Source: Candidatus Woesearchaeota archaeon (GTDB taxonomy: Archaea; Nanobdellota; Nanobdellia; Pacearchaeales; GW2011-AR1). Taken from it: 64,000 nt of DNA. Location: the NCBI GenBank assembly GCA_964385425.1, contig CAYLOQ010000002.1:12714-76713 (forward strand). The letters run 5' to 3'. The notes beneath the pieces were generated by a model. It had not been told where the DNA came from and did not search any database. It saw nothing but the letters and a program-made list of their open reading frames with translations. Shown one piece after another: positions 1 to 64,000 of the stretch; position 1 is the stretch's first letter, and each line of letters begins with the position of its first letter. A program made the position numbers and the translations under genes.

Positions 1-210
1 AGGATGCAATGGTTTAAATTGTAAATATTTAAAACCTGAGTTCTCAAAGAAAAACTGCTCTCCTGTATCTCTTTTAAACAATTGAATAATCTTTACCTTT
101 AACCCCCTTCCTAAAGCCCTAACTAGTAACCCCATTCCTGTAGAAGTTTTTCCTTTTCCTTCTCCAGTGTATACGTGCACCAGACCAAGACCCCTCTGTT
201 CTTCTTTCAT
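1..210 (-). CDS. cobO: cob(I)alamin (corrinoid) adenosyltransferase CobO/BtuR, 5' end only (gene runs off window)
   Basis: Reverse-complement translation from ATG at 210: MKEEQRGLGLVHVYTGEGKGKTSTGMGLLVRALGRGLKV..., the P-loop YTGxGKGKTT signature of CobA/CobO family. Start codon overlaps the stop of the MazG-like gene (ATGA). Confidence 0.7.
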   Translation of the reverse strand, partial: MKEEQRGLGLVHVYTGEGKGKTSTGMGLLVRALGRGLKVKIIQLFKRDTGEQFFFENSGFKYLQFKPLHP

Positions 211-554
211 TTTGTAATATTATCCTCGGAATTTTTATGATCGTACTTATCAAGAATTTCTTTCCCAACAAGATTAAAGGCTTCTTCAATGTCTACATTT
301 AATTGATTTGCAAGCCTACATAAACCGAAAAATAAATCTCCAACACCATCAATAAAAATATCTTTATTTTCTTCAACAAATTTTATTCTTTCTTCTTCTG
401 ATTTATATCTTAAGTGCTGAGACATTTCAATTAATTCTTCGTGCAAATGGTCAAACTTATCCACATTTGGGACATCCTTCCAGTTATTCCTCTCAGAAAA
501 AATTTTTACTAATTGCTGGGCTTCCTTCATGCCAGTTATACGTTTATCTTCCAT
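207..554 (-). CDS. MazG-like nucleotide pyrophosphohydrolase domain protein
   Basis: 115 aa; EExxE...GDLFFGL...VDIEEAF pattern typical of small MazG/NTP-PPase all-alpha proteins. Confidence 0.65.
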   Translation of the reverse strand: MEDKRITGMKEAQQLVKIFSERNNWKDVPNVDKFDHLHEELIEMSQHLRYKSEEERIKFVEENKDIFIDGVGDLFFGLCRLANQLNVDIEEAFNLVGKEILDKYDHKNSEDNITK

Positions 555-599
555 AATAACCCTCTATTAGAAGTGGTTTATATAATTATTTATCCTCAA

Positions 600-3077
600 C
601 TAACACTTTGAATAACCACAATCAAAACAAGTTGGTTCAAAACATCCAGAAACCATACTCACATTGGCACTAAAGCATTTAGGACAGGAAATTTTGAAAT
701 CATTTTGTTTTTCTTCAATCACCTGGTTATTTATCTTTCCGTTATTCTGGGGATCATTTGGTTTTAATCTACCTAGTTTAATTAAACTTTTTCTTAGTGC
801 TGTTGAAAGTGCATGGGGTATGGAATCTATCCTATTTTTTCCAAACCCGTATGGTTTTTCGGATTTTACAGAATTCAGATGCTTGAGAATTTTTACGGGA
901 TCTCCCCCCAACTCGAAATATTTTGAGAGCACTATTGCCAGTGCATTTGACAACCCTGAAATCTCTGTTCCACAAGGTGTTTTGTTCGCAAAGATTTTTG
1001 AGACGCCCTCCTCATCATAGTTTACATGAATGTGGATCGGTCCATGTCCTGTCTCAATCTGATAATAATCTGAAAATTCTTCGAGCTTCCCCTTTTCTTT
1101 TTTTTCTGTTTTTTTATCATTGATATTCAAAACCTGGAATTTTTTAGAACCATCCCGATAAATAGTAACTCCTTTTGCCCCATGTTTGTAAGCAAGCAGG
1201 TAAACTTCATTAACATCCTGAACAGTTGCATCGTTTTTTAAATTGACTGTTTTTGATACGGCATTGTCTGTATACTTTTGGAAAGCACATTGCATCATGA
1301 CGTGATCTCTAGGGCTTAGATCATGAGATGTTAAAAATAAATGTTGTATTTCTTCTGGAATTTCTTTAATCCCTTTAAGTGATTTATGATTATTGTTTAT
1401 TTTCGTATATAGTTCTTCTTGCCCTAAACCAAAATAATCATTTTCTTTAGAAATTTTTTCAAATAACGGATTAACCTCAAAGAAAACATCTTTTTCCATC
1501 GGTTTTTCCCCTTTTTTTAGAGCGTCAATTCCCTGGGCATTATATCTTGTATAAACTATAGCAAAAAAAGGCTCTATTCCAGCACCCTGTAATCCAGCAG
1601 TAATCCCTATAGTCCCTGTGGGGGCAATGGTGGTTCTTGCAGAATGTCGTGGATAAAATTCCTGTTCTCTAAAATAAGGCCCCTCCTTGTCATAAATAGA
1701 ATTTTTCCAAGCAGGAAAGATACCCCTCTTCTCCGCTAATTCTTCCGAAGCTCTCATACAGGAAACATTAATGAACTGCATAACTTCTTCTGCTTTTTCC
1801 AATGCTTCTTTAGAATTATACGGGACCCCCATCATAACCAAAGATTCTGCCCACCCCATAACACCCAAACCAATCCTCCTGGTTTTCTTAGCCACCCTCT
1901 CTATTTCTGGTATTGGGTAATTATTGATATCAATAACATTATCTAGGAAATGTGTGCAGGCAAATACACATTTTTTTAAAGCTTCATAATCAAAATCAGA
2001 ATTATCTTCTTTTATAAATTTTGAAAGGTTAATTGAACCTAAATTACAGGGTTCGTATGGAAGTAAGGGTTGTTCTCCACAAGGGTTTGTCGCTTCTATC
2101 TGTCCTAAATTAGGGGTTGCGTTACTTCCTGTATTATTTATTCTGTCAATAAAGATTATCCCTGGATCCCCTGTTTCCCAAGCACCTTTCACTAATTTTT
2201 CCCACACTTCTTTTGCGTTTAATTTCCCAACTGCTTCACCATCCCTTGGATTTATAAGTTCATATTCCTCATTATTTCTTACAGCCCCCATAAATTTCTC
2301 ATCTACTGTTACAGACACATTAAAATTCTCCATAACACCCTGAGTTTTTTTCATTTCTATAAATTCTAGAATGTTTGGGTGTGTGTAATGAAGAATACCC
2401 ATGTTGGCCCCTCTTCTAGTCCCTCCTTGTTTAACAACTTCCGTGGATTTATCAAATATCTGCATAAATGTAACAGGTCCTGAAGAGACGCCTGTTGTTG
2501 ATTTTACAAGATCCCCTGTAGGTCTTAATCTTGAAAAAGAAAACCCTGTTCCACCACCACTCTGATGTATTAAAGCCATATTTTTGACAGAAGAATAAAT
2601 GTCTTCAATAGAATCTTCAACAGGTAAAACATAACACGCACTCAATTGCTGTAAATCTCTTCCGGCATTCATTAGGGTTGGAGAATTTGGAAGAAACTTG
2701 AAATTGGAAAGCAGTTCATAGAATTTTTCTTCAGTTTCAGAAATTATCTCCGGATTTTTTCTATTAATTTTCTCTAGATTTTCAAGGAATTTTCTGAAAT
2801 TCCTATATCTAAAATCAGGACTTTTAAAATCCCCATGGAGTAAAAATAGATTAACCATTCTTTTTCTAGACTCATATGGAACTCTTTCGTAATCCACCCC
2901 TTCAAAAATGTCAGATTCTGATACTTTTTCAGAATGCAAAATATTAGAAAGCGCAATATTATGACAAATATTTCTCAACCATTCTTCTATAGTTGGAGAC
3001 CCCTTCAAATATTTGTCTTTTATGACCTTCAGTTGATTTTCAGTTAAATCTAATTTTGTTAATTGCTTTAGTTCCAT
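600..3077 (-). CDS. nrdJ: adenosylcobalamin-dependent ribonucleotide reductase (class II, NrdJ)
   Basis: 825 aa; NPCGEQPLLPYEPCNLGSINL active-site motif, C-terminal CxxC...CxxC zinc ribbon; no intein insertion. Confidence 0.9.
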   Translation of the reverse strand: MELKQLTKLDLTENQLKVIKDKYLKGSPTIEEWLRNICHNIALSNILHSEKVSESDIFEGVDYERVPYESRKRMVNLFLLHGDFKSPDFRYRNFRKFLENLEKINRKNPEIISETEEKFYELLSNFKFLPNSPTLMNAGRDLQQLSACYVLPVEDSIEDIYSSVKNMALIHQSGGGTGFSFSRLRPTGDLVKSTTGVSSGPVTFMQIFDKSTEVVKQGGTRRGANMGILHYTHPNILEFIEMKKTQGVMENFNVSVTVDEKFMGAVRNNEEYELINPRDGEAVGKLNAKEVWEKLVKGAWETGDPGIIFIDRINNTGSNATPNLGQIEATNPCGEQPLLPYEPCNLGSINLSKFIKEDNSDFDYEALKKCVFACTHFLDNVIDINNYPIPEIERVAKKTRRIGLGVMGWAESLVMMGVPYNSKEALEKAEEVMQFINVSCMRASEELAEKRGIFPAWKNSIYDKEGPYFREQEFYPRHSARTTIAPTGTIGITAGLQGAGIEPFFAIVYTRYNAQGIDALKKGEKPMEKDVFFEVNPLFEKISKENDYFGLGQEELYTKINNNHKSLKGIKEIPEEIQHLFLTSHDLSPRDHVMMQCAFQKYTDNAVSKTVNLKNDATVQDVNEVYLLAYKHGAKGVTIYRDGSKKFQVLNINDKKTEKKEKGKLEEFSDYYQIETGHGPIHIHVNYDEEGVSKIFANKTPCGTEISGLSNALAIVLSKYFELGGDPVKILKHLNSVKSEKPYGFGKNRIDSIPHALSTALRKSLIKLGRLKPNDPQNNGKINNQVIEEKQNDFKISCPKCFSANVSMVSGCFEPTCFDCGYSKC

Positions 3078-3512
3078 TTACAAATCCTTTAACTCATTTT
3101 TAAAATCTTTGATGTCTTGAAAATCTCTATAGACAGAAGCAAATCTTATGTAGGCAACATTGTCGAGTTTTTTTATTTTCTTCATAACTAATTCACCAAT
3201 TGTAGAACTCCTAATCTCCTTTTTTCCCTTTCTTCTCAATTGCTCTTCAATTTCATTTATCATCTTCTCTATTTTTTCTTTTGATATGGGCCTTTTTTCA
3301 AAAGCTTTCTCAAAACCCTTTTCTAATTTTTCCCTGTTAAACTTTTCCCTGCTCCCATCTTTTTTTATGACATACAGGTCACTCTTGCTTATTTTTTCGT
3401 AAGTCGTAAACCTCTTTTTACAATTTAAGCACTCTCTCCGCCTCCTTATTCCCTCAGGAGATTTTCTCTTGTCGGTTACTTTTGAAGCACCAATACAGTA
3501 CGGACATTCCAT
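3078..3512 (-). CDS. nrdR: transcriptional repressor NrdR (zinc ribbon + ATP-cone)
   Basis: MECPYCIGASKVTDKR...RRRRECLNCKKRFTTYEKI...VIKKDGSREKFNREKL matches NrdR architecture; stop abuts nrdJ start (operon). Confidence 0.85.
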   Translation of the reverse strand: MECPYCIGASKVTDKRKSPEGIRRRRECLNCKKRFTTYEKISKSDLYVIKKDGSREKFNREKLEKGFEKAFEKRPISKEKIEKMINEIEEQLRRKGKKEIRSSTIGELVMKKIKKLDNVAYIRFASVYRDFQDIKDFKNELKDL

Positions 3513-3646
3513 ATAAACTACAACATGTTGTACTTTAAATATGTTTGGATTCTATAAGTTGTATAATTATAGATTTAAAACTAAAGAGTATTTAAAGCTT
3601 TCTTTATACTCCAGCGGGATGACACGAGGGATTTTTAAAAACTTCC

Positions 3647-4048
3647 TCATAAAAAAACCACATTCAGAAATATCAGAAGGGTTATGAAAGAAGAAATCAG
3701 ACAATAGAAACAATAATTCTTTAAGATTTTTGCCTGGACAAAGACTAAAAAACCAGAGAACAAGACCGCTATTCCAGAGCCAATTATTAAAATTGTTTTA
3801 ACTATCCCATCTGAATCAAAAAATAATAAAATTGCTCCAATAATAATTCCTATGTAAAATAACAAGCCAAGAATGTCGTTTCTTATAAAAAAAGTTTTAT
3901 TCCATTTACTTTCTAATACAACATTACAATCATCTCCAATAGGACACACCATTGGCTGTTTTCTGCTGTTCTTCCAGATTAAGTATGCTGTATCTACCAT
4001 CCCCAATACACCTAATACAATTAATGTAGCAATGAATTGAACTTCCAT
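3647..4048 (-). CDS. vitamin K epoxide reductase (VKOR) family membrane protein
   Basis: 4-5 TM helices, loop Cys pair (VCPIGDDC) and TM CxxC (CFYC) as in VKOR. Confidence 0.55.
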   Translation of the reverse strand: MEVQFIATLIVLGVLGMVDTAYLIWKNSRKQPMVCPIGDDCNVVLESKWNKTFFIRNDILGLLFYIGIIIGAILLFFDSDGIVKTILIIGSGIAVLFSGFLVFVQAKILKNYCFYCLISSFITLLIFLNVVFL

Positions 4049-4049
4049 C

Positions 4050-4430
4050 TTATTTCTCCTTGCGGGAAAGTATAGCTAGAGCAATTGCCATAAATAAAAT
4101 AGCAATGTCTCTAAATACAATATCGAATAAAAACATGTTTGCCATTACAATAACAACCATGGTCAATGCAGAAAGAATAGAGGCCTGGAATATTTTTTTA
4201 TTAGACAATAGCCAGGCACCGAGAGCAATTTCGTAAATGGAAAACAAGATAAGAAATATTGATGCTGGAAATATATCTATTATAAAGCCAGGGACAAACC
4301 CTATCCAGTTTTCTGGAGCCAAAAGAGAAGCAATTCCGGAATAGAGAAAAACAATTGTAAGACCAGATCTCAAGAAAAAAGAAATAAGGGATTCACGCTT
4401 AAATTTCTCCTTAACCATCTTAATTAACAA
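4050..4430 (-). CDS. DoxX-like small integral membrane protein
   Basis: 126 aa, 4 predicted TM segments, DoxX-like size/topology; adjacent to VKOR. Weak. Confidence 0.35.
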   Translation of the reverse strand: MLIKMVKEKFKRESLISFFLRSGLTIVFLYSGIASLLAPENWIGFVPGFIIDIFPASIFLILFSIYEIALGAWLLSNKKIFQASILSALTMVVIVMANMFLFDIVFRDIAILFMAIALAILSRKEK

Positions 4431-4905
4431 CTATTGTTCCTGTCAAAGAAGATCTTAAGTGATCGTGATATCCCCAGCTCCCCTTTTCATTAAAGGTAAA
4501 AGAATATGATCCTCCGGCCCTAACACCGCTACACGCATCAAAAGTACTCCCTTCATCAGAACCTCCACACTTGTTTATCGAAGATCCAGGGTATACTGTA
4601 TGGGTTGGGTGAACAGCTGATGCTGGCCAATGACTTCTAGAATCTAGGTTAGTCCACATAACCGTATCACCAGAGTTTATTTCCATGGTTCTTGGTGAAA
4701 ATCCAGAAGAAGTTATCTCTACAGTTACTGTTTTACTCGTCGGTTCATTAACACCTTCCTCAACACCAATAGTAATGCTCGGCTGTTGCTCTTCTGGTTC
4801 TTGACCTGTTTGAGCTTCCTGGTTCCCAGAAAACACGAATATAAAGATACCTATTATAACAACCAATGCAACAACAATAAGTCCCACAATACCGCCTGTT
4901 TTCAT
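4420..4905 (-). CDS. secreted cupredoxin-like protein (putative copper-binding)
   Basis: N-terminal TM/signal, Gln/Glu-rich linker, C-terminal beta domain with His/Cys clusters (SHWP...CGG...YHDH) resembling cupredoxin-like folds. Confidence 0.4.
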   Translation of the reverse strand: MKTGGIVGLIVVALVVIIGIFIFVFSGNQEAQTGQEPEEQQPSITIGVEEGVNEPTSKTVTVEITSSGFSPRTMEINSGDTVMWTNLDSRSHWPASAVHPTHTVYPGSSINKCGGSDEGSTFDACSGVRAGGSYSFTFNEKGSWGYHDHLRSSLTGTIVVN

Positions 4906-5106
4906 ATGAAACCTAAGAATATGTGATTTATAAAATTTTCTTCAGACAGTTAAATTAATAAATATCTATTTTTTCTCTACTAAACGTTTTCTAGATTAAA
5001 ATGACTAAAATAGTAATGGCTAAGGAAAGGAAAGCTTCTGAAATAAAGAAGGTATTGCACCCTTTGTAAAAGATTATATATACACATACTAAAAGTATTT
5101 AAAGGT

Positions 5107-6120
5107 ATGGTGTATAAATCTTATATGTTTTATAATAATTTATCCAAAAAGAAAATTATGAAGATATATTCTTTTGTTATAAATAAAAGAAAAAAAGAAG
5201 GTTTTGGACAGAGGAAATTATCTCGGTTGGTTAATAAGAAACTTGGTACTAACATTCATGAAAACACAATTGCTAACTGGATTTATCTTGGAAAAGTTCC
5301 GTTTGGAAATGAAAAAACACAATTCAAACCATTACCAAAACCAACGAAAGAAGAACTTTACAAACCATATATTGAAGAAAAACAGAGTGCCCAAAAAATT
5401 TCTAAAAAATATAAAGTTTCAACTATTGTGGTTATTAATTGGATAAAAAATTATAATATTCCAATAAGAACACATAAAGAATCTATGAATACCTTCACCG
5501 TTAAAGAGATTTTGAGAAATAAAAAATTAAAACAACCAAAGAAGTCTTTTATTAAATTATCTCCAGCGAAGGCATATATTTTAGGTGTTTTATGTGGAGA
5601 TGGTCATATTAACAAGAAAAGTGTTAGGTTTGAAATAAGAAAGGACAAGGAATTTATTGAAAAATTTTCAAGCTGTTTTAAAGAAGTTTATGGTATTAAA
5701 TATAAACATTATTATTATGCTAAGAGAGATACTTATATTTTATATGTTTCCTCCCAAATAATTTGTAGAGATTTATTAAATTATGGTGATTTTGGAACTT
5801 TTGTCTGGAAAGTTCCTAAGGGAGTTTTGAATAGTAAAAGTGATAAAATTATTTCCAATTTCTTAAAAGGATTTTATGATAGCGAGGGATCTGCCAGTAG
5901 ATACTGTGTTAGTGTTTCTTCATCAAATAAAGTTGGAATAAAGGACATAAGTTTGTTATTATTTAAATTTGGGATTAAAAATAAAATTATACTTACTAAA
6001 AAAAATCATTATGTGATTAACATTACTGGAAGAGAAAGACTTAAAACGTTTAGAGATGGGATAGGTTTTACCATTAAAAGAAAAATGAAGAATATTTATA
6101 TCAAAAATGACACGGATTAA
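5107..6120 (+). CDS. free-standing LAGLIDADG homing-endonuclease family protein with N-terminal HTH domains
   Basis: Two LAGLIDADG motifs: AYILGVLCGDGHI and FLKGFYDSEGSA; N-terminal basic HTH-like segments. 3' end overlaps the helicase start by 14 nt. Confidence 0.8.
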   Translation: MVYKSYMFYNNLSKKKIMKIYSFVINKRKKEGFGQRKLSRLVNKKLGTNIHENTIANWIYLGKVPFGNEKTQFKPLPKPTKEELYKPYIEEKQSAQKISKKYKVSTIVVINWIKNYNIPIRTHKESMNTFTVKEILRNKKLKQPKKSFIKLSPAKAYILGVLCGDGHINKKSVRFEIRKDKEFIEKFSSCFKEVYGIKYKHYYYAKRDTYILYVSSQIICRDLLNYGDFGTFVWKVPKGVLNSKSDKIISNFLKGFYDSEGSASRYCVSVSSSNKVGIKDISLLLFKFGIKNKIILTKKNHYVINITGRERLKTFRDGIGFTIKRKMKNIYIKNDTD

Positions 6121-8692
6121 ATTTATCCAAAAACCGAACTCTAATAAAGAAATCCATTCGGTTTTACATCCAATTGTTTCAGGTTGGTTTAAGAAGAAAT
6201 TCGGATCCTTTTCAGAATCCCAAAAATATTCCATAGTCCCAATCGAAAAAAGGAAAAATATACTTTTATCCTCTCCCACTGGAAGTGGTAAAACCTTATC
6301 AGCCTTTACTTCTATACTAAGTCACCTTATTGGGTTATCCGAGAAGGGAAAATTAGAGAACAAAATCTATGCAGTTTATACATCCCCATTAAAAGCATTA
6401 GCTGGAGATATTGAGGTTAATTTAATACAACCATTAAAAGAATTAGAAGAGTTGGCAGGTAAGAAATTTGGAATTAGAATCAGTTTAAGAACAGGAGATA
6501 CAACAACAGCAGAAAGAACCAAAATGCTAAAAAATCCACCACATATCTTTATAACAACTCCTGAATCTTTAGCTATAGTATTAACAAGTAAAAAATTCAT
6601 AGATCATCTGAGAGAAGTTGAATTTTGCATTGTTGATGAGATCCATTCTTTGGATAATAAACGAGGAACCTACCTGAGTCTTACGCTAGAAAGACTAAAC
6701 GAAGTCTCCTCTGTTTGGCCTGTGAAAATCGGGCTCAGCGCAACAATAGAACCAATGGAAGAAGTTGCAAAATACTTGGTTGGAATTTCAGAAGACAGAA
6801 CAGTAGAGCTAGCAAAAATTAATCTGAATAAAAAAATGGACATCCAGGTTCTAAGTCCTGTTAAAGATATTGTTGAGGATGAAGGATTACATTTGAAAAT
6901 GTACAATCTTATTTCAACCCTGATTCTACAACATAAGACAACCTTAATTTTTACAAATACACGGTCTGCAACAGAACGCGTTGTTAACTACCTAAAAGAG
7001 CGATTCCCAACAGAATATGGGGATGATAACATAGCTGCCCATCATTCTTCCCTTAGCAAGGATCATAGATTCGATATAGAAGAAAAACTTAGGGATGGGA
7101 AACTTAAGGTTGTTGTTTGCTCTACTAGTTTGGAACTGGGAATTGATATAGGATATATAGATCTTGTTTTAATGCTCGGATCCCCAAAATCCAGTTCAAG
7201 AGCATTACAAAGGTTGGGAAGAGCAGGTCATAAGCTCCATAATATTTCAAAGGGAAGATTTGTTATTTTAGACAGAGACGACCTTGTGGAATGTTCTGTT
7301 ATCCAAAAAGAAATGGTTGAAAGAAAAATAAACAAGATTAAGTTCCCGAAAAATTGCCTCGATGTTCTTGCACAGCAGATTTATGGTATGGCCATCTATA
7401 AAGTCTGGAAGGACAAAGAACTCTTAGAATTGATAAGAAAGAGTTATTGTTACCATTCTCTGCCAAAAAATGATTTCTTAGATATAATAAGCTACTTGTC
7501 TGGAGAATATGCATTGGAGAAAAATAACGTCTATGGAAAAATTTGGTATGATCCAGAGACCAAAGAAATAGGAAAAAGAGGAAAACTGGCCCGTGTCCTC
7601 TATCTGACTAACATAGGGACAATTCCGGAAGAATCTTTTGTAAAAGTAAAAATAGCCAGCACACAAGAAAATATTGGCGTGATTGACGAATCGTTTTTAT
7701 CAAGGATGAGGAAGGGGGATGTTTTTGTTCTTGGCGGAAGAAAATACCTTTATAGATATACTAGAGGAATGAACCTCTATGTCGCATCAGAAGTTTCTAG
7801 GAATCCGAACATCCCTTCTTGGTTTTCAGAGATGTTGCCTTTAAGTTTTGATTCTGCTTCGGAAATAAATACATTTAGAAAATTAATGAATAAAAAACTT
7901 GGCTCCAACGACCCAAAAAATCAAATTACAAAATTTATCATGTCTTACCTGTATGTCCCAGAAGCTACAGCAGAGGCTATTTATAATTATTTTCTGGAAC
8001 AACACTCTTTTTTAGAAATTCCTCATAAAAATAGCATAGTTGTAGAGAAATTTATTGATCAAGAAAAAAAATATTTAATCTTTCACACCCTCTACGGTCG
8101 CAGGGTAAACGATGTCTTATCAAGAGCACTGGGTTATATTATTGGAGATCTTGGAGGAAGAGATGTTGAACTGGGGATTTCAGATAACGGCTTCTACTTG
8201 TCAGGAGAAAACATGATGATTAAAAGAGCACTCAAAACTCTGAGGGAAAAGAATCTGGAAGATATATTAAAAGAATCGATAGAAAGAACAGATGTTTTAG
8301 CCCGCAGATTTAGGCATTGCGCAACAAGGGCTCTTATGATTTTAAGAAGCTATAAAGGAAGAAGAAAAACTGTTGGGAAGCAGCAGATGAAATCCCATTT
8401 TCTACTTGCTGCAGTTAGAAAAATAAGTAAAGAATTTCCAATATTAAGAGAAGCTAGGAGAGAAGTTTTAGAAGACTTAATGGATATTGAAAACTCAATG
8501 CTAGTTCTCCAGGATATAGAAAAAGGAAAGACAAAGATAAAAATATTAGAAACTAAGCTTCCTTCTCCATTTGCCCTAAATTTAATTTTGCAAGGACATT
8601 CAGATTTAATCAGGATCGAAGATAAGCAGGATTTTTTGAGAAGAATGCACAAGCTTCACATCCAAAACATATTTGAAAATGCAGGAGATTAA
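6107..8692 (+). CDS. lhr: Lhr-family ATP-dependent helicase (Lhr-core, superfamily 2)
   Basis: Walker A SSPTGSGKT, DEIH box, SAT, QRLGRAGH motif VI, long C-terminal Lhr-type extension; 861 aa. Confidence 0.85.
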   Translation: MTRIKFIQKPNSNKEIHSVLHPIVSGWFKKKFGSFSESQKYSIVPIEKRKNILLSSPTGSGKTLSAFTSILSHLIGLSEKGKLENKIYAVYTSPLKALAGDIEVNLIQPLKELEELAGKKFGIRISLRTGDTTTAERTKMLKNPPHIFITTPESLAIVLTSKKFIDHLREVEFCIVDEIHSLDNKRGTYLSLTLERLNEVSSVWPVKIGLSATIEPMEEVAKYLVGISEDRTVELAKINLNKKMDIQVLSPVKDIVEDEGLHLKMYNLISTLILQHKTTLIFTNTRSATERVVNYLKERFPTEYGDDNIAAHHSSLSKDHRFDIEEKLRDGKLKVVVCSTSLELGIDIGYIDLVLMLGSPKSSSRALQRLGRAGHKLHNISKGRFVILDRDDLVECSVIQKEMVERKINKIKFPKNCLDVLAQQIYGMAIYKVWKDKELLELIRKSYCYHSLPKNDFLDIISYLSGEYALEKNNVYGKIWYDPETKEIGKRGKLARVLYLTNIGTIPEESFVKVKIASTQENIGVIDESFLSRMRKGDVFVLGGRKYLYRYTRGMNLYVASEVSRNPNIPSWFSEMLPLSFDSASEINTFRKLMNKKLGSNDPKNQITKFIMSYLYVPEATAEAIYNYFLEQHSFLEIPHKNSIVVEKFIDQEKKYLIFHTLYGRRVNDVLSRALGYIIGDLGGRDVELGISDNGFYLSGENMMIKRALKTLREKNLEDILKESIERTDVLARRFRHCATRALMILRSYKGRRKTVGKQQMKSHFLLAAVRKISKEFPILREARREVLEDLMDIENSMLVLQDIEKGKTKIKILETKLPSPFALNLILQGHSDLIRIEDKQDFLRRMHKLHIQNIFENAGD

Positions 8693-9413
8693 TTTTCAAT
8701 TCATAGACAAAACGGCATTTTTCCCTGAAAAAGGAATCCTCGTAATTGGAGATTTGCACATAGGTTATGATTACTCTTTGATTCAGTCAGGAATCTTGAT
8801 TCCAGAGAGACAGGTTAAAGAAATAATAGGGGACCTCAAGGTAACCTTCAGCAAAATAAAGAAAAAAGGATATGATCTTAAAAAAATAGTTTTTCTAGGA
8901 GATATAAAACATTCTTTTTCTTATGAGCCCAAAGAAAGAAACGAGTTTCACGAGGTTCTTGAGTTTCTTAGGGGGGTTTTGCCAGAAGAAAATATAATAC
9001 TAATAAAAGGGAACCACGATACAATTGATTACACTTTTGAAGGGTTAATGAAAGAATATTATCTAGAAGGAGACATGGCATTTCTTCATGGCAACAAATC
9101 ATTTCCAGAAATCTTCGACAAGAAAATAAAAATTATTGTTATGGGACATCTTCATCCTTCTATAATACTCGAAGAAAAACCAGGAGTTAAAAAAGAAGAT
9201 TTTAAGTGTTTTCTTCAAGGAAGGTATAAGAAAAAAACATTCTTGGTTGTTCCAAGTTTCCTTAATATAATTGAGGGTTCTAATGTAAATGAATATGCTT
9301 CGAGGGAAAATAATGACTTCTCCATAGTTCCCAAAAAAGCTCTTCTAAACTTTAACGCACATGTAATCGGAAAAGAGGATGTTTATGATTTTGGGAAGGT
9401 TAGAGATTTGTAA
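8673..9413 (+). CDS. metallophosphoesterase (MPE-like, calcineurin-fold phosphoesterase)
   Basis: GDLHIG...GDIKHS...GNHD...GHLHP metal-binding motifs; overlaps the lhr stop as in bacterial Lhr-MPE operons. Confidence 0.75.
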   Translation: MKMQEINFQFIDKTAFFPEKGILVIGDLHIGYDYSLIQSGILIPERQVKEIIGDLKVTFSKIKKKGYDLKKIVFLGDIKHSFSYEPKERNEFHEVLEFLRGVLPEENIILIKGNHDTIDYTFEGLMKEYYLEGDMAFLHGNKSFPEIFDKKIKIIVMGHLHPSIILEEKPGVKKEDFKCFLQGRYKKKTFLVVPSFLNIIEGSNVNEYASRENNDFSIVPKKALLNFNAHVIGKEDVYDFGKVRDL

Positions 9414-9479
9414 AAATTTAAAATAGTAACATTTAATAATAAATAAATTCTTATATTTATGAAAGGGGGTGAATACTTA

Positions 9480-9623
9480 ATGACATCAAAAAAAGTGATG
9501 GGTTGGGGAGCAGTGGTTGTTGCAGTACTTATGGCACTAACCGAATGGCAAAATTGGTCTGGAGGTCTTAACTACTTATGGGCTGTCCTCGTAGCTGTTT
9601 GGGGAGTTATGAGCCTTAAATAA
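9480..9623 (+). CDS. small hydrophobic protein (47 aa)
   Basis: ATG 9480 preceded by GGGGGTG; MTSKKVMGWGAVVVAVLMALTEWQNWSGGLNYLWAVLVAVWGVMSLK, two TM helices. Not in ORF track (short). Confidence 0.3.
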   Translation: MTSKKVMGWGAVVVAVLMALTEWQNWSGGLNYLWAVLVAVWGVMSLK

Positions 9624-9679
9624 AACGACCGTAATTTATTATTTTTTTAATTTTTTTTTAGAATTCTTTTAGATTAAAA

Positions 9680-9750
9680 TGGGCCCAGAGAGAATCGAAC
9701 TCCCATCTCCTGGGCTGGAACCAGGTAGTCTACCATTAGCCTATGGACCC
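9680..9750 (-). tRNA. tRNA-Trp (anticodon CCA), no intron, CCA not encoded
   Basis: Minus-strand GGGTCCA acceptor / TGGGCCC, anticodon stem CCTGG/CCAGG with loop TTCCAGC, T-arm GGGAG-TTCGATT-CTCTC. D-arm pairing is weak. Confidence 0.65.
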
Positions 9751-9825
9751 TTAATACTACAAGAAAAAAATGGTTTTTAATGTTTTTGTATTCAAATTTA
9801 TAAACACCCTTTCTGTCATGGTTGT

Positions 9826-10452
9826 ATGGAACTTTATATTGTGAGACACGCCCAATCGAAAAGAAATGCAGGACACCACACAGAAGAAGATGCAGAACTT
9901 TCTGAGATTGGTGAAGAACAGGCAAGAAGGTTGGGAAAATTCTTTCATGAGGCTAAACTTGATAAAATTTATTGTAGTACGCTTAAAAGAGCCAGATCAA
10001 CATTAAAAGAAATAAAACCCTATCTTGAAGGGGTTCCAATAACCTTCACTCCTAAAATCGTTGAACACAAGATGGGGATTTATTCAAGAAACGGAAAAGA
10101 CGATTGGAGTAGTTATTTTAAAAAAGCCATTATTTCAGAAAAGGGAATCCACTTGTTTAGACCTAAAGAAGGAGACAGTTTACAAGACACCTATGACAGA
10201 GCAGGAAAGTTCTATAGAGGACTCCTTAAGAAACATACTGGGAAAAACATATTGTTGGTTGGTCACGGTTTCTTTAATACTTATTTAATATTAAATGCAC
10301 TTAATCTAAAGGTCAATGAAGGTAAGTATTTTAAGTTGAGTAATGCAAGTGTCAGCACATTAAAAATAGATAAAAAGGGAAAGGTTAAACACTACCATAT
10401 TAATGATTATAATCATTTAATTGCCGAGGCTGTTAAAAAACTAGATTCTTAA
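9826..10452 (+). CDS. histidine phosphatase superfamily protein (phosphoglycerate mutase-like; alpha-ribazole phosphatase candidate)
   Basis: N-terminal IVRHAQS (RHG motif), LVGHGFF second His motif. Confidence 0.7.
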   Translation: MELYIVRHAQSKRNAGHHTEEDAELSEIGEEQARRLGKFFHEAKLDKIYCSTLKRARSTLKEIKPYLEGVPITFTPKIVEHKMGIYSRNGKDDWSSYFKKAIISEKGIHLFRPKEGDSLQDTYDRAGKFYRGLLKKHTGKNILLVGHGFFNTYLILNALNLKVNEGKYFKLSNASVSTLKIDKKGKVKHYHINDYNHLIAEAVKKLDS

Positions 10453-10456
10453 ATCT

Positions 10457-11200
10457 TTATCCAATCCTTTTTATTTCTTTAATCTCATCCCCTGAAATAG
10501 CAGCACCCTTGAATTTCACAGCATAGAGCAAAGCATCAAGAACCATGTCCCCTTTTAATCTCACGAGTCCTTTTTTCCATGCAACATAGGCAAGTTCTGC
10601 AGACCTTACAATCCTAAATCCTTTGAAGAACTTGTAATTTTCCTGCTTTGCAGTCACCCCTGTATGCAGCTTGTTCCCAAGGATCTTTTTCAAATTATCT
10701 GGTTTTTCAACGAGGACTCTCGTGGTCCTTTCGTCAATCGCAATTACATTTGTTATTCCTTTTTGAGTTAAAATTCTACTTAAAGCAAGAGTAGAAGCTT
10801 CTCCAAAGTCAATTATGTGGAGTTCTTTCCCATGCCCTATAAAGGTTGAATTGGCAACCCTAAGAATTTCGTCTGCACCCTTGTGGATTTGATCATGAGT
10901 CACCCCATAAGCACTAGGCAATTCTAGGATTTTTTCATCCATGAGCTGTTTAATCTTCAAAGCCTCTAGTTCGAACCTCTTTATGGTCATTGGTTTGTCA
11001 ACAACCTCTTTCTTTACTCCTTCAGGAATTATGAATTTACCCTTGAAAATCCCTTTTAATCTACGAAGCTCTTCAAGCAACCCAGCCATTGTAAAACTTA
11101 TCAAAGCCCCTGAATCAAAGATAATTGCCCTGCCAACGTTTTGTGTAGTCTTAACCGCCTGAGCTTTCACAGCTTGTGGCCTTTGTTTTTGAAGAGGCAT
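10457..11200 (-). CDS. hypothetical protein, possible PIN-like/nuclease fold
   Basis: 247 aa; AIIFDSGALISF N-terminal motif reminiscent of PIN starts; otherwise unrecognised. Confidence 0.5.
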   Translation of the reverse strand: MPLQKQRPQAVKAQAVKTTQNVGRAIIFDSGALISFTMAGLLEELRRLKGIFKGKFIIPEGVKKEVVDKPMTIKRFELEALKIKQLMDEKILELPSAYGVTHDQIHKGADEILRVANSTFIGHGKELHIIDFGEASTLALSRILTQKGITNVIAIDERTTRVLVEKPDNLKKILGNKLHTGVTAKQENYKFFKGFRIVRSAELAYVAWKKGLVRLKGDMVLDALLYAVKFKGAAISGDEIKEIKRIG

Positions 11201-11763
11201 TATGAAAACAGATCCATTATAAATTTAATTCTCTCGTTTTCGTTCACGGTTTTTGTTTCAGGAGTGTCAGAAATTTTACTCTCTCCCACATTCCCTGCCA
11301 GTTCAAACATAGTAATTCCAAGCATCTTGGCTGTTTGTTCCATAGAAATCCCATGTTCGTAAATCTTTGTTGCCTTATCAATCTTAGCTCCCCGAAAAAC
11401 TTCTTTGATGTAACTCTTTAGATTAGGAGAAAGTTTATTCACCGATTTTATTATCTGTTCTAGATTGGTCTTGAAACCCTTTAAATCGTCCTTACTTAGG
11501 GCCTGTATAGCATTATCAATATAAACAGAAGCGTTCTGGCAGAAAATTGTGCACTCTTTGTTCTTTGTTTGCTCTTCTATTATTTTTCCAATTGCATAAA
11601 CAATTATCGCAACAGAAATATTGTCAGTATCTTTGTGTATAGAAGCGGTGTGGATTGTCTGGTTGCTCAACTCTCTCAATTTGACAACATCAAGATTCTT
11701 AATTGCCTCTTTTGTCTGCTTTAGAATATTAAGTATGTTCTCTTTTTCTTCCATATGTAGCAA
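11200..11763 (-). CDS. hypothetical protein with C-terminal HTH-like segment
   Basis: 187 aa; ISMEQTAKMLGITMFELAGNVG HTH-like; start overlaps upstream gene end. Confidence 0.45.
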   Translation of the reverse strand: MLHMEEKENILNILKQTKEAIKNLDVVKLRELSNQTIHTASIHKDTDNISVAIIVYAIGKIIEEQTKNKECTIFCQNASVYIDNAIQALSKDDLKGFKTNLEQIIKSVNKLSPNLKSYIKEVFRGAKIDKATKIYEHGISMEQTAKMLGITMFELAGNVGESKISDTPETKTVNENERIKFIMDLFS

Positions 11764-11820
11764 TGGAAAACCCGATTAATAAATGTTAAGTTTTTATATC
11801 TCTTTTCTCTTTTATAAATC

Positions 11821-12159
11821 ATGAAACGAGTTATATTAGACACGAGCTTCATCCTTACATCCACAAAACAGAAAATAGATTTTTTTGAAGATATAAAGCT
11901 TATGGGCCTCCAAATTTCAATTCCGAACAAGGTTGTTCGCGAGCTGGAAGGGCTTAAAGCAGCTCTTGCTTTAAGGATACTTAAAAAAAATAAATTTAAA
12001 CTTATTAAGATTAGAGGTAAAAATACAGATAGAGCAATAATTAATTACGCAAAAGCCAACCCAGAGATAATCGTGGCAACCTTGGATAAAGAAATAAAAA
12101 CAAAGATAAAAAATTCGAAACTAGTTATCAGGCAGAAGAAAAAATTAGAAGTTATATAA
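11821..12159 (+). CDS. PIN-domain protein
   Basis: VILDTSFIL N-terminal PIN signature, 112 aa. Confidence 0.55.
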   Translation: MKRVILDTSFILTSTKQKIDFFEDIKLMGLQISIPNKVVRELEGLKAALALRILKKNKFKLIKIRGKNTDRAIINYAKANPEIIVATLDKEIKTKIKNSKLVIRQKKKLEVI

Positions 12160-12207
12160 TAACCTTTTTAAAGCAATTTTTACTATCTTTCACAGATTAA
12201 ACGTAAA

Positions 12208-12816
12208 ATGTTCTATTTAACAGAAGTCGAAGATCATATCAGAGTAGAGCCCAAGTTATTCGGTTTGCCTACTATTGAAGCTGTAAATAAGCAGCTCAGA
12301 GAAACTTATGCAGACTACTACGATAAGGAACTTGGAAGAGTTATATCTGTGATTGATGTTTTGAATGTTGGAGAAGGCGTGATAATCCCTGGAGATGGTG
12401 CAGCTTATTATAACTCTACATTTAAATTGTTGGTGTGGAAACCAGAGCTCCAAGAGTTAGTTTATGGAACAATCTCAGAAATAACAAGTTTCGGAGCATT
12501 TATCGATATGGGGGTAATGAAAGGAATGATCCATATCAGCCAGACCATGGAAGATTTTGTTAGTTTTAGCAAGACCAATACATTGCTTGGAAAATCCACA
12601 AAAAGAAGTTTAAAACAAGGGGATTTGTGCGTAGCAAGAATAGTTGCTGTTAGTCATAAGGGAGAGGAAACAAAAATAGGACTGACAATGAGGCAACCAG
12701 GCTTGGGAAAACTTGAATGGCTCAAGGAAGATCAGATTAAAAAAGATAAAGAAGCGAAGAAGGCTGCAAGAGAAGAACAAAAAAGTGTAAAAGCGAAAGG
12801 AGGGAAAAAGAAATGA
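12208..12816 (+). CDS. rpoE: DNA-directed RNA polymerase subunit E' (Rpo7)
   Basis: MFYLTEVEDHIRVEPKLFG... with S1 domain (GTISEITSFGAFIDMG), K-rich tail. Confidence 0.85.
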   Translation: MFYLTEVEDHIRVEPKLFGLPTIEAVNKQLRETYADYYDKELGRVISVIDVLNVGEGVIIPGDGAAYYNSTFKLLVWKPELQELVYGTISEITSFGAFIDMGVMKGMIHISQTMEDFVSFSKTNTLLGKSTKRSLKQGDLCVARIVAVSHKGEETKIGLTMRQPGLGKLEWLKEDQIKKDKEAKKAAREEQKSVKAKGGKKK

Positions 12817-12855
12817 TAAACGGTCGCGGGATCAAAAACCCGCTGGAGGTTTTTA

Positions 12856-13047
12856 ATGCCTAAACAAAAAGCATGTAAAATCTGTAACACAATTTATGAA
12901 ACAGGAGACAAGTGTCCTAAGTGCGGGTCTAAAGAATCCACAGAAGGTTTTAAGGGAAGGATCGTTGTCTTAAACCCTGAGAATTCAGAAATAGCAAAGA
13001 GACTAGATCTAAAAGATAAGGGAAACTTTGCAATTAAAACCAGATAA
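12856..13047 (+). CDS. spt4: transcription elongation factor Spt4 / RNA polymerase subunit E''
   Basis: 63 aa, CKIC...CPKCG zinc ribbon, conserved position after rpoE. Confidence 0.8.
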   Translation: MPKQKACKICNTIYETGDKCPKCGSKESTEGFKGRIVVLNPENSEIAKRLDLKDKGNFAIKTR

Positions 13048-13060
13048 CTTTTTTCGTAAA

Positions 13061-13531
13061 ATGGAATTAAAAATAATAGATAAAAAAGACAATCTTCTCT
13101 TTAATAGGAAGGAGATTGAGGCAAGTGTTGGAGCAGAAGTTACTCCAAGAAGGCAGGAGATTAAAGAACTGATTTCTGAAAAACTTTCAATCCCTCCAGA
13201 AGTAATAAAACTAAAAGGTATTCACGGAAAATTTGGCTCTAAAAATTTTACGATAAAAGCCAACGTATACAATTCTATAGAAGATAAAGAAAAAATAGAG
13301 CCGAAATCAAAGAAGGAGAAGGAAGAAGAAAAGAAAGCAGCAGAACAGGCTACAGCAGAGGAAACACAAGTACAAGAAACCAGTGTAGAGAATCCTAAAA
13401 AGGTTGAAGATACGTCCGTCACACCCCCAACAACCCATGAAGAAACTTCTAACGATAAAAATTCAGAAGATGTTAATAAAACCAGTGAAAATAAATCTGA
13501 GCCGTCTGGAGAAGCAAATAAGACAGAATAA
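13061..13531 (+). CDS. rps24e: 30S ribosomal protein S24e with acidic/Lys-rich C-terminal extension
   Basis: [23 protein letters not shown]...; start taken at the internal ATG 13061 rather than the ORF-track 13028. Confidence 0.8.
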
Positions 13532-13533
13532 AA

Positions 13534-13803
13534 ATGCCAAAGAAAGCTAAAATAAAAAAGGGAAAAAAACCACACAAGAATAAACCGACAAGTAAGAAAT
13601 ATACTAAGTATAAGATAGAAGGAGACAAGGTTACGAGATCGAGATTTTGTCCGAGATGCGGTCCAGGAGTTTTCTTAATGACTACAAAAGACAGAGTTTA
13701 CTGTGGAAAATGTCATTATGGAGAATTTGAAAGTAAAAAGGTCTCAACAGAAGAAAAAAAGGATACGCATGAAGGCACATCACACATGAAGAAAGAGGAA
13801 TAA
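13534..13803 (+). CDS. rps27ae: 30S ribosomal protein S27ae (zinc-binding)
   Basis: [10 protein letters not shown]...CGKCHY C4 ribbon; canonical archaeal rpoE-spt4-S24e-S27ae gene order. Confidence 0.8.
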
Positions 13804-13894
13804 TTTTGGAGGGTGTCTTTTAAATAATAATTCTTATAAAGTAGTAACAAACAAAAAGTATATAAACCATTCTTCTTAAAAATCTTTAAGATAA

Positions 13895-15247
13895 ATGAAA
13901 ATTAGAACAGCTGGTGGACTTGAAAGAGAATTGACTGAATTTGGTAATGAACATTTTATAGGATTTAAAGATAGAGACTCAATGGTTTATCTTCGGCCAG
14001 AAAAAGTTGATGAAATAGAAAAAAGAATAATAGGTTATAGAGAAAGAGCACAAATCTTATTGAATCAACATCCAGGACACTTACACTCTTATGATAGGGA
14101 TGCTTTACTTCAACTTTCACACTTATCCTTAGATGAAGCAGTTCTTGGCTTTTCTGATAGGGGAGAAATAAAATTTTCAGACGATCATCTGAGATGGATG
14201 TTTGGCAGGGTAAAACGCCTTGAAGAAGGAGGTATCCCCCAAATATTCTCAAGCGAATTTGAAAGTTCGACAGGAGAAGGTGTCGATATTTATAACACAG
14301 GATTTGAGTTACATAGATACCCAACATTAGATGCCATCATCAACCTTTTTGTTAAAGATTATGTTCCTAAGAAAAATAGAAGAATAACCAAGGCAGTAGA
14401 TCCCGAAGATATACTCTTTTTTAGAGATTATGCTATCCGAGATGAATTTTCTGGTCAAGTTCTTAAAGAATTAATCCAATCTACTAAAGATAAATATAAA
14501 AATAGATTTCAATCCAGTGAGACAAGAGACCATGTTTTAGGTAAGGTTTCCGAAGGATTTGAACATCTTAAAAGATCTTTGTCTGATTTGCCCTCCCACC
14601 CAAGGTTTAAAGTACATGATCTTGAAGAAAATTCAGAAAGAATTGTAGCTCGTCCTTTTTGGTACACGCAGTATACAAGTCATTCTGTAGACCTCATACT
14701 TGCAGATTATTTTAAGGGCGTTCTTACTAGTTTTTTAGTTTCTGATAAAATAGATCCTAAAGGATTTGTAGGTGGAACTCCGGGGACATTTCACGTTTTA
14801 GATTTATTTCCTGATAGAACTATTGACTTTGACGATTGGAGAAGACAAAAGACAGATTATTTGAGAGATAAAATAGAAAGTAATGTGGATAATTATGCTG
14901 TGAGGGGTGGAAACTTTGGAACCGTTTGTCTAGAAATAGGAGTTGAAAGCGATAGGTCTTCTGGAAAACTAGTTGGAGGATTGCTTGATGAAGTGCATCT
15001 TCAAAGAGTGAGTGGTTTTTCAGATACCCAGTTTGTTGAGTACATAAATGGTTTGCCGAAAGGCTCTTCTATTGCTGGTCAACCAAGAACTGGTGCGTAT
15101 TTATCAAAGAGATTGCAGGATTTAATAGGAGAAACGAATTATCCCCAAGGGAGGGTGTCTTTTAAGCGTAAGGCTGAAGATTTAGGAATAAACGAAGGAA
15201 GTTTAAATTTTGCTCGTAGATTATACAATACAACCAGGATATTTTAA
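13895..15247 (+). CDS. hypothetical protein (450 aa), no recognisable family; R/D/G/F-rich, higher local GC
   Basis: Long uninterrupted ORF with codon usage distinct from the K/I/N-rich neighbours. Confidence 0.6.
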   Translation: MKIRTAGGLERELTEFGNEHFIGFKDRDSMVYLRPEKVDEIEKRIIGYRERAQILLNQHPGHLHSYDRDALLQLSHLSLDEAVLGFSDRGEIKFSDDHLRWMFGRVKRLEEGGIPQIFSSEFESSTGEGVDIYNTGFELHRYPTLDAIINLFVKDYVPKKNRRITKAVDPEDILFFRDYAIRDEFSGQVLKELIQSTKDKYKNRFQSSETRDHVLGKVSEGFEHLKRSLSDLPSHPRFKVHDLEENSERIVARPFWYTQYTSHSVDLILADYFKGVLTSFLVSDKIDPKGFVGGTPGTFHVLDLFPDRTIDFDDWRRQKTDYLRDKIESNVDNYAVRGGNFGTVCLEIGVESDRSSGKLVGGLLDEVHLQRVSGFSDTQFVEYINGLPKGSSIAGQPRTGAYLSKRLQDLIGETNYPQGRVSFKRKAEDLGINEGSLNFARRLYNTTRIF

Positions 15248-15275
15248 GAAGAAAGAAGAGAAAAAATGATCTTAT

Positions 15276-15488
15276 TCACTTTTTAGAAAGGTGATATTCT
15301 ATTCCTGTTCTTGCGAGTACAGCCAAAATTAAAACAATTATTATCACCCCTAGATCTTTAAGCTCTCCGAGAACGATAATAAATGCAAAGTATACTGTTG
15401 CAAAGATAATAGCTAATTCTAAAAAAGACTTACCAAAAAGCCACGAAAACCTTTCACCATTTTTCATAAAAAATAAAAGAATATACAA
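15276..15488 (-). CDS. small membrane protein (70 aa)
   Basis: Two hydrophobic helices, C-terminal KK. Confidence 0.35.
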   Translation of the reverse strand: MYILLFFMKNGERFSWLFGKSFLELAIIFATVYFAFIIVLGELKDLGVIIIVLILAVLARTGIEYHLSKK

Positions 15489-15781
15489 TATTTAAATGTG
15501 TGTAAAAACATTATAGAAGAAATTTTATTTTTAGTTATAATATAATCGGGCAAGATAAATAATCTTAATAAGCCCACACGTCATTCTTTTTTTAATGATT
15601 ACAAACCCTAGGAGAGTATCCAAGCCTAGCAAATAGTATGACTTGAAGCCTCTCCTGGGGAAAAAGAGGTGATACTATATACAGCATCTTCAACTATTTA
15701 AAGCTTTCGTTCATGTTACTCTTCAAAAATGACATGCGATAATTAGTATAAAGTGGTAATTACGTATACCTACTATAGAAT

Positions 15782-15830
15782 TATTTAGGCACTACTTATA
15801 CAAATATTTAGGCACTACCTAGGTTTTATA
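15782..15830 (+). promoter_or_regulatory. direct repeat (2 x TATTTAGGCACTAC, 23-bp period) followed by TTTTATAA box upstream of scpA
   Basis: Exact 14-mer at 15782-15795 and 15805-15818; TATA-like TTTTATAA at 15823-15830, about 25 nt before ATG 15854. Confidence 0.4.
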
Positions 15831-15853
15831 AGCTAACTTTTCTTTTATATAAA

Positions 15854-16741
15854 ATGAAAAAAGAGTCAAATAAGGGGGTAAAACAAGAACAGATTCATGA
15901 TATATTGTTCAATAGGGAAGTTGGTTGGCAGGAAATAATATATGATCTGATAAATACAGAGCAGTTAGATCCTTGGGATATAGATATAACGATGCTCTCT
16001 GAAAAATATCTGGACCGTGTTTCTGCATTTGAAGAGACAGATTTCTTTGTTTCTAGCAAGGTGCTCTTGGCAGCTGCACTCCTTTTAAGGATAAAATCAG
16101 AAATCTTATTGAATAAATACATAAAGAGCATAGACGAAATTCTCTTTGGAAAAGAAGAATCTTTTACACCACGCCAAATCGAGAAGATAGAACTAGGAGA
16201 AGATATACCTGAATTAATTCCAAGAAGCCCTATACCGAGATTCAAAAAAGTCACGCTGCAGGAGCTGATGGAATCTTTGAACAAGGCAATTGCAACAGAG
16301 AACAGGAGAATAAAAAAAGAGATAATAAAAAAGAATGCTCTTAGAGAGGCATCTTTTTCCTTGCCTAAGAGAAGATTCGGCATAAAAAACAAGATAAGAG
16401 AAATCTATATGAATTTATTGAGTTATTTTGAAAAAGATGAAAAAAAGAGGAAAGTTTCTTTCACAGATTTTGTTGGGACTGATAAAGAAGAAAGAGTAAT
16501 ATCTTTTTCATCTCTTTTACACCTAGATCACCAGAAAAAAGTTTGGCTAGAACAGGAAGAGAATTTCGGAGAATTTTATATATGGCTAAAGGAAACTTAT
16601 GTTAAACATAATCCAGACCCTTTTGCAGATCTAAAGGAAGAAGTTGAGAGAGAAATAGAAAAACTAGATGGAGAAAAAAAGAAAAGATTAGAAAAAATCA
16701 ATAAGGATTTCGAAAACCCCTTAGCAGATTTTTTCGATTAG
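15854..16741 (+). CDS. scpA: segregation and condensation protein A (ScpA kleisin)
   Basis: N-terminal QLDPWDIDITMLSEKYL motif typical of ScpA. Confidence 0.75.
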   Translation: MKKESNKGVKQEQIHDILFNREVGWQEIIYDLINTEQLDPWDIDITMLSEKYLDRVSAFEETDFFVSSKVLLAAALLLRIKSEILLNKYIKSIDEILFGKEESFTPRQIEKIELGEDIPELIPRSPIPRFKKVTLQELMESLNKAIATENRRIKKEIIKKNALREASFSLPKRRFGIKNKIREIYMNLLSYFEKDEKKRKVSFTDFVGTDKEERVISFSSLLHLDHQKKVWLEQEENFGEFYIWLKETYVKHNPDPFADLKEEVEREIEKLDGEKKKRLEKINKDFENPLADFFD

Positions 16742-16842
16742 CCCATACTATACTTTATAATATACTCCTTTCAAACATACCTGTAGTTTAGAATATATCT
16801 AATCTCAAACATCTTTAAAAACCAGAACCGACTAAATCTCTC

Positions 16843-17517
16843 ATGAAAAAGAGGTGTGCTGTTCTCTTCTCTGGCGGAAAAGATTCTACAATGGCTGCTT
16901 ATTTAGCCAAAAAGAAAGGTTATGAATTAACCTGTCTAATAACTCTTATCTCCAAGAACAAAGAAAGCTACATGTTTCACACACCATCAATCCGTAAAAC
17001 AAGACAACAGGCAAAAGTCATGAAAATCCCCTTGGTTGTTGATAAAACCAAGGGAGAAAAAGAAAAAGAGCTGAGAGACTTAGAAAGAGCGATAAAAATA
17101 GCTAAGAAAAAATATAAAATAAATTGTATAGTTACAGGAGCTCTTCATTCTGTTTATCAGGCATCCAGGATACAGAAAATATGTGATAAACTTGAACTTG
17201 AATGTTTTAATCCACTTTGGCATAAAGATGAGTTTACATATCTAGATGAGTTAATAAAGAATGGATTCAAGGTAATAATTATTGGGGTTTTTGCTTACCC
17301 ATTAAACGCTTCTTGGCTTGGGAGAAAGATAGACAAAGAATTTATAGAAGATGTGAAGGAACTTAAGGAAAAATATAAGATTCATGTGGCAGGAGAAGGT
17401 GGAGAATTCGAAACTTTTGTCCTTGATTGCCCTTTATTCGAGAGACCATTAAAAGTCACAGGAGCAGATTTTACCGGAGAAGATCATTCTTGGAGAATGG
17501 AAATTAAGGTGAGATGA
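16843..17517 (+). CDS. diphthine-ammonia ligase / PP-loop ATP pyrophosphatase (Dph6, MJ0570 family)
   Basis: SGGKDS PP-loop, EGGEFETFVLD C-terminal motif. Confidence 0.7.
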   Translation: MKKRCAVLFSGGKDSTMAAYLAKKKGYELTCLITLISKNKESYMFHTPSIRKTRQQAKVMKIPLVVDKTKGEKEKELRDLERAIKIAKKKYKINCIVTGALHSVYQASRIQKICDKLELECFNPLWHKDEFTYLDELIKNGFKVIIIGVFAYPLNASWLGRKIDKEFIEDVKELKEKYKIHVAGEGGEFETFVLDCPLFERPLKVTGADFTGEDHSWRMEIKVR

Positions 17518-17587
17518 AAGAACAGAAACAAAGAGATGATTTTGGGGTTTGGGGGTTGATACCTTGATAAAAGGATAAGTGCGGAGG

Positions 17588-17669
17588 CGCCCCAGCCGGG
17601 AATCGAACCCGGATGTCCGTCAAGACCTTGCTCTTAAGGCAAGCGCATTTCCAATTATGCTTCTAGGGC
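17588..17669 (-). tRNA. tRNA-Leu (anticodon TAA), long variable arm; embedded in a GC-rich leader/trailer helix (17581-17679)
   Basis: Acceptor GCCCTAG/CTGGGGC, D-arm GCAT-AATTGGAA-ATGC, anticodon stem CTTGC/GCAAG with loop CTTAAGA, T-arm CCGGG-TTCGATT-CCCGG. Flanks GCGGAGGC and GCCTCCGC pair with each other. Confidence 0.7.
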
Positions 17670-17964
17670 TGGCCTCCGCAAAAGATTGTAAACAGGAATA
17701 TTTATATAGTTATTTACACTAAAACTATTAATATCCGTCAAGATAATTCCAATTGTGCTTCTTTTTCTTTATTATTTATGTTGAAATGAACTTTGTTTAA
17801 GTAGCCCCCATTTAAACAATATTAATTCTTATGAATAATTTGTTCACAAATAATAGATAAAGTTATCCCAAGGGGTCACACACACCCCCCCATTTAGCGC
17901 ATTAGGATTGCTCTGGATGATTGGGGGTTGCAGACGGGGGTTTGGGGTTGTGGAAATTTGTAGA

Positions 17965-18366
17965 CTACATAACATCAAGAAAATCAGTCCCCTCATCTCT
18001 ATTTATCAATTTATGGGCGTGTTTCATTTCTTCAGGGTTATAGAGATGAATTATCTTGAACTTTCCAGAAGTTGTTTTGTTAATATTATCATGACGAACT
18101 TCAATAACATGAATAAGTCCCCAATAAATCCATTTGCCATCAATATTTTGAACTAAGAAATTACGAACAGGGGGTAATTGGTATATTCTGATTTTTGGTT
18201 TATCCTTGAACTCAAAAATCCTATTTTTAAAATTGTCAGCAGTAAAGGGCTTTATTTTATGCCTATCATAATCCAATTCTTTTGGAAAGCCCTGCTCAGT
18301 TGTTATTTGCAAGGTATCGTTTATTTCAATGAAACTACCCATAGGATTAACTATTAAAAGTACCAT
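17965..18366 (-). CDS. hypothetical protein (133 aa)
   Basis: ORF only; possible small beta-barrel (PUA/ASCH-like) but unsupported. Confidence 0.45.
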   Translation of the reverse strand: MVLLIVNPMGSFIEINDTLQITTEQGFPKELDYDRHKIKPFTADNFKNRIFEFKDKPKIRIYQLPPVRNFLVQNIDGKWIYWGLIHVIEVRHDNINKTTSGKFKIIHLYNPEEMKHAHKLINRDEGTDFLDVM

Positions 18367-18414
18367 ATAAAAATTATCATTATTTAGGACTACCCCGCTG
18401 ACTTAGTCTACATG

Positions 18415-18510
18415 ATGGGGGGAAGAATGGGTATTTAGGGGTTTTGATGGCGGATAATTTTATTGAGGGGGGTTTATAGCGCCCCGACCGTGCAACGACA
18501 GAGCGTCGGG
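18415..18510. repeat. G-rich intergenic module C (GGGTATTTAGGGGTTTTGATGGCGG ... CCCCGACCGTG hairpin CCCGAC-16nt-GTCGGG)
   Basis: Shares GGGGTTTTGA core with 18742-18770, 35583-35615, 22557-22585 and the 11-mer CCCCGACCGTG with 26747-26757. Confidence 0.6.
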
Positions 18511-18702
18511 TCAAAATTTTGAGATTCGACTTAAAACCACTACAAGAATCCACCCACTAATAAAGAATAGCAAACTCATCTGAAAAGCAGTATTTATAGT
18601 TATAGACTTCTCAACAAGAGTCATATTAAAAATAAATGCTACAGAAATCGCTACAAGAGTGGCTATAAATCCTTTTGTATATTCAATAAAAGTTGTTTTC
18701 AT
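18511..18702 (-). CDS. small membrane protein (63 aa)
   Basis: Two TM helices. Confidence 0.3.
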   Translation of the reverse strand: MKTTFIEYTKGFIATLVAISVAFIFNMTLVEKSITINTAFQMSLLFFISGWILVVVLSRISKF

Positions 18703-18736
18703 ATTTCCCTTAAGAATCGATTATTTATAAATAAAA

Positions 18737-18819
18737 GGGGTATTTTAGGGGTTTTGAGGGGGGTTTGGGAAAGCCCCCATCGGGCAGTCCAATAAACTAT
18801 GGAGTTTAGATGGGCTTTT
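18737..18819. repeat. G-rich intergenic module A (GGGGTATTTTAGGGGTTTTGAGGGGGGTTTGGG ... GAGTTTAGATGGGCTTTT)
   Basis: 18-mer 18802-18819 is the exact reverse complement of 26712-26729 (AAAAGCCCATCTAAACTC). Confidence 0.6.
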
Positions 18820-18870
18820 TAATCTTTTTAGAATAACAAAGAATTTAATACAAAAATACATGCTTTTATA

Positions 18871-21800
18871 ATGGTGAATGAAAAATCTGATAAGAAAAAA
18901 ATTGAGATTCATATCCCTAAAAATAGACTTGATTCAAAACAAGAGATGTTATATAAGTACTTATCAATAATTGGGTCTGAGATTGCATCATTCTATTTAG
19001 ATGCGTTAAATATTATTAAAAATAAAGAAATTGAAACAAAAAGTAATTTAGTGGCACATTTAGCTAGAGAAATAGATGGAGGGTTGAGAGATATTTTAGC
19101 AAGCAAATCTGTTTTAGATGAAAACAAATCTCTCTCAAAAGAAGAGAAAAAAGAACTAATTAATGAAATAAATTTAGAGTTAAGATCTAAGAATTTAACG
19201 GAATTGAAAAATATAAGTGGAACAATTATTTCTATCTGTAATGCATTAGACATAATTAAAGATAAAGAATTAATCAAAAAATGGTCTGTTGTTTCTGCAC
19301 AATTTCACAGATTTGCACATAGGAGTGGAGCATTTAAAGAAGCAAGAGATTTTAATTTGTTTAAGGACGTATGGGAAAGGTATGAAAAAATATTATCTCA
19401 CTTAATAGGATCCTCTCTTAATATGTTAAATAGGATAGATAATCTTATTTTGAAAGATAAACCCTCAAGTGAAATTATTAGAACATTACCCAATCTATTT
19501 AAAATTTCTACAAAAGAAAATTATTTTTTCTCAAATCTCAAACAAATAAACTGGCTAAAACCACTCAATGAAGCAGGATTTTTTAATCCCGAAGATAATC
19601 CTAAACCAAAGCTGACTGAAGACAAAAAGGGATATTATATTTTATCATGGAGCGTTTTAAGATATTTGGAATGGGTTTCAGAAAATCTTCCCCCAGATAA
19701 TGAAGGGGTTGTTAAAGAGTTAGTTAAAATAATTGACGCAATTATAAATTATAAAGATAAAGATGGAAAAAGAATTCAAAATTGGAGAACGGATTTTGCG
19801 ATATTTAAAATATTAAACAACATACCTTCAGATTATATTAAAAATGAACATATAGATTTTATTAAAGATTCATTAGAAATTAATTTTCATGGAGGATTAA
19901 TTGGATCAGAATTGAGTAAAGGTTTTCTTTCTAAATTAATAGCAGATAATAAAAAAGATTTGTTCTTAAGATTAGTTGAGGTTATTTGTTCCTATAGAAT
20001 CTTAGATTACAATCTTAATCCGCTTATTGAAGAATATTGGTTTTCTGAATTAATAAAAAAACATAAAACAGAACTAGCCAAATATTCTGCCAAAGAAATT
20101 ATCGAAAAGATTGTTGATGTAATAAAAGAGATTAAAAAAGGAGATCCTAATAGCTTTAATATTGTGCATATTCCAACAATAGAATCTCACGAGCAAAAAA
20201 GTTTCCCTGATAAGTATGAAGCACGATTAATAGATTTATTTGTAGAATGTTTTAGTTATTTGGATGACAAAATCTTGATTAAAGAAGTAAAAAAATTACT
20301 GGATCACGAATTTGATATTTTTAGGAGAGTTGGAATTTATTCAGTTAGTTTAAATTTTAATGTCCTGAACGAATTATTTTTTAGTCTTGATGACAATCCT
20401 CTTGAGAATGCAAGACTAAAGCATGAAATCTATGAATTATTTAAATCTCATGCAGATAAATTTTCTGAGAAACAAATTAAAATTATTATTAAATGGATTG
20501 AAGAAAAAAAGTATTATCTTGATGAAGTTAAACCTAAAGACAAAAAAAAGATTCTTGCTTATCATAAGAAGATATGGTACTTTGCTCTTTTATCTTCAAA
20601 GAATAAAGAAATAAAAAAGCTTTATGAGAAATATAATAAAATAAATGATATTGAACTTGAACATCCCGGATTTACAAGTTGGCATACTACTTGGACTGGA
20701 GAAGTTAGTCCCTTGCAAGAATTTGAACTTGCAAAAACTACAATTGACGAGATAATAGTAGAAATAAAAAAATTTAAGGAAGAAAAAGGATTTCAAAAAC
20801 CGAGCATTCGAGGATTTGCAGAAGCAATACAAAAAGATGTTGAAAAAAATCCCTCAAAGTATTATGATTCTCTTGAAAAATTTAAAGATATTGATTTGGC
20901 TTATCTGTGCACCATTGTTAGAGCATTCATAGATATATCTAGAAATAATAATCAAGCAAAAAAAGAGATTGCTAAATTGGATTGGGATAAAATTTTAAAA
21001 TTCATTGATAAACAGCTCAATAAATCTTTCTGGGAACTGGAATATTCGGGGGAATTTAATTATCGAGATTGGTTTATTTCAGAAGTTGCAAATTTAATTG
21101 AAGAAGGAACAAAACAAGATGAAACTGCATTTGATACTAAATTGCTACCGATAGCTAAAAAGATTTTATTAAACTTAACCCAACATACTATCTTTTATTC
21201 TATTGGCAATGAGGATTATGTGACTTTTGCTTTAAACTCAACAGAGGGCAAAATTCTCGATGCTATGCTTAACTATTCCTTAAGATTTTATAGGGTAGTG
21301 GAGAAAAAATGGGATGAAGAAATAAAGAAACACTTTACTAAAAGGATAACTGAAAAGAAATATCTTGAAGTATTTACAATCATTGGGCAATATTTGCCTC
21401 AATTTTATACTTTAGATAAGAAATGGATAGAATCTAATTTTGATTTAATTTTTCCATTAGATAATTTTGAGATATTGAAGGCATCGTCTTCAGGTTTATT
21501 CTTTAATCCAACAGTTTATAGTGATTTTTATACTATGTTTAAAGATAAGGGGCAATATAAATTATTCTTAGATTCATGGGAACAAAATGGGAACAAGATA
21601 AATGAAAGTGTATTAAGACATATTTGTTTAGGGTATGCTGAGAAATGGGAAGAAATAGAAGATGGTACTTTGATAAAAAAATTATTGGAGAAACCAGGGG
21701 CTTTAGGGGAGGTAATAAGATTCTTCTGGATAGCTTCAAAAAATATAAAGCCAGATTATGTTATAAGGATTAAAGAACTTTGGCAGTATATTTATGAAAA

Positions 21801-22176
21801 TAACAAAGAATTACAAATTACGGGGGAATTAATGCAATGGCTTAGAGTATTTGATGAATTGGATGACGATCTGTTTAAGTTGTGTATTGAGGGTGCTAAA
21901 TTTGTCAATACCCATGATGTGCATTATGTCATAGAGTATTTAGTAAAATATATTGATTCTGATGTTGAAAAAGCGGGAAAAATCCTTTTAGAATTAGTAG
22001 AAAATGTTGAAATAATCTCAGAATATAAAAAAGAGGATGTTATTAAAATAGTTGAAAAGTTATACCTTGAAGGAAAGAAAGACTTAGCAGATGAAATATG
22101 CAATAAATATTTTGATAAATATAGTTTTGAATTTTTAAGAGGGCTTTATAATGCGAATAATTCTAATGTAGAATAA
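18871..22176 (+). CDS. large hypothetical protein (1101 aa), K/E/I/N-rich, predicted alpha-helical repeat architecture
   Basis: Single uninterrupted 3.3-kb ORF; no catalytic motifs recognised. Confidence 0.7.
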   Translation: MVNEKSDKKKIEIHIPKNRLDSKQEMLYKYLSIIGSEIASFYLDALNIIKNKEIETKSNLVAHLAREIDGGLRDILASKSVLDENKSLSKEEKKELINEINLELRSKNLTELKNISGTIISICNALDIIKDKELIKKWSVVSAQFHRFAHRSGAFKEARDFNLFKDVWERYEKILSHLIGSSLNMLNRIDNLILKDKPSSEIIRTLPNLFKISTKENYFFSNLKQINWLKPLNEAGFFNPEDNPKPKLTEDKKGYYILSWSVLRYLEWVSENLPPDNEGVVKELVKIIDAIINYKDKDGKRIQNWRTDFAIFKILNNIPSDYIKNEHIDFIKDSLEINFHGGLIGSELSKGFLSKLIADNKKDLFLRLVEVICSYRILDYNLNPLIEEYWFSELIKKHKTELAKYSAKEIIEKIVDVIKEIKKGDPNSFNIVHIPTIESHEQKSFPDKYEARLIDLFVECFSYLDDKILIKEVKKLLDHEFDIFRRVGIYSVSLNFNVLNELFFSLDDNPLENARLKHEIYELFKSHADKFSEKQIKIIIKWIEEKKYYLDEVKPKDKKKILAYHKKIWYFALLSSKNKEIKKLYEKYNKINDIELEHPGFTSWHTTWTGEVSPLQEFELAKTTIDEIIVEIKKFKEEKGFQKPSIRGFAEAIQKDVEKNPSKYYDSLEKFKDIDLAYLCTIVRAFIDISRNNNQAKKEIAKLDWDKILKFIDKQLNKSFWELEYSGEFNYRDWFISEVANLIEEGTKQDETAFDTKLLPIAKKILLNLTQHTIFYSIGNEDYVTFALNSTEGKILDAMLNYSLRFYRVVEKKWDEEIKKHFTKRITEKKYLEVFTIIGQYLPQFYTLDKKWIESNFDLIFPLDNFEILKASSSGLFFNPTVYSDFYTMFKDKGQYKLFLDSWEQNGNKINESVLRHICLGYAEKWEEIEDGTLIKKLLEKPGALGEVIRFFWIASKNIKPDYVIRIKELWQYIYENNKELQITGELMQWLRVFDELDDDLFKLCIEGAKFVNTHDVHYVIEYLVKYIDSDVEKAGKILLELVENVEIISEYKKEDVIKIVEKLYLEGKKDLADEICNKYFDKYSFEFLRGLYNANNSNVE

Positions 22177-22222
22177 TAACTAATTTAATTCTTAACCAAG
22201 CTAAATAACTTATCGCCTCTTT

Positions 22223-22384
22223 TCATCTCTTCCTCAACCTTATCTCCCCCTTCTTAGCAACAGGTTCTAAATCATCTCCTTCTTTAAACCCTGCTTTTTC
22301 CATAAATTTTTTAGGGACTACCAACCTATATTTAAAGTATTCCTTATCCTTATACTCTCTCGATTTAACTTTCTCTACCTTCAT
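22223..22384 (-). CDS. AbrB/SpoVT-type (swapped-hairpin) DNA-binding protein, 53 aa
   Basis: Manual translation MKVEKVKSREYKDKEYFKYRLVVPKKFMEKAGFKEGDDLEPVAKKGEIRLRKR; the RLVVPKKF...GFKEGD segment is AbrB/MazE-like. Not in ORF track. Confidence 0.45.
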   Translation of the reverse strand: MKVEKVKSREYKDKEYFKYRLVVPKKFMEKAGFKEGDDLEPVAKKGEIRLRKR

Positions 22385-22664
22385 AAAAAGTAGATGTTAC
22401 CACTTCTTTATAAATATTAGGGGACGAAAGATTTATATAGTTTAGGGGACTAAAAGATATATGACCCTCTGCTACCACAAAGAATACTTCGCATTAGGAT
22501 TAATCAGTGCCTTGTTCATAACTGCCCTGATTGTCTTATTCGAGGATTTTATTGCTGAGATGGTTAAGAGAGTGAGGGGGTTTTAAGGGTTTTCTATCAA
22601 AGGTTCGAATTCATGTCTTAGCGTTTTTAATAGGGGTTATATATATCCCGAAAAAAGGCAACAC

Positions 22665-23945
22665 TTATTTATCTTTAGGATATTCATCTTCATGAAACCT
22701 CATTATTTTTGGATTAATAAAGATACTTAATTCTTTCTGTATTTTTTCCATCTCTTTTTGTTCATGTTCTCCCCAGTTTGGAATGTCTACTATGCAAAAA
22801 TCATATGAACAACTAGGTTTAATTTTCATTTCTGTGGCTATTCCTATAACCTTTCTGTTATCCTTATTCATTCCTCTAGCAACAAAACAAGTGCTCTTCA
22901 ATAATTCCCTTCTAAAATCTCGTGATTTCTTATTATCTAAAAACATAAAACAATAAGTTACTCCCCCAACTTCCATAACCCTACGGAACACATTATTTTT
23001 AATCTCATGGTGGGCTCTTACATGGGCATCAAAGAAAGACTTACCGAGAATCCTTCTTTCAAATCTATGGGGTTTAGCTAACTCTCTAGCAACCACTTCA
23101 TACCCCTTTCCGCTTGTATGAATTCTATTTATTATTTCATCCCAAATATAGCTTATTTTATCCTCTTCTTGTTTTTTAATATACTCTGGTCTTTTGCTTA
23201 AATGTTCCCATATTCCCTCATCCATGAATATTCCGTTATATTCTACAAATTTGTCAAAATTTCTTTCGTTTGTTATGTAATATGCTAACAAATCTTTTTC
23301 TCCACCCATCAATAACATTTGATTATCTAAAACAAAAAGTTTTTCTTTTTCTTTTACGTAATTGATAAAATCTTGGATAGTATCTAATTCATTTAAGATG
23401 GTTTCTAAAGCTTCTTTATTTAAAACATGTATTTTTTTATTTTTGAATTCTTTAAAAAAGGAAAAGAAATCCTCATCTTCTCCAACCAATGCCGAAATGA
23501 GATAAATTTCTTTTATTTTACGGGGGTCAAATTTTTCTTTTACCCTTCTAGGATTTTCTAAGATTATTTCTTTTTTTAAATCAAATAATCTTCTTTTTGC
23601 TCCAGAAAGCTGACTTAAATTTTTTTTGACTTCTCTTTCATTCTGTTTGCCGTCATTTCCTATCTTTAAATCTTTTATTTGCCAAATTATAGCAATTTCT
23701 CCAAATACAACTAAAAGGTCACATAATTCTTTTCCATCGGACCATTTTGGATTTCTATAACACCAGTCTATTAGAAAAGATTTTGTCGCCAATTCATAAA
23801 CTAGATCTTCGGCTTTTTCCCCTTTTAACTGAAAATAATTTTTAGAAGGTTTTTCTTGATAATCTGTTTCTTCTTTTTCTAAACAGCACTTCTTGTATTT
23901 TTTCCCGCCACCACAGGGGCAAGGTTGATTTCTACCAATTTTCAT
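22665..23945 (-). CDS. SEC-C motif protein with PD-(D/E)xK-like nuclease-like domain and unknown C-terminal domain
   Basis: N-terminal GRNQPCPCGGGKKYKKCC (SEC-C metal-binding motif); D..(x)..GEIAIIWQIK restriction-endonuclease-like core; 426 aa. Confidence 0.6.
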   Translation of the reverse strand: MKIGRNQPCPCGGGKKYKKCCLEKEETDYQEKPSKNYFQLKGEKAEDLVYELATKSFLIDWCYRNPKWSDGKELCDLLVVFGEIAIIWQIKDLKIGNDGKQNEREVKKNLSQLSGAKRRLFDLKKEIILENPRRVKEKFDPRKIKEIYLISALVGEDEDFFSFFKEFKNKKIHVLNKEALETILNELDTIQDFINYVKEKEKLFVLDNQMLLMGGEKDLLAYYITNERNFDKFVEYNGIFMDEGIWEHLSKRPEYIKKQEEDKISYIWDEIINRIHTSGKGYEVVARELAKPHRFERRILGKSFFDAHVRAHHEIKNNVFRRVMEVGGVTYCFMFLDNKKSRDFRRELLKSTCFVARGMNKDNRKVIGIATEMKIKPSCSYDFCIVDIPNWGEHEQKEMEKIQKELSIFINPKIMRFHEDEYPKDK

Positions 23946-24129
23946 AAAAGGCTTAAGATAAGAGCATTTTTACAGATTTCGTTTTTAGGTTAATCTTCTC
24001 CCCTTCCTTAATTTTCTTATTAATTTTTCTTTTTAAGAAATTGCAACAATTTCACAACATATTGCGGGGTTAAACCTATAATTGATATAAAAGATAATAT
24101 TTTTATATCAACATCTTCTTAATTATGGT

Positions 24130-25329
24130 ATGGGTAATAAGTTTATCTTAGTGGGATTAATTTTATTCATTTCATTAAATCTTGTTTCTGCAATAGACTT
24201 TAGTTTATCTGGAGTAGATGTGAATCCTTCAAATGTTTATCAAGGAGATTCCCCAACTTTAACAGCCAAGGTTACAGCAGATCCAAGTAATTTTTGTGAT
24301 ATTATCTGTACGTGGACTGTAGATGAAGGTCCTGACTATAGTGGGGTTGTTTCTGGAAGTAGTAATCCACCACAAACAATTCTCGCATCAGGAGAGAGTG
24401 AGACATTTCCTTTTAGAATAAATGCCCTTGGTCAAGGTAGTGTTTCTTATACTTTAACAGTTACATGTGATAATGAATATCCTCTATGTTTCGCTAGCCC
24501 AGTAATACAACTTTATTCTGATACATTAGTCTTTAATTATGCTGGAGATGGTAAATGTACTATATCAGAGGAAAAATGTGTTGATTATGGTTCTTATACC
24601 GGAACCAGTGATTGTTCTTGCTCTCCAATTAAAGAATGCAATCCTGACAGTTCAAGAGGAGCAGATGATTATGGGTGTGCAACTTATTGTGGTAATAACG
24701 TTAAAGAAACTGAATTTGAAACATGTTCTAATTGTCCATCTGACATTGGAAAGTGTGATGGATTAAGTTGTGTATCTAGTAGTGAGTGTGAAGGTAGTTT
24801 TTGCGTTCATGAAAAATGTTCAAGTAAACCTTACATAGAAGGAGATGGTTTTTGTGATTTAGAGGAAGGAGAAAATTGTAAGAATTCTGTAAGTGATTGT
24901 GCGTGTGGGAATAATGAAAGATGTGGAAATGCAGGTATATGTGAAACTTATTGTGGTAATAATATTTGTGAAGCTTCTGAAGAAGGTATTTGTAAATCAG
25001 ATTGTCAATGGTGTGGTGATGGACAATGTAGTGGAAATGAAAATTGTAAAAGCTGTCAAACAGATTGTGGGGTTTGTGAAAGTTCCGAAATAACTGGAGA
25101 AATATCTAGGAATATTCAAAGTGGAGTAGAAGAAAGTTTAAAGGGTGCTAGCAAAAGACAGAGAAATATTACCATTACTGCACTTGGATCAATTGTTTTA
25201 TTCATTGGGGGGTATGTTGTTTTTAAGTTTATGAAAGAAAAGAAATCTAAACCAAGTAAAACAAAAAAAAACAGCAGTAAAAAAAGAAATACAAAGAAGA
25301 AGACAACTAAGAAGAAAGGGAGGAAGTAA
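24130..25329 (+). CDS. secreted, C-terminally membrane-anchored cysteine-rich repeat protein (Myxococcus-type CGDG/CGNN repeats)
   Basis: Signal/TM at N-term, repeated YCGNN...C..C..DC / WCGDGQC modules, C-terminal TM helix plus K-rich tail. Confidence 0.65.
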   Translation: MGNKFILVGLILFISLNLVSAIDFSLSGVDVNPSNVYQGDSPTLTAKVTADPSNFCDIICTWTVDEGPDYSGVVSGSSNPPQTILASGESETFPFRINALGQGSVSYTLTVTCDNEYPLCFASPVIQLYSDTLVFNYAGDGKCTISEEKCVDYGSYTGTSDCSCSPIKECNPDSSRGADDYGCATYCGNNVKETEFETCSNCPSDIGKCDGLSCVSSSECEGSFCVHEKCSSKPYIEGDGFCDLEEGENCKNSVSDCACGNNERCGNAGICETYCGNNICEASEEGICKSDCQWCGDGQCSGNENCKSCQTDCGVCESSEITGEISRNIQSGVEESLKGASKRQRNITITALGSIVLFIGGYVVFKFMKEKKSKPSKTKKNSSKKRNTKKKTTKKKGRK

Positions 25330-25331
25330 TA

Positions 25332-26699
25332 ATGAAATTTTCTGAAAAAGAAATTATTGTGGGTGTTATTTTTTTAATAATTTTCGTTGCGTTATCAGTT
25401 AATTTATTTTGGGCAAATCCTTCAAATGTTAATTTTTGTGGGGATGGGGTGTGTGTAAATAATGAAATAGGTGCATGTAGTATAGATTGTGATTGGTGTG
25501 GAGATGGTTATTGTCAAGAGGGAGAATCTTGTAGCAGTTGCAAAGAGGATTGTAATTCATGTTCATCAGAATTTTTTTGTGGGGATGGTGTCTGTAGTGT
25601 TGGTGAATGTAATTCTGGATGTTGGAAAGATTGCGGTTTTTTAGAATGTGAAAATGGAATATGTGAATTAGAAAAAGGGGAGAGTTGTATTAATTCTCCT
25701 AATGATTGTAGATGTATTGATGGATATTGCGATTCTGAATCTGGACAATGTATTTATCAAAGTTGTGGTAATGGTGTTTGCGATGTAGATGAAACATATC
25801 TTAACTGCCCTAATGATTGTAAAGAAATTTATGAAGTAGAAGATACTTCTGATATTAACTACCCAATTATTCTTGTTCATGGACATTCTGCAACAAGTTC
25901 AAGTAGTGAAAACTCAATTAATACATTTAAAGAATTTCAAGAAAAACTAGATTCCGAAGGATATGCTGATAGTAAAGGAATAGTTTTACCTAAGGATATG
26001 GATATTGCTGAAGGTTCGTGGGGAAAAACCCGCAAACCAATTGTAGTTAGGACAACTTATTATTTGAATGCTTATGATGAATTTGGTTCTACTATAGGTC
26101 CAGAAGATAATCAACATATAAATACATATGCTAAAAGATTATCGGGTGTGGTTTATTCTGTTTTGAAATATACTGAAAAAAATAAAGTGATAATTATAGC
26201 TCATTCAATGGGGGGACTAGTATCTAGAGAATATGTAAAAAACGAAGGGGGATTAAATAAAGTAGATAAGTTAGTGACCATAGGAACTCCAAATCATGGG
26301 ATTTATGCAGATATTTCTACAAATTGTGAAGGGGTTTTTGGGAGAACAGAAAATAGTCCAGAATGTGAAGATATGAGGGTGGATAGTGTGTTTATTACAC
26401 AACTTAACCAACAAGAAACTTTTACAAATATAGATTATATGACAATAACAGGTAAAGCTACAAATGAAAAAGTAGATTACGGTTATCTTATCGGTTCTAT
26501 ATTTCCCTATTCTGTTTGTGATGGTGGGGAGTATCATGATGAGGTTGTGTGTGTATCAAGTGTATTTCTTAATGGTGCAATTAATAAAATAGTCAATGGA
26601 CAAGAAGTTTCTGGAAAAGGAACATTTCACGGGGATATGACTGAGCCATCAAGAGTTCCAGAAGTTTATGATTATGTTGTGGATTTTTTAGATCTTTAA
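25332..26699 (+). CDS. secreted lipase/esterase (alpha/beta hydrolase, PGAP1/LCAT-like) with N-terminal cysteine-rich repeats
   Basis: FCGDGVC / WCGDGYC repeats, then ILVHGHS oxyanion region and AHSMGG nucleophile elbow. Confidence 0.7.
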   Translation: MKFSEKEIIVGVIFLIIFVALSVNLFWANPSNVNFCGDGVCVNNEIGACSIDCDWCGDGYCQEGESCSSCKEDCNSCSSEFFCGDGVCSVGECNSGCWKDCGFLECENGICELEKGESCINSPNDCRCIDGYCDSESGQCIYQSCGNGVCDVDETYLNCPNDCKEIYEVEDTSDINYPIILVHGHSATSSSSENSINTFKEFQEKLDSEGYADSKGIVLPKDMDIAEGSWGKTRKPIVVRTTYYLNAYDEFGSTIGPEDNQHINTYAKRLSGVVYSVLKYTEKNKVIIIAHSMGGLVSREYVKNEGGLNKVDKLVTIGTPNHGIYADISTNCEGVFGRTENSPECEDMRVDSVFITQLNQQETFTNIDYMTITGKATNEKVDYGYLIGSIFPYSVCDGGEYHDEVVCVSSVFLNGAINKIVNGQEVSGKGTFHGDMTEPSRVPEVYDYVVDFLDL

Positions 26700-26711
26700 C
26701 AATTTCTACTC

Positions 26712-26775
26712 AAAAGCCCATCTAAACTCTACAAAAAATATTAACACCCCGACCGTGTTCTGGGGGTATTGAGTT
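26712..26775. repeat. intergenic module G sharing AAAAGCCCATCTAAACTC and CCCCGACCGTG..TGGGGGTATT with modules A/C
   Basis: Exact 18-mer and 11-mer matches to 18.4-18.8 kb; CCCCGA..TGGGGG hairpin between convergent genes. Confidence 0.6.
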
Positions 26776-26786
26776 AATAAAATTCT

Positions 26787-26999
26787 TCACAACACCTGCA
26801 TCTCTTGATTTTGAAGTACAGAATTTCTTAAGATTTTTCTCTGATTAATCTGTTCAATTGACCATTTAATACCACACCAACGGCAATTAGAAATACCTCT
26901 ACTTTTCTTTTTACATAAAGGACAAGGTACTGATATAGTTCTTAACATACCTTCTGTCCATTTTTTTTCACATAATTCTCTAGGTTTTACCTTAACCAT
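26787..26999 (-). CDS. small zinc-ribbon protein (70 aa)
   Basis: CPLCKK...CRWCG. Confidence 0.35.
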   Translation of the reverse strand: MVKVKPRELCEKKWTEGMLRTISVPCPLCKKKSRGISNCRWCGIKWSIEQINQRKILRNSVLQNQEMQVL

Positions 27000-27113
27000 A
27001 TTACTTAAAACTCATCTTTCTTTTTATATTCTTACCTTTTCAACAATCCCCAATAAAATCCCCAAGAATCATACAATTTTATAGTTTTCTAAAACTTTAG
27101 TTTTGCACAATAA

Positions 27114-28028
27114 CTACTCCCTAGCCCAACCAATATTTTTAGTAAAAACTTTTATTATTCCAGGGCTGCAATCAGCATTTTTGTCTTTTCCAGGTTTTAA
27201 ATCTAAAATTTGCTCACAACTACAACCATAAACTATTTGTTCTCCTTCTGTGTCTAGGCATTTGTCTTCGTCATCTGGAATTCCATCATTATCTTCATCG
27301 ATTTCATTTAAATTCACACCATCTCCATTATTCCAAAGTTGGGTCACTTCTTCTTGAGTTAGTGCTCTGTTCCAAATCCCAAACTCATCCACTAAACCAG
27401 GATAATAGTCTGCAAAATTTCCATTAAAAAAACGAGTTCCAATAGTTAAATCCATATTATTAACAATAGTTGTTCCTATCTGATCCTTTTCATCAACTTT
27501 ATTTCCATTTAAATATAATTTTTGCTTACTACCGTCATAAGTAAGAACGACATGATTCCATTGATTTTTAGCCCAACCATTATAAACAGAAAATTGCCTT
27601 CCATTTTCTGTCCAGCTATCTCCAGTAAGTAAAACATCTGTGAGATAAATTCTATAAGAAATATCATCATTTACAGGCCAATATGCATTATATCCCTTGT
27701 TAATAATATATCCTTCATCCTCTGTTAAGGAATTTGCTTTAAACCAGATACTTAAAGTAAACTCATTTAAATCTAAACTATCATCATCGTTAATCTCTAC
27801 ATAATCATTAATACCATCAAAACTTAATGCCTTACCTATTTTTCCATCAACAAAAGTTGCCCCATAATTTGTTCCATCGTTTCCATTTATAGGGTCTTCC
27901 ACATCGTTTTCAAAATTATAATAACTAACTAATCCTGTATTCAAACTTTCTGGCCAGCTTGCTAATACTATGGCAATTGAAGATACTACTATCAAAAACA
28001 CAAACAAAAATATATTTATTTTTTTCAT
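27114..28028 (-). CDS. secreted concanavalin-A-like lectin/LamG-domain protein
   Basis: Signal peptide; DGINDYVEI...SIWFKA jellyroll signature; C-terminal Asp-rich region. Confidence 0.65.
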   Translation of the reverse strand: MKKINIFLFVFLIVVSSIAIVLASWPESLNTGLVSYYNFENDVEDPINGNDGTNYGATFVDGKIGKALSFDGINDYVEINDDDSLDLNEFTLSIWFKANSLTEDEGYIINKGYNAYWPVNDDISYRIYLTDVLLTGDSWTENGRQFSVYNGWAKNQWNHVVLTYDGSKQKLYLNGNKVDEKDQIGTTIVNNMDLTIGTRFFNGNFADYYPGLVDEFGIWNRALTQEEVTQLWNNGDGVNLNEIDEDNDGIPDDEDKCLDTEGEQIVYGCSCEQILDLKPGKDKNADCSPGIIKVFTKNIGWARE

Positions 28029-28059
28029 AATATTTTATGTTTTTGGAATATTTAAAAGT

Positions 28060-30042
28060 TTACCCCCTCCTCCGCAAGCCAACAGTAACAATCAAAATAA
28101 TAAGAACAATAATTCCTACAAATAACAACCAAGGAACAAACAAAGGTATTATGTCTTCCCCATCTTTCTCTATTTTTTGGGGTGTCTTCTCCAATATTAA
28201 GTCTTTCTCTTCTATTTTTAGTGGTTCTTTCGCTTCTATTTTCACAATTTCTTTATTTAGGAATATTGTTTCCATTTGGATTGGTTCTCTTTCCAGAACA
28301 GAAATAGTTTCCTCTCTTTCATCATCTTCACCATCAAAAATAGCTTTTATCACAAGAGTATAATTTCCTTTTTTCGCATTTCCAGGAATCTTAATAGAAA
28401 TAGTTTCTGAATAAAAATCATCTTCACCAAATTCTTCTAGTTCAAAAGTTTCACTCTCTGTCAAAACACCGAGTTCTTTTATTTCAACAACCACATAAAC
28501 ATCCTCATCACTTTCTCCAATATTTTGTACCTCTGTAAAAACATCAAAACTCTTTCCAGCAATAATAGATAATGGGTTTATTGAAAAATCTTCGATAATA
28601 ACTTCGTGTTTTTCTCTTTCTAAATCAATACTAATCGCGCCTTCAACACACTGTGATCCCTCATCACCTTTTTCATAAGCTTTTACAAAAACAAGATAGG
28701 CATCGTCTTCGAAGTCATCAGGAACTTCGAGAATCAAATCAAATTTTTTATCATCATTATCTTTAATTTTCTTATCATCATCGATATTTTGTATTTCGTC
28801 GTCCTCATCAATATTGTATAAGGATGCTTCAACAATTATTTTCTTATCATCATCAGCGTTGTTCTTAACCTCAACCTTCACTTCTATTTCTTCTCCCGGC
28901 CCAAATTCATCGCCTTCATCAGGATCTTTTAACTCTAAATCCAAATCTCCGACAACCCCTGATTTACAGGTGTCTAAGTCATCAAACAAGCTTAAATTAT
29001 GTTTGATTCCACTTTCTCCCGTTTTAAATGAAGAAAAGTGATCAACTTTGAAAACAATTTCACCGTTTGTCGTAGGGTGTGGAGTAGATTCTAAAATATT
29101 ACAGAAATCACATTTTTGGTTTATTGAATTAGGGATTGTCGTAAATCCCTCTGTGAAAAAGATTTCGGGAATTGTATTATATCTTAACCCACTTAAGGTA
29201 ATTATTGCCGGTTTGTCTAGTTGAGGATAAAATGAACTATCTATGGCAACAATCCCTCTTTTTATTTTAACCCTGCTATTCAAATCAGTAACTCCAGATA
29301 AATTTAAACCTTCTAAAAACTCTATTTTTCCTTTTCCTGTTTTTTCAAGAACCACACCTTCCACATTATCTAACTCATCTAAATCTAAAGAATCAAAATC
29401 AGTGGTAGCACCGTCAAAATTCTCTGTTTCAGGTCTTTCTATAATGATTTCCCATTCTTTTGAAACAGTAAGAAATCCGTCGTTGGCAATAGCTGTAATG
29501 TTGTGTTTCCCCTTATCGCTGTTGTTAACTTCATATGAAAAAGAGCTTTCACTTGTATTTGTTATATTAAGAACACTTTTCCCATCTAAAAACCATGAAT
29601 GATTAACAATATCCATGTAACCAGTTGTCGTTGATATATCAAAACTTATATTTTGGGTTTTAGTTACAGTTATGATTTCTGTTTCAGGATTGTGATTAGT
29701 AACATTCAACGCATCCCCTGTCAAAGCAGACAAATTCAGATTAATATCCTGGGGAGAAATACAATCTATTTTTTGTTCAGCTTCAGAATTATTAATGGTT
29801 ATGTCAATCCCATCAAAGCATTCTTCAAACTGGATTAATACAGGCCCATATTTACTTTCATTATCCACACTCGCATTAGCAATTTCTGTTCCATTTATTG
29901 AAAAATTAACAGGCGTTCCTTCAGCAGCAATTCTACCATCTATTTTCACATCACCCTGAAAAATAAGAAACTGGGGAATTGATGCAACTACAGAAATGCT
30001 AATTAATAAAATTCCAAATATTATCAGTGATTTTTTGTCCAT
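28060..30042 (-). CDS. acidic cell-surface protein (660 aa) with many N-glycosylation sequons and C-terminal TM anchor
   Basis: N-terminal signal, Ig-like beta-rich repeats, C-terminal PWLLFVGIIVLIILIVTVGLRRRG anchor. Confidence 0.65.
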   Translation of the reverse strand: MDKKSLIIFGILLISISVVASIPQFLIFQGDVKIDGRIAAEGTPVNFSINGTEIANASVDNESKYGPVLIQFEECFDGIDITINNSEAEQKIDCISPQDINLNLSALTGDALNVTNHNPETEIITVTKTQNISFDISTTTGYMDIVNHSWFLDGKSVLNITNTSESSFSYEVNNSDKGKHNITAIANDGFLTVSKEWEIIIERPETENFDGATTDFDSLDLDELDNVEGVVLEKTGKGKIEFLEGLNLSGVTDLNSRVKIKRGIVAIDSSFYPQLDKPAIITLSGLRYNTIPEIFFTEGFTTIPNSINQKCDFCNILESTPHPTTNGEIVFKVDHFSSFKTGESGIKHNLSLFDDLDTCKSGVVGDLDLELKDPDEGDEFGPGEEIEVKVEVKNNADDDKKIIVEASLYNIDEDDEIQNIDDDKKIKDNDDKKFDLILEVPDDFEDDAYLVFVKAYEKGDEGSQCVEGAISIDLEREKHEVIIEDFSINPLSIIAGKSFDVFTEVQNIGESDEDVYVVVEIKELGVLTESETFELEEFGEDDFYSETISIKIPGNAKKGNYTLVIKAIFDGEDDEREETISVLEREPIQMETIFLNKEIVKIEAKEPLKIEEKDLILEKTPQKIEKDGEDIIPLFVPWLLFVGIIVLIILIVTVGLRRRG

Positions 30043-30713
30043 TTTCGGGGTTTAAATTTAATTAACACCACCCCTGCTCCCAAAATCACCAGAACGGTAA
30101 TTACTATAATGCCTTTCCCAGAACCTAAAAAACCAATAGCAGCGCCCGTTATCCCAGATCTTATTGCTCCCTGCTCTTCTATTTCCTGACTCTCTTCTTG
30201 CACTACTTCTTCTCCAGAACTTGAACCAGATCCACTTGTTTCTGTTGTTGGCGGGCTAATGAATCCTCCTCCGCCTCCAGAACTACCAGAAGAACCGCCA
30301 CCTCCACCACCGCCTCCAGAAGAGCCTGAAGAGCTAGGAGGACTAGGAGGTGTTATGATTACGGATAAATCCATGAAAATGGTCTTGCCTCCTTGTCTTG
30401 TAGGTGTTATTGAAGTTCCTGCTATCTCATCAAGAATTTTAAATTCAATTGAATCACTAGATTCACCTGTTGCCACATATAAGTCGTACTCCCCTGCCTC
30501 TGTGACATTATAAACAGATTCCAGCACAGAATCAACATAGATACTTATCTGTATTCCTACTACAGCGTTTTGTCCGTCAATAGTCACATTTCCTATGAAA
30601 TGGTCTGGTAAAGGAGGGATAGGGGGCAAGGCATAAACCAGACTAATAAAGAAAACACTCAAAAAGATTAAAACTATTTCTTTTTTCGCTTTAATATTAA
30701 TTTTCTTTTCCAT
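30024..30713 (-). CDS. surface protein with Gly/Ser linker and C-terminal TM anchor
   Basis: Signal peptide, PSPPSSSGSSGGGGGGGG linker, C-terminal TM plus basic tail. Confidence 0.55.
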   Translation of the reverse strand: MEKKINIKAKKEIVLIFLSVFFISLVYALPPIPPLPDHFIGNVTIDGQNAVVGIQISIYVDSVLESVYNVTEAGEYDLYVATGESSDSIEFKILDEIAGTSITPTRQGGKTIFMDLSVIITPPSPPSSSGSSGGGGGGGGSSGSSGGGGGFISPPTTETSGSGSSSGEEVVQEESQEIEEQGAIRSGITGAAIGFLGSGKGIIVITVLVILGAGVVLIKFKPRKWTKNH

Positions 30714-31093
30714 GTTAAGAGTCCTGCAGCCAAGATTATTAAGGCTGCTCCAAGGTAATAAACGAGGTATGATTTTTCAATTTTTAAACTTAATTGTTCA
30801 AAACCACTGCTTTCGTAAGATATACTTTCATTAGCAGAAATTCCGTCGACATAAAACTCCACTTCCTGCCCTGCTTCAAGTTTCTGCAGCAGAATAGTAA
30901 ACTTTCCTCTCTCATTCACTTCTGAACTCGCAAACTCTTCGCCATCCAAAAGAGCAGTTATTTCTGTTCCAACCTTTGCAGGATTTTCATTAATATAAAC
31001 ATCACCAGAAACAATCATTGGAAGTTCTGGAACTGCAAGAATAAAACCGGAACTTATTATTAAAATTAATAAACCTAAGGGAAAAATTTTCAT
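30674..31093 (-). CDS. small secreted C-terminally anchored protein
   Basis: Signal peptide plus C-terminal TM/KRKKK. Confidence 0.5.
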   Translation of the reverse strand: MKIFPLGLLILIISSGFILAVPELPMIVSGDVYINENPAKVGTEITALLDGEEFASSEVNERGKFTILLQKLEAGQEVEFYVDGISANESISYESSGFEQLSLKIEKSYLVYYLGAALIILAAGLLTWKRKLILKRKKK

Positions 31094-31094
31094 T

Positions 31095-34000
31095 TTACTT
31101 AAAGATGTAAACCCAATAACCTTCTCCAGGGTTCATTAAATTTGAGGTAACCATAAGTTCAAATTTGTCTAGAGATTCATCATATCTTATTACAGAGAAG
31201 ACAGGTAGGGGCTCGTCAAAGATTGAGCTAAATGCACTACTGACATTCATTTCCTCTGTTGAAGTCAGTCCGATTAAATTCCATCCTCCTTCCAAGGCGT
31301 CAATATTGATTTTTCCAGAAGGAAGGCAGAAAGGTCCCGTACAATCTCCAGAATAATCTAATCCCAAAATTGTTAATGTAGCATTATCAACCCAATACCC
31401 TATTCCAGGTTCTATTGTTACAGGTCTAGCCCACACATTTCCGTTATATTCCCAGACAGCATTGATTGGTAACAATGTATTTGTAACATTTTCAACTAGG
31501 GTCTTTGGAACAGAAACCAGATTCCACGATGAATCAAGTTCCCAGATTAAGTCGTTTACTGTTATTGTAAATGTTGAACTTGTTTGTGTTTTTCCTGCAT
31601 TATCTTCCGCCGTGATATGGTAATCTACTGTTCCTTTTTCAGTTGAAGCAAGAATTGTGAAGGTATATGAATCTCCACTTATAACAGGCGTATTATCTGT
31701 TCCTCCAACTCCATCAACAGTATAATGAAGTGTTGCACTTGCAACCCCGCTTCCACTATCTATTATGGTAGCTGTTATCTCTGTAGAATCTCCAACAACT
31801 CTTTTTGTTATTGTTTGTGTGTGAGTTATTTCTGGAGGAGTTGTATCAAGAGTTATATCATCTGAAAACTGGTCAACATTTCCTGCATCATCTCTAACTT
31901 CAAGGTAAACTGTTTTACTTCCGTCACCTGCTGTTAATACCCGTGTTTTTGATGTTGTACAAGCTTCCCATGAACTCCAGGTGCTTGCATCATTACTAAA
32001 CCTACATTCTAATTCAGTGTCTAAATTATCAGCGAATGTTAAACCCAATTCAATATTTGCATTACCTGTATATAGTGCTCCACCTTCTATTGAGACAGAA
32101 CCTGTTGGGTCTGTGAAATCTATATTGAATGTTCTTGAAACTTCTGTTCCTTCATTTCCAGAATTATCTTCTGTTTTAATAAATACTTCACAAATATTGG
32201 TTCCTTCATCTCGACAATTCGATCCACTTCCAACCGTTATTAATCTTGAAATAATTTCATTATTTCCACTACAAGAACCTGCACTCTTGTAAAATTCTGT
32301 GATTGTTCCATTACTTACAACCTTATATTTACATTCACCATCAGCTAATCCTGCTCCCCCTGTATCAGAATATTCAAGTTCAGCATTAAAATCAGAATTC
32401 TGCCAAGAACTTTCTGCAGGAGAATTTACTGTTGATGTCGGTGCATCATGATCTGTGTTAACACCTGCGTCATAAGCCCAAGGAGTAAAATCAACATCTC
32501 CAACTAACTGATCACTTGGGTCTAAATCTCCCCACCAGTTATCTTCTGCATCAAGAACATAACTTCCTGATGTTTTTAAAATACTTACAGATTTGAGTCC
32601 ATATGCTCCAGGTATTCCTACTAACTTGTTAAGATTAATTCTATTTCCAAGCCCAAAATTGGAATCTGTAAGAGTATCATCAGGATCAGCTCCACCAACA
32701 TTTGTATCAAAGAATGCTACTCCATAATTGTTTGTAGAGTCAACATCGTTATTTGTGAAAACGAAATCAGATAAAATTCCTGAAGGAGCAGATGCATCCT
32801 GTGTCCAAACATACGCAACCCCGTCTGTATCTCTAAAAGTGTTATCGTTAATCAATATATCTATTAAATTGGAATTTTGTAAATTAATTGGTATTGAACC
32901 TTTGTTTACTGTGTTACGCTTAAAGTCTAAACTTTCAACTTCAGTATTTAGGGGAAATCCAAAACTTCCACCAATCTTCCAAGGATTTGAAATCATGTTT
33001 GTTGGTCCATTGAAGACATTGTCGTTCATGACTATATTGGAAACTTTGTTGGTTGGCGTTCCTCCACCAATCCAAACACCAATAGAAGGATCAGTTGTTA
33101 AATCAAATACGGAATTTAAAATTTGTACATTATTAATAGCAGATGATGAAGAATCAATTGTGATTGCAACCCCACTAGAAGGGTTGAAAGTAAATCCATC
33201 TAATGTGACATCGCTTGAAGTTATTGTATGAGTACCGTTAATTATAGCTTCACTATTTTCCTGTAATGTTACTTTTTTATTAATAGTTAAACTTTCTTCA
33301 TATTCTCCAGAATAAATATTAATTATAGCTTCCGAAGATGCTGCATTTATGCTTGGCTGAATTCCTCCATAAAACTCCCCCGTTCCATCCACTTCTGCAA
33401 CATGGAAGAAATCATCTATATTATTTGTGAAAGTATTTCCACTTAGAGTAGCTGTTCCAGTAGTTCTCTCAAACACAAGCCCCCTCACATTATCATGAAT
33501 ATTATTGTTTGTCATAACTGCACTTGAACTGTCTGTTGTTGAAAAAACAGATGTTATAACAATAGCAGAATCACTATCATAGATTTCGTTATCGTGAATA
33601 TTTGCATGCGAATCGGCTTCGCTACTATCCCAAGCAAAGGAACTCACAAATATGCCTGGAGAGTCCCATGTAGGGGGCCAATCAGTACTTAAGGCATTAT
33701 GTAATTCGTTTCCATAAATTTCTACATTAGAACCGTCAAAAACATTAACTAAATTTTGAACTCTACTTGTTCCATCAACATTATCTCCCACAACTTCGTT
33801 ATCATAGAAAATTCCATCAGAATTGAGATATCTAATACCTCTTTTTTGGAATGAAGAGATTGTGTTGTTGTTTATGTCTGAATTGGTTGAATCGTCAACT
33901 TGAATCCCATTTCCTTGATTTTTCCAAACATTCTTTACATCAGAATTTTTAATTTCCACATTATCAGTACTTGAAAGCCATATCCCATAATCAAATACAT

Positions 34001-35471
34001 TGTCCCCTGTTTCTAAGCCACTGCCATTAACTTCAAAATTATCAAACACAACACCATCTGCAGTGATTTTTACAATATAATTATGAATTGAATCATCTCC
34101 AGAAATTACTGGCTTTGTCACTCCTGTTCCTACTAATGTAAGTGACTTATCTATTAAGATACTTTCGGGGTAACTGTCTGAAACAACCTCAATTGTATCA
34201 CTAGGACTTGCAGCGTCGATTGCATCCTGGATTATGCTGAAAACATTAAACTCAACAGGATCGCTGAAATCGTCATTCTCTGCATTGTCTGTAGCATAAG
34301 CACAAACCCATGAATGCCCTGTTATTGAAACAGAAACTCCACTTATGTATGTTCCCAAATCACCTGGAGAACATGAAGCCCCTGGATCTGTAGTATAAAC
34401 TTTATATTTAGTTTCACTACAGTCACTTACACCATCTGTGCAGCTTATTGTTGCTGTTACACCATCAGCATCAACGATTAAACCAGAAGGTGCTCCACTA
34501 ACGCTTGCAGTTGGATCTGTTTTATCAATTTTAACAGTCTTTTCTTGTGTATTTTGAACATTCCCTGCAAAATCTTTTGAAGCGTATCTAAAGTGAGTTG
34601 TGCCTTCTGCTGTTATTGGAACTGAACTAACATAAGTTATACCACTTACAGGATCACAACTTTCAGTCAAACAATATCTTGTCCATTCAATTACAGAACT
34701 TGGTGAAGGATCAGTTTGAGTCAAAGTAATCGTTTGATCTGAATCTACCCATTCATCATCAAAAGCATAATTGTCTGAAGTTGTTGGATCAACAGTATCA
34801 ACAATTGTAGAGGCGTCAGCACTTCCAGGAGCACTTTCTATATTTCCTGAATTATCTGTTGCTATTGTATGAAAGTCGTAATTTCCATCCCCTCCTGTTG
34901 TACTTGAATCAAAAGAAATTGGACTAGAAGTAAAAACCCCATAAGAGGTTAAACTTCCACCATCTTTTTTGTAGAATAATTCAACTTCTTTCACACCAGA
35001 AGCAGAATCTGTTGCCGTATAAGGAACATCAAATGTTACAGTATTTTGAAAAGTACTTAAAGAGTCTGCGGAAGATGTAGGAGCATTATTATCTACAGTA
35101 AAAACAGAGTTAGAAACATCATCTGGTGCTCCAGGAGAACTTCCTGTTTCAACAACCTGTATTAAATAATTAGTACCATCAGGAGTGGAGGTAGTATCCC
35201 ATAATTGAGACCTTGAAGTATGAAATAATGTTTCTACAATTGTTGTCCAACTCTCCCCACCATTAGGTGAGTATCTTACATCAAATCTATCACTGGACTC
35301 ACTTCCTGTCACATCCCAAGTAATAATAACACCATCACTAACAAATTCTTCTCCATCTGGAAAAGTGAGATCAATACTTGTCGCAGCACTAACAACACCC
35401 AAAAATCCGAAGATAAATATTAGAGAAACCAGTGGAAGAATCAAACCTTTTTTTATCTCCATAACTTTCAA
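31095..35471 (-). CDS. giant surface protein (1458 aa) with parallel beta-helix (pectate-lyase/NosD-like) repeats
   Basis: Signal peptide; repeated N-x-I/V...N-x-F/V beta-helix rungs (NNTISSFQKRGIRYLNSDGIFYDNEV...), Thr/Ser/Asp-rich. Confidence 0.75.
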   Translation of the reverse strand: MKVMEIKKGLILPLVSLIFIFGFLGVVSAATSIDLTFPDGEEFVSDGVIITWDVTGSESSDRFDVRYSPNGGESWTTIVETLFHTSRSQLWDTTSTPDGTNYLIQVVETGSSPGAPDDVSNSVFTVDNNAPTSSADSLSTFQNTVTFDVPYTATDSASGVKEVELFYKKDGGSLTSYGVFTSSPISFDSSTTGGDGNYDFHTIATDNSGNIESAPGSADASTIVDTVDPTTSDNYAFDDEWVDSDQTITLTQTDPSPSSVIEWTRYCLTESCDPVSGITYVSSVPITAEGTTHFRYASKDFAGNVQNTQEKTVKIDKTDPTASVSGAPSGLIVDADGVTATISCTDGVSDCSETKYKVYTTDPGASCSPGDLGTYISGVSVSITGHSWVCAYATDNAENDDFSDPVEFNVFSIIQDAIDAASPSDTIEVVSDSYPESILIDKSLTLVGTGVTKPVISGDDSIHNYIVKITADGVVFDNFEVNGSGLETGDNVFDYGIWLSSTDNVEIKNSDVKNVWKNQGNGIQVDDSTNSDINNNTISSFQKRGIRYLNSDGIFYDNEVVGDNVDGTSRVQNLVNVFDGSNVEIYGNELHNALSTDWPPTWDSPGIFVSSFAWDSSEADSHANIHDNEIYDSDSAIVITSVFSTTDSSSAVMTNNNIHDNVRGLVFERTTGTATLSGNTFTNNIDDFFHVAEVDGTGEFYGGIQPSINAASSEAIINIYSGEYEESLTINKKVTLQENSEAIINGTHTITSSDVTLDGFTFNPSSGVAITIDSSSSAINNVQILNSVFDLTTDPSIGVWIGGGTPTNKVSNIVMNDNVFNGPTNMISNPWKIGGSFGFPLNTEVESLDFKRNTVNKGSIPINLQNSNLIDILINDNTFRDTDGVAYVWTQDASAPSGILSDFVFTNNDVDSTNNYGVAFFDTNVGGADPDDTLTDSNFGLGNRINLNKLVGIPGAYGLKSVSILKTSGSYVLDAEDNWWGDLDPSDQLVGDVDFTPWAYDAGVNTDHDAPTSTVNSPAESSWQNSDFNAELEYSDTGGAGLADGECKYKVVSNGTITEFYKSAGSCSGNNEIISRLITVGSGSNCRDEGTNICEVFIKTEDNSGNEGTEVSRTFNIDFTDPTGSVSIEGGALYTGNANIELGLTFADNLDTELECRFSNDASTWSSWEACTTSKTRVLTAGDGSKTVYLEVRDDAGNVDQFSDDITLDTTPPEITHTQTITKRVVGDSTEITATIIDSGSGVASATLHYTVDGVGGTDNTPVISGDSYTFTILASTEKGTVDYHITAEDNAGKTQTSSTFTITVNDLIWELDSSWNLVSVPKTLVENVTNTLLPINAVWEYNGNVWARPVTIEPGIGYWVDNATLTILGLDYSGDCTGPFCLPSGKINIDALEGGWNLIGLTSTEEMNVSSAFSSIFDEPLPVFSVIRYDESLDKFELMVTSNLMNPGEGYWVYIFK

Positions 35472-35787
35472 TAAAAGAAAACCCTATTTAAATATTTTTA
35501 TATTCGAAGGATTATATCTAAGTGGGTGCTTTCTGTCATCCCTTTTAATTGATGAATCAATATTTATCCTATCTCCTATTAATATAAGGGGGTTTTAGGG
35601 GTTTGTGATGGTGACTTTATTTGAAGATGTTATTTCAGGGTGAATTGGGAAGACTAGGGGAATTAGTGATACTCTGACCACAGAAGAGTACCCATTAGAA
35701 TGTTTAGAATTTCATCCCTTTATCGAATCCCAATGATTGTCGGGAAGTACGCTTGGAACATGGGAGATTTTTATTGAGATGCTTTAT

Positions 35788-36075
35788 TTAATTATTGCGA
35801 CGATGACCTATTTTAACAAACACTTCCATAAATACCCACGCAACCAAAAATAAGAGCGCCCATAAACTATATCCCCATATAAGATTATATAATATTAACA
35901 AAACTATTGCTCCCCAAAAAATAAAGATAAAAATCCATTTTAGAACCCATACTAGACCAGTAGAGAAGTTATATTTATAATTTTCTTCATTAAAAATTGC
36001 ATTAAAAATACCATAGATAAATACGCCTATTCTAGGTAATATTCCATCATCTCCAAAAGCATATTTTTCTACCAT
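35788..36075 (-). CDS. small membrane protein (95 aa)
   Basis: Two or three TM helices, Trp-rich. Confidence 0.4.
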   Translation of the reverse strand: MVEKYAFGDDGILPRIGVFIYGIFNAIFNEENYKYNFSTGLVWVLKWIFIFIFWGAIVLLILYNLIWGYSLWALLFLVAWVFMEVFVKIGHRRNN

Positions 36076-36144
36076 TTTATCTTTAAGTTTCTGTTGTTTT
36101 TATAGATTTCGGGACTATTAAAAAAGATTGGAACACTCATCTTA

Positions 36145-37278
36145 CTAAACCCCCACCAGCACCTTCTCCTTCCCAGTCTTCATATCCTTAACCTTAAACT
36201 TTTTACTCTTGACTTCTTTACTTCCAACGAAGATGGCATTTCCAATATTATAGCTATTTGCATATTCTAATGCCTTGCTAGGTTTCCCATAATAAATGCT
36301 AACAGTTTTCCCTTTTTTTCTTAACTTCTTCGCAAGTTCAATAGCTTTCCTATCTTGTCCGAGAGAAATAATGAGATATTTCTCTTTTTCACTTTTTATT
36401 TTTGTAACGGCAGACAGCCTCTCAATACTGACCCCATAGCCAACACCAGTCTTTCCATTAAAAGTATAGCTCCCTCCTCCAAAAATAGTTTCTTTAATTA
36501 CTGATTTTATTTCAAAAATGGTTCCCGTATAATAGCTAAGTCCTCTTGCCAAAGAAGGAGAAAATTTAATTTTAATTCCATAAAACTCACAATATTTTTT
36601 TAGTTCTTCAATTTCCCCATAGGCTTTATATTTCTTAAAGTAAGGTTCTGGTTTTTTTAATATTTTTAAAATATTTTCTGCCTTGTATTTTCTCAGATTC
36701 TTTTTAACCTCGGTTTCTGAAAGCTTATCAAGCTTATCTATTTCTCTTATAACTTGTTCCTTATCTGATTTCTTTATTTTATTCTCATCTAAGATTTCAT
36801 TAATTAACTTCCTATTATTTACATAGATTGTAAAATCTGTTCCCAATTTATCTAAAATCTCTTTTGCTGTTGATAAAATTTCTGCATCATCCTTTACCGT
36901 TGAACCAAGAATATCAACTTCGCACTGGGTAAATTGTCTGAATCTGTTTGAAGAAACTGGCTCATCTCTGAAAACAGGGCCTATTTGATATCTCTTATAG
37001 GGAAGTTTCTTGTTTTTCATAAGTCTTTTCAGTTGAAATGTAAATTCATATCTCAAGGCTAGCCTTCTCTTGCCTTTGTCTCTCAGCTTAAAGATGTCTG
37101 AGACAGCTTCATCTCCTTTATTCTCCCCTTTTACAAAATCTTCATATTCTATTATTGGAGTCTCTGCTGGTTCAAACCCATATCTCTCAAACGTATCAAC
37201 TATGATTTTTTTGATTTCTGCTCTCTTTCCAGCTTCTTCCCCTGAATAATCCTTGAAGCCTTTTACTGTTGGTGTCAT
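36145..37278 (-). CDS. hisS: histidyl-tRNA synthetase
   Basis: GFKDYSGEE N-terminal motif, YQIGPVFRDE...RFRQFTQCEVDILG motif 2, GGGSY motif 3, C-terminal anticodon-binding alpha/beta domain; tRNA-His gene lies about 450 bp upstream on the same strand. Confidence 0.8.
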   Translation of the reverse strand: MTPTVKGFKDYSGEEAGKRAEIKKIIVDTFERYGFEPAETPIIEYEDFVKGENKGDEAVSDIFKLRDKGKRRLALRYEFTFQLKRLMKNKKLPYKRYQIGPVFRDEPVSSNRFRQFTQCEVDILGSTVKDDAEILSTAKEILDKLGTDFTIYVNNRKLINEILDENKIKKSDKEQVIREIDKLDKLSETEVKKNLRKYKAENILKILKKPEPYFKKYKAYGEIEELKKYCEFYGIKIKFSPSLARGLSYYTGTIFEIKSVIKETIFGGGSYTFNGKTGVGYGVSIERLSAVTKIKSEKEKYLIISLGQDRKAIELAKKLRKKGKTVSIYYGKPSKALEYANSYNIGNAIFVGSKEVKSKKFKVKDMKTGKEKVLVGV

Positions 37279-37706
37279 TTTAGTTTCTCCAGTTTTTTAA
37301 TTAGTGAGTCAACTTTCTTAATTATTTCTTTAATCGCTTTTCCGCAAGCTATACGGTCTCCAAACTCTACATCTGAAATTTTCCACTTAACCACTTTTAT
37401 TTTTTTAATTCCCACATTCTTTAAGGAAATTTTACTTTCAAATAAAGATTTAGGAATTTCTTTCCCCACAACTACAATTAAGTCTACCCACCTCATTAAT
37501 TTAGTATCAATGCATTGGGGTTTTCCTTTCAAACTAATTCCTAGCTTCTTAGCTCCTTCAACCTGATATTTATCTAAGGGTGTCCAACCTTTAATAATCC
37601 CTGCACTCTTTACCTTAATATCCTTATTTTTATTTATCTTATTAAAATAATCTTCAGCTATCTTGCTTCGGAATCTATTCCATTTACAAATAAATAATAT
37701 TTTCAT
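37275..37706 (-). CDS. low-molecular-weight phosphatase/arsenate-reductase-like protein (CX5R)
   Basis: ILFICKWNRFRS P-loop of LMW-PTP fold. Confidence 0.5.
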   Translation of the reverse strand: MKILFICKWNRFRSKIAEDYFNKINKNKDIKVKSAGIIKGWTPLDKYQVEGAKKLGISLKGKPQCIDTKLMRWVDLIVVVGKEIPKSLFESKISLKNVGIKKIKVVKWKISDVEFGDRIACGKAIKEIIKKVDSLIKKLEKLK

Positions 37707-37729
37707 TTCATCCTCCTTTTAAATTTGAG

Positions 37730-37801
37730 GGTGGAAGGAGGGAATCGAACCCTCGTTTTGCGGACCACAACCACACGTTCTGCCATTAAACTACAACCAC
37801 C
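37730..37801 (-). tRNA. tRNA-His (anticodon GTG) with genomically encoded G-1
   Basis: G-1 plus acceptor GTGGTTG, D-arm GTTT/GAAC, anticodon stem TGTGG/CCGCA with loop TTGTGGT, T-arm GAGGG-TTCGATT-CCCTC, C73; two T.T mispairs in acceptor stem. Confidence 0.7.
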
Positions 37802-37978
37802 ATTATTTAATTTAGTAAAGAATGATATAAAAAGCTTACTTGATTTAGAGTAATTACTAAAGAAATCTTTTCTAATGATGCCGATAACTAACAGTTTTAG
37901 CTGTCATGATAATTCTTGGTAAGACTGGTTTTTAAAATTAACTATTTAAAACTAAAAGGAATTAAGAAAAAAATAAAA

Positions 37979-38416
37979 TTAAGGCCATGTGTTTGTCTGA
38001 GAGCAAATCTGTTCTACTCCTGAAGCATCTGTGAAATAAGCTGTGACTTCCACTTTATTAGCACCAGTTATTCCTCCATCAATATCTCTTGTCACTGTGT
38101 CTAGAGGAACTATATTTCCTGAAGAATCTATCACACCGCCACTACTGGTATCATTGAAGAACACTAATTTAACTCCTCCTATATCATCACCACCAACATT
38201 CCTGTGTAAGGTGACATCGTAATTTGTTCCATTAGTACTTACAACTATTGTTGCCCTTGTATCAACTTCCAAACACCTTGAACCAAGGTCAATTTGTTCA
38301 GCTCCCTGCTCAAGAACATTCCTTACAACTGTCCAAACAATAAATATTGCCACAAAAACCAAAAGTACTATTATTAAAATCGTTACAACACCCGATAGCC
38401 CTCTTTTATTTATCAT
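37979..38416 (-). CDS. archaeal type IV pilin-like protein (class III signal peptide)
   Basis: MINKRGLSG followed by hydrophobic helix (prepilin peptidase-type N-terminus), beta-rich C-terminus. Confidence 0.55.
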   Translation of the reverse strand: MINKRGLSGVVTILIIVLLVFVAIFIVWTVVRNVLEQGAEQIDLGSRCLEVDTRATIVVSTNGTNYDVTLHRNVGGDDIGGVKLVFFNDTSSGGVIDSSGNIVPLDTVTRDIDGGITGANKVEVTAYFTDASGVEQICSQTNTWP

Positions 38417-38520
38417 ATCACTCTTTTTGTTTAATTATTAATCTAATTAGATAACTTTAGTTTAAAAATGTTTTTATTCTATTTCATTGGTGCATAAGCG
38501 GTTGGTAATTTTGCTATGAT

Positions 38521-39444
38521 CTATTCATTTGCCATTTTAATCAACTCCAGCCATTTATTTTCAGAATGAATTTTCAATTCAGGAATGGCAAGTTCATAAG
38601 GACATCTTTTGATTGACTGATGTTTTCTTATGAAATTATAAAAGATTTCATAACCTTTCATTATTGCATTTGCACTTTCAACTGAACCATGAAAACCTCT
38701 GAAAGTTTTTGTTCTCTCACGAATTGAATTGTGCAATCTTTCAATCATAATGTTAAACCCTTCTCCTTTTGAAGCATTAACCTGATTATGAATAACATTT
38801 AGTTTGTGAGTTTTATTAGAAAATCCATAAACTTTCTTGATTGCGTTTGGATAAGCAAGAAGTCCGTCAGAAGTTACAATCTTAATCTGCTCTCCTGTCT
38901 TTTGTTTTGCTTTTGATAAAACAAACTTCAATTCTTTCTGTTCTCTTGCCATTACATATTCAGAGGAAATCATAAATCTTGTTTTGCTGTCAATACAATC
39001 AATAAACCAATTTTTATCAACACCTTTTTTATTGTAAAATTTTCTTCTGTGATATTCCATTTCATCAACTTGAATTTCTCTTCCAATTTTAAGATTAAGA
39101 TTGTCTGTAAATTTTGAAATCATTATTGAATATTTTCTGATCCATCTTAAAACAGAAGTATGGTCAGAGTTATGAGGATAAAATGCTTTGAAGTGTTCCT
39201 GAACTTTTCTTGTTGAAACTCCTCTGTAAAACAAATCCAAAGCACAAGTTATTTTCTTTGGATGATTTCTCATTCTGAAAAATCCGTAGTTAATTGTAAA
39301 AGTTTTATCACAATCATTGCATTTGTATCTTTGAATTATTCCTCTGTTTTGAGTTTTTCTTTTTGTCCATTTAATTATGTTTTTGTTTTTGCAATTAGGA
39401 CAGCAAATTTTATTAATACTCTTTTGTTCTCTTACTTGTTTCAT
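38521..39444 (-). mobile_element. IS6-family DDE transposase with N-terminal zinc finger
   Basis: CPNCKN...CNDCDK; IQVDEMEY...WFIDCID (D), IVTSDGLLAYPNAI (D), FNIMIERLHNSIRERTK (E); collinear with IS26-type Tnp. IS ends not identified. Confidence 0.7.
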
Positions 39445-39617
39445 TTTGTTTAGCGATAGGGTGAAACAGAGGGCTTTATGCCCTCTTTATCATTACTTAA
39501 GTAGGTATAACTTATTTAGGTAGGTAGACTATTTAAATATTTCGGTTATAAAGTTATTACTATAAAGGTAATACCTAAAAAAGTAAGATTTATATATGAT
39601 TAATTCTAATTTTAATT

Positions 39618-39758
39618 ATGGCAGAGATAACAATTAAAATCAAAGGTTTCAAATGTGAAAGATGCGGACATGAATGGGTACCAAGAAATAAAAAAGAAAA
39701 ACCAATAATTTGCCCTAAATGTAAAAGTCCATATTGGGATAAACCTAAGAAGAAATAA
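39618..39758 (+). CDS. small zinc-ribbon protein (46 aa)
   Basis: MAEITIKIKGFKCERCGHEWVPRNKKEKPIICPKCKSPYWDKPKKK. Not in ORF track. Confidence 0.4.
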   Translation: MAEITIKIKGFKCERCGHEWVPRNKKEKPIICPKCKSPYWDKPKKK

Positions 39759-39917
39759 CTTTTTAATAGTTGAACCTCTCTCAGAGAATTCTTTTGGCAT
39801 TAACAATCTTTTTAGCGGAGAAATCAAGCGAAGCAGATTTCGGAACCAGTTAAATTTCTTTGGACAATTTGTTGGCTACGCCGAAAGATTAATAATGTTT
39901 TTTCTCTAATTTTTTCT

Positions 39918-40967
39918 ATGGAAGAAAAAACCCAAATGAAGTTTATTGCTTTTACAACAAAAGGTTTAGAAAGAATTTCAGAACAGGAATTAAAAAAAGA
40001 ATTTCCTGAAATTTCTATAAAGGGAGTCCAAATTAAGAGAATAATTTTTTCTATTCCCAACCCCAACTTTAAGAAATTTCTAAAACTTAAAACAATAGAT
40101 GATATTCATATTTTTCTGGAAGAATTTAAACTCTTTTCTTTAGATGAGGAAAGTGTATTAAACCAAATTCCTCTTGAAGACATAAAATCTGCTTTCGGTT
40201 TAATTTCTAATTTTAGAAAGACAAATAACACTTTTTCTTTAACCTTATCCAAATATCAGAATAATTCTATAAACATTGATTTACTAAAATCAAAAATGGA
40301 GAATATCTTAAGCCAATCTCTTAAGATGGAATTCACTGAAAGAGAACATCTTAATTTTGATATTCGTGTTTATATTGAAAAATCCAATCTTGCTTTCTCG
40401 GTTAAAATTCCAAAAGAAAGTCTTTACAATCGCAAATATCGGATTTGCGAAAAGAAAGGAGCATTAAAACCCACTATTGCTTCTGCTCTTTGTTTTTTAG
40501 TTGCTCCTGAAAAAAACAAAAAAATTGTGGATAATTTTTGTGGTGTTGGAACTATTTTATGCGAGGCAAGATTACAAGGGTTAGAGATTTATGGGGGTGA
40601 TATTGATGAGGAAAGTGTTGATTGTGCCACCAACAATATAAAAAATATTTCTCCAGATTCAATCAGAAACATAAAACTCCTTGATGCAACAAAAACTAAA
40701 TGGCCTAACTCCTTTTTTGATTATGCAATTTCAAATCTGCCCTGGGGAAAACAGGTTGATTTGAAGGGGATAGTAAAACTCTATTCTACTTCAATTTCGG
40801 AATATGCTAGGATATTAAAGGATAATGGAAGTTTAGTTTTGTTGGGGATGAAGCCTGATTTAATAGTTAAACATCTAAAAAAGAATTTTCCCAATCATAA
40901 GATTGAAAAATTTAAAATTGGTTTTTTAGGTCAGAATCCTTGGGTTGTTTCTGCTTTACCTGATTAG
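39918..40967 (+). CDS. THUMP-domain tRNA (guanine-N2)-methyltransferase (Trm-G10/Trm11 family)
   Basis: THUMP-like N-terminal half, FCGVGTILCEA SAM motif I, NLPWG motif IV. Confidence 0.7.
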   Translation: MEEKTQMKFIAFTTKGLERISEQELKKEFPEISIKGVQIKRIIFSIPNPNFKKFLKLKTIDDIHIFLEEFKLFSLDEESVLNQIPLEDIKSAFGLISNFRKTNNTFSLTLSKYQNNSINIDLLKSKMENILSQSLKMEFTEREHLNFDIRVYIEKSNLAFSVKIPKESLYNRKYRICEKKGALKPTIASALCFLVAPEKNKKIVDNFCGVGTILCEARLQGLEIYGGDIDEESVDCATNNIKNISPDSIRNIKLLDATKTKWPNSFFDYAISNLPWGKQVDLKGIVKLYSTSISEYARILKDNGSLVLLGMKPDLIVKHLKKNFPNHKIEKFKIGFLGQNPWVVSALPD

Positions 40968-41692
40968 TATAAATCCCAATTCGTTATTTTTTCAGAAAAA
41001 CCTATTATTACTTCCATTTCTTTTGGGATATATTTTGGTGCAAGAAAATAGGCAGTTAATCTTGCATGGCCTTCTAAGACTACAATTCTGGATTTTTTAT
41101 TTTTTACAACAAAAATCATTTTAGGAAATTTTTTCTTTTGTTTTATCACTGATAAAATTTCAAAAAATCCATCATTACTTACATCATATACTTTTTCACC
41201 TTTGCTTATTTTCTTTACTGCTTCAATTGGAAGACGCGATTTATTTGAGATTTCATTCCAATAACTATAATTAATATATTTCACTTTTTCTAATTCTTTT
41301 TTATCAAAGATAGATTTTACCCAGATTATATCTTTTGGAAAATTTTCAAAAATTTCTTTATTCTTTCCAAAACCCCTAATTTTCCCTAAAAGTTTTTTTC
41401 TGTATAAGTTTTCATTTTTATTTTCTAGATTTGGATTTAATAGAATTCTTTTTGATTTTTTATCTCTCTTTAAATTATCAAGTATATTCTTTTCAAACCT
41501 ACTTGAATTTATTTCTCCTTTCAAAAATTCAGCTATTACTTCATCTTCAAATATTTGTTTTATTATTTTCATAATATAAAAAAGAATTTGATACTTATAA
41601 ATTTGCACTGTTTCTCTTTTTAGAAAAAGAAGCAAAAGAACGGAACCCCAAACTTCTCTCCATTTATAATTCCGCCCAATTGGTTTTATCAA
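40964..41692 (-). CDS. hypothetical protein; weak ParB/Srx-like motif; likely starts at internal Met (41572)
   Basis: VVLEGHARLTAYF resembles ParB-like GHHRL motif; the hydrophobic N-terminal 40 aa of the ORF-track translation are probably not translated. Confidence 0.4.
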   Translation of the reverse strand: MIKPIGRNYKWREVWGSVLLLLFLKRETVQIYKYQILFYIMKIIKQIFEDEVIAEFLKGEINSSRFEKNILDNLKRDKKSKRILLNPNLENKNENLYRKKLLGKIRGFGKNKEIFENFPKDIIWVKSIFDKKELEKVKYINYSYWNEISNKSRLPIEAVKKISKGEKVYDVSNDGFFEILSVIKQKKKFPKMIFVVKNKKSRIVVLEGHARLTAYFLAPKYIPKEMEVIIGFSEKITNWDLY

Positions 41693-41716
41693 CCTTTAAC
41701 GCACCAATGAATTATT

Positions 41717-42919
41717 CTATGGTTTGTTAAAACTATTGAGAAGTTTAAAATATTCTTCTTTATCGATAACCTTATCTGATTCAGAAAAACCAATCTGCTC
41801 TGCAAATTTCCAGAAAGCACGGGGTTTGTATCCTCTTTTTTTTAATGAAGCGATTGTCGGGAGCCGGGAATCCTGCCAACCAACATACTCCTTTTTTTCT
41901 ATAGCCTGTCTCATTTTTGTAGATGACAATTCCATATCTTTAAACTTGATTCTTCCCAAAAAAGCTGTCCATGGAAATTTCTTTCCAAGAACAGAAAAAA
42001 TCTTCTTCTGCCTCTCTGCATTATCTCTGTGGTCTTTTGCCCTTATGATGTGGGTCATTTTCAATTCAATGTCGTCAACTGCAACAGCAAAATTCATCAA
42101 AGGCCAAACACGATATTTGTTTCCTTGTCTTGGGTGTCTTGCAAGATTTATCCGTGCCAGTGGAAAATCCCTCATCGCAGGATTCTTATCTTTCATGTCA
42201 GACTTAAACCTTAAAACAGCTCCACCTTCTGAAAATCCTTTTTTATCCAACATTTTTCTCCATTTCTCAAGATTTTCCTTACTCCCCCTTCTTCTGCAGG
42301 GACAGTCTTTTTTTGCAGAAACAAATTCCTTAAATTTTTCCTGAGGACAGGTGCAGACATATACCGCATTTTTCTTTATTAGTTTCTCTGCGTATTTATA
42401 ATAAATTTTAATTCTGTCAGACTGGATTACTATTTTTGCTTTTTTGTCAAAAAGCCAGTCAGACTCTTTTTTTATCATCTCGTAGGCTTGTTTATAGATG
42501 TTCTCTGGATTAGTGTCTTCTATTCTTACATAGAATTTCCCGCCATATTTTTTCACAAACAAAAAAGAAAGGCTGGCTGTCAAGGCATGACCAACATGGA
42601 AGGGACCGGAGGCAGAAGGAGCAAACCTCATTACAACTTTTCCTTTTTTAGCACCAGGCAATTTTGGAAGTCCTTCCCTACCTTTTCTTTTATGCACCTC
42701 TTTTCTTAATTTTTTGAATTCTTTTCTCTGATCTTCAACAGAAAGGGAATTAATCTTAAAAATTATTTCAGAAATCTTTTTTCCGTATTTCTTGACCTCA
42801 CTTTTTTTCAGGCCTTCGTTGAATAGGGAAGAAATTACAGAACCCATTCTCGCAGTTCCGTCATAAGAAAGCGCATTTTTCAGAGCATAAGCCTTTGTCT
42901 TTTTTTCTAGGTTTTTCAT
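41717..42919 (-). CDS. gltX: class I glutamyl/glutaminyl-tRNA synthetase catalytic core (archaeal/eukaryotic type), short form without canonical C-terminal anticodon-binding domain
   Basis: RFAPSASGPFHVGHA (HIGH), RIEDTNPE, zinc-like CTCP...CPC, LSSTKM (KMSKS-like) near C-terminus; only 400 aa, with an extra about 90-aa N-terminal domain. Confidence 0.65.
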   Translation of the reverse strand: MKNLEKKTKAYALKNALSYDGTARMGSVISSLFNEGLKKSEVKKYGKKISEIIFKINSLSVEDQRKEFKKLRKEVHKRKGREGLPKLPGAKKGKVVMRFAPSASGPFHVGHALTASLSFLFVKKYGGKFYVRIEDTNPENIYKQAYEMIKKESDWLFDKKAKIVIQSDRIKIYYKYAEKLIKKNAVYVCTCPQEKFKEFVSAKKDCPCRRRGSKENLEKWRKMLDKKGFSEGGAVLRFKSDMKDKNPAMRDFPLARINLARHPRQGNKYRVWPLMNFAVAVDDIELKMTHIIRAKDHRDNAERQKKIFSVLGKKFPWTAFLGRIKFKDMELSSTKMRQAIEKKEYVGWQDSRLPTIASLKKRGYKPRAFWKFAEQIGFSESDKVIDKEEYFKLLNSFNKP

Positions 42920-43449
42920 TTTAATTCTCTAAGTGCCTCATTTACTATTTTCTTTGTAGATTTTCCATCAACTAAAATAACCTTTTCATTATTTAATTCT
43001 TTGTCATAAATTCTTTTATAGAGCTCTTTTAGATCTTTTATTGGGACAACACGGCGTCTAATTGAATTACGGGCTTTTATTGTTCCCCATTTTGCCTTTA
43101 GGAGAACTAAATCTATTCTTGCTCCGTATTTTTTACCGAGGGAAATAGCTTTTTCAATATCTATTGATTTATCTTCGGAATACTCGACCCAAATATCCTC
43201 TGTTATAACAGTATAACCAGCTCTCAAATAATTTTCAAGTGCAAACATGTAATTCTTGAAAGAGATTTCAAAATCTTTTTTGTCTCTCTCATCATGCGCC
43301 GTCATTATCCATTTAAATTCGTCCACTATTAATAGGGCTATTTTACCCTTTAGGTTCTTTACCAACTCCCTTGCCAGTGTGCTTTTCCCTACTGCAGGAC
43401 ATCCCCTAATTATTATAAGTCTTTTTGTTTCTAATTTCATTTTCTTCAT
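42916..43449 (-). CDS. P-loop kinase (AAA_33-like; PSTK/Pnk-like)
   Basis: IIIRGCPAVGKST Walker A, LLIVDE Walker B. Confidence 0.55.
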   Translation of the reverse strand: MKKMKLETKRLIIIRGCPAVGKSTLARELVKNLKGKIALLIVDEFKWIMTAHDERDKKDFEISFKNYMFALENYLRAGYTVITEDIWVEYSEDKSIDIEKAISLGKKYGARIDLVLLKAKWGTIKARNSIRRRVVPIKDLKELYKRIYDKELNNEKVILVDGKSTKKIVNEALRELK

Positions 43450-43838
43450 AAAGGCAAATAAGGTTTAATTGCTTTTCTTAGTTGTGGCCTTGTCCACTTT
43501 TTTTGAAACGTATCAAAATCTAGATTATTTAATTTGGGATACTTTTCCCCAATTATTCTCCTAGAATCAGTAACATCCAAAACAATTATTTTTTTACCTT
43601 TTATTTTATAATGTTTTCTTAAAAGGGGTTTATGTTTTTTTCTTACAACTATTATTATATCTGCCCAATCAACATCTTTTTGATTAAACGGATTGTGCGC
43701 TTTCTTATTAATTATTCCAAAACCAATTCCCCCAAACCTTGTATTGTAGCCCTTGTTTTTTAGATATGAAGCCAAATATCTGCTTCTATTCAAACCCATT
43801 GAGCAAACAACAAGAACCCTTTTCTTTCTTGCCCCCAT
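43446..43838 (-). CDS. LMW phosphatase-like protein (CX5R)
   Basis: VLVVCSMGLNRSRYLA. Confidence 0.45.
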   Translation of the reverse strand: MGARKKRVLVVCSMGLNRSRYLASYLKNKGYNTRFGGIGFGIINKKAHNPFNQKDVDWADIIIVVRKKHKPLLRKHYKIKGKKIIVLDVTDSRRIIGEKYPKLNNLDFDTFQKKWTRPQLRKAIKPYLPL

Positions 43839-43869
43839 AACACCAAAAAAGAAAGAACTGTTAATAAAT

Positions 43870-45648
43870 TTATTTAATATATCCTCCTTTTTGAAGATTC
43901 CAGAGTCTTTTATATTCTCCTTCTTGCTTAATCAAATCTTCATGTTTCCCTTCCTGGACAATCTCTCCTTTCTTCATGACAACTATTCTATCAGCACCCA
44001 TTATTGTTGATAGCCTGTGTGCTATCATTATAGCGGTCCTTCCTTTTAATAGCTTTGTTAAACTTTTTTGAATTTCATGTTCTGTTTCAGAATCCAGAGA
44101 AGAAGTTGCTTCATCTAGAACAAGGATCTTCTTATTTGCTAGAATTGCTCTTGCGATTGAAACCCTCTGCCTCTCACCACCAGAGAGCTTTACACCTCTT
44201 TCGCCAACAAGGGTATTTTCTCTTTTTGGAAATTCCTTAATTATCTTATCCAGCTGTGCAAATTTTATGGCTTTCATGACTTCTCCTTTTGTTGCCCTTG
44301 GATTTGAAAAGCGTATATTATTGTATAATGTATCATCGAATAAAATCCCTTCTTGTGGAACAACACTGAATTCGCTCCTTAGTGATTCTTGTTTAAATTC
44401 CTCTATGTCCTGACCATCTATCAAGATAGCGCCTGCCTTAACATCGTAAAACCTGTATAGCAGTTTGATTAGGGTGGTCTTACCAGAACCAGAGTGTCCA
44501 ACAAGGGCAACTTTTTCATTTGGTTTTATCCTAAGGTCAAAATTTCTGAATATCTTTCTCTTTCCATAGTCGAAATCAATATTAACAAACTCAATTTCCC
44601 CTCCCCCAACTTTTAATTCTCTTGCACCAGAACGATCCGTAATATCGTTTTTTATTTTACCATACTCGAATAAGTCCTGGAAATCAGCCATGGCTCTATA
44701 AAACCCCCTCATGCCCCAGACAAATCCAAACATAGGGCCAACAACATTACCATAGACAGTGTAAATAAAGACGAGAGTTCCTATTGTTATTTCTTTGTTT
44801 AGGAAATCTACCAAAGGGAAATAAACTAAGAGGATGAGTCCCAAAGCCAAAATAAAAATCTGACCAGCATCAAACCACCTGAAATATCCCCAGTACTTGA
44901 GTGAAAATCTTTTGGTCTTCCTTGTAAGCTCTTCAAATTTTCTCTCAATAATATTTTCTTTTCCAAAATACTTTATCGAATCTATATTGGTGAAAATATC
45001 ACTGACAAACCCTTTTTCCCTGTCTTCATACGCATTCATCTTTAACCTATGTTTTTGCTGAATTCGTTGTATCATATAACTATAAGAGATGAATAAGATA
45101 GATACCCCTACTACCACTAAAGCAGAGGTAATGCTGAAATAAGCCAAAGCAATCCCAACAATAACTAACTGGAAAATTAAGGGAGCAAAGTTAAAGGCAG
45201 CAATATCTGTCATGGTCTCTATTGCTCCAGCGCCCCTTATTATTCTAGAGATTAATGAACCTGTCTTGTGTGTGCCATGGAAATCGTGAGATAACCCTAA
45301 AATATGATTAAAGTATTTTCTTTTTAATTCAAGGATTAAATTAGAGTCTAAGATGGTTAATAGATGCACACTGATCCATTTCCCAACAGCTCTTATTATT
45401 GATACCCCTATAAAAACACCTGCTATAATAATCAGTGTTTGAACAAATACTGTTTTTTCTAAATTCCCCATAATAAATTCTGCTCCGTCATCAACAATTA
45501 TCTTAAATAAGAATTTATCCACTAAGAAAAGAGTTTCTACTACGAGGGTAATTAATAGAAGACTGAAAAATCCCCTTTTATACTTCCTTAAAATATTCCA
45601 ATATTCTCTCAGGTTATATTTGAAGTTTATCTTATTTCTTTTAGCCAT
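43870..45648 (-). CDS. ABC transporter, fused permease/ATP-binding exporter (MsbA-like)
   Basis: Six TM region, GHSGSGKTT Walker A, LSGGERQR signature, ILVLDEATS Walker B. Confidence 0.85.
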   Translation of the reverse strand: MAKRNKINFKYNLREYWNILRKYKRGFFSLLLITLVVETLFLVDKFLFKIIVDDGAEFIMGNLEKTVFVQTLIIIAGVFIGVSIIRAVGKWISVHLLTILDSNLILELKRKYFNHILGLSHDFHGTHKTGSLISRIIRGAGAIETMTDIAAFNFAPLIFQLVIVGIALAYFSITSALVVVGVSILFISYSYMIQRIQQKHRLKMNAYEDREKGFVSDIFTNIDSIKYFGKENIIERKFEELTRKTKRFSLKYWGYFRWFDAGQIFILALGLILLVYFPLVDFLNKEITIGTLVFIYTVYGNVVGPMFGFVWGMRGFYRAMADFQDLFEYGKIKNDITDRSGARELKVGGGEIEFVNIDFDYGKRKIFRNFDLRIKPNEKVALVGHSGSGKTTLIKLLYRFYDVKAGAILIDGQDIEEFKQESLRSEFSVVPQEGILFDDTLYNNIRFSNPRATKGEVMKAIKFAQLDKIIKEFPKRENTLVGERGVKLSGGERQRVSIARAILANKKILVLDEATSSLDSETEHEIQKSLTKLLKGRTAIMIAHRLSTIMGADRIVVMKKGEIVQEGKHEDLIKQEGEYKRLWNLQKGGYIK

Positions 45649-45866
45649 TTTAAGCGAATAGTTTAAATATTAGTGACTCTTCTAATTTGTATGGGAAAAG
45701 GACAAATCCCGATTGGCAATCCCCTAAAAACAGATATTGATAATCCTGATTTAGAGGAAAATGATTCTGATGAATTTGATTCTTTTGATGATGAATATGA
45801 ATGAATTATTTCTCTTTTCATAAACGCAAAAATACAAAAGAACTTATAAATTTATTTAAACTTTAT

Positions 45867-46214
45867 TTAACTTGCTTTTCTCTCTAACACCTCTATCCTC
45901 TGCTGTAAATGATAAATCTGATTCGATAAATCCTCAAGCCTATTCGTCATCTCTACCAGTCTTTTTGCAAGTCTTTTTTTTCTGTCTTCTCCTGAAGAAA
46001 CATCCATGACTTCTGATTGGCTGCTTTCTTGCTTTGAACCAGAAGCCAGACCTCCGAGAAAATCGAAAGCACTCCCTGAAGATCCTTGTACATTTTCAGA
46101 AGATTCAGCAGCTATTTCTTCCTTTTCTTTCTGTCTCCTATACCTTTCCCCTAGATCAATAATTCCTCTCTTCCTGCCTAATCCAAACAAGCCCATATAT
46201 AATAAAAGAAGCAA
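45867..46214 (-). CDS. hypothetical coiled-coil protein
   Basis: 115 aa, Ser-rich middle, heptad C-terminus. Confidence 0.35.
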   Translation of the reverse strand: MLLLLYMGLFGLGRKRGIIDLGERYRRQKEKEEIAAESSENVQGSSGSAFDFLGGLASGSKQESSQSEVMDVSSGEDRKKRLAKRLVEMTNRLEDLSNQIYHLQQRIEVLERKAS

Positions 46215-46279
46215 TGATTTTTAAATTTACTTGTGGTAATTAGAAACATTTTTTAAATACTCAAACCATCTATTAAGAC

Positions 46280-47716
46280 ATGGTCGCAACAATCGCACAG
46301 ATTATCGGAAAGATAAACCCAAAACTCTATGCGAGCAACGGAAAAGCTTTGCTGAAAAAATATAGATTTGCCGAAAATATTCCTGCAGACGAAGTTAAAG
46401 AAAAACCAATGGAAGAACATATTCTATTTTATGATTCCAGTTCAGAAACTCTCGAGCCAGTTTACTTTTTTGTTCTTGACTTAATGAATGATTTTGATCT
46501 TGAAACAGAGAAACTAATGGACAATTTCACATCTTCTCCCGGTTCAGGACACTTCGCTGAGTTAGGACAGAGGGCAACAATCATGCAACAACAAGGGACC
46601 AAGATTCTGGCAGATATCAACACGGTTTTAAGAAGTGTCTTAAATATCATCTATGATCTGAAAGAATTTAGGATAAGGTTGGATAATTATAACGACTTAA
46701 ATACAAATAAAAAAGAAGGGGCCATCTTAGCACTGAAACAAATATGGCTGGACAAGGTAGATATTACTAAGGGGAATTCAAGTATAAAGGCCATGGCTCT
46801 AGGACAAGCAGGATTTCAAACCTTGTTAGACGCTTTTTTATCTGTTAAGGATTTAAGGGACGTAGATAAAATAGACTTGAATGATAGGATAAAGAGAATC
46901 CTAAGACCGAGAATTTTGGAGTTTAATAGTTGGCTGGAACAATCTGAAAAAGAATTACGGAAGAGGTATGAAATTGAGAGGACATATTTGGGTAGTCAGG
47001 TTAACAGTCTAAAGCTTTATTCGAGATGGGCAAGGCCTTATTTGAGGATGGCCCAGCAACTAGAGATGAAAGAGCAAGGGAGAGAGCCTGCCTTAGTGAA
47101 AGTTTTCAATACCATTCTTCTTGAATTGACCCTCCTCGGAAAATTGAAATTAGACATTAAAGAGAAGGTTATTGCAAAAGATCTCCCAAAACATTTGGAA
47201 AATTATAAACCTGGAAGGAATTGTTACAGTTGTGTTTTAGTTGATTTTAAGTTTAGGGGAATTCCACAAAAAGTAAGTGGTGCACAACCACACTACGTCT
47301 TTGGGGGGAGGGCGGAAATAAGCTTCAGGTCTTACGTACTTAATGAAGACGAAATAAAAAAATTGGACGAAGAGCTCGAACAATCAGATGTTGCCGACGT
47401 TTTAGAGTTAATAGAAGGAGCAACAACAAAGAGCCTGAGTGAACTACAGGAGGAAATTAATTTTTTCCTGGAAGAAGATATAGAAGGATCAGGAACTAAA
47501 GAGAGTTCAAATCCATTTGTTGCATTAATCGGGGGTTATGAAAAAAAAGAAAAAACAAAGAAAAAAGAAAAAACAAAGAAAGTTGGAAGAATAAAACCAG
47601 ATAGTTTTTTTGAGAAAGAGCTTTTGAGACCTATTTCAGAAGAGATTGCAACAGATTTAGCCTTTAAACTATTCGATGTCTATAAAAAATCCCACGGCAT
47701 GCCGAGTTATGTTTAA
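46280..47716 (+). CDS. hypothetical protein (478 aa), first gene of the higher-GC block
   Basis: No motif recognised; R/Q/L-rich composition unlike surrounding genome. Confidence 0.55.
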   Translation: MVATIAQIIGKINPKLYASNGKALLKKYRFAENIPADEVKEKPMEEHILFYDSSSETLEPVYFFVLDLMNDFDLETEKLMDNFTSSPGSGHFAELGQRATIMQQQGTKILADINTVLRSVLNIIYDLKEFRIRLDNYNDLNTNKKEGAILALKQIWLDKVDITKGNSSIKAMALGQAGFQTLLDAFLSVKDLRDVDKIDLNDRIKRILRPRILEFNSWLEQSEKELRKRYEIERTYLGSQVNSLKLYSRWARPYLRMAQQLEMKEQGREPALVKVFNTILLELTLLGKLKLDIKEKVIAKDLPKHLENYKPGRNCYSCVLVDFKFRGIPQKVSGAQPHYVFGGRAEISFRSYVLNEDEIKKLDEELEQSDVADVLELIEGATTKSLSELQEEINFFLEEDIEGSGTKESSNPFVALIGGYEKKEKTKKKEKTKKVGRIKPDSFFEKELLRPISEEIATDLAFKLFDVYKKSHGMPSYV

Positions 47717-47768
47717 ATCAGATTTATAATTCTTGTGAAGTAGTGGGGGAAATGAATTAGGTATGATA

Positions 47769-48092
47769 TTATCTTATCCTATAAATGTCAGAACTCTCCA
47801 AAGGTCTGTAAACAATCCCTTTATCTGTTTGATCTGCAAGTAAGATACGACCACCAGGCATCACGAGATCTGCAAACAAATCTCTATCCACCATCTCTGT
47901 TCTTACAACACTATCTTTGGGGACGAATTCATATTTACTTATATAATTAAGTCCTAAGGTTGTAACCAGAAAAGTTATTCCACATAAAATACCTGTAATC
48001 AGCGAAGTTTTTATAGATCTCTTTTTAAATTCAGGATTATTCAAGTCTTGGATAAATCCTTCAATACCTTCCAAGGGAGTATATCTTCCCAT
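47769..48092 (-). CDS. small membrane protein
   Basis: One TM helix. Confidence 0.35.
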   Translation of the reverse strand: MGRYTPLEGIEGFIQDLNNPEFKKRSIKTSLITGILCGITFLVTTLGLNYISKYEFVPKDSVVRTEMVDRDLFADLVMPGGRILLADQTDKGIVYRPLESSDIYRIR

Positions 48093-48143
48093 AACTTTCC
48101 CTTAACCCCCCCCCTATTTAAATCTTGTGAAATGGAGCAAGAA

Positions 48144-48920
48144 TTAACAGGTTGTAACGACATCACTTAGAAATTGTCCTTGTTGTAATCGAACTGGTGT
48201 GCAACCTTCTTGACTTTCCAATTCAGAAATCCATTTGTCCCAATTTGTATCTAGCAAATCGATAAATCCTTGTGGGCTTCCACGTTCTTTAAATCTTTCA
48301 ATATATTCATCTTTTAATGATCTATCGGGAAAAACAAGTGTATAATCTATCCCCCTAGTTACCAATGCTTTTCTTACAAGGTCATGGCTAGAGACAAGAA
48401 CAATATCAGCAAAACCTACGCCTCTCCGGATGGGCACAATTTCGGTAGAATCTAAATTTCTCTGAATATATTCGACCTCAGTAATACCCATGGCCGTCTG
48501 GGCATGTCTCATGTAATTATCAGGGAAACAAATATCTCTTCCATGTTGTTCAACCCATGAAAATCTACTGGAATCTGAATCAAGAACAAATAAATCTGTA
48601 TCTTGATGTAGGCGTGTTTTCCCAGTTCCTGGAAATGCGGAAATTACTTTGGTATTGATACCCGGGTTTCCAGGGGGTACCACAGTAACGTCCCCGGTAG
48701 GAATGTGATAAATTTGAGCATCGCCGCCGATAGTATCAGCGGTAAAGATCCAATCGATTCCGCGGAACCAAGCTTCTCTATATGAAACAGGAGGTGTTGG
48801 CGTGTTTCTATCTTCTCCAAGAAATTCGTATGCTGAACCATGTCCTGAAAACATTGGAGCAAATTTTACAGCGTCTCTTTCAATGTCCCTTGATGTAGTA
48901 CTGGTTTCTGTTTGACCCAT
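48144..48920 (-). CDS. P-loop NTPase (kinase-like) with about 90-aa N-terminal extension
   Basis: ISAFPGTGKTR Walker A, DLFVLDSD Walker B. Confidence 0.5.
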   Translation of the reverse strand: MGQTETSTTSRDIERDAVKFAPMFSGHGSAYEFLGEDRNTPTPPVSYREAWFRGIDWIFTADTIGGDAQIYHIPTGDVTVVPPGNPGINTKVISAFPGTGKTRLHQDTDLFVLDSDSSRFSWVEQHGRDICFPDNYMRHAQTAMGITEVEYIQRNLDSTEIVPIRRGVGFADIVLVSSHDLVRKALVTRGIDYTLVFPDRSLKDEYIERFKERGSPQGFIDLLDTNWDKWISELESQEGCTPVRLQQGQFLSDVVTTC

Positions 48921-49034
48921 TGTAAAGAACCAAGAAATCTTCTGTTTTTAAGTCTTCCTAACATAATCAGGGTTATCAATTAAGAACAACAGGAATTTCA
49001 ATAATTTTATATATCTGTTCTTCTTTAATAATTT

Positions 49035-49625
49035 ATGCCAAAAGACGAAGAAACTGATACTAAGGAAAAAATAGAAGAAGAAATTAAAAAAACTCCTGAA
49101 GATGAGGAGCCAAAGGAAGAATCAGAACTAGAAGAAGAGCTAGAGGAACCAGAACAAATAGCAGATCTTAGGGACTTGGAATTTTCCAGTTTTATTCAGC
49201 CATCTATAGAGGGCTCTGCCCCTGTTTTAGAGAGAGTTGCTGGTTCTCAAGGAACAGGATTTTCTCTGTCTGGATGGGAGGCTCTTTCCTCCCCTGTATC
49301 TTCTGAAGGAACAATAAACGAGGACGATCCTTTCAAATATTCTATCGGCGGAGAAGGTGGAGGTGGAGAAGGGAGAGTAAAATATGTCTCTTCATCAGAA
49401 AATATAGCATCAACTCCAACCCAGATAGATTTTAGAGATGTTGGAAGAAAGCCAGGAGTTATGCAAGAAGCAGCCTTTACACAATCTTCTGAAGTCAGAG
49501 ATGTTTCACAACCTGCTCTAGAGAAATACGAGCCTGCAAAAAGGATGGATGTAGAAAGTGCAGGAAGAAGAGATCCTTTTGAACCAGAAAAGATAAGGTA
49601 TGATCCAAAGCTTCCTAGCAGCTAA
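49035..49625 (+). CDS. acidic low-complexity hypothetical protein
   Basis: E/D/P-rich N-terminus. Confidence 0.4.
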   Translation: MPKDEETDTKEKIEEEIKKTPEDEEPKEESELEEELEEPEQIADLRDLEFSSFIQPSIEGSAPVLERVAGSQGTGFSLSGWEALSSPVSSEGTINEDDPFKYSIGGEGGGGEGRVKYVSSSENIASTPTQIDFRDVGRKPGVMQEAAFTQSSEVRDVSQPALEKYEPAKRMDVESAGRRDPFEPEKIRYDPKLPSS

Positions 49626-49661
49626 CAATAATTATATAAATAAATCTTTACTATTATTTTC

Positions 49662-51524
49662 ATGGCAAAAGAGGGGTACACTGTAAGCAACATGTATCAG
49701 GGGGGATATTCTACACTTAAGCCTCCAGAGAGTAATTATGGGGCTGCAGGAAAAATAGGATTGACGACAGACGTTAGATCAGCAAATATCTTACAGGAAG
49801 TTTCTACAAAACTCTCGTCTGGAGTAAAATATATAGATGTAACAGCAGTGAGTCCAGATGTTTTTGATTCTATGCCAAAACAGCAGCTGAAAGAAGTCAA
49901 TAGGTTGGCAAAATTAACAGGTATTGATATTGGTATTCATGGACCTGTAATGGATGTTGCAGGAATGAGCCAGCAAGGATTTAGTGAGGCAGAAAGAGAA
50001 ATAGCTGAAAGAAAAGTAGCAGAAGCACTCATAAGAAGTCATGATTTAAAACCTAGTGGAAATATCCCTGTGAATTTCCATTCTGCAGAAGGAATTCCAG
50101 GCTCACAGTTGCTCCCCCCTGGAGAAAGAGCAGAAAAAGGAAAGTACAAAAAACTTATTGCGATAAACAGGGAAACAGGAAGAATGGCTCCCTTAGAATC
50201 AGAGACGAAGTATTTTCCTGGAGGGGGAAGGGAAATAAGACCAGAAATGGAAGAAAAAATAGAAAGAGAGGGCATAACACTAAAACAAATACAAAGAGAC
50301 CTTCAAAAGTACACTGTTAAGAGTCCTTTAGGGAAAGGCAGATACGAAACCCCTGAAGAGAGGTTAGATGTTTTAAATCATAGCGAATGGGATAACTCTC
50401 TTTCACAATTAACATTTAATAAAGAAAGAGTAGATCAGATTCTGGAAGAAAACAGGATATATCTTAAAACAATAGAACCAGATATATTAGCTGGAAACAT
50501 TACAAAACCAGAAGACCTACCAACTACTGTTCAGCAACAGGCATTTAGACACCACAGGGCTGCTAAAAATTATCTAAAGGACTTACACTTACAAGCCAAT
50601 AACCTGTTTAGCAAGGCATATAGATATGGAACACAACAACAAAGACACGAGTTAAAAAAAATATCAGAAAAATTCGGAAAAGATCTGAGTAAAGAAAGGG
50701 GTGTATTTGGAGAAGCCAAGGCAATGGATGACTTAATAAACTCCATAAACCAGTCAAAACTTGCCCCAGAGATGAATGTTCCTATGGAAAAATTCGCTCT
50801 CGAGAAATCTTCAAAAACTTTTGGAAATGCAGCTTTCGAATCTTACAAAAAATTCAAAGATAAATCTCCTGTCTTGGTCATAGAAAATCCTCCTGCAACC
50901 CACGCCTTAAGCACTGGAAAAGACATAAGAGAAATGGTTGAAGAATCCAGGAAACAATTTGTGAAAAAGGCTGTTGAAGAAGGTCTGTCTGAATCTTCTG
51001 CAAAATCTCAAGCAGAGAAATTAATTGGTGCAACTTGGGATGTAGGCCATATAAATATGTTGAGAAAGTATGGCTATTCAAAGAAGGACATTGTAAGGGA
51101 AGCAAAAGAGGTGGTCCCTGTTCTAAAACAAATTCACCTTTCTGATAATTTCGGATTTGAGCACACAGAGTTACCGATGGGGATGGGAAATGTTCCACTG
51201 AAAGAGGTAATGAAAGTACTAGGGAAAAAAGGACTTGAAGCAAAAAAACTCATTGAAGCAGGACACTGGTGGCAGCACTTTAAAACACCCCCTTTCCAGG
51301 AAACTCTGGAAGCTTTTGGTTCCCCTATATATTCGATGAATATGGCTCCTTACTGGAATCAAGCTCCGGGACTCACACAAGGGTATTTTTCAGGTTACGG
51401 ACAGATGCTACCATCAATAAATTATGAAACTTTTGGGGCCGGATTTTCACAGCTTCCACAAGAACTCGGAGGCCAGATGCCCGGAGCTAGAGGAGGACGA
51501 ATGTCTGGTAGACCGATGGAGTGA
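49662..51524 (+). CDS. hypothetical protein with xylose-isomerase-like TIM-barrel signatures split by a large charged insertion
   Basis: C-terminal WDVGH...IHLSDN...E metal-site-like pattern; Gly/Pro-rich C-terminal tail. Confidence 0.4.
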   Translation: MAKEGYTVSNMYQGGYSTLKPPESNYGAAGKIGLTTDVRSANILQEVSTKLSSGVKYIDVTAVSPDVFDSMPKQQLKEVNRLAKLTGIDIGIHGPVMDVAGMSQQGFSEAEREIAERKVAEALIRSHDLKPSGNIPVNFHSAEGIPGSQLLPPGERAEKGKYKKLIAINRETGRMAPLESETKYFPGGGREIRPEMEEKIEREGITLKQIQRDLQKYTVKSPLGKGRYETPEERLDVLNHSEWDNSLSQLTFNKERVDQILEENRIYLKTIEPDILAGNITKPEDLPTTVQQQAFRHHRAAKNYLKDLHLQANNLFSKAYRYGTQQQRHELKKISEKFGKDLSKERGVFGEAKAMDDLINSINQSKLAPEMNVPMEKFALEKSSKTFGNAAFESYKKFKDKSPVLVIENPPATHALSTGKDIREMVEESRKQFVKKAVEEGLSESSAKSQAEKLIGATWDVGHINMLRKYGYSKKDIVREAKEVVPVLKQIHLSDNFGFEHTELPMGMGNVPLKEVMKVLGKKGLEAKKLIEAGHWWQHFKTPPFQETLEAFGSPIYSMNMAPYWNQAPGLTQGYFSGYGQMLPSINYETFGAGFSQLPQELGGQMPGARGGRMSGRPME

Positions 51525-51736
51525 TGGAATTTATCCTTACAAACCATGCCAAAAAAAGAATGGCTGAAAGAGGAATTAATTTAAACCAAATTAAAAAGAC
51601 AATAGATTTTCCAGATTATACAATTAGAAAAGATGGAAAAACAGAAGCTCACAAAAAAGTTAATAACAGAATTTTAAAAGTCGTGTATACTATGGAAGGT
51701 AAATTTATAAAGATAATTACTGTTATAGAAAGATGA
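51521..51736 (+). CDS. DUF4258-family toxin-like protein
   Basis: HAKKRMAERGI motif; overlaps next gene by 4 nt. Confidence 0.55.
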   Translation: MMEFILTNHAKKRMAERGINLNQIKKTIDFPDYTIRKDGKTEAHKKVNNRILKVVYTMEGKFIKIITVIER

Positions 51737-51936
51737 GGATAACATTTGATAAAGACGCAGATGCCGTGTATATTTATTTTAAGGAAATTTCATCCGGAGA
51801 GGTCGCTAAAACAATTTCTCTTAATGAGTCAGTAAACGTAGATTTGGACAAAGACGGAATAACTCTTGGTATAGAAATACTTGAAGCAAGCAAGAACCTT
51901 CCCTCTAACACGCTGAAATCTGCTATTCCTATTTGA
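51733..51936 (+). CDS. DUF2283-family antitoxin-like protein
   Basis: ITFDKDADAVYIYF...VDLDKDGITLGIEILEAS. Confidence 0.55.
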   Translation: MRITFDKDADAVYIYFKEISSGEVAKTISLNESVNVDLDKDGITLGIEILEASKNLPSNTLKSAIPI

Positions 51937-52017
51937 AGCCAAATTCATAAGGCTAAAATAAAAAGAATTAAAAACTATACTCTATAATATATATTGTAAA
52001 ATATAAAATAGAAAATA

Positions 52018-52866
52018 ATGGTAAAGAAAAAAAAGAGTGTGAAGAAAAAGAGAACCAAAAATAAAAAACTTAAAGACGTTCCCACATTACAATTAAAAAA
52101 AGAGTCAGATATTGCTATGGATTTTGCCACAAAACTCTATAGAAAGTTTGATAAGATGATTAAATCTGTGATTCTCTTTGGATCTACAGCTCGTCAAAGT
52201 GCTGTTACTGGTTCTGATATTGATATAATAATTATCTTAGATGATGTTTCGATAAACTGGGATCAGGAGTTGATTGCATGGTACAGGCAGGAGTTGGATA
52301 AGATGATGAGAAAAAATCCTTATCAAAAGAGCCTTCATATAAATACAGTAAAATTAAGCACGTGGTGGGAAGATCTGATACGTGGAGATCCTGTTGTTTT
52401 GAATATTTTGAGGTACGGAGAAGCAATGATTGATCTAGCAGGATTTTTTGAACCCTTAAAATTTTTATTAATCAAGGGAAAAATAAGATCAACTCCTGAA
52501 GCGATCTACAGTGCATTACAGAGGGCTCCGAATCATATAGCGAGGAGTAGATTTGCAGAATTAAATGCTATAGAGGGCTTATACTGGGCAATGGTAGATT
52601 CTTCCCACGCAGCCCTGATAGCTGCGGGTGTCCCTCCAGCATCCCCAGAGCATGTTCCTGTAGATTTAAAAGAGCAGTTTGTAAATACTGGAAAACTAAA
52701 AATGAAATATGTTGTCTGGTATAGGGATCTTCTAGTGTTGCACAAAAAAATTGCACATGGACAATTAAAAAACCTGAAAGGAGTTGAAATAGATGAATGG
52801 CAGGATAGGGCAGAAGATTTCTTGGAAGTAATGGCTAAATTAGTTAAGGATCTTATTGGGGATTAG
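52018..52866 (+). CDS. minimal nucleotidyltransferase (MNT, Pol-beta superfamily) with C-terminal HEPN-like helical extension
   Basis: ILFGSTARQSAVTGSDIDIII. Confidence 0.65.
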   Translation: MVKKKKSVKKKRTKNKKLKDVPTLQLKKESDIAMDFATKLYRKFDKMIKSVILFGSTARQSAVTGSDIDIIIILDDVSINWDQELIAWYRQELDKMMRKNPYQKSLHINTVKLSTWWEDLIRGDPVVLNILRYGEAMIDLAGFFEPLKFLLIKGKIRSTPEAIYSALQRAPNHIARSRFAELNAIEGLYWAMVDSSHAALIAAGVPPASPEHVPVDLKEQFVNTGKLKMKYVVWYRDLLVLHKKIAHGQLKNLKGVEIDEWQDRAEDFLEVMAKLVKDLIGD

Positions 52867-53165
52867 ACAGCTAGCGCCAATCTATCATTTTCTTGATTAA
52901 AATATTCTTTTAATTCTCTAATAACATCCTTCCTTATATAAATCACTTCTCTGCCGACACCATCTCTCATGATAGTTTCTTCTAAATTATTCAAATAAAC
53001 TAAATTAACTACATCGATTTTTCTTCGTGGTTGATATTTCAATCTTCTTGTTAGACCTTTTATAAACATTCTGTTCTCTTCTGCACAAGAAAAAGCTTGA
53101 ATAGGGGATTTGTCTTTAGGATCTTCTCCTTTAAAGAATTCTAAAAAATAATTTACAAGCCCCAT
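52863..53165 (-). CDS. hypothetical protein (100 aa)
   Basis: ORF only. Confidence 0.35.
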   Translation of the reverse strand: MGLVNYFLEFFKGEDPKDKSPIQAFSCAEENRMFIKGLTRRLKYQPRRKIDVVNLVYLNNLEETIMRDGVGREVIYIRKDVIRELKEYFNQENDRLALAV

Positions 53166-53167
53166 TT

Positions 53168-53677
53168 TTATCTTTCTCTTTCTACAAATCTTTTGTATCT
53201 TTCAGAATCTGTTAAACGCGCAAGATTTCTCTGAGCCTGTAGTATTTGCGTCGCAGATTCTTGAATTTCAGGGGTCATTCGTGGAGTTCTTCCAATAATA
53301 TAAAAACCATTTTCCTTTAATTCTTCTACCATATCAGAAGCAACCCATAAGGGAAACCTTTGATTTCTAGAATTAACAACTAAGTCTACATCACCATCTT
53401 TATCAAAATCTATTAACCTATTACCTCTAGAATCACCACCATCCATTCTTTCGTATACTTCGGGAGAATGTAGTGGAGAAATGGGATTTCTTGCAATATA
53501 TACAACACCACAAGCAACACCCCCCAATAAAGAAGTTATTAACGCAGTTTTTGTCCATCTACCAAGATTAAATCTCCAATCTTTTAATTCGTCTTTTAAA
53601 TGATATCTTAATTCGTCTTTTAAACTCATTTTATTGATTCCTTCCATCTTGTTCCAGACTGTAGTTTTCTTGGGCAA
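53168..53677 (-). CDS. lipobox-containing membrane protein with DxDxDG Ca-binding-like motif (paralog A); true start probably internal (about 53629)
   Basis: LLGGVAC lipobox-like, DFDKDGDVD, MTPEIQESATQ; 47-nt overlap with the next gene if the longest ORF is used. Confidence 0.4.
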   Translation of the reverse strand: MPKKTTVWNKMEGINKMSLKDELRYHLKDELKDWRFNLGRWTKTALITSLLGGVACGVVYIARNPISPLHSPEVYERMDGGDSRGNRLIDFDKDGDVDLVVNSRNQRFPLWVASDMVEELKENGFYIIGRTPRMTPEIQESATQILQAQRNLARLTDSERYKRFVERER

Positions 53678-54158
53678 TTAAATATGCTAAATCTTGATCT
53701 CCATTTAATGCTCTTGTAGCAGCAGCTCTTATTTCAGGGGTCATAATCCTTGCGTTTTCTGTAAGTACAGAAACACCATTTTTCCCTCTATAAACCCCAC
53801 CAGTTCCTTGATATCCTTCAGCTACCCAATAAGCTCTAAACCCAGAAGTAATGGCGTCGGCTAGTCCGTCTCCATCCAGATCTCTAATATCTCTATTCCA
53901 TATGTTGGGAAAAGCAGAATTTTCGTCTCCTTCTTCTGGTCGAACTAAAGAGACAGTTCCCCAGTGTTTATCAAACTCATCTCTTGTTGGATTTCTCGCT
54001 ACAGGATTCTCAAAAAATTCACACCCATTAAGACTCAAAACAGCCAATCCAGCAAGTGTTGCTCTTCCTATACTTTTCTTAGTTTTTTGGTATAATGTTT
54101 GTGAATCCATTTTATTTTTCTCCCATTCTATATCCCAAGTATGAGGTTTCTGAACCAC
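53631..54158 (-). CDS. lipobox-containing protein with DxDxDG motif (paralog B)
   Basis: LAVLSLNGC lipobox, DLDGDGLAD, MTPEIRAAATR. Confidence 0.4.
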   Translation of the reverse strand: MVQKPHTWDIEWEKNKMDSQTLYQKTKKSIGRATLAGLAVLSLNGCEFFENPVARNPTRDEFDKHWGTVSLVRPEEGDENSAFPNIWNRDIRDLDGDGLADAITSGFRAYWVAEGYQGTGGVYRGKNGVSVLTENARIMTPEIRAAATRALNGDQDLAYLIAQENYSLEQDGRNQ

Positions 54159-54315
54159 CAGGAGACTGGGCAGGGTCTAAATCTCTTCCAGAATCATCTG
54201 TTAATTCTTGAAGATCACTTCCGTCAAGATTCACACTGTAAATTTCAAGACTTTCACCCATTCTTCTTCCAAGAACAACTTTTCCTTCAAATCTCTGTGT
54301 GCTTTCTAAATCCAT
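54112..54315 (-). CDS. small hypothetical protein
   Basis: 67 aa ORF; overlaps neighbour. Confidence 0.25.
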   Translation of the reverse strand: MDLESTQRFEGKVVLGRRMGESLEIYSVNLDGSDLQELTDDSGRDLDPAQSPGGSETSYLGYRMGEK

Positions 54316-54323
54316 TTTATATC

Positions 54324-54935
54324 TTATTTCTTAGAAGCCTTTTTCCTACCATACTTCTCAGCAAGCTCGTCACCAACAGCCTTCAACTGTGTAGAACGAC
54401 CTGTTTGGATGGCATTATATGCTATAGAGTTATTATATTCCTGTTCAAGTAACTGGAATGTTTCAAATGCTTCTTGTTCTTTTTTAGTTAAATTCTTTTT
54501 ACCAGCAATTTTTTCAGCTAATTGAGTGAAACTAAAACTTCTTAATTCAGCAGGAACCTTGAATCCAAAACCATCACCTGCAACACCCCTTACAACTTCC
54601 TCTAATTTTCCTAGATTAATTGTTCGTCTACTCTGAGCCTGCATTTCAGCAATATTAGAAGCAACATCATAGTTTGTAAGCGGAGTTGGTTCCCCCACAA
54701 TACCATTTCTTTCTCCTCTTGCTAATCTCTCTTGATAATCATTATCCTTGATTTCTCTAACTTCATCACTATTCATCACTTCTCTATAACCTTGTCGTAC
54801 AGCGTCTCGACCTAATGTACCATATAAGGCAACGTCTTGACCAAGATTAGAACCGACCATGGTTTGATATGTTTCATCCTTTAGAATTCCAACTGCTTGT
54901 TCTACAGGTGTTGGTGCTTTATTTTTTTTCGCCAT
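54324..54935 (-). CDS. hypothetical protein (203 aa)
   Basis: ORF only, basic termini. Confidence 0.45.
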   Translation of the reverse strand: MAKKNKAPTPVEQAVGILKDETYQTMVGSNLGQDVALYGTLGRDAVRQGYREVMNSDEVREIKDNDYQERLARGERNGIVGEPTPLTNYDVASNIAEMQAQSRRTINLGKLEEVVRGVAGDGFGFKVPAELRSFSFTQLAEKIAGKKNLTKKEQEAFETFQLLEQEYNNSIAYNAIQTGRSTQLKAVGDELAEKYGRKKASKK

Positions 54936-55010
54936 TTTTCTTTAAAAAATTTAAGAATAAGGGGTTTATAAATCTTTCTATATTGTTACTACTAAGTAAT
55001 TAATATACTT

Positions 55011-55547
55011 TTACTTTTTGGTGCTGTAAATCACCTTTGTTTTTCCAGGAAGCTTTGCTTTAATCTGCTTCAGGATTTTTCTGGAAAACTCCACGGCTTT
55101 CTGGTTTGGAACAGCTATGAAAAAAATCCTGCTGTTTTTCTTTAGAATTGCTGCTTTTCCTGCAGATTTTCCATAGGAGAGCTGCATACCTGTCTGCATC
55201 CTATCTGCTCCAGCAGCAGTCAGCATTTTGTTCTCCCTCTGAATATGGTGGGGAAAAGGAATAACCTTAAAGAGATACTGTCCAGCAAGCTCGTTTTCTA
55301 GTTTCTTGTTTATGAATTGCCTGCATGCTTCTAGAGCATTGTGCCTAATCTGAACCTTTTCTGTGCTCACTATAGTTAATTCATGGGGAAACTTTCCCTC
55401 GTTATATAGGGCTTCCTTACCCATGGTGAACTTAACAATTTTCTGTTGAGGAACGGTCTTTATGTAAGATTTCCCTTTCTTCTTACTGATTCTGGTATAA
55501 GGGACAACCTTTCTCTTCGAATATGCAGATGCTTTTCTTAATCCCAT
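55011..55547 (-). CDS. rpl10e: 50S ribosomal protein L10e (uL16)
   Basis: MGLRKASAYSKRKVVPYTR...RMQTGMQLSYGK. Confidence 0.85.
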   Translation of the reverse strand: MGLRKASAYSKRKVVPYTRISKKKGKSYIKTVPQQKIVKFTMGKEALYNEGKFPHELTIVSTEKVQIRHNALEACRQFINKKLENELAGQYLFKVIPFPHHIQRENKMLTAAGADRMQTGMQLSYGKSAGKAAILKKNSRIFFIAVPNQKAVEFSRKILKQIKAKLPGKTKVIYSTKK

Positions 55548-55548
55548 T

Positions 55549-55857
55549 TTAAGTAGTTCTACCCTCTAAACCATTTTTAATTTGTTGTGGGATAATTGCA
55601 ACTCCTGCCTTCCCCACAAAATAGATAGAAGATTCACTTCTAACAGGAACTTCTTCTCCACCCACAACCTCAAATTCTCCACACTCCTCTATAGCAAATT
55701 GCTTACATCCCGTATAAGCCCCCTCCCCTCTGGAGCACACATCTTGATATTGCTTTCTGGCTCCGCCTTCATCCCTGCTTTTCAATAGTGGACATTTCTT
55801 AGTATAAGGACAAACCATGTTACTTTCACCAACACCTTCCCTTGATTGAAGAGTCAT
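55549..55857 (-). CDS. cysteine-rich hypothetical protein (102 aa)
   Basis: CPYTKKCP...C...C...C; sits between two r-protein genes. Confidence 0.4.
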   Translation of the reverse strand: MTLQSREGVGESNMVCPYTKKCPLLKSRDEGGARKQYQDVCSRGEGAYTGCKQFAIEECGEFEVVGGEEVPVRSESSIYFVGKAGVAIIPQQIKNGLEGRTT

Positions 55858-56117
55858 TCTTTAACCTCCACGCTTGTTGTAACAGCCTGACCTGGCAATC
55901 CACGCTCAAATATGGCTCTTACAATTCCCTTATTTCCATGAGCAGAAGAAATTTTTCCTTTAATGATTTTTCCTGCAGGAGATTTCCAGACAACTTCTTT
56001 CCCTACAAACTTCTCAGCATCTTTCCTATTTTTACTTCCTTCCACTTCTATGAGAAAATGCCTTTCATGTACCGTCTTTCTCCCCCTTCTGAATTGAATA
56101 ACCCTTGCGTTTGTCAT
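55854..56117 (-). CDS. rpl35ae: 50S ribosomal protein L35Ae
   Basis: MTNARVIQFRRGRKTVHERHFLIEVEG... Confidence 0.8.
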   Translation of the reverse strand: MTNARVIQFRRGRKTVHERHFLIEVEGSKNRKDAEKFVGKEVVWKSPAGKIIKGKISSAHGNKGIVRAIFERGLPGQAVTTSVEVKE

Positions 56118-56168
56118 AATATTCTACTGTGAATATAGTTTTAAAAAGGTTGCTATATAAATTTTTTT

Positions 56169-56825
56169 ATGGAATTAAAAGAGATAGCAAAAAACATTTT
56201 TCATATAAAATTTTCCACGCAAGAAGAACTGACATCGACCTTTTTAAGATTTCAGGAATTTTTTGAATCTCCAGAATTTAGAGGTAAGGTTTTTACGCTG
56301 GAAGAATATAAGAAATGGTATGTTGATAATTCTCCAGAAGGAAAGAGAACTGGAGAGTTCACATATTATACTGACTGGAATGGGTTCAATATCCCTTCAA
56401 CAGTTTTAGAGCCTTTTTATAATGGAGACTTTGATCCTTTGTCTGAAAGAGAAAAAGAATTTTTAGCTTTGTTTAGGGAGAGAAAAGGAGAAAGATTTTA
56501 TATAATTGGAACGCATGGAAAAAACGAGAAACAACTCTTAAAACATGAAATTGCGCACGGATTGTTTTACACAAACCCAGAATATAAAAAAGAAGTTCTC
56601 GAGATCTTAAAAAAAATTAGTTCTGAAAAAAGAGAAGAGATAAATATGTTTTTTCAAAAAAGCGGAGGCTATCATTCAGAAGTATGGGATGATGAAACCC
56701 ACGCATATGGCCTGTGTAGTCTGGAAAAACTGGAAAAAAACAAAATTGATATTTCTGACTTGTTAGGGATAAGAGAAGAACTCAATTTAATTTTTGAAAG
56801 ATATCAGGGGATGACCAATTTCTAG
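56169..56825 (+). CDS. hypothetical protein with HExxH motif (putative zinc metallopeptidase-like)
   Basis: LLKHEIAHGLFY. Confidence 0.4.
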   Translation: MELKEIAKNIFHIKFSTQEELTSTFLRFQEFFESPEFRGKVFTLEEYKKWYVDNSPEGKRTGEFTYYTDWNGFNIPSTVLEPFYNGDFDPLSEREKEFLALFRERKGERFYIIGTHGKNEKQLLKHEIAHGLFYTNPEYKKEVLEILKKISSEKREEINMFFQKSGGYHSEVWDDETHAYGLCSLEKLEKNKIDISDLLGIREELNLIFERYQGMTNF

Positions 56826-56853
56826 AAATTTATATGTTTTAGAATGCAAATGT

Positions 56854-58671
56854 TTAAAGAACAATCTCAAAATCTCCGATCTCTTTTTTGACGAGATCAA
56901 AAACCTTAGGATTTATTTCTATGCTTTTATCTGATTTTTGTTGTTCCATACACCCAGAAACCTCTTTCATGTTTGAATCCTCGACATTTTCTGTTAACTT
57001 TTTGATTTTCCCTTCTTCCTCGAACAAGAAGCTAACTCCACCACAGTGCAATAATTCGGCAACCATATTTTTTCCGGACTTTTTATACTTGAGCCTCATC
57101 CTACCTTTTTCCAGAGACACTAGATCTTTTCTTTGGGAATAATCTATTAAATCATTAATCAATACTGTTGCACTTTTTCTTGCTTCATCGACTTTGTGAG
57201 CATTTAATTTACCTTTTTTAAACTCTGCCCTTGCACTAACAACCTCCCGTAGAATTCTAAGATGCTGTTGAGTAAACTTTCCTTTCTTGACCATTTCTTT
57301 CTCAAATTCAGAAATAAGTGTTGCCTGAGCTTTCTTACCAAGTATCGCTTCTAGCAGACTGAAAACATCCTTGTGAATTTGTTCTATTGTTTTTCCCTGC
57401 GCCTTTTTCTCAATTTGTTTCCTCAATTCCTTTAATCTCTTCAGGTAATCCTCCATACCTTTAACAAGCTTATCCAGCTCTGCGCCTTTTATTTCTTTTA
57501 ATTTTTCGTGTTCATAATCTTTATAGATTCCTACAATTTTTCCTAGAATATCGACATACCTTTTTTCTAACATTTTTTCTTTATCCACAAAGATTTTTTT
57601 TGTTTCAGAGGCAAGATGTTTTGGAACAGGGGGAGGAAGTCCTTGCAGCATAAATAAAGCCTGTGTTGGGACTGTAACACCCCAATAAACATCACGGATT
57701 ACAAGGTCTAGTAATGTTTTTTTAACCATACTACTCGTCTTGTCTCCCATAGACATGAACATATCAATCGCTTCCGGACTTGGTTTTAGCTTACCCATTT
57801 TTAAAAGAGCTTTCCACGGCATGAATGTTCCCTTGTCATAAAGAGGGATCCCGTCCCTGATAAAAGTGAACATGACAGGGTGAGCATCTTTGACAGATTG
57901 CCAGAAATCAGTCAAAAGGTAGATTTGCGGCTCTAACCTGTTCTTAACCCTTGCAAGAGCAGTTGCCTCTGAAATCTGCTTATAGATCATTCCCCTCAGT
58001 CTTTCCAGCAATTCAAGACGAGGCATTCTCTTTACATCTGTATCATTGATAATCACGAAAACATCGACATCAGAATCTTTTATCGATTCCCCCCTTACTA
58101 GGCCACCCCCTATAACATAAGAAACAACATATCTATCAAACTTCTGCAAAACTAGAGACTTGTGAATTTGGGCAACCCTCAATGCTCCTAAGATTCCTGT
58201 ATCGTGGAGGGGGAAAGACATAGATATGGACTCCACCAGATCAAACTTACTATCCAAGGAAGCTTCCCAGATATCTACAGGGGTTTTAACATGTAGCCAG
58301 ATTTTTTGCTTCATGGCCTCTATTTGTTTGACTATTTCTTGTTTTATCCTTGGGATCTCTTTGAAATTTTCTTCAGGAACAACAATATAGAGGTGTACAA
58401 ATTTCTCGGTCTCTTTTGGGGCTTCTTCTTCCCGGATAAAGATTCCTATAGACTGCGGAGGAAGAATTCCTATTGCCTGTGTAAAAGGGTATTTCTTGAC
58501 GATAAAAGCCTTTAATTTTTCCAATTCTTTCTTGGTTTTCTCCATCTCTTTCTGAATTTTCTCTGTATTTTCAGCAATAACAGGTTTCTTGGTAGAGTAC
58601 TTCATATCAAGTTCCATTCCAGGAATGCCCTGTATTTCTTGATCTGTTGTTGTTTTGTTGTCCGATTCCAT
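56854..58671 (-). CDS. Pol-beta-superfamily nucleotidyltransferase domain protein (605 aa); CCA-adding-enzyme-like core with extensions
   Basis: VIGGGLVRGESIKDSDVDVFVIIND resembles GS-x9-13-DxD NTase motif of class I CCA enzymes and CD-NTases. Confidence 0.5.
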   Translation of the reverse strand: MESDNKTTTDQEIQGIPGMELDMKYSTKKPVIAENTEKIQKEMEKTKKELEKLKAFIVKKYPFTQAIGILPPQSIGIFIREEEAPKETEKFVHLYIVVPEENFKEIPRIKQEIVKQIEAMKQKIWLHVKTPVDIWEASLDSKFDLVESISMSFPLHDTGILGALRVAQIHKSLVLQKFDRYVVSYVIGGGLVRGESIKDSDVDVFVIINDTDVKRMPRLELLERLRGMIYKQISEATALARVKNRLEPQIYLLTDFWQSVKDAHPVMFTFIRDGIPLYDKGTFMPWKALLKMGKLKPSPEAIDMFMSMGDKTSSMVKKTLLDLVIRDVYWGVTVPTQALFMLQGLPPPVPKHLASETKKIFVDKEKMLEKRYVDILGKIVGIYKDYEHEKLKEIKGAELDKLVKGMEDYLKRLKELRKQIEKKAQGKTIEQIHKDVFSLLEAILGKKAQATLISEFEKEMVKKGKFTQQHLRILREVVSARAEFKKGKLNAHKVDEARKSATVLINDLIDYSQRKDLVSLEKGRMRLKYKKSGKNMVAELLHCGGVSFLFEEEGKIKKLTENVEDSNMKEVSGCMEQQKSDKSIEINPKVFDLVKKEIGDFEIVL

Positions 58672-58770
58672 GGTAATTTATTATTTTTTTTACTTATAAA
58701 GGTTTTTGTGTGTTTATTGTCCTTGAACTCCAGAACGTAAAACATCCGGATGATTTAATGGGCTTCAGGT

Positions 58771-60855
58771 TTAATCTAAATCTTCAAAAAGTCCCCCCAC
58801 ACTGGGCTCATCCTCAACCTTTGCCGGAGGCCCTGCCGCGAGTCTTTTTTGTTTTAAGGCGCGGTTTTTTAAATGTTTATTAAAGAGAGATTTAGATCCA
58901 AAAAACAAGGGAAAACTAGAAATAAGACCCCCTAGACTTACCCAATATAAATTATTAATAGGGTCACCATCAAAAGCATAATAAATCGCTGCACCAGCAC
59001 TTCCTAAAGCCACTGGAGCCCAAGACCTAAAAGCATAATTCCTAGCTCTTTCGGCTATATGTCTCTTTTCCTCCCTATCCAACATAACATCTCCCTCTCT
59101 CGCTTTCTCTTCCAAACTAGCAGAGCTCTCTGGTTGTTCTTCTAGAGCTTCTGTTCTAAGTCTTCCATAAAAAGGACTAATCCGATTATACCAAGGACCA
59201 CTTCCACGAATATTCAAAAGTCCCTTCTGATTAACTTTTCCTCTACCAGCATAATTAACAAGACCTATTTGTTTACTTATCTCGTCTTCCGATCCCGGTT
59301 TTTTCTTCCCCAACCCTATTTTTCCTGCCACATTAAAAAAACTATACCACTGATCTCCACCCACTTCTCTAGCGTAATTTACTAGGTTACCTATAGACCA
59401 CTGATCTCCACCCACTTCTCTAGCGTAATTTACTAGATTAAACCCAGACCATTGATCTTTGCCAACTTCTCTTGCAACATTCATTAGATTAAATACTGCC
59501 CCTTGAGCTCCGCCAACTTCTCTTGCATAATTTCCTAGATTAATCAGTGATGTCTGGCCTTTACCTACTTCTCTTGCAACATTCATTAGATTCAATCCTA
59601 CCAATTGATTCCCGCCTACTTCTCTTGCAACATTTCCTAGATTCAATCCTACCAATTGATTCCCGCCTACTTCTCTTGCAACACTTATAAAATGATTAGT
59701 ATGATCTTTCCCCTTTGGATTGTAAATTGCCTTTGCTCTTGCCGCAATTACTTTTCCTCCACTTCCAACTTCTTGAACTGCTGTGATCTCTGGTTCTTCT
59801 CTTCTTTGTGGTGTCTGTGCCCTAATGGGATTCCCTCCAAGAATAGCTTCAAGTTCTGCTCTTGTCTGGGGAACTCTTTCAACTTTATATCCAAGATCAT
59901 TTGTCATCTCTAAAGCACTCTGATACCTATCCCCTCTTTCTCTTGCTGTTGCTTTTTCAATAACCCTTAAAAAATCATCAGAGACGGGAAAAGCCCCTTC
60001 TGCCCTTAAACCTTCCAAGTTCAATGCTCCAAGCCATGTATCGTGAAATCTGTCAAGATCTTTTGTCACCATTGCACCAATAATTCTTCCTAAAGAATAA
60101 ATGTCTGCAGTTTGATCTGCCTCACCATGACCCCATATTTCAGGAGAATTAAATCCAGGGGTTCCAAGAACACTTCCTGTAAAATAAGTAGCCACTCCTT
60201 CTTTGGCTTCAGAAAAATCTACAAGTGTGTATGGCCATGGTGCATCTTCTGGCATTGGAAAAATATTCTCTAGTTTTAAATCTCTATAAATAATTAATCT
60301 ACCATTTCCAGTATGTATGTGTTCGAGAATAGATCCTATAGAAAGCCCTGCTTCTCTGGCCTTTTTCTCAGAAAATGGCCCCTCTCTCTGAAGCTGTTTT
60401 CCAAGGTGGTTTCCTTTTATTAATTTCATCACAAGGTAAGGAACTTGTTCCCCCTCTTCTTCCTGGATAAAAGAACCATATGTATCAACTATTCCTGGAT
60501 GACCTCTTGATAATTTTCCTAATGAACGAGCATCACTTCTAAATGCTGTTTCTGCTTTCCTCATCTGTTCATCATTTTCAGCATCTCCAGGAGCAGGAAT
60601 AGCGTGAAAATGCCTTTTCAGTGCAACAACTCTTCCTGTTTCTGTATCATAAGCACTCTTTATCAATGAGTGTCCTCCTTTCCGAAAAACAGTTCTATCA
60701 ACAAATCTAGAAGGATCCATGTCTTCTTGGAAAGTAAGATACTCCAAGTCAACCTGTGTTGTAGGAACAATTCTAGAATTTGGTTGGCCTGAACCTGAAA
60801 TCATGGAACCATCAAATGAAAAGTATAATGGACCATTATTATTTAGAATCGTCAT
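58771..60855 (-). CDS. Ser/Thr protein kinase with C-terminal 17-aa tandem repeats and TM segment
   Basis: VALKR (VAIK-like), YRDLKLENIF, DFS, TPGFNSPE; eight or more NxxNxAREVGGxQ repeats; hydrophobic C-terminal segment. Confidence 0.75.
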   Translation of the reverse strand: MTILNNNGPLYFSFDGSMISGSGQPNSRIVPTTQVDLEYLTFQEDMDPSRFVDRTVFRKGGHSLIKSAYDTETGRVVALKRHFHAIPAPGDAENDEQMRKAETAFRSDARSLGKLSRGHPGIVDTYGSFIQEEEGEQVPYLVMKLIKGNHLGKQLQREGPFSEKKAREAGLSIGSILEHIHTGNGRLIIYRDLKLENIFPMPEDAPWPYTLVDFSEAKEGVATYFTGSVLGTPGFNSPEIWGHGEADQTADIYSLGRIIGAMVTKDLDRFHDTWLGALNLEGLRAEGAFPVSDDFLRVIEKATARERGDRYQSALEMTNDLGYKVERVPQTRAELEAILGGNPIRAQTPQRREEPEITAVQEVGSGGKVIAARAKAIYNPKGKDHTNHFISVAREVGGNQLVGLNLGNVAREVGGNQLVGLNLMNVAREVGKGQTSLINLGNYAREVGGAQGAVFNLMNVAREVGKDQWSGFNLVNYAREVGGDQWSIGNLVNYAREVGGDQWYSFFNVAGKIGLGKKKPGSEDEISKQIGLVNYAGRGKVNQKGLLNIRGSGPWYNRISPFYGRLRTEALEEQPESSASLEEKAREGDVMLDREEKRHIAERARNYAFRSWAPVALGSAGAAIYYAFDGDPINNLYWVSLGGLISSFPLFFGSKSLFNKHLKNRALKQKRLAAGPPAKVEDEPSVGGLFEDLD
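59290..59700. repeat. 51-nt tandem coding repeats inside the kinase gene (two units 100% identical at 59347-59385 and 59398-59436)
   Basis: CCACTGATCTCCACCCACTTCTCTAGCGTAATTTACTAG repeated exactly; degenerate copies on both sides. Confidence 0.8.
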
Positions 60856-61073
60856 TTCCCTTCCTCCTCTTGATTTTCCTTAAGCATCTTATTCACACTA
60901 AATTCAATAACATGAGACCTATTCCTAAAAAATCCTTCTTGTAGAGATTCTTCTATCAGTTTCAATGTTTTCTCATCAATGGTTATGCTGACTTTCTGTT
61001 TCATTCCAATTATCCTACCCCGTAATATAAAAACAGATAAAATCCGATATATAAATCTTTCGTTTGTTATCAT
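60852..61073 (-). CDS. ribbon-helix-helix (CopG-like) protein
   Basis: KVSITIDEKTLKLIEE...SHVIEFSV; likely starts at internal MKQKV. Confidence 0.4.
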   Translation of the reverse strand: MITNERFIYRILSVFILRGRIIGMKQKVSITIDEKTLKLIEESLQEGFFRNRSHVIEFSVNKMLKENQEEEGK

Positions 61074-61133
61074 TTTAAAGAGGTAATGATATAAAGCTTA
61101 TTAAGAAATTGTAATAGAAAAAACCCCTTTTTA

Positions 61134-61406
61134 TTAAAACCTCTTTTTGTAGATCTTGTCGTGGTGATCAAAATCTTCAAATAAAATTAAGTTTTTATTT
61201 TTCTCAAATTTAAAAACTAAAACTTTTTCCCCAATCTGTACCCTCTTAAAATCTTTTAAATCATGCCTTAGATTCTTATAATGTTCACAATTAGAATTAA
61301 TAATCTCGATGATTTTCTTGATAATCCTCTCACGTGTTTTAGGATCTTTCTTAAAGAGCTTTGTCATGATGCTTTGGAGATGCGGTTGTATCTCATATTG
61401 ATACAT
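61134..61406 (-). CDS. RelE/ParE-superfamily toxin-like protein
   Basis: 90 aa; beta-strand-rich C-terminus (KVLVFKFEKNKNLILFEDFDHH) typical of RelE-like mRNA interferases. Confidence 0.5.
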   Translation of the reverse strand: MYQYEIQPHLQSIMTKLFKKDPKTRERIIKKIIEIINSNCEHYKNLRHDLKDFKRVQIGEKVLVFKFEKNKNLILFEDFDHHDKIYKKRF

Positions 61407-61407
61407 A

Positions 61408-61644
61408 TTACTCCCCTGTTAACTTTCTTAACTCTTCTATGCTTTTGAAAGGAATACCTTTTTGTTTATCAATTTTCATTAATTTCTTTGTATATTCAGG
61501 CCTGAGTTCAGGTTCTAAACTTTGTTCATATTCTTGGATAAGAAAAATCAAAGCTTGATCTCTATTTTTGAATCCATACTTACCCTTAACTATGTTCAAG
61601 ATTCTATTTTCTCTTTCCGGAAGTTCTATTGTTGCTTTTACCAT
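61408..61644 (-). CDS. putative cognate antitoxin (78 aa)
   Basis: Immediately upstream of the RelE-like gene with 1-nt spacing. Confidence 0.4.
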   Translation of the reverse strand: MVKATIELPERENRILNIVKGKYGFKNRDQALIFLIQEYEQSLEPELRPEYTKKLMKIDKQKGIPFKSIEELRKLTGE

Positions 61645-61730
61645 TTTACTATGTTTTATGGTGTTTTATAGTATTTATAAAACTTACTGAAACAGAAACC
61701 TTTTTAATAAAAAGAACGTAATATTTTTAT

Positions 61731-61866
61731 GGTCCTATAGTCCAGTGGTTAAGACACCTCGTTTACACGCAGAAGAACCAAGTTTCTTCCGTACCATCTC
61801 CTTTTCGTGGAGAAGCGGAAACTGCTAAAAGCCGAGGAAACAGCAGTTCGATTCTGCTTAGGACCA
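61731..61866 (+). tRNA. tRNA-Val (anticodon TAC) with about 64-nt intron at canonical 37/38 position
   Basis: Acceptor GGTCCTA/TAGGACC, anticodon stem CCTCG/CGAGG, loop TTTACA|intron|C, T-arm AGCAG-TTCGATT-CTGCT. Confidence 0.75.
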
Positions 61867-61915
61867 TCACCTTTTAAGTTTAACGCTCACTTTAACACAA
61901 GGAGGGTATTATAAA

Positions 61916-62533
61916 TTAGGGGCCCTTATTCTTTTTAAGATTGAGCTCAAATAGAATCTTTCTACAGCTTGTTCTTACACCTGTATGGCAAATTGCCAAT
62001 CTTGACACCTCAAATTCCAAGGGAAGACCCTTAAAATCTGTTTCGTGCACCAGAAGAGTTATATGTGGGTCATAATTCTCTCTGCTTCTTTCTTTAAACA
62101 TTGGAATTCCTCTCGAAATCGTGGTTACATCTTCTTCCTCTTTTCTGAAATACATTTTGGGCGTAGGTTCATAAGATAAGAATTTTTCTACATGATCCAT
62201 TATGGATTCATGTAGCTTTTGCAATCTTTCATTTTTGGTAATTGAAAACCAATAAGTTTTTTTTCCTTCCGAGGATTCAAAATATTTCAAGTCGGTAAGT
62301 TCAATTTTTATGGGACTGAAATCTTTAGATAAGTTTGAAATTAACCTTTCAATTTCCTCAACATTGGTTTCATCAGTACAGCCCATTGAAAGAGAAAGAT
62401 GGGGTATAAAATCGCTCTCGCTCATTAGATGCTCGGCTTGGCCTTTCTTATCCGCATTTCTTACTATTCCTTCTATTTTTGAAACAATATTTTTTGGAGG
62501 AATTAGTACAATATCTATTGCAATCTTTGCCAT
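61916..62533 (-). CDS. 2H phosphoesterase superfamily protein (LigT-like 2'-5' RNA ligase / cyclic phosphodiesterase)
   Basis: Two H-x-T/S-x motifs (HLSL and HITL) about 115 aa apart in a 205-aa protein. Confidence 0.6.
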   Translation of the reverse strand: MAKIAIDIVLIPPKNIVSKIEGIVRNADKKGQAEHLMSESDFIPHLSLSMGCTDETNVEEIERLISNLSKDFSPIKIELTDLKYFESSEGKKTYWFSITKNERLQKLHESIMDHVEKFLSYEPTPKMYFRKEEEDVTTISRGIPMFKERSRENYDPHITLLVHETDFKGLPLEFEVSRLAICHTGVRTSCRKILFELNLKKNKGP

Positions 62534-62722
62534 TTTATGTGTTTAAAATAAGTAAGTGTGACTTATAATATTTCGGATTCTCTGTAACATCCGCACCGAA
62601 TTGTGAGTTCCAAGCTAAACTAGAGTTAGGATGTTTAGTATAAAATATCCCCTAATATAAAACTTTAAATAAAATTAATCCTTCATGTTCAATAAATTAA
62701 CGAAAAGGTAGGTTTTAGCTAC

Positions 62723-62833
62723 CCGCGTTTACACGCAGAAGAACCAAGTTTCTTCCGTACCATCTCCTTTTCGTGGAGAAGCGGAAACTGCTAAAAGCCG
62801 AGGAAACAGCAGTTCGATTCTGCTTGGGACCAT
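62723..62833 (+). repeat. duplicated 3' portion (part of anticodon stem, intron, 3' exon) of tRNA-Val, about 98% identical to 61756-61866; no 5' half
   Basis: 111-nt direct repeat with 2 mismatches (cctcg to ccgcg; tagg to tggg); the upstream 17 nt do not encode a D-arm or acceptor 5' strand. Confidence 0.75.
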
Positions 62834-62879
62834 AGCCTTCTAATAGGTTTTAAAAATTAACATTTCTACTATACTATGG

Positions 62880-63012
62880 GCGTGAGTAGTATAGTGGTTA
62901 GTATATTTCGTTGCCAATGCCCAACTTTAGAAAAGTTCGGCGCTCAAATAAGACGATCAAATAAGAGCAAAGCGAAAACGAAGTGACCCGGGTTCGACTC
63001 CCGGCTCGCGCA
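62880..63012 (+). tRNA. tRNA-Gly (anticodon GCC) with about 60-nt intron at 37/38
   Basis: Acceptor GCGTGAG/CTCGCGC, anticodon stem TTTCG/CGAAG, loop TTGCCA|intron, T-arm CCGGG-TTCGACT-CCCGG, discriminator A. Confidence 0.7.
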
Positions 63013-63021
63013 TAATTTAGC

Positions 63022-63474
63022 ATGAAAAAACAAAAAACATTTTTCATTGTTCTTATAATTCTTATGATTGTTTTATTAATTTTTTTAATCCAAAATAATT
63101 TAGGGGGGACCCCTGAGGTCTGCCTTGAAGAAAATTGTTTTCTTGTTGAGCTGGCAAAAACTAACGATGAAAAATCAAAAGGGCTTATGTTTCGTGAGTT
63201 TTTGGAAGACAATCAAGGAATGTTGTTTATATATAATCTTGATGGAGAATATAATTTCTGGATGAAAAACACATTAATACCATTAGATATAATCTGGATT
63301 AATGCAGAAAGAGAAATCGTACATATCGAACACAAAGCTCAACCGTGTGATGAGCAGTGTGAAATCATAAAACCAGAAAAAAATGCTCGTTTTGTTTTAG
63401 AGATCAATGGAGGACTTGCAGAGAAGCTAGGAATAAAATTAGGGAATAAAATTGATTTTTATAATATCCTTTAA
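63022..63474 (+). CDS. DUF192-family protein (secreted/anchored)
   Basis: N-terminal TM; GMLFIYN...FWMKNTLIPLDIIWI...VLEINGG pattern of DUF192/COG1430. Confidence 0.55.
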   Translation: MKKQKTFFIVLIILMIVLLIFLIQNNLGGTPEVCLEENCFLVELAKTNDEKSKGLMFREFLEDNQGMLFIYNLDGEYNFWMKNTLIPLDIIWINAEREIVHIEHKAQPCDEQCEIIKPEKNARFVLEINGGLAEKLGIKLGNKIDFYNIL

Positions 63475-63632
63475 TAAATACGCCTGGAACAAAATTACTG
63501 TGTGGATTTTGCGCTCGTGATGAAATCACGCCCTGACCATGCGTTAAGTAGAAATGAGAACGCCTTGTTTATTATATGGATAAATTAAGAAGTTGAAATT
63601 TTTATATTTTTCTGAAAAGTCCCATTAGAGAA

Positions 63633-63944
63633 TTATCTTTCTTCAGAACCAAAAGCTAATTTTTCTATTCTTGTTCTTTCTATCAACCCATCGTATTGAT
63701 CAGGAAAATTAGTTTCAAGATACTGATTTAAAGGAATATAAAGTCCGGGAGTTTCTGAATTTTCTAAAAAGAGGAAATCTGTACCATGTTCATAAATTCT
63801 TATAATTGGAGGTAGACTATCTCTTTCAAAAATTTTTAGTTGGTTAACATTTGATGTTGCTTCGCTTCTAAGATGGATAAGACCAGCCACTCCCAGCGAT
63901 CCACAAGCAAATCCCATTATTAATCCACTATTAAAACTATTCAT
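63633..63944 (-). CDS. hypothetical protein (103 aa)
   Basis: ORF only; N-terminal hydrophobic segment. Confidence 0.3.
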   Translation of the reverse strand: MNSFNSGLIMGFACGSLGVAGLIHLRSEATSNVNQLKIFERDSLPPIIRIYEHGTDFLFLENSETPGLYIPLNQYLETNFPDQYDGLIERTRIEKLAFGSEER

Positions 63945-64000
63945 ATTCCCCCCACAATTTAGTCCTTTTTAAACATTTCTGTGATAGAAAACGCCCACGC

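Follow-up and report, generated by a model that had tools for sequence, protein, structure and literature searches.

A LAGLIDADG endonuclease gene overlapping the start of an archaeal lhr gene is probably a selfish mobile homing cassette with a replacement lhr start

The window analyzed here, a 64,000-nucleotide stretch of a Candidatus Woesearchaeota archaeon genome (GenBank assembly GCA_964385425.1, contig CAYLOQ010000002.1, positions 12,714 to 76,713 of the forward strand), carries a LAGLIDADG endonuclease gene followed by genes for an Lhr-core helicase and a metallophosphoesterase (MPE), with each gene overlapping the next (Table 1). A preliminary description of this DNA had reported a free double-motif LAGLIDADG ORF running into lhr, and lhr running into the MPE gene. 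Both overlaps are confirmed: ORF coordinates and Pfam match agree for the former, with the lhr ATG lying 14 nt inside the LAGLIDADG ORF in another frame, and the latter amounts to 20 nt if the MPE gene starts at TTG and 14 nt if it starts at the ATG at 8679. The 337-aa protein of that description stands as an ORF length, but its start at 5107 does not, the ATG at 5125 (MFYNNL..., 331 aa) being the likelier start. The equivalent ATG is the start in database copy P0001 and in most orthologs, and a start at 5107 would be left no room because a conserved TATA-like motif occupies the positions just before it.

Table 1. Features at the endonuclease-lhr-MPE locus, in window positions
Feature	Position	Strand	Description
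Truncated ancestral (type 1) lhr 5' remnant	5001..5069	+	MTKIVMAKERKASEIKKVLHPL, 22 codons plus stop; tblastn
Conserved AAAGTATTTAAAGG motif, TATA-like	5092..5105	+	~20-33 nt upstream of the endonuclease ATG
Longest LAGLIDADG ORF	5107-6120	+	337 aa; ILGVLCGDGHI at aa 158-168, FLKGFYDSEGS at aa 252-262
HTH-HTH-LAGLIDADG endonuclease gene, free-standing	5125..6120	+	331 aa; LAGLIDADG_3 match, AF2 model, conserved D/E
Catalytic codons (337-aa numbering)	D165, 5599-5601 (GAT); E260, 5884-5886 (GAG)	+	
Type 2 lhr 5' segment travelling with the endonuclease gene	6107..6500 (3' boundary approximate)	+	About the first 390 nt of lhr; sliding-window identity
Lhr-core helicase gene (aLhr2-like), host of the insertion	6107-8692	+	861 aa; PRK13767, 1115 bits; DEAD, Helicase_C, WH_Lhr, DEAD_assoc
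Metallophosphoesterase gene (MPE/SbcD-related)	8673-9413	+	TIGR00024, 116.6 bits; Metallophos

The two host genes, with domains called by Pfam and NCBIfam, are a typical archaeal aLhr2-MPE pair, in line with the known Lhr-MPE synteny (PMC8301817). An MPE homolog is present in the locus sequence of 49 of 80 related lhr loci, with or without the endonuclease gene, and the MPE gene is a known Lhr neighbor lying outside the mobile cassette proposed below. In contrast, the endonuclease gene is no conserved third member of this repair pair, most related Lhr-MPE loci being without one.

No intein splicing domain was matched by Pfam in the LAGLIDADG ORF, which is not fused in frame to a host protein and differs in frame from lhr, and an Rfam scan of the window returned tRNAs only, with no intron RNA family detected. 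The endonuclease ORF is therefore free-standing, outside intron and intein, as had been claimed. Its product matches Pfam LAGLIDADG_3 (2e-15, in two stretches) and, weakly, LAGLIDADG_WhiA, and a profile search against the PDB matched PI-PfuI at 3e-13. The AF2 model (pLDDT 90.3) contains two N-terminal three-helix modules, which together with a sub-threshold HTH_23 match (E = 0.018) bear out the HTH-like segments noted earlier, and its best Foldseek matches are the TliVMA intein endonuclease, I-DmoI (TM 0.7), and PI-PfuI, with WhiA ranking only 48th. As in these three enzymes, the modelled protein has the pseudo-symmetric alpha-beta-beta-alpha-beta-beta-alpha fold of single-chain, double-motif LAGLIDADG proteins, with an acidic residue ending each motif. 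Unlike I-DmoI (from an rRNA intron) and PI-PfuI and TliVMA (inteins), it has no Hint/splicing domain and carries the two N-terminal HTH modules in addition.

In an alignment of 37 sequences reaching down to 37% identity, D165 never varies and E260 is kept in at least 90%, most exceptions having D; the two columns match the acidic residues that end the motifs of PI-PfuI and TliVMA. Conservation is good over the full length, the N-terminal HTH region included, with 33 invariant columns, and a dN/dS of 0.12 between the carrier loci L075 and L076 indicates that the gene is under purifying selection. Because the catalytic D and E are conserved, the fold resembles those of I-DmoI and PI-PfuI, and dN/dS is about 0.1, the enzyme is likely active.

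Full-length orthologs (37 to 68% identity) were found at 23 distinct loci, all in DPANN archaea, with relatives labelled Nanoarchaeota, Woesearchaeota, Pacearchaeota, and Aenigmatarchaeota, and at all 23 the gene lies directly at the lhr 5' end. It is upstream of and co-directional with lhr at 20 of them and head-to-head at three (L019, L023, and L136), where the partner is a distinct Lhr of 933 to 943 aa where sized. More distant paralogs of the endonuclease lie away from lhr. No relatives turned up when viral contigs were scanned, and a viral origin of the endonuclease was rejected on this basis.

With Lhr as the query, we surveyed the 80 closest lhr loci (66 to 81% identity) from metagenomes, counting occupancy in the 64 with at least 1.1 kb of upstream sequence and inspecting 5 kb on each side of empty loci. 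The endonuclease gene is present in 3 of these 64 closely related loci and absent from 61, and carriers fall in at least four separate places of the Lhr tree, beside empty relatives (neighbor joining, a distance method, with no bootstrap support). Carriers L075 and L076 and empty loci L129 and L119 come from the same metagenome. This comparison of lhr upstream regions, which the preliminary description had proposed, thus uncovers a presence/absence polymorphism with scattered carriers. Two observations weigh against a mobile cassette: endonuclease and Lhr-body distances are moderately correlated (r = 0.69 to 0.77), and distant backgrounds yielded no near-identical copy of it. The transfers look old or local, and repeated loss after a long residence would account for some of the patchiness.

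Carriers in the window's clade have in common a distinct variant of the first ~380 to 480 nt of lhr, here termed type 2, as opposed to the type 1 of the window's truncated remnant and of most empty loci. Type 2 segments are 42 to 70% identical to those of empty relatives with a gene body 85 to 98% identical, the values seen in sliding windows for L075 versus L129 before and after ~nt 450 of lhr. Similar steps separate the window from type 1 L067 (35 to 67% up to ~nt 390, then mostly 63 to 83%) and L001 from L093 (38 to 67% up to ~nt 380, then ~80%), whereas controls (empty versus empty, carrier versus carrier) show uniform lhr identity with no step. The sharp step at nt 380 to 480 is indicative of co-conversion of flanking lhr sequence.

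In the window, the type 2 segment spans the Q motif, Walker A GSGKT, and motif Ia. Lhr is dimorphic over its N-terminal ~75 aa, and the endonuclease gene co-segregates with type (type 1/absent, 57; type 1/present, 0; type 2/present, 3; type 2/absent, 4; Fisher P = 8e-4), with an unusual Walker A, PTGGTKT, in empty alleles versus the canonical PTGSGKT with the cassette. Deeper-lineage carriers (L008, L010, L012, and L020) have a type 1-like Lhr N-terminus, so the dimorphism is specific to the window's clade. Higher type 2 5' similarity between lineages was considered as a sign of recent transfer and dropped, since each type is intrinsically conserved in this region.

Upstream of the endonuclease gene, remnants of an old lhr start are found in four carrier lineages (L001, L006, L005, and the window). 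The window's remnant shows 59% identity to L129 (E = 5.7e-5) in tblastn with Lhr N-termini of endonuclease-free loci, and 17 of its 22 residues equal the type 1 consensus MTKI-IEAKERKDEEIKKILHPLV, translated by hand from the nucleotide consensus. The L001 remnant comprises 40 codons (E = 1.6e-16) and ends exactly at lhr nt 120, that of L006 comprises 27 aa (E = 5.6e-8), and that of L005, read by eye, ~17 codons. The AAAGTATTTAAAGG motif recurs with the same spacing to the ATG in L001, L005, L006, L075, L076, L007, L008, L009, and L010, and in a weaker form in L020 and L023; it is probably an archaeal TATA/BRE promoter belonging to the cassette, from which a leaderless or short-leader mRNA would be made. 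In the specific case of L078, a type 2 lhr start is preceded by only the last ~15 endonuclease codons (FFTIKRKMEVLKQLK and stop), which marks this locus as an apparent loss stage, a deletion derivative of the endonuclease gene. No endonuclease remnants were found upstream of the other type 2 empty loci, L056, L070, and L085.

From this pattern of invasion, co-conversion, and loss (fixed site, patchy carriers, mosaic lhr, remnants, and L078) we infer a homing endonuclease; the best explanation of the ORF is a free-standing LAGLIDADG homing endonuclease of a family residing at the lhr 5' end in DPANN archaea. As judged from sequence comparison, the gene before lhr is probably a selfish mobile cassette that brings a replacement lhr start, and it probably does not function as a partner within the Lhr repair operon. 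This sharpens one of the readings offered earlier, a homing endonuclease that invaded the 5' end of the operon, which the patchy presence, mosaic lhr, and truncated old starts support.

In the window's clade, the putative cassette would measure ~1.4 to 1.5 kb and consist of the TATA-like motif, the endonuclease gene, and the diverged first ~380 to 480 nt of lhr, with the ATG of the replacement lhr copy overlapping the endonuclease stop codon. It would have landed inside the lhr coding region, leaving the truncated old start upstream. In the proposed cycle, the enzyme would cut an endonuclease-free type 1 allele in the 5' region of lhr, and with a cassette-bearing genome as the template for break repair, the endonuclease gene and the cut-resistant type 2 segment would be copied together (co-conversion, or "intronless homing"). 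The helicase would remain intact, its new start and N-terminus being supplied by the cassette, and the displaced old start would decay upstream as a short pseudo-ORF; later deletion of the endonuclease may leave a resistant type 2 allele. Our best guess for the cut site is lhr codons 37 to 47, between the Q motif and Walker A, a candidate target region drawn only from the L001 junction and the type 1/type 2 differences. A search for the target site, guided by conservation among type 1 alleles and by their differences from type 2, placed the best-conserved 22-mers at lhr nt 70 to 100, whereas the L001 junction is at nt 120.

Intronless homing with co-conversion is the route by which T4's free-standing endonucleases spread (PMC2988022). 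Like the seg/mob genes of T4-like phages, the window's gene lies outside an intron or intein, beside a conserved gene presumed to hold the cut site, shows presence/absence polymorphism among relatives with flanking host co-conversion, and is embedded in a host operon with downstream expression not abolished (PMC2988022). Unlike them, it is of the LAGLIDADG type and sits in a cellular archaeal chromosome, where homing is deduced from sequence, and it lies within a coding region, with a surrogate 5' gene segment compensating. Fungal mitochondrial free-standing endonuclease genes are accompanied by partial duplications of the neighboring gene (PMC7487136), and, as with the LAGLIDADG/GIY-YIG genes at atp9, atp6, and cox1, a piece of the host gene co-travels and the displaced piece is a pseudogene (PMC7487136). 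Those cases concern organelle genomes and mostly other genes, whereas here a nuclear-type archaeal helicase gene has had its 5' end replaced, and a promoter-like motif belongs to the cassette itself.

The locus could also be read as that of a domesticated host protein, the HTH-LAGLIDADG product serving as a site- or structure-specific nuclease with Lhr/MPE or as a WhiA-like transcription factor controlling lhr. DPANN lineages keep the gene next to lhr in either orientation, among them the head-to-head one typical of regulators, the overlapping genes of the window's clade are probably co-transcribed, and the strong purifying selection (dN/dS of about 0.1) and whole-length conservation, N-terminal HTH region included, would also fit a host-useful gene and in this respect count against a mobile cassette. 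However, the gene is missing from 61 of 64 close loci that retain lhr and often MPE, its carriers are scattered in the Lhr tree, it brings along a foreign lhr 5' segment, an old lhr start stays behind in truncated form, and a deletion derivative exists in L078. Like WhiA, the family combines a LAGLIDADG scaffold with HTH DNA-binding modules and has a weak match to the WhiA Pfam model. WhiA, however, is defined by the loss of its catalytic residues, carries a C-terminal HTH, and is considered universal in its lineage, whereas the window's family keeps the residues, has N-terminal HTH modules, is patchily distributed, and finds WhiA only far down the fold search. We therefore consider a domesticated nuclease or regulator, which the preliminary description had also put forward, unlikely.

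Mosaic lhr and patchy presence show recombination and not its trigger, and would also arise if ordinary horizontal transfer with homologous recombination had moved an accessory cassette, with the endonuclease inactive or cutting elsewhere and its activity irrelevant; the lack of near-identical cassettes in distant backgrounds also suits this account. We regard it as improbable, since every ortholog sits at the lhr 5' end though other neighbors differ by lineage, the insertion falls in conserved coding sequence, with a surrogate start making up for it, and conservation of the catalytic residues extends to orthologs of 37% identity. Decay after fixation is predicted by the homing endonuclease life cycle, and L078 has undergone deletion, but a decaying relic with no current activity is very unlikely for the window, where the ORF is intact with D165 and E260 present, is modelled by AF2 at a pLDDT of 90, and belongs to a family with 33 invariant columns in 37 sequences and a dN/dS of 0.12. 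The decayed remnant envisaged earlier, absent from orthologous lhr operons and stripped of catalytic residues, is likewise at odds with the residues kept and the purifying selection. The selfish cassette itself could in principle do more: the swap of the Lhr N-terminus and an active sequence-specific nuclease coupled to Lhr expression might create a functionally different helicase-nuclease module, which could serve repair, or conflicts with other strains or mobile elements. We think this improbable; if true, the homing endonuclease would be one on its way to becoming domesticated.

The locus adds a sequence-documented family of free-standing LAGLIDADG homing endonucleases in cellular archaeal chromosomes, with all stages of the presumed homing cycle (empty, occupied with a co-converted flank, deleted) visible in metagenomes. 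Invasion of a coding region with neither intron nor intein, by an element that would bring a promoter-like motif of its own and a stand-in for the 5' part of the gene, is unusual, and it cautions that tight gene overlap in DPANN genomes need not mean functional coupling. Meganuclease engineers may find a use for the ~100 natural single-chain LAGLIDADG enzymes with an HTH extension, the target region of which is predictable. The family also bears on the possible origin of intein endonuclease domains from free-standing genes. The L009 Lhr contains a true intein with LAGLIDADG_3 in RecA2; BLASTP of the window's protein against it found similarity at the motif only (E = 0.016 to 0.095), so descent from the Lhr intein was rejected and no specific relationship is seen. 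Furthermore, homing as proposed would imply DNA exchange and recombination among co-occurring DPANN populations.

ORF analysis of the window recovers exactly, in coordinates, motifs, and overlaps, the three ORFs of the preliminary description, namely, a LAGLIDADG endonuclease, lhr, and a metallophosphoesterase (MPE) (table). The LAGLIDADG ORF has ILGVLCGDGHI at aa 158-168 and FLKGFYDSEGS at aa 252-262 and matches LAGLIDADG_3 in two stretches (profile search, 2e-15). The lhr ATG lies 14 nt within it in a different frame, and profile searches identify a full Lhr-core product (DEAD, Helicase_C, WH_Lhr, and DEAD_assoc; PRK13767, 1115 bits) followed by an archaeal SbcD-related phosphoesterase (TIGR00024, 116.6 bits). 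The likely endonuclease start is revised to ATG 5125 (331 aa), as in its database copy P0001 and most orthologs, which begin MFYNNL; the ATG at 5107 has a conserved TATA-like motif within a few bases of it. Profile search found no intein splicing domain for this ORF, and an Rfam scan of the window returned tRNAs only, with no intron detected, so that the gene is free-standing, as had been claimed. Two Rfam tRNAs are unreported by ARAGORN and are probably intron-containing archaeal tRNA genes.

Coordinates and extents of features in the window and in related loci (L-numbers)
Feature	Locus	Position	Strand	Remarks
LAGLIDADG ORF	window	5107-6120	+	337 aa; longest ORF
lhr ORF	window	6107-8692	+	861 aa
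MPE ORF	window	8673-9413	+	246 aa; overlaps lhr end
Old lhr start	window	5001-5069	+	22 codons, MTKIVMAKERKASEIKKVLHPL*; E 5.7e-5
Old lhr start	L001			40 codons, MTTIVQAEKNTSKEIMEVLHPLVKEWFFSKFQDFSPTQEY*; 70% identical to L093 Lhr N-terminus, E 1.6e-16
Old lhr start	L006			27 codons; E 5.6e-8
Old lhr start	L005			~17 codons; read by eye
TATA-like motif	window	5092-5105
Walker A, PTGSGKT	window	6269-6292
Walker A, unusual (example)	L129	5160-5190
Two ORFs at endonuclease position	L129	3982-4930		179 aa and 102 aa
tRNA	window	61731-61866	+	136 nt
tRNA	window	62880-63012	+	133 nt
ORF at ribonucleotide reductase position	window	600-3077	-	825 aa
ORF at ribonucleotide reductase position	L056	1098-4091	-	997 aa
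Lhr gene with intein	L009	2501-6493		1330 aa
Reverse transcriptase gene	L004	3993-5057		RVT_1, 354 aa
Other-lineage LAGLIDADG match	L031	9989-10993

Metagenome contigs were searched with the window's Lhr protein and the 80 closest loci kept (66-81% identity); of these, 64 extend 1.1 kb or more upstream of lhr, and in loci without the endonuclease gene (empty loci) the inspection covered 5 kb to either side of lhr. The gene is present in only 3 of the 64, and a sensitive profile search of all six frames of these loci revealed one short endonuclease remnant and no hidden copies. In a neighbor-joining tree of 97 Lhr proteins, carriers occupy at least four separate places of the close Lhr clade, each beside empty relatives (the window with L006/L071; L005; L075/L076, beside L129/L131/L119; and L001, beside L117), and metagenome Ga0247842 is the source of both carriers L075 and L076 and empty L129 and L119. 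MPE is found in 49 of the 80 loci in the available sequence, carriers and empty loci alike. Low occupancy, scattered carriers, and MPE regardless of endonuclease indicate that the gene is no constant part of the Lhr-MPE module, which speaks against the operon partnership initially proposed. Gene content just 5' of lhr is variable; in empty L129, two other ORFs stand where L076 has the endonuclease gene, the longer product being, by eye, DEDD-type 3'-5' exonuclease-like.

Comparing carriers with their closest empty relatives by blastn, we observe that the flanks and the lhr body align, whereas the endonuclease gene and the lhr start do not. In 60-nt sliding windows, L075 versus L129 shows 42-70% identity from lhr nt 1 to ~450 and then 85-98%, and L001 versus empty L093 shows 38-67% to ~nt 380 and then ~80%, while empty L129/L131 and carrier L075/L076 control pairs are uniform along lhr. 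At the protein level, the first ~75 Lhr residues are dimorphic, with an ancestral type 1 (...HPLVxEWFFSKFKxFSLTQKYGVLNIWERKNILISAPTGGTKTLTAF...) and a cassette-borne type 2 (...HPIVSxWFKKKFGSFSESQKYSIVPIxxRxNILLSSPTGSGKTLSAF...) that are ~49% identical over residues 18-80. Among the Lhr-sampled loci, type 1 occurs without the gene in 57 and with it in 0, and type 2 with it in 3 and without it in 4 (Fisher P = 8e-4); carriers of deeper lineages have type-1-like N termini, in a comparison sampled without their empty relatives. The type-1 Walker A (lhr codons 55-62) is unusual, reading PTGGTKT, sometimes PTGSSKT or PTGSTKT, with the Gly before Lys replaced, in 70 of the 80 aligned loci; the type-2 allele has the canonical form.

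A truncated type-1 lhr start is kept 5' of the endonuclease gene in L001, L006, L005, and the window. Homology of L001 with empty relatives includes sequence 5' of the old ATG and ends exactly after lhr nt 120 (TQEY), the junction corresponding to lhr codons 37-47; just after nt 120, the two consensus lines, read by hand, differ at 13 of 20 positions. A candidate cut site probably lies in this 5' region of type-1 lhr. The motif AAAGTATTTAAAGG, ~20-33 nt 5' of the endonuclease ATG, is common to all clade carriers and several deeper lineages and would be the cassette's own archaeal promoter. The overlap first described as translational coupling is a property of the cassette; in related carriers the endonuclease/lhr overlap is either the same 14 nt or 4 nt. 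Empty L078 has a type-2 lhr start with the last ~15 endonuclease codons (FFTIKRKMEVLKQLK*) immediately 5' of the lhr ATG, indicating a deletion derivative. L056, L070, and L085 have type-2 starts, and the six-frame search found no endonuclease remnant in them; the longer ORF at the ribonucleotide reductase position in L056 could contain an intein or other insertion.

With 37 homologs as input, AlphaFold gives a confident model (pLDDT 90.3) that has two N-terminal three-helix modules, in agreement with the HTH-like segments noticed earlier, and after them a single-chain double LAGLIDADG core. The nearest solved structures in a fold search are the TliVMA intein endonuclease, I-DmoI (TM ~0.7 on the target), I-Tsp061I, and PI-PfuI, with WhiA only at rank 48; in a profile search of PDB sequences, PI-PfuI (3e-13) aligns with its motif acidic residues in register. 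As to whether the catalytic acidic residues are intact, D165 (337-aa ORF numbering) is invariant in the 37-sequence alignment, at identities down to 37%, and conservation of E260 is 90% or higher, most exceptions being D; strong conservation extends to the N-terminal region. For the closest pair of copies, L075 and L076, dN/dS is 0.12 (dS 0.72). From fold, alignment, and dN/dS, the protein has the look of a working nuclease rather than a relic.

A database search returned 143 relatives, ~100 of them full length, with Nanoarchaeota, Woesearchaeota, Pacearchaeota, and Aenigmatarchaeota as named sources. All full-length orthologs with readable context lie directly at the lhr 5' end (23 distinct loci, window included), in 20 loci upstream and co-directional, with spacing from a 14-nt overlap to a ~110-nt gap, and in 3 (L019, L023, and L136) head-to-head with another Lhr type (29-32% identity for L019 and L023; measured lengths, 933-943 aa). 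Distant paralogs with only the LAGLIDADG domain in common never adjoin lhr, and the viral contigs scanned contained no family member. In L004, an Aenigmatarchaeota locus with a head-to-head endonuclease gene, a reverse transcriptase gene adjoins the Lhr gene.

A homing endonuclease gene leaves a standard signature of fixed site, patchy presence, co-converted flank, disrupted junction sequence, and a loss stage, and judged from sequence all five features are present at this lhr-linked family. We therefore consider it probable that the gene is a homing cassette with predicted cleavage activity, comprising the promoter-like motif, the endonuclease gene, and a replacement lhr 5' segment; patchy presence, mosaic lhr, old starts, and the L078 remnant favor the suggestion, already made as an alternative, that a homing endonuclease invaded the operon's 5' end. 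The element would have inserted inside the lhr coding region, the helicase staying intact via the supplied surrogate start and N terminus. Strong purifying selection, as well as conservation in different DPANN lineages, would suit a domesticated partner or regulator, but absence of the gene from 61 of 64 lhr loci makes a host-useful role unlikely. Spread by recombination only seems slightly less likely still. Weighing against the homing cassette are a moderate correlation between endonuclease and Lhr-body distances (r 0.69-0.77) and the type-1-like N termini of the deeper-lineage carriers. Among the loci compared, no near-identical cassette was seen in distant backgrounds either, indicating that transfers are old or local, with repeated loss contributing to the pattern. 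That the gene is an inactive relic is very improbable given the confident fold, conserved D165/E260, and low dN/dS. The homing cassette reading is relevant to mobile elements, DPANN genome dynamics, and meganuclease engineering.

Lying outside any intron or intein, the gene fits "intronless homing," a term defined on seg and mob genes of T4 (PMC2988022). The nearest described parallel to the surrogate 5' segment is provided by fungal mitochondrial free-standing endonuclease genes, which bring partial duplications of atp9, atp6, or cox1 (PMC7487136); unusual here is the position of the cassette inside the lhr coding region, with a surrogate start. Hajj et al. 2021 (PMC8301817) reported Lhr-MPE synteny in archaea, DPANN included, and LAGLIDADG-containing inteins in some aLhr2 genes; the terms searched in that paper returned nothing on a free-standing gene 5' of lhr, and a full-text literature search combining LAGLIDADG with Lhr or with DPANN turned up no account of the family. 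L009, on a Pacearchaeota contig (JACRHU010000038.1), has both a free-standing endonuclease gene and, downstream, an lhr with a LAGLIDADG_3 intein in the RecA2 domain (~residues 372-842); the two endonucleases show no specific relationship.

In six loci (L027, L031, L033, L035, L037, and L047) from Woesearchaeota/Nanoarchaeota and one Hadesarchaea MAG, a class II tRNA synthetase gene of the AspRS/AsnRS type is followed, 110-410 nt further 3', by a member of another free-standing LAGLIDADG lineage (30-37% identity to the query core), which suggests that several site-specific free-standing endonuclease families exist in these archaea. A GatA amidase follows in two of the six (L031 and L047).

Follow-up and report, generated by a model that had tools for sequence, protein, structure and literature searches.

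G-rich repeat modules in a variable island of a DPANN archaeon and their possible place at gene-cassette junctions

Known junction sites and the modules

We consider a set of short G-rich modules in the DNA of a Nanoarchaeota/Pacearchaeota-like DPANN archaeon, analysed as one stretch of 64,000 nt (the window). DPANN genomes are tiny and their gene gain and loss are poorly understood, and this locus offers a concrete case that can be tested. In integron arrays and CALINs, the archaeal ones included (PMC9668308), short genes are divided by recurring sites of the same orientation and the cassette content varies among related genomes; the modules share both features. CALINs, which have no adjacent integrase and have been reported in Nanoarchaeota, are recognised by two or more sites, spaced by less than 4 kb, with short ORFs mostly in one orientation (PMC9668308). 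At our locus four modules within 1.3 kb divide a tRNA-Leu gene, a 125-aa ORF and a 63-aa ORF, all on the minus strand, and the GNAT gene beside the module in a metagenome contig, L246, is opposite. Unlike the genes of an integron, those at the module locus do not all keep the same orientation relative to the site, and no IntI was found there. An attC site was taken to be 55-140 nt long, imperfectly palindromic, able to fold as a single strand and bounded by the cores R'' (RYYYAAC) and R' (GTTRRRY). The modules, in contrast, have no imperfect palindrome and no stable single-strand hairpin, neither core occurs within them or at their edges, and their fold z-scores are +1.76, -1.50 and -0.74; an assignment to integron attC sites is not supported.

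The pdif sites of Acinetobacter plasmids are dyads of 28 bp with a XerC and a XerD arm, and their orientation alternates. Like the modules, they are short conserved sites that bracket small gene units (toxin-antitoxin units among them) and whose flanks may be unrelated between replicons. The modules, however, are asymmetric G-tract direct repeats, and their likeness to Xer sites is one of analogy.

The tRNA-associated islands formed by tandem integration (tycheposon-type, bioRxiv 10.1101/2020.12.28.424599) likewise lie beside a tRNA gene in a streamlined genome, with direct repeats between the cargo segments and a partial tRNA copy nearby; the tRNA-flanked insertion of one gene at 61.7-62.8 kb of the window, described below, adds to the likeness. 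The G modules differ from their att repeats in not being derived from a tRNA and in having no integrase with them, and in the relatives of our archaeon the island site is not a tRNA gene but two overlapping convergent genes. The tRNA-like fragment at 17733-17765 repeats words of the D-loop and the variable arm rather than a tRNA 3' end, and with no integrase found a tRNA-targeting integrative element is not supported either.

REP/BIME repeats and MITEs are, like the modules, short, multi-copy, intergenic and genome-specific. Unlike them, the modules have no dyad, terminal inverted repeats or target duplication, and exist in very few copies in one island. A MITE is not supported: the modules are asymmetric direct repeats and the borders of the 17930-18385 indel described below carry neither terminal inverted repeats nor a target duplication. 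The initial annotation had thought of a miniature mobile element; an explanation of the mobile or recombination type does fit best, and it is the miniature transposon that is not supported.

The variable island and its repeats

The modules lie in an island of 18.6 kb that close relatives do not have. In five contigs of two relatives (L009-L011 at 88% identity, L012-L013 at 82% identity) the diphthamide synthase and His-tRNA synthetase genes, which border the island in our archaeon, are adjoining, convergent and overlapping. Judged by sequence comparison, the island is strain-specific and was apparently inserted. Its 19-24 kb part has 26-31% GC, lower than the flanks; the background of the window as a whole is 33.9% GC and not 25-30% as first supposed.

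A nhmmer profile built from the best copies finds three robust copies in the window with E<0.01, to which three weak ones (17544, 17936 and 22574) can be added. The features are as follows.

17518-36144, no strand: variable island, 18.6 kb, between the diphthamide synthase gene (end 17517) and the His-tRNA synthetase gene (end 36145)
17544-17560, plus: weak module GGGGTTTGGGGGTTGAT, 27 nt inside the left island edge, just 3' of tRNA-Leu; profile E 40
17586-17669, minus: tRNA-Leu(UAA) gene (ARAGORN and Rfam)
17733-17765, minus: tRNA-Leu-like fragment, D-loop and variable-arm words without the anticodon arm, read from the sequence
17884-17929, plus: GC-clamped hairpin A (C7...G5), from a centroid fold; conserved in L246
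17930-18385, minus: 456-bp segment missing from L246, with the weak module 17936-17953, the 125-aa gene (17965-18342) and its promoter
17936-17953, plus: weak module within that segment
18386-18416, plus: segment X (GGACTACCCCGCTGACTTAGTCTAC...), adjoining the next module, conserved in L246, single-copy in the window
18417-18451, plus: robust module GGGGGGAAGAATGGGTATTTAGGGGTTTTGATGGC; nhmmer E 1e-6
18463-18508, plus: word TTGAGGGGGGTTT and GC hairpins including CCCCGACCGTG; a 13-mer shared with 18754-18766 and an 11-mer with 26747
18511-18702, minus: 63-aa hydrophobic ORF, with a robust module on either side; called as a gene in L134 and L252
18733-18770, plus: robust module with a canonical G4 motif, adjoining the TATA-like box of the 63-aa ORF; nhmmer E 0.004, G4Hunter 2.0
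18774-18819, plus: C5/G3 hairpin, then the 18-mer GAGTTTAGATGGGCTTTT; left arm of an inverted pair
18871-22176, plus: 1101-aa Dsr1-like gene (PADLOC Dsr1, E 5.9e-216, profile positions 265-1225 of 1227)
22574-22594, plus: weak module GAGGGGGTTTTAAGGGTTTTC at the end of a 41-codon ORF; nhmmer E 1.1
26712-26766, minus: right arm of the inverted pair, 18-mer and CCCCGACCGTG...GGGGG hairpin
35584-35614, plus: robust module, about 530 nt inside the right island edge and about 120 nt upstream of a 1458-aa surface-protein gene; nhmmer E 0.0046

The G-rich sequences reported initially are indeed present, at 17541-17565 (TTTTGGGGTTTGGGGGTTGATACC), 17918-17952 (GGGGGTTGCAGACGGGGGTTTGGGGTTGTGG), 18415-18480, 18737-18770 (GGGGTATTTTAGGGGTTTTGAGGGGGGTTTGGG) and 35587-35615, and so is the related copy at 22.5 kb, which is really located at 22574-22594. 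G-tract clusters are enriched: GGGGTTTTRRGGG with at most one mismatch occurs at 5 sites against 0.35 expected, and triple clusters of G3+ number 9 where 2.9 are expected, an 850-bp stretch of one strand alone holding three. The 17544 module has an 11-mer in common with 17937-17947. The stretch common to the copies is only about 25-35 nt.

All six copies are on the plus strand and within 17518-36144, so that a family described as dispersed has three copies with E<0.01 in the window and none of its six outside one 18.6-kb island. At the left end, each of four successive intergenic gaps holds a robust or weak copy; of the remaining two copies, one is near the right end and the other (22574) is internal. 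That every copy falls within a strain-specific inserted island had escaped the initial annotation.

Several possible origins of the modules were rejected. An archaeal ORB is a G-string dyad whose inverted copies surround an AT-rich unwinding element, in most cases next to orc1/cdc6. The copies here are all direct and lack an ORB-type dyad, and no Orc1/Cdc6 domain was found in the ORFs scanned, which speaks against a replication origin. An IS240-like DDE transposase lies 2.4 kb outside the island, and around 38521-39444 neither its flanks nor an inverted-repeat search gave anything like a G module. A viral origin was discarded as well: the 18-mer, segment X and hairpin A each had 0 viral matches, and the at least 120 single matches of a loose module pattern in IMG/VR were treated as uninformative. 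No plasmid or phage similarity was detected for 17518-18870.

Recurrence in a second contig and the cassette reading

Where else, then, does the module occur? The nhmmer profile finds no copy in the searched loci of related genomes. A GTDB genome scan with WTTTAGGGGTTTTGAKGG gives 105 single matches, about what chance predicts by our estimate; among the matches listed the taxa are scattered and the source genome is absent. The one outside contig found with the module is L246, which carries two copies. Positions 1307-1340 of L246 are 97% identical over 34 nt to the module at 18417-18451, with unrelated flanks, and sit between the GNAT gene and another gene, neither of which has a homologue in the window; the second copy is upstream of the GNAT gene. 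As had been proposed, the repeat family is real and not chance low complexity, and a conserved short repeat that divides small units of the island reappears between different genes in another population.

The contig L246 also shows a difference in gene content. Its positions 710-753 match 17886-17929 at 91% (blastn and alignment) and its positions 759-820 match 18386-18446 at 89%. L246 thus joins these two stretches directly, without the 456-bp unit made of the 125-aa gene and its own weak module. Two Logan contigs from the same sample, which end at 17850 and 17879 with an overlap of exactly 30 nt, have their ends adjoining the start of the L246 homology; with an assumed k-mer size, this fits a branch in the assembly graph caused by strain variants.

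The recurrence of the module between unrelated genes, combined with the absence of the 456-bp segment, suggests that the modules mark junctions of exchangeable small-gene cassettes. We tentatively propose, at somewhat less than an even chance, that they are junction or recombination repeats, similar to att or pdif sites, in a variable island of the cassette type. They would be short direct repeats of single orientation between small gene units that are exchanged independently, namely the tRNA-Leu, the 125-aa gene, the 63-aa ORF and the block beginning with the Dsr1-like gene. The repeats may serve as recombination sites for the gain and loss of such units, or remain from them, in analogy to att sites after tandem integration or to the pdif sites that bracket Acinetobacter plasmid modules. 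Recombination at the modules could proceed via a recombinase, as yet hypothetical, or via short-homology recombination.

We count for the cassette reading the island cargo, with a Dsr1-like protein, an AbrB/MazE-like protein and surface proteins being typical of islands, and two other places at which a tRNA repeat accompanies a single gene. One is a second, single-gene insertion in the same window (61.7-62.8 kb), where a LigT-like gene lies between 101-nt direct repeats of a tRNA 3' part (61760-61860 equals 62726-62826), the kind of tRNA 3' repeat expected at the far end of a tRNA-targeting integrative element. The other is in L135, another DPANN contig, where a tRNA precedes the 125-aa gene and 12 nt of the tRNA end are repeated behind that gene.

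We count against it that no recombinase or integrase was found in the island, where most ORFs were scanned without a Phage_integrase match; the scanned part of the remaining window ORFs and the L001 gene table have no such match either. The robust copies are few, and the junction of the 125-aa indel has no clean duplicated core; a plain microhomology deletion would also explain this indel. The Logan branch point coincides with the left edge of hairpin A and not with a G module. Finally, the homologue loci of the Dsr1-like and 125-aa genes (L241-L245, L003, L005, L135, L247, L249-L250) have no modules, and the idea that the modules travel with either gene was rejected.

Another view is that the modules are functionless remnants, either decaying duplicated intergenic DNA or G4T4-like tracts made by slippage in a region of fast turnover. 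Half of the copies (3/6) are weak, the common stretch is as short as given above, a decayed tRNA fragment (with a 16-nt match, 94%, to 17649-17664) and a mosaic of short words lie in the same region, and no structure signal or known family was found. However, 34 nt at 97% identity with sharp borders in a different gene context need recent transfer or selection, all copies are on one strand, and they sit at the borders of gene units rather than at random positions. We hold inert remnants to be unlikely.

A bolder form of the cassette reading is that Nanoarchaeota-type DPANN archaea shuffle single-gene units by sites other than the attC or dif type, namely asymmetric G-tract sequences of about 35 nt that form no hairpin, with the recombinase encoded elsewhere; this we regard as improbable. 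If it were true, the shuffled units would include defence genes and the 125-aa gene, which is common to Patescibacteria and DPANN (more than 1800 homologues, 70-82% identity), and the shuffling would be a concrete route for gene flux between these two ultrasmall groups. Recombination at the repeats, if shown, would place a novel type of cassette site beside those of integrons and Xer-site modules. Otherwise the repeats are a useful marker of a variable region.

Regulatory, RNA and G-quadruplex readings

We turn to the position of the modules relative to genes. They may be cis-regulatory elements, upstream sites for a transcription factor or nucleoid protein that travel with island promoters, in which G tracts phased by about 10-11 bp would make contacts on one helix face; we take this to be possible, if on the unlikely side. 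The starts of the G runs are 11, 10 and 9 nt apart in 18737-18769 and 10 nt apart in 35588-35601. TATA-like sequences are close to three copies, as the 18733-18770 copy adjoins the box of the 63-aa ORF, L246 copy 1 adjoins that of the GNAT gene, and the 35584 copy, upstream of the surface-protein gene, is beside a TATA-like word; one of the island genes codes for an AbrB-like regulator. Yet the modules lie anywhere between about 35 and about 190 nt from the start codons, the 17544 and 17936 copies are downstream of genes, and no single orientation is kept with respect to the regulated gene. The 34 nt at 97% identity, unrelated on both flanks, exceed a typical binding site and argue for copying rather than convergence.

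Could the modules instead act in RNA? They may belong to small RNA genes or transcript elements, the candidate being a plus-strand RNA of 60-85 nt that runs from a TATA-like box (18722-18733) through two hairpins to a T5 run (18816-18820); a related idea is that they block antisense transcription in one direction. Either is distinctly improbable. In the fold of 18720-18835 two hairpins do precede a T5 run, L246 conserves hairpin A, and an excess of G4-prone sequences is reported for archaeal non-coding RNA (PMC7565180). Against this, the fold z-scores quoted above are not significant for the structured small RNA suggested initially, compensatory changes are not available, and the hairpin that contains the 18-mer is missing where the 18-mer recurs. 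In Rfam 15, searched at gathering and E-value thresholds, tRNA-Leu alone reaches threshold, all other hits having at most 25 bits against thresholds of at least 42, and a known RNA family was rejected. The notion of a terminator cassette fails too. A terminator was taken as a run of at least five T that directly follows a gene on its coding strand, whether or not a hairpin accompanies it. The T runs in the modules measure 3-4 nt, the modules point the wrong way for the minus-strand genes, for which they read C/A-rich, and a scan of 17400-19000 found no site resembling a terminator.

The modules resemble archaeal putative G-quadruplex sequences (PMC7565180) in their high G4Hunter scores and non-coding location. 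They differ from these in that G4 propensity alone does not explain their conserved non-G positions and cassette-junction position. With a G-quadruplex defined by four G3+ tracts with loops of 1-7 nt or by a G4Hunter score of at least 1.5, five modules qualify (2.24, 2.0, 2.0, 1.68 and 1.56), as a propensity of the sequence. The first three are the top scores of the window, in which 16 segments reach at least 1.5 against 3.8 expected, and 18737-18769 is a canonical (G3+ N1-7)x3 G3+ motif. The G-quadruplex suggested earlier accordingly stands in silico and not beyond. That its formation is itself the function, for example by stalling replication or transcription or by stimulating recombination at island borders, seems very improbable: four G3+ tracts are found in one copy only, and the conserved 34-nt core keeps non-G positions (GAAGAAT, TATTTA, GATGGC) that a bare G4 does not need. 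This reading overlaps the others and does not exclude them.

Shared words and neighbouring genes complete the description. The 18-mer at 26712-26729 is, as first reported, the exact reverse complement of 18802-18819. The word CCCCGACCGTG is likewise present at 18482 and 26747, although an 11-mer match is near chance (E 0.11). The 125-aa protein has no sequence match in Pfam, NCBIfam, PADLOC or PDB, and its AlphaFold model (pLDDT 83.5) gives just weak PUA-like matches (SRA, EVE, YTH) with E of at least 0.07. An exact look-up of the 63-aa ORF returns matches from the same sample only. The 1101-aa gene, first taken for an orphan, matches the Dsr1 defence profile, and its homologue P0247 has type I restriction-modification genes on either side and a GmrSD gene upstream. 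Its re-annotation as Dsr1-like is a practical gain, whichever reading of the modules holds.

An island between two conserved genes

The window is part of a scaffold, 505 kb long, from the metagenome-assembled genome ENA ERZ23499938. The diphthamide synthase gene, the presumed tRNA introns (Rfam matches to the window's tRNAs span 133-136 nt and are read as intron-containing) and the best protein matches, which carry the names Nanoarchaeota or Pacearchaeota, point to a Nanoarchaeota/Pacearchaeota-like DPANN archaeon as the host. The closest relatives found have diphthamide synthases of 88% and 82% identity. In the relatives' contigs (n=5), the diphthamide synthase and His-tRNA synthetase genes are convergent and overlapping. 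Because alignment finds both of the relatives' junction sequences kept in the window, now 18.6 kb apart, and because the gene order past the His-tRNA synthetase gene is broadly collinear with the relatives, 17518-36144 is a strain-specific island. Part of it has only 26-31% GC, and neither an integrase nor Orc1/Cdc6 is found among the ORFs scanned. An IS240/Mutator-like DDE transposase gene (38521-39444, - strand) lies 2.4 kb past the right edge, where the relatives have other genes.

Features of the island (strand where assigned)
17586-17669, tRNA-Leu(UAA)
17733-17765, decayed fragment reminiscent of tRNA-Leu, with D-loop and variable-arm words, the anticodon arm missing; the intact tRNA-Leu gene is about 65 nt away
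17965-18342, - strand, 125-aa gene
18511-18702, 63-aa hydrophobic ORF
18871-22176, + strand, 1101-aa Dsr1-like gene
22223-22384, AbrB/MazE-like 53-aa gene
22665-23945, SEC-C protein gene
24130-25329, Cys-rich 399-aa protein gene
25332-26699, lipase gene
27114-28028, laminin-G protein gene
31095-35471, 1458-aa beta-helix surface-protein gene

Initially described as an orphan, the 1101-aa product is recognised by the Dsr1 profile of PADLOC (E 5.9e-216), with positions 265-1225 of the profile's 1227 covered. The match leaves out the first 156 residues of the protein, which may substitute for the N-terminal SIR2 part of the profile. At locus L244, a homologue of 55% identity has type I restriction-modification genes on both sides and a GmrSD gene upstream.

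G-rich modules and their possible functions

The initial annotation described a dispersed family of short G-rich intergenic modules. The listed sequences are present, but the 22.5-kb copy was misplaced and belongs at 22574-22594, and the assumed background of 25-30% GC gives way to a measured 33.9% for the window. That the G-tract clusters stand out is borne out by three measures: GGGGTTTTRRGGG with at most one mismatch occurs 5 times in the window against 0.35 expected; clusters with at least three G3+ runs number 9 against 2.9 expected (three of them within 850 bp, + strand); and the top three G4Hunter scores of the window are at 17915-17961, 18414-18444 and 18735-18774. The two best copies have TAGGGGTTTTGA and TTGAGGGGGGTTT in common, with a 19-nt insertion between them in one copy, while the core common to all six aligned copies is just 25-35 nt. 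A profile built on three window copies and two copies from the metagenome contig L246, the best five, finds 18421-18452, 18733-18761 and 35584-35614 at E<0.01. Its matches at 22575 (E 1.1) and at 17535 (E 40) are marginal, and it has none in the related genomes' loci searched. With three copies in the window at E<0.01 and every copy on the + strand within the island, the window by itself does not bear out "dispersed". The 18-mers at 18802-18819 and 26712-26729 form a perfect inverted pair, which chance would hardly produce (E 7e-6, intergenic comparison); the 11-mer CCCCGACCGTG that two sites share has an E of 0.11, which by itself carries no significance.

A cis-regulatory role, suggested by a G-tract phasing of about 10-11 bp and by three copies that adjoin TATA-like boxes, is possible yet unlikely, as distances and orientations are not constant and two copies are downstream of genes. 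A small RNA or transcription block, as the initial annotation proposed in part, is quite improbable: 18720-18835 does fold as two hairpins followed by T5, but fold z-scores are not significant, Rfam gives no match, and the hairpin is lost at the second 18-mer site. It is very improbable that G-quadruplex formation is the modules' function; the predicted propensity is high, while the canonical four-tract motif is in one copy only and specific non-G positions are conserved too. MITEs, terminators, Rfam RNAs and ORB elements were rejected.

Modules as proposed junction repeats

The family core has one match among JGI metagenome contigs, the 1450-bp L246. Neither the window nor the relatives' loci contain homologues of its three ORFs, of which one encodes a secreted Cys-rich protein and another an acetyltransferase-like protein of 145 aa (labeled "GNAT" by look only).

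Matches between L246 and the window
L246 710-753, window 17886-17929, 91% identity
L246 759-820, window 18386-18446, 89% identity
L246 1307-1340, window 18418-18451, 97% identity, unrelated sequence on either side

From these intergenic matches it follows that the module recurs between different genes, bracketing the GNAT gene in L246, and that L246 is without the 456-bp segment 17930-18385 (the 125-aa gene with its promoter, plus a weak module). In the source sample, the ends of two Logan contigs fall at 17850 and 17879, an overlap of exactly 30 nt where the L246 homology starts; the ends fit an assembly-graph branch and suggest co-existing strain variants that differ left of hairpin A (a GC-clamped hairpin, 17884-17929).

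Best supported, though held tentatively, is a reading of the modules as junction repeats in a variable island of cassette type, where they would be sites, or scars, of recombination adding and removing units. It explains why all copies point one way, sit at unit borders and stay within an island missing from the relatives, and why the module recurs in foreign surroundings at 97% identity with sharp edges. Inert remnants would agree with the weak copies and mosaic words, but a conserved core with sharp borders does not fit them, and we consider them rather unlikely. The junction reading is an inference: no recombinase was found in the island, there is one outside contig only, the GTDB scan gives single matches only, close to chance expectation by our estimate, with the source genome absent from the matches listed, and the indel junction has no clean duplicated core, so that a plain deletion is possible for the 456 bp.

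Relation to known systems and single-gene insertions

The nearest parallels to the way the module arrangement would work are integron cassette arrays, Xer-site-bracketed pdif modules and the tandem att repeats of tRNA-associated islands, and on the reading above the modules would belong with island or cassette junction repeats. For Nanoarchaeota, CALINs have been reported (PMC9668308). The window modules are outside the integron family, because they are non-palindromic and have neither RYYYAAC nor GTTRRRY cores, and no IntI occurs among the ORFs scanned. A system of hairpin-less G-tract recombination sites in DPANN archaea seems improbable.

The 125-aa protein has more than 1800 homologue clusters at 70-82% identity, spanning Patescibacteria and DPANN archaea, a cross-domain conservation that suggests frequent transfer; loci L003, L005, L135, L247 and L249 carry homologues. 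It has no sequence match in Pfam, NCBIfam, PADLOC or PDB, and its AlphaFold model (pLDDT 83.5) gives just weak PUA-like (SRA/EVE/YTH) fold matches. As additional support for the junction reading, another DPANN contig has the 125-aa gene between a tRNA and a 12-nt copy of that tRNA's end. Other DPANN genomes have short inverted repeats at the start and stop of the gene (e.g., GCAATTTAAAC, GTTTAAATTGC) and, farther out, GC-rich repeats particular to each genome, about 100 nt long and containing GCCTAAC...GTTAGGC words, like integron R''/R' cores; the latter may be attC-like sites.

Inverted and GC-rich repeats around 125-aa gene homologues
L249, 100-320 and 685-870
L247, 2100-2420 and 2780-3100
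L003, 3400-4560

The junction reading also draws support from a second single-gene insertion between direct repeats in the window, a LigT/2H-phosphoesterase gene (61916-62533, - strand). In coordinate order, a presumably intron-containing tRNA gene (61731-61866) comes first, then the LigT gene, then a near-identical copy of the tRNA's 3' part, the 101-nt repeats being 61760-61860 and 62726-62826; the layout of 61731-62832 is what one expects where a single gene has inserted at a tRNA. Elsewhere in the window, tandem 51-nt repeats (59346-59690) lie within a 694-aa protein kinase gene (58771-60855, - strand), and a 337-aa LAGLIDADG-domain ORF (5107-6120, + strand) is directly upstream of an 861-aa Lhr-like helicase gene.

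Follow-up and report, generated by a model that had tools for sequence, protein, structure and literature searches.

Genomic islands and proviruses that tyrosine recombinases have integrated in tRNA genes, such as SSV1, the pNOB8-type plasmids, PYG1 of Pyrococcus yayanosii and the 'Islander' islands, have a regenerated tRNA gene at one end and a displaced partial copy, in the same direction, at the other; the block of identity runs from the anticodon loop region to the 3' end, and relatives have an empty site (PMC8371274, PMC9897764, PMC4383910). For the SSV1 integrase, the overlap region coincides with the tRNA anticodon loop; archaeal att sites typically extend to the tRNA 3' end, and intron-bearing tRNA genes serve as targets (PMC8371274). 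In archaea, integrated elements can be recognized by partial tRNA copies (PMC9897764), and attP sites with introns have been proposed (PMC3293823). A 2021 review of archaeal tyrosine recombinases makes no mention of DPANN (Pacearchaeota-like) archaea (PMC8371274). In Caldiarchaeum subterraneum an insertion that encodes a recombinase separates the complete, intron-containing tRNA-Thr(GGU) gene from a 5' fragment of it ~1-2 kb away, and just one of the two copies has the intron (Sugahara et al. 2012, PMC3293823). Separate tRNA pieces are also found as the split and tri-split tRNAs of Nanoarchaeum equitans, Caldivirga maquilingensis and Staphylothermus, archaea with disrupted tRNA genes, whose halves have the splice junction as one of their ends and carry a complementary leader and trailer (Chan et al. 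2011, PMC3218864). Integrons, by comparison, line up attC-bounded units of a single gene, all facing one way, at a fixed platform in the chromosome. Bacterial CIMEs (Streptococcus thermophilus ICESt1/ICESt3) are ICE-derived, att-flanked stretches of DNA without a recombination module of their own.

We have analysed a 64-kb stretch of DNA (the window, positions 1-64000) from a Pacearchaeota-like DPANN archaeon, in which a tRNA-Val(TAC) gene and a partial copy of it bracket an insert of 856 bp. The two copies very probably represent attL and attR of a tyrosine-recombinase-type integration into tRNA-Val(TAC), with the crossover in or next to the anticodon loop. As such the scar is an already known kind of integration mark. 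It differs from the described archaeal tRNA-gene islands, which span 9-23 kb, in the size of the insert, which comprises one gene and no integrase, in a 110-nt repeat that includes a whole 64-nt intron, and in its DPANN (Pacearchaeota-like) host.

An intron-containing tRNA-Val gene and its partial copy

61731-61866, plus strand: tRNA-Val(TAC) gene, read as attL (Rfam RF00005, 52.8 bits; ARAGORN with introns allowed)
61757-61877, plus strand: repeat copy 1, tRNA positions 27-73 with the intron, plus 11 nt of flank
62723-62843, plus strand: repeat copy 2, orphan part of tRNA-Val, read as attR; 11 nt of the 5' exon (positions 27-37), intron, 3' exon and 11-nt flank

Both Rfam and ARAGORN recover the intron-bearing tRNA-Val(TAC) that an earlier note on this DNA, made from the letters alone, had placed at 61731-61866. 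By count, an intron of 64 nt (61768-61831) separates exons at 61731-61767 and 61832-61866; the Rfam RF00005 alignment has a 65-nt insert after position 37. The intron occupies the canonical 37/38 position within an hBHBh' motif, which on inspection consists of the anticodon stem CCUCG/CGAGG, a central helix UUUA/UAAA and an outer helix GCAG/CUGC, with bulges CA^C and AG^C. With its 3-nt bulge, 4-bp helix and 3-nt bulge it is a canonical, BHB-dependent archaeal intron. Of these helices, the minimum-free-energy fold of the anticodon stem and intron recovers the outer one and the anticodon stem but not the central one, which consists of A-U pairs. As judged from its sequence, 61731-61866 is the functional copy of the gene.

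In a separate observation, the intron is a member of a conserved structured family, and tRNA introns are common to Val, Gly and Ser genes.

The direct repeat (61757-61877 and 62723-62843) comprises 121 nt at 96% identity, with a start-to-start distance of 966. Its tRNA-homologous core (61757-61866 and 62723-62832, same strand) is identical at 108/110 positions, the two mismatches being 61759 T / 62725 G and 61860 A / 62826 G; beyond the tRNA end the likeness runs 11 nt further at lower identity (8/11). The earlier note described a 111-nt repeat at 62723-62833 with two mismatches and no 5' acceptor strand or D-arm. The repeat, its mismatches and the missing 5' side (positions 1-26) stand, but the core is 110 nt and ends at 62832, and the copy begins further 5' than was thought, at position 27 in the 5' strand of the anticodon stem and not on the 3' side, and includes the anticodon loop. 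The orphan retains the entire anticodon loop, TAC included, a full-length intron (62734-62797) that matches copy 1 at 64/64 positions and is bounded by its two splice sites, and the 3' exon (62798-62832), in which G67 replaces A67. Its anticodon stem contains a G29-A41 mismatch and Rfam makes no tRNA call on it at E<=1. A 57-nt piece of the intron has exactly two occurrences in the window (0 expected; 100 shuffles), and 61830-62788 is recovered without mismatch in a Logan assembly made independently from the same sample. The two SNPs flank a 100-nt identical block, and their phasing, which separates the integrated form from an empty site plus a free 966-bp circle, is taken from the ENA scaffold alone, the Logan contig not being decisive.

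A full gene and a partial copy are thus present in direct orientation, and they share a block that extends from the anticodon loop and its proximal stem (position 27-32) to the 3' end. That the repeat measures 110 nt and not the usual ~44 nt is due solely to the intron, which sits inside the att region. Since the intron is identical in both copies, attB and attP would both have contained it, or gene conversion would have occurred later. The window differs from the Caldiarchaeum subterraneum case in carrying a 3' piece, no recombinase and an identical intron in both copies.

It is very unlikely that the orphan is itself functional, being expressed either to be joined in trans to a 5' piece from elsewhere, as in split or tri-split tRNAs (the split form was an option of the earlier note), or as a vehicle from which the splicing endonuclease releases the intron RNA. 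Its bulge-helix-bulge context is intact, its intron is conserved at 64/64 positions while the flanks differ and comes from a conserved structured family, some orphans at a related locus (L069) also carry introns, and a TATA-like box (CTTTAAATAAAA, 62663-62676) lies ~50 nt upstream. TATA-like strings are, however, common in DNA of 34% G+C, and the intron identity can be attributed to a recent event. The anatomy is wrong for a stand-alone half: the copy starts at position 27 instead of a splice junction, it has an anticodon loop of its own along with an entire cis intron, and, unlike split tRNAs, it coexists with a full gene for the same tRNA. The G-A mismatch in the anticodon stem also argues against function, as does the decay of orphans elsewhere (three mismatches in L081, internally deleted copies in L089). 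A 5' tRNA half, the search for which had been suggested, is not found either, as the 5' 26-mer has no match with up to 3 mismatches in the 64-kb window beyond the tRNA gene itself.

Synteny and the empty site

56854-58671, minus strand: gene for a 605-aa nucleotidyltransferase-domain protein (NTP_transf_2, Pfam PF01909, 25.1 bits), synteny anchor
58771-61644, minus strand: block of four genes 5' of tRNA-Val, missing from the syntenic relative L011
58771-60855, minus strand: Ser/Thr kinase-like gene, in this block
60852-61073, minus strand: RHH protein gene, in this block
61134-61406, minus strand: RelE/ParE-like toxin gene, in this block
61408-61644, minus strand: DUF2683 gene, in this block
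62834-62879, plus strand: ancestral Val-Gly spacer, with the TATA-like box of tRNA-Gly, GGTTTTAAAAATT
62880-63012, plus strand: tRNA-Gly(GCC) with a 63-nt intron, ancestral right neighbour (Rfam, 48.7 bits)
63022-63474, plus strand: DUF192 gene, right synteny anchor (Pfam, 114 bits)

Relatives of the locus were reached via the proteins that flank the tRNAs; exact-match scans with a 36-mer from the anticodon loop and intron and a 27-nt string from the 3' exon gave 0 matches in GTDB (one genome per species) and 0 in a first metagenome scan. Orthologues of the nucleotidyltransferase (NTP) gene, the ancestral left neighbour, are present in 80 loci, with tRNA-Val directly upstream in most of them. 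The order NTP gene, tRNA-Val, tRNA-Gly is kept in most of the 80, with a Val-Gly gap that varies from 6 nt to >2 kb. On the right, DUF192 orthologues occur in L007-L011, followed by the same SOD, DUF1858 and SufBD genes. Contigs are truncated in three of these loci (L007, L008 and L010) and synteny is broken in L009, and the full empty site is seen only in L011.

In L011 the NTP gene, located 50 nt from tRNA-Val, is followed by an intronless tRNA-Val, 35 nt, tRNA-Gly and DUF192, with no LigT gene and no partial copy. This is the arrangement that the earlier note had proposed to look for, here in a distant relative: the NTP proteins share 82% and the DUF192 proteins 73% amino acid identity with those of the window, the tRNA-Val differs in several stems, and both its tRNA-Val and its tRNA-Gly are intronless. 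The tRNA-Gly of L008 also lacks an intron at the equivalent position. We compared the window spacer with that of L011 (2530-2564, TATTTTTAAAAATAGGG) and with the upstream regions of the five window tRNAs. G67 of the orphan matches the acceptor strand of L011, and this residue, together with a spacer that contains the tRNA-Gly promoter box, is as expected of a displaced host part.

The kinase/toxin block (58771-61644) is a separate insertion 5' of tRNA-Val, outside the bounds of the repeat. A single larger element comprising this block and tRNA-Val was rejected because there is no 5' tRNA remnant and no flanking repeat.

The inserted cassette and its cargo

61867-62722, no strand assigned: inserted cassette of 856 bp between the att copies, missing from the 35-nt Val-Gly spacer of L011
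61916-62533, minus strand: cargo gene for a 205-aa 2H phosphoesterase (Pfam PF13563 and PF02834)
62534-62722, no strand assigned: non-coding cassette arm, consisting of the LigT upstream region and the element-side arm next to the core

The sole open reading frame of the insert is on the opposite strand to tRNA-Val. Its 205-aa product, which the earlier note had called a LigT-like 2H phosphoesterase, scores 44.2 bits against PF13563 (cutoff 27) and 29.3 bits against PF02834 (cutoff 23.3), in support of the 2H assignment, but falls short of the LigT/ThpR equivalog model TIGR02258 (36.7 bits, cutoff 65.7). In common with LigT/ThpR, YjcG and plant CPDase it possesses two HxS/T motifs (H45-L-S and H157-I-T), of which both histidines are invariant in 39 homologues. 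The AlphaFold model has a pLDDT of 95.5, and its top Foldseek matches are YjcG, Arabidopsis CPDase and E. coli LigT (probability 1.00), at no more than 16% identity to solved structures. On these profile and model comparisons the protein, with its duplicated alpha/beta lobe fold, is a genuine member of the 2H phosphoesterase superfamily. It belongs, in contrast to LigT/ThpR, to a separate family of ~200 aa, which has conserved cysteines C182 and C190 and is found in DPANN-type metagenome contigs.

The earlier note further proposed a link between this enzyme and RNA processing at the tRNA, and both comparative tests speak against it. None of the 80 related tRNA-Val loci contains a LigT-like gene, and no LigT cassette was seen at another tRNA-Val among them. 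The four closest homologues (L003-L006) are in four different contexts, with no synteny to the window, no tRNA and no orphan, and the closest of all (79% nucleotide identity) has an ordinary chromosomal context. The presence of a 2H phosphoesterase beside part of a tRNA-Val gene is most likely a coincidence; the gene is cargo and stands outside the integration mechanism.

DNA likeness between the insert and the nearest LigT locus (L003) is restricted to 61936-62548 and a 17-nt upstream motif in the arm (TTGGAACTCAC). A different string, TCGGTTGGGGCG, is common upstream of LigT in L004 and L005 and proved unrelated to tRNAs or the window. The element-side part of the arm includes a hairpin, GGTAG-N7-CTACC, at 62707-62723, which on the minus strand is also the one terminator-like match in a scan for bacterial-type promoters and terminators, a scan that is uninformative for an archaeon. 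The arm as a whole has no relative among the 80 related loci, and no contrast in G+C between insert and surroundings is seen in the composition profile.

The earlier note had remarked that no integrase is present. Pfam searches likewise revealed no integrase or recombinase in the 856 bp of the insert, across window positions 1-64000 or over the next 8.5 kb, nor an integrase in the cargo and adjacent open reading frames of the related loci scanned. PHROGs searches with 118 representative flank open reading frames gave none among the best 25 of 84 families. In viral contigs, scans detected neither the family-2 att arm nor the loop-intron junction of the window, a degenerate tRNA-Val 3' half or LigT homologues, and no free or viral attP was found. 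The insert is flanked by putative recombination sites without a recombinase, as in a non-autonomous element, and because no integrase was found it would be either a remnant or an element moved in trans.

Recurrence at tRNA-Val in related loci

Orphan 3' parts of tRNA-Val are present in at least nine others of the 80 loci examined (L013, L017, L018, L063, L069, L073, L074, L081 and L089), and all of them start at the anticodon loop, with TTTACA. The layout of L013 is that of the window: tRNA-Val, a 356-nt cassette, the orphan and tRNA-Gly. The cargo beside these orphans is unrelated, comprising toxin-antitoxin pairs, Fic, NYN and small membrane proteins. [quoted passage not shown] The same cassettes adjoin tRNA-Val in different genomes at 79-88% nucleotide identity, compared with 69-74% for the adjacent core gene, which argues for horizontal movement to the tRNA-Val site.

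It is very unlikely that the two copies arose by local duplication of the tRNA 3' part, through slippage or unequal crossing-over, with the 2H gene already in place or inserted later. This was another option of the earlier note, and it would fit the lack of an integrase and of compositional contrast and the 98% identity of copies just 966 bp apart. It does not account for the duplication of the tRNA part alone, without the 856-bp interval, for the unrelated 5' sequence, or for the abrupt drop in identity at the anticodon stem and loop, a boundary repeated in at least nine independent loci with different cargo. The empty site, moreover, has just 35 nt between Val and Gly, and neutral decay of a complete tRNA duplicate would not spare the 3' part at 98% and leave the 5' part unrecognisable. 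An att scar, by contrast, was also among the options of that note, and an intact tRNA with a direct 3' partial copy around a single insert, the L011 empty site and the recurrent TTTACA boundary with unrelated cargo all support this reading. Weighing against it are the missing integrase, the even base composition, the ordinary chromosomal setting of the closest LigT homologue, an att arm without relatives, the failure to find a free or viral attP, the distance of L011, the identical intron in both copies and a SNP phasing that comes from the scaffold.

The most elaborate arrangement is observed in L069, where at least seven such sites are located within 5.4 kb, all on one strand, and the spacers mostly contain a single open reading frame on the same strand. 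The 3' parts of the internal sites, TGGGATCA, would fail to pair with the host 5' strand and therefore look like attP-type junctions of accreted elements. Successive integrations into a single site also generate arrays with attP-like internal junctions in CIMEs and in tandem accretion at the att sites of integrative elements; in contrast to CIMEs, no helper element or integrase was found here and the units are mostly single genes. L069 likewise recalls integron cassettes in its one-gene units, set apart by conserved sites of ~75-115 nt, in its single orientation and in its fixed chromosomal platform, although there is no IntI gene, attI or attC-type hairpin, the sites are derived from a tRNA, and the window has a single cassette with its gene on the opposite strand.

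It is possible, but on balance doubtful, that, as a variant of the att-scar reading, the integration proceeds by an integron-like system, in which integrase-less units of one to three genes, each with a conserved arm and a tRNA-Val 3' part, are added one after another at the anticodon loop of tRNA-Val, the recombinase being supplied by another part of the genome or by a helper element. The LigT unit of the window would then be an intact, single mobile cassette and not a decayed remnant. The L069 array and its attP-type internal sites favour such a system, as do the conservation of arms and cassettes across genomes, which exceeds that of the core gene, and the size of the cassettes at related loci, all of them 0.3-2 kb and none with an integrase. 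Set against this, no recombinase is linked to the sites, deletion-prone reduced genomes would also leave small, integrase-less bits of larger elements, and in the window the arm is without relatives, the LigT gene opposes the tRNA and no circular form was observed.

A model for the origin of the locus

On the preferred reading, att-site integration, the ancestral order would have been the nucleotidyltransferase gene, tRNA-Val, a short spacer, tRNA-Gly and DUF192. A circular DNA would have brought the 2H phosphoesterase gene and an attP in which the anticodon-loop core was flanked by an unrelated arm and by a near-identical copy of the downstream part of the tRNA, including the 64-nt intron, and would have recombined with the tRNA-Val gene. 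The working gene (61731-61866) would now combine a host 5' part with a 3' part supplied by the element, whereas the original 3' part of the host, along with its spacer and tRNA-Gly, would have been displaced 966 bp downstream as the orphan (62723-62832). We infer a recombinase of the tyrosine type, this direction of the event and an inert orphan. The element may be the leftover of a larger one, or a small cassette that relies on a recombinase gene located elsewhere.

Conclusions

For annotation, orphan pieces of this kind ought to be labelled att remnants, not tRNA genes, and the locus should not be taken as a split tRNA or a tRNA-splicing operon. The finding that an att region can hold an entire tRNA intron provides concrete material for the proposal of attP-borne introns (PMC3293823). 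We suggest, tentatively, that Pacearchaeota-like DPANN archaea may maintain a cassette platform at tRNA-Val that is served by a trans-acting recombinase, and whose sites may also spread structured tRNA introns between genomes and tRNA genes. In this little-studied clade of archaea with reduced genomes, tRNA-Val is a recurrent landing site for very small cassettes of accessory genes, which bears on how ultra-small symbiotic archaea gain toxin-antitoxin and RNA-metabolism genes.

A partial tRNA-Val copy beside the intact gene

The window lies on a 505-kb metagenomic scaffold (ENA ERZ23499938, ZHAO22-1_SAMN11268109 scaffold_2) from an AT-rich archaeon (34% G+C), and its DUF192 protein matches Pacearchaeota-labelled sequences. 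At its 3' end Rfam recognises two tRNA genes with introns, Val and Gly, in the following arrangement:

61731-61866, tRNA-Val(TAC) with intron (Rfam 52.8 bits), including copy 1 of the repeat (61757-61866)
61916-62533, minus strand, 205-aa 2H phosphoesterase ORF, between tRNA-Val and tRNA-Gly
62723-62832, copy 2, the orphan partial tRNA-Val
62880-63012, tRNA-Gly(GCC) with intron (Rfam 48.7 bits)

ARAGORN missed both intron-bearing tRNAs in its default mode; with introns allowed it called 62880-63012 a tRNA-Leu(caa) with a 55-nt intron, which we rejected because the Rfam alignment and the loop TTGCCAA identify tRNA-Gly(GCC).

The 110 tRNA-homologous nucleotides of the two copies differ by two mismatches (61759 T/62725 G and 61860 A/62826 G), which enclose an identical block of 100 nt, phase being as in the scaffold assembly. 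The 64-nt intron does not differ between copies; within the window a 57-nt stretch of it has exactly two occurrences, with none in shuffles. A Logan assembly made independently from this sample matches 61830-62788 exactly. According to the earlier note the copy comprised the 3' side of the anticodon stem together with the intron and the 3' exon; this content stands, but the start point does not: the first copied base is tRNA position 27, on the 5' side of that stem. Only positions 1-26 are therefore missing, and the anticodon loop and both splice sites are included with the 3' exon. In the orphan the T-to-G change leaves G29 and A41 of the anticodon stem mismatched, and with the A-to-G change U6-A67 would become U6-G67.

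Evidence for integration

An intact tRNA, a displaced 3' part that starts at the anticodon loop, an element-side arm of unrelated sequence 5' of this core, a relative with an empty site, and repeated occurrence with differing cargo: these features together constitute the attL/attR signature of a putative tyrosine-recombinase integration, in favour of the att scar that the earlier note had listed first. The SSV1 integrase has the tRNA anticodon loop as its overlap region, att sites of archaea typically reach the tRNA 3' end and intron-containing tRNA genes serve as targets (PMC8371274); the att anatomy of the window agrees with such published sites. Partial tRNA copies of ~44 bp commonly bound integrated elements in archaeal genomes (PMC9897764), and the repeat extends to 110 nt solely because the att region spans the 64-nt intron. 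A tandem duplication leaves both this anatomy and the common boundary unexplained. The 3' half of a split tRNA is likewise a poor fit, as the orphan possesses a complete cis intron along with the anticodon loop, and no 5' tRNA partner is present within the window.

As previously noted, there is no integrase; no recombinase was found in the insert, the window or 8.5 kb beyond it, nor in the cargo or neighbouring ORFs scanned in relatives. The cassettes are all small (0.3-2 kb). They may be remnants of integrated elements in deletion-prone genomes; that they represent small non-autonomous units moved in trans, CIME-like or integron-like, is the less probable alternative. Only two other window genes resemble mobile elements (5107-6120 and 38521-39444), a LAGLIDADG-domain ORF beside an Lhr-type helicase gene and a DDE transposase-like ORF (IS240/Mutator-type).

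An empty site in a relative

DNA pattern scans turned up no close relative, so related loci were reached through the flanking proteins. DUF192 orthologues led to an ENA contig (L011) whose proteins are 82% (nucleotidyltransferase-domain protein, NTP; window 56854-58671, minus strand) and 73% (DUF192) identical to those of the window. Its order is the NTP gene (minus strand), 50 nt, intronless tRNA-Val(TAC), 35 nt, intronless tRNA-Gly(GCC), DUF192 and tRNA-Ser(CGA). The locus has no 2H gene, partial tRNA copy or kinase/toxin block, and the 35-nt Val-Gly spacing supplies the empty site by which the earlier note had proposed to check for integration. The acceptor 3' strand of the L011 tRNA-Val (TGGGACCA) is that of the window orphan, unlike the working copy, and the box TTTTAAAAAT upstream of tRNA-Gly in L011 recurs in the spacer after the orphan. 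Both features fit the view that the orphan would be the original host 3' part, displaced.

Relative to L011 the window has a second insertion on the 5' side of tRNA-Val (58771-61644), with a Ser/Thr-kinase-like gene, an RHH protein and a RelE/ParE-like toxin with DUF2683. This block has no flanking repeat; six 51-nt tandem repeats (59300-59707) lie inside the kinase-like gene.

Recurrence at tRNA-Val in related loci

Using the NTP protein as anchor we fetched 80 related loci (61-82% identity), annotated by tblastn and ARAGORN with introns allowed. The order NTP/tRNA-Val/tRNA-Gly is conserved in most, with a Val-Gly gap of 6 nt to >2 kb. Three approaches (self-comparison, a pattern search, and nhmmer with a profile built from tRNA-Val 3' halves) revealed orphan 3' parts in at least nine loci (L073 and those listed below), and in nearly all of them tRNA similarity starts at the anticodon-loop sequence TTTACA. 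One (L013) reproduces the window layout exactly: full Val, a 356-nt cassette, orphan, tRNA-Gly. The cargo differs in every locus.

Cargo at tRNA-Val sites
L013, L081: small membrane proteins
L089: toxin-antitoxin pairs (DUF4258/DUF2283 and ParE)
L074: PIN toxin
L063: FMN reductase and HxlR regulator
L018: Fic protein
L017: unknown protein, 391 aa
L069: cyclodipeptide-synthase-like (CDPS-like) protein, wHTH, NYN RNase

Directly 5' of the core the sequence is not tRNA-like and groups into families. One such arm, CCTAAAGTACATAAAGTATCATATTATTTAC, is 31 nt long and recurs with at least 29/31 identity six times in L069, twice in L089 and also in L078. Cassettes adjacent to tRNA-Val (toxin-antitoxin, L089 215-1360 vs L026, L068 and L083; Fic, L018 4112-5566 vs L020 3814-5124) share 79-88% DNA identity between genomes, whereas the adjoining NTP genes of the same pairs share 69-74%; cassettes and arms are therefore younger than their genomes. 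We infer that the cassettes move and land at tRNA-Val.

In L069 (600-5371) a 5.4-kb stretch contains at least seven sites, all on the same strand, each consisting of a conserved 31-32-nt arm, TTTACA, an intron (none or ~42 nt, of two types) and the tRNA-Val 3' exon. Most spacers hold one ORF (81 aa, 101 aa, CDPS-like, wHTH, NYN and others), and no full tRNA-Val occurs in 10.6 kb. At some internal sites the 3' part would fail to pair with the host 5' strand, which is what attP-like junctions of accreted arrays should show.

Several further observations concern these loci. The Fic gene lies 3' of tRNA-Val in L018 and 5' of it in L020. Acceptor and T stems differ in L017 (30-70 and 1419-1489) between the orphan, with acceptor strand TAGGACCA, and the complete tRNA-Val (GGGCGAT.../...ATCGCCCA), so that the working gene has been replaced whole, beyond mere recombination. 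The tRNA-Val with exons closest to those of the window (L050, 150-760, minus strand) is intronless; upstream are two ~200-nt tandem pseudo-copies of the promoter and 5' part, then scrambled sequence with two TTTACA cores. Metagenome contigs of relatives break within tRNA-Val, L012 (1-36) starting exactly in the anticodon loop and L025 (1-22) ending 22 nt into the 3' half, which would be expected if populations were heterogeneous at the recombination point. An ORF with sigma-70 regions 2 and 4 directly follows the orphan site in L089 (1449-2000), in an otherwise archaeal locus.

The 2H phosphoesterase cargo

The 205-aa protein is a genuine member of the 2H phosphoesterase superfamily, as the earlier note had proposed: it passes the Pfam superfamily models, and its motifs are H45-L-S and H157-I-T, both histidines being invariant in 39 homologues. 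The predicted model is of very high confidence (pLDDT 95.5), the closest solved folds being B. subtilis YjcG, Arabidopsis CPDase and E. coli LigT. The protein misses the cutoff of the LigT/ThpR equivalog model (36.7 vs 65.7 bits). The 41 detectable homologues (~190-240 aa) are mostly unnamed and come from metagenome contigs; the method used found no relative in a viral collection. A 17-nt motif, TTGGAACTCA(C/G)AATT, occurs ~60-70 nt upstream of the gene start (62590-62610) and in the locus of the closest homologue (L003, ~990-1010). This shared motif suggests that the gene travelled with its own upstream region.

The link to LigT and RNA processing drawn from the position of the gene was not borne out, as none of the 80 tRNA-Val loci contains a LigT-like gene and the four nearest homologues occupy four unrelated contexts devoid of tRNAs. 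Since unrelated cargo occupies the same site in other genomes, the placement of the gene amid tRNA pieces is most reasonably taken as incidental.

A family of structured tRNA introns

The tRNA-Val intron occupies the canonical 37/38 position in what is, by inspection, a strict helix-bulge-helix-bulge-helix, with anticodon stem CCUCG/CGAGG, central helix UUUA/UAAA, 3-nt bulges CA^C and AG^C, and outer helix GCAG/CUGC; the minimum-free-energy fold contains the outer helix and anticodon stem. Over its first 37 nt, the tRNA-Val intron (61768-61831) shares 92% identity with an intron of tRNA-Gly in L015 (4370-4407). The first 32 nt of the window tRNA-Gly(GCC) intron (62917-62980) match the tRNA-Ser(CGA) intron of L008 (576-607) and L011 (3156-3187) at 100%, with a further match in L007 (1510-1530); tRNA-Gly of L008 and L011 is intronless. 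This points to a probable transfer of introns between non-cognate tRNA genes.

Fourteen introns of Val, Gly and Ser(CGA) genes have three features in common: a 5' hairpin whose apex is an invariant GAACC-N-GGUUC and whose outer pairs covary; downstream of it the stretch (A)CCAUC(A)ACCUCC, which resembles the 16S rRNA 3' tail; and often a second hairpin (CCUCC/GGAGG). Further family loci are L019, L020, L031, L052, L057, L061, L068, L074, L080, L083 and L086. No Rfam family matches these introns.

Three orphan sites of L069 contain introns, of two types. An attP has been proposed as a tRNA intron carrier in Caldiarchaeum (PMC3293823), and by analogy att sites such as these could carry introns. 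The identical intron in both window copies means either that the intron was present in attB as well as attP, a plausible case if cassettes cycle inside one population, or that gene conversion copied it. An attL/attR scar at a tRNA gene is an already known kind of feature, to which the window adds one more case; what makes it interesting is chiefly the mobile intron family and the clade-wide pattern of cassettes without an integrase at tRNA-Val.
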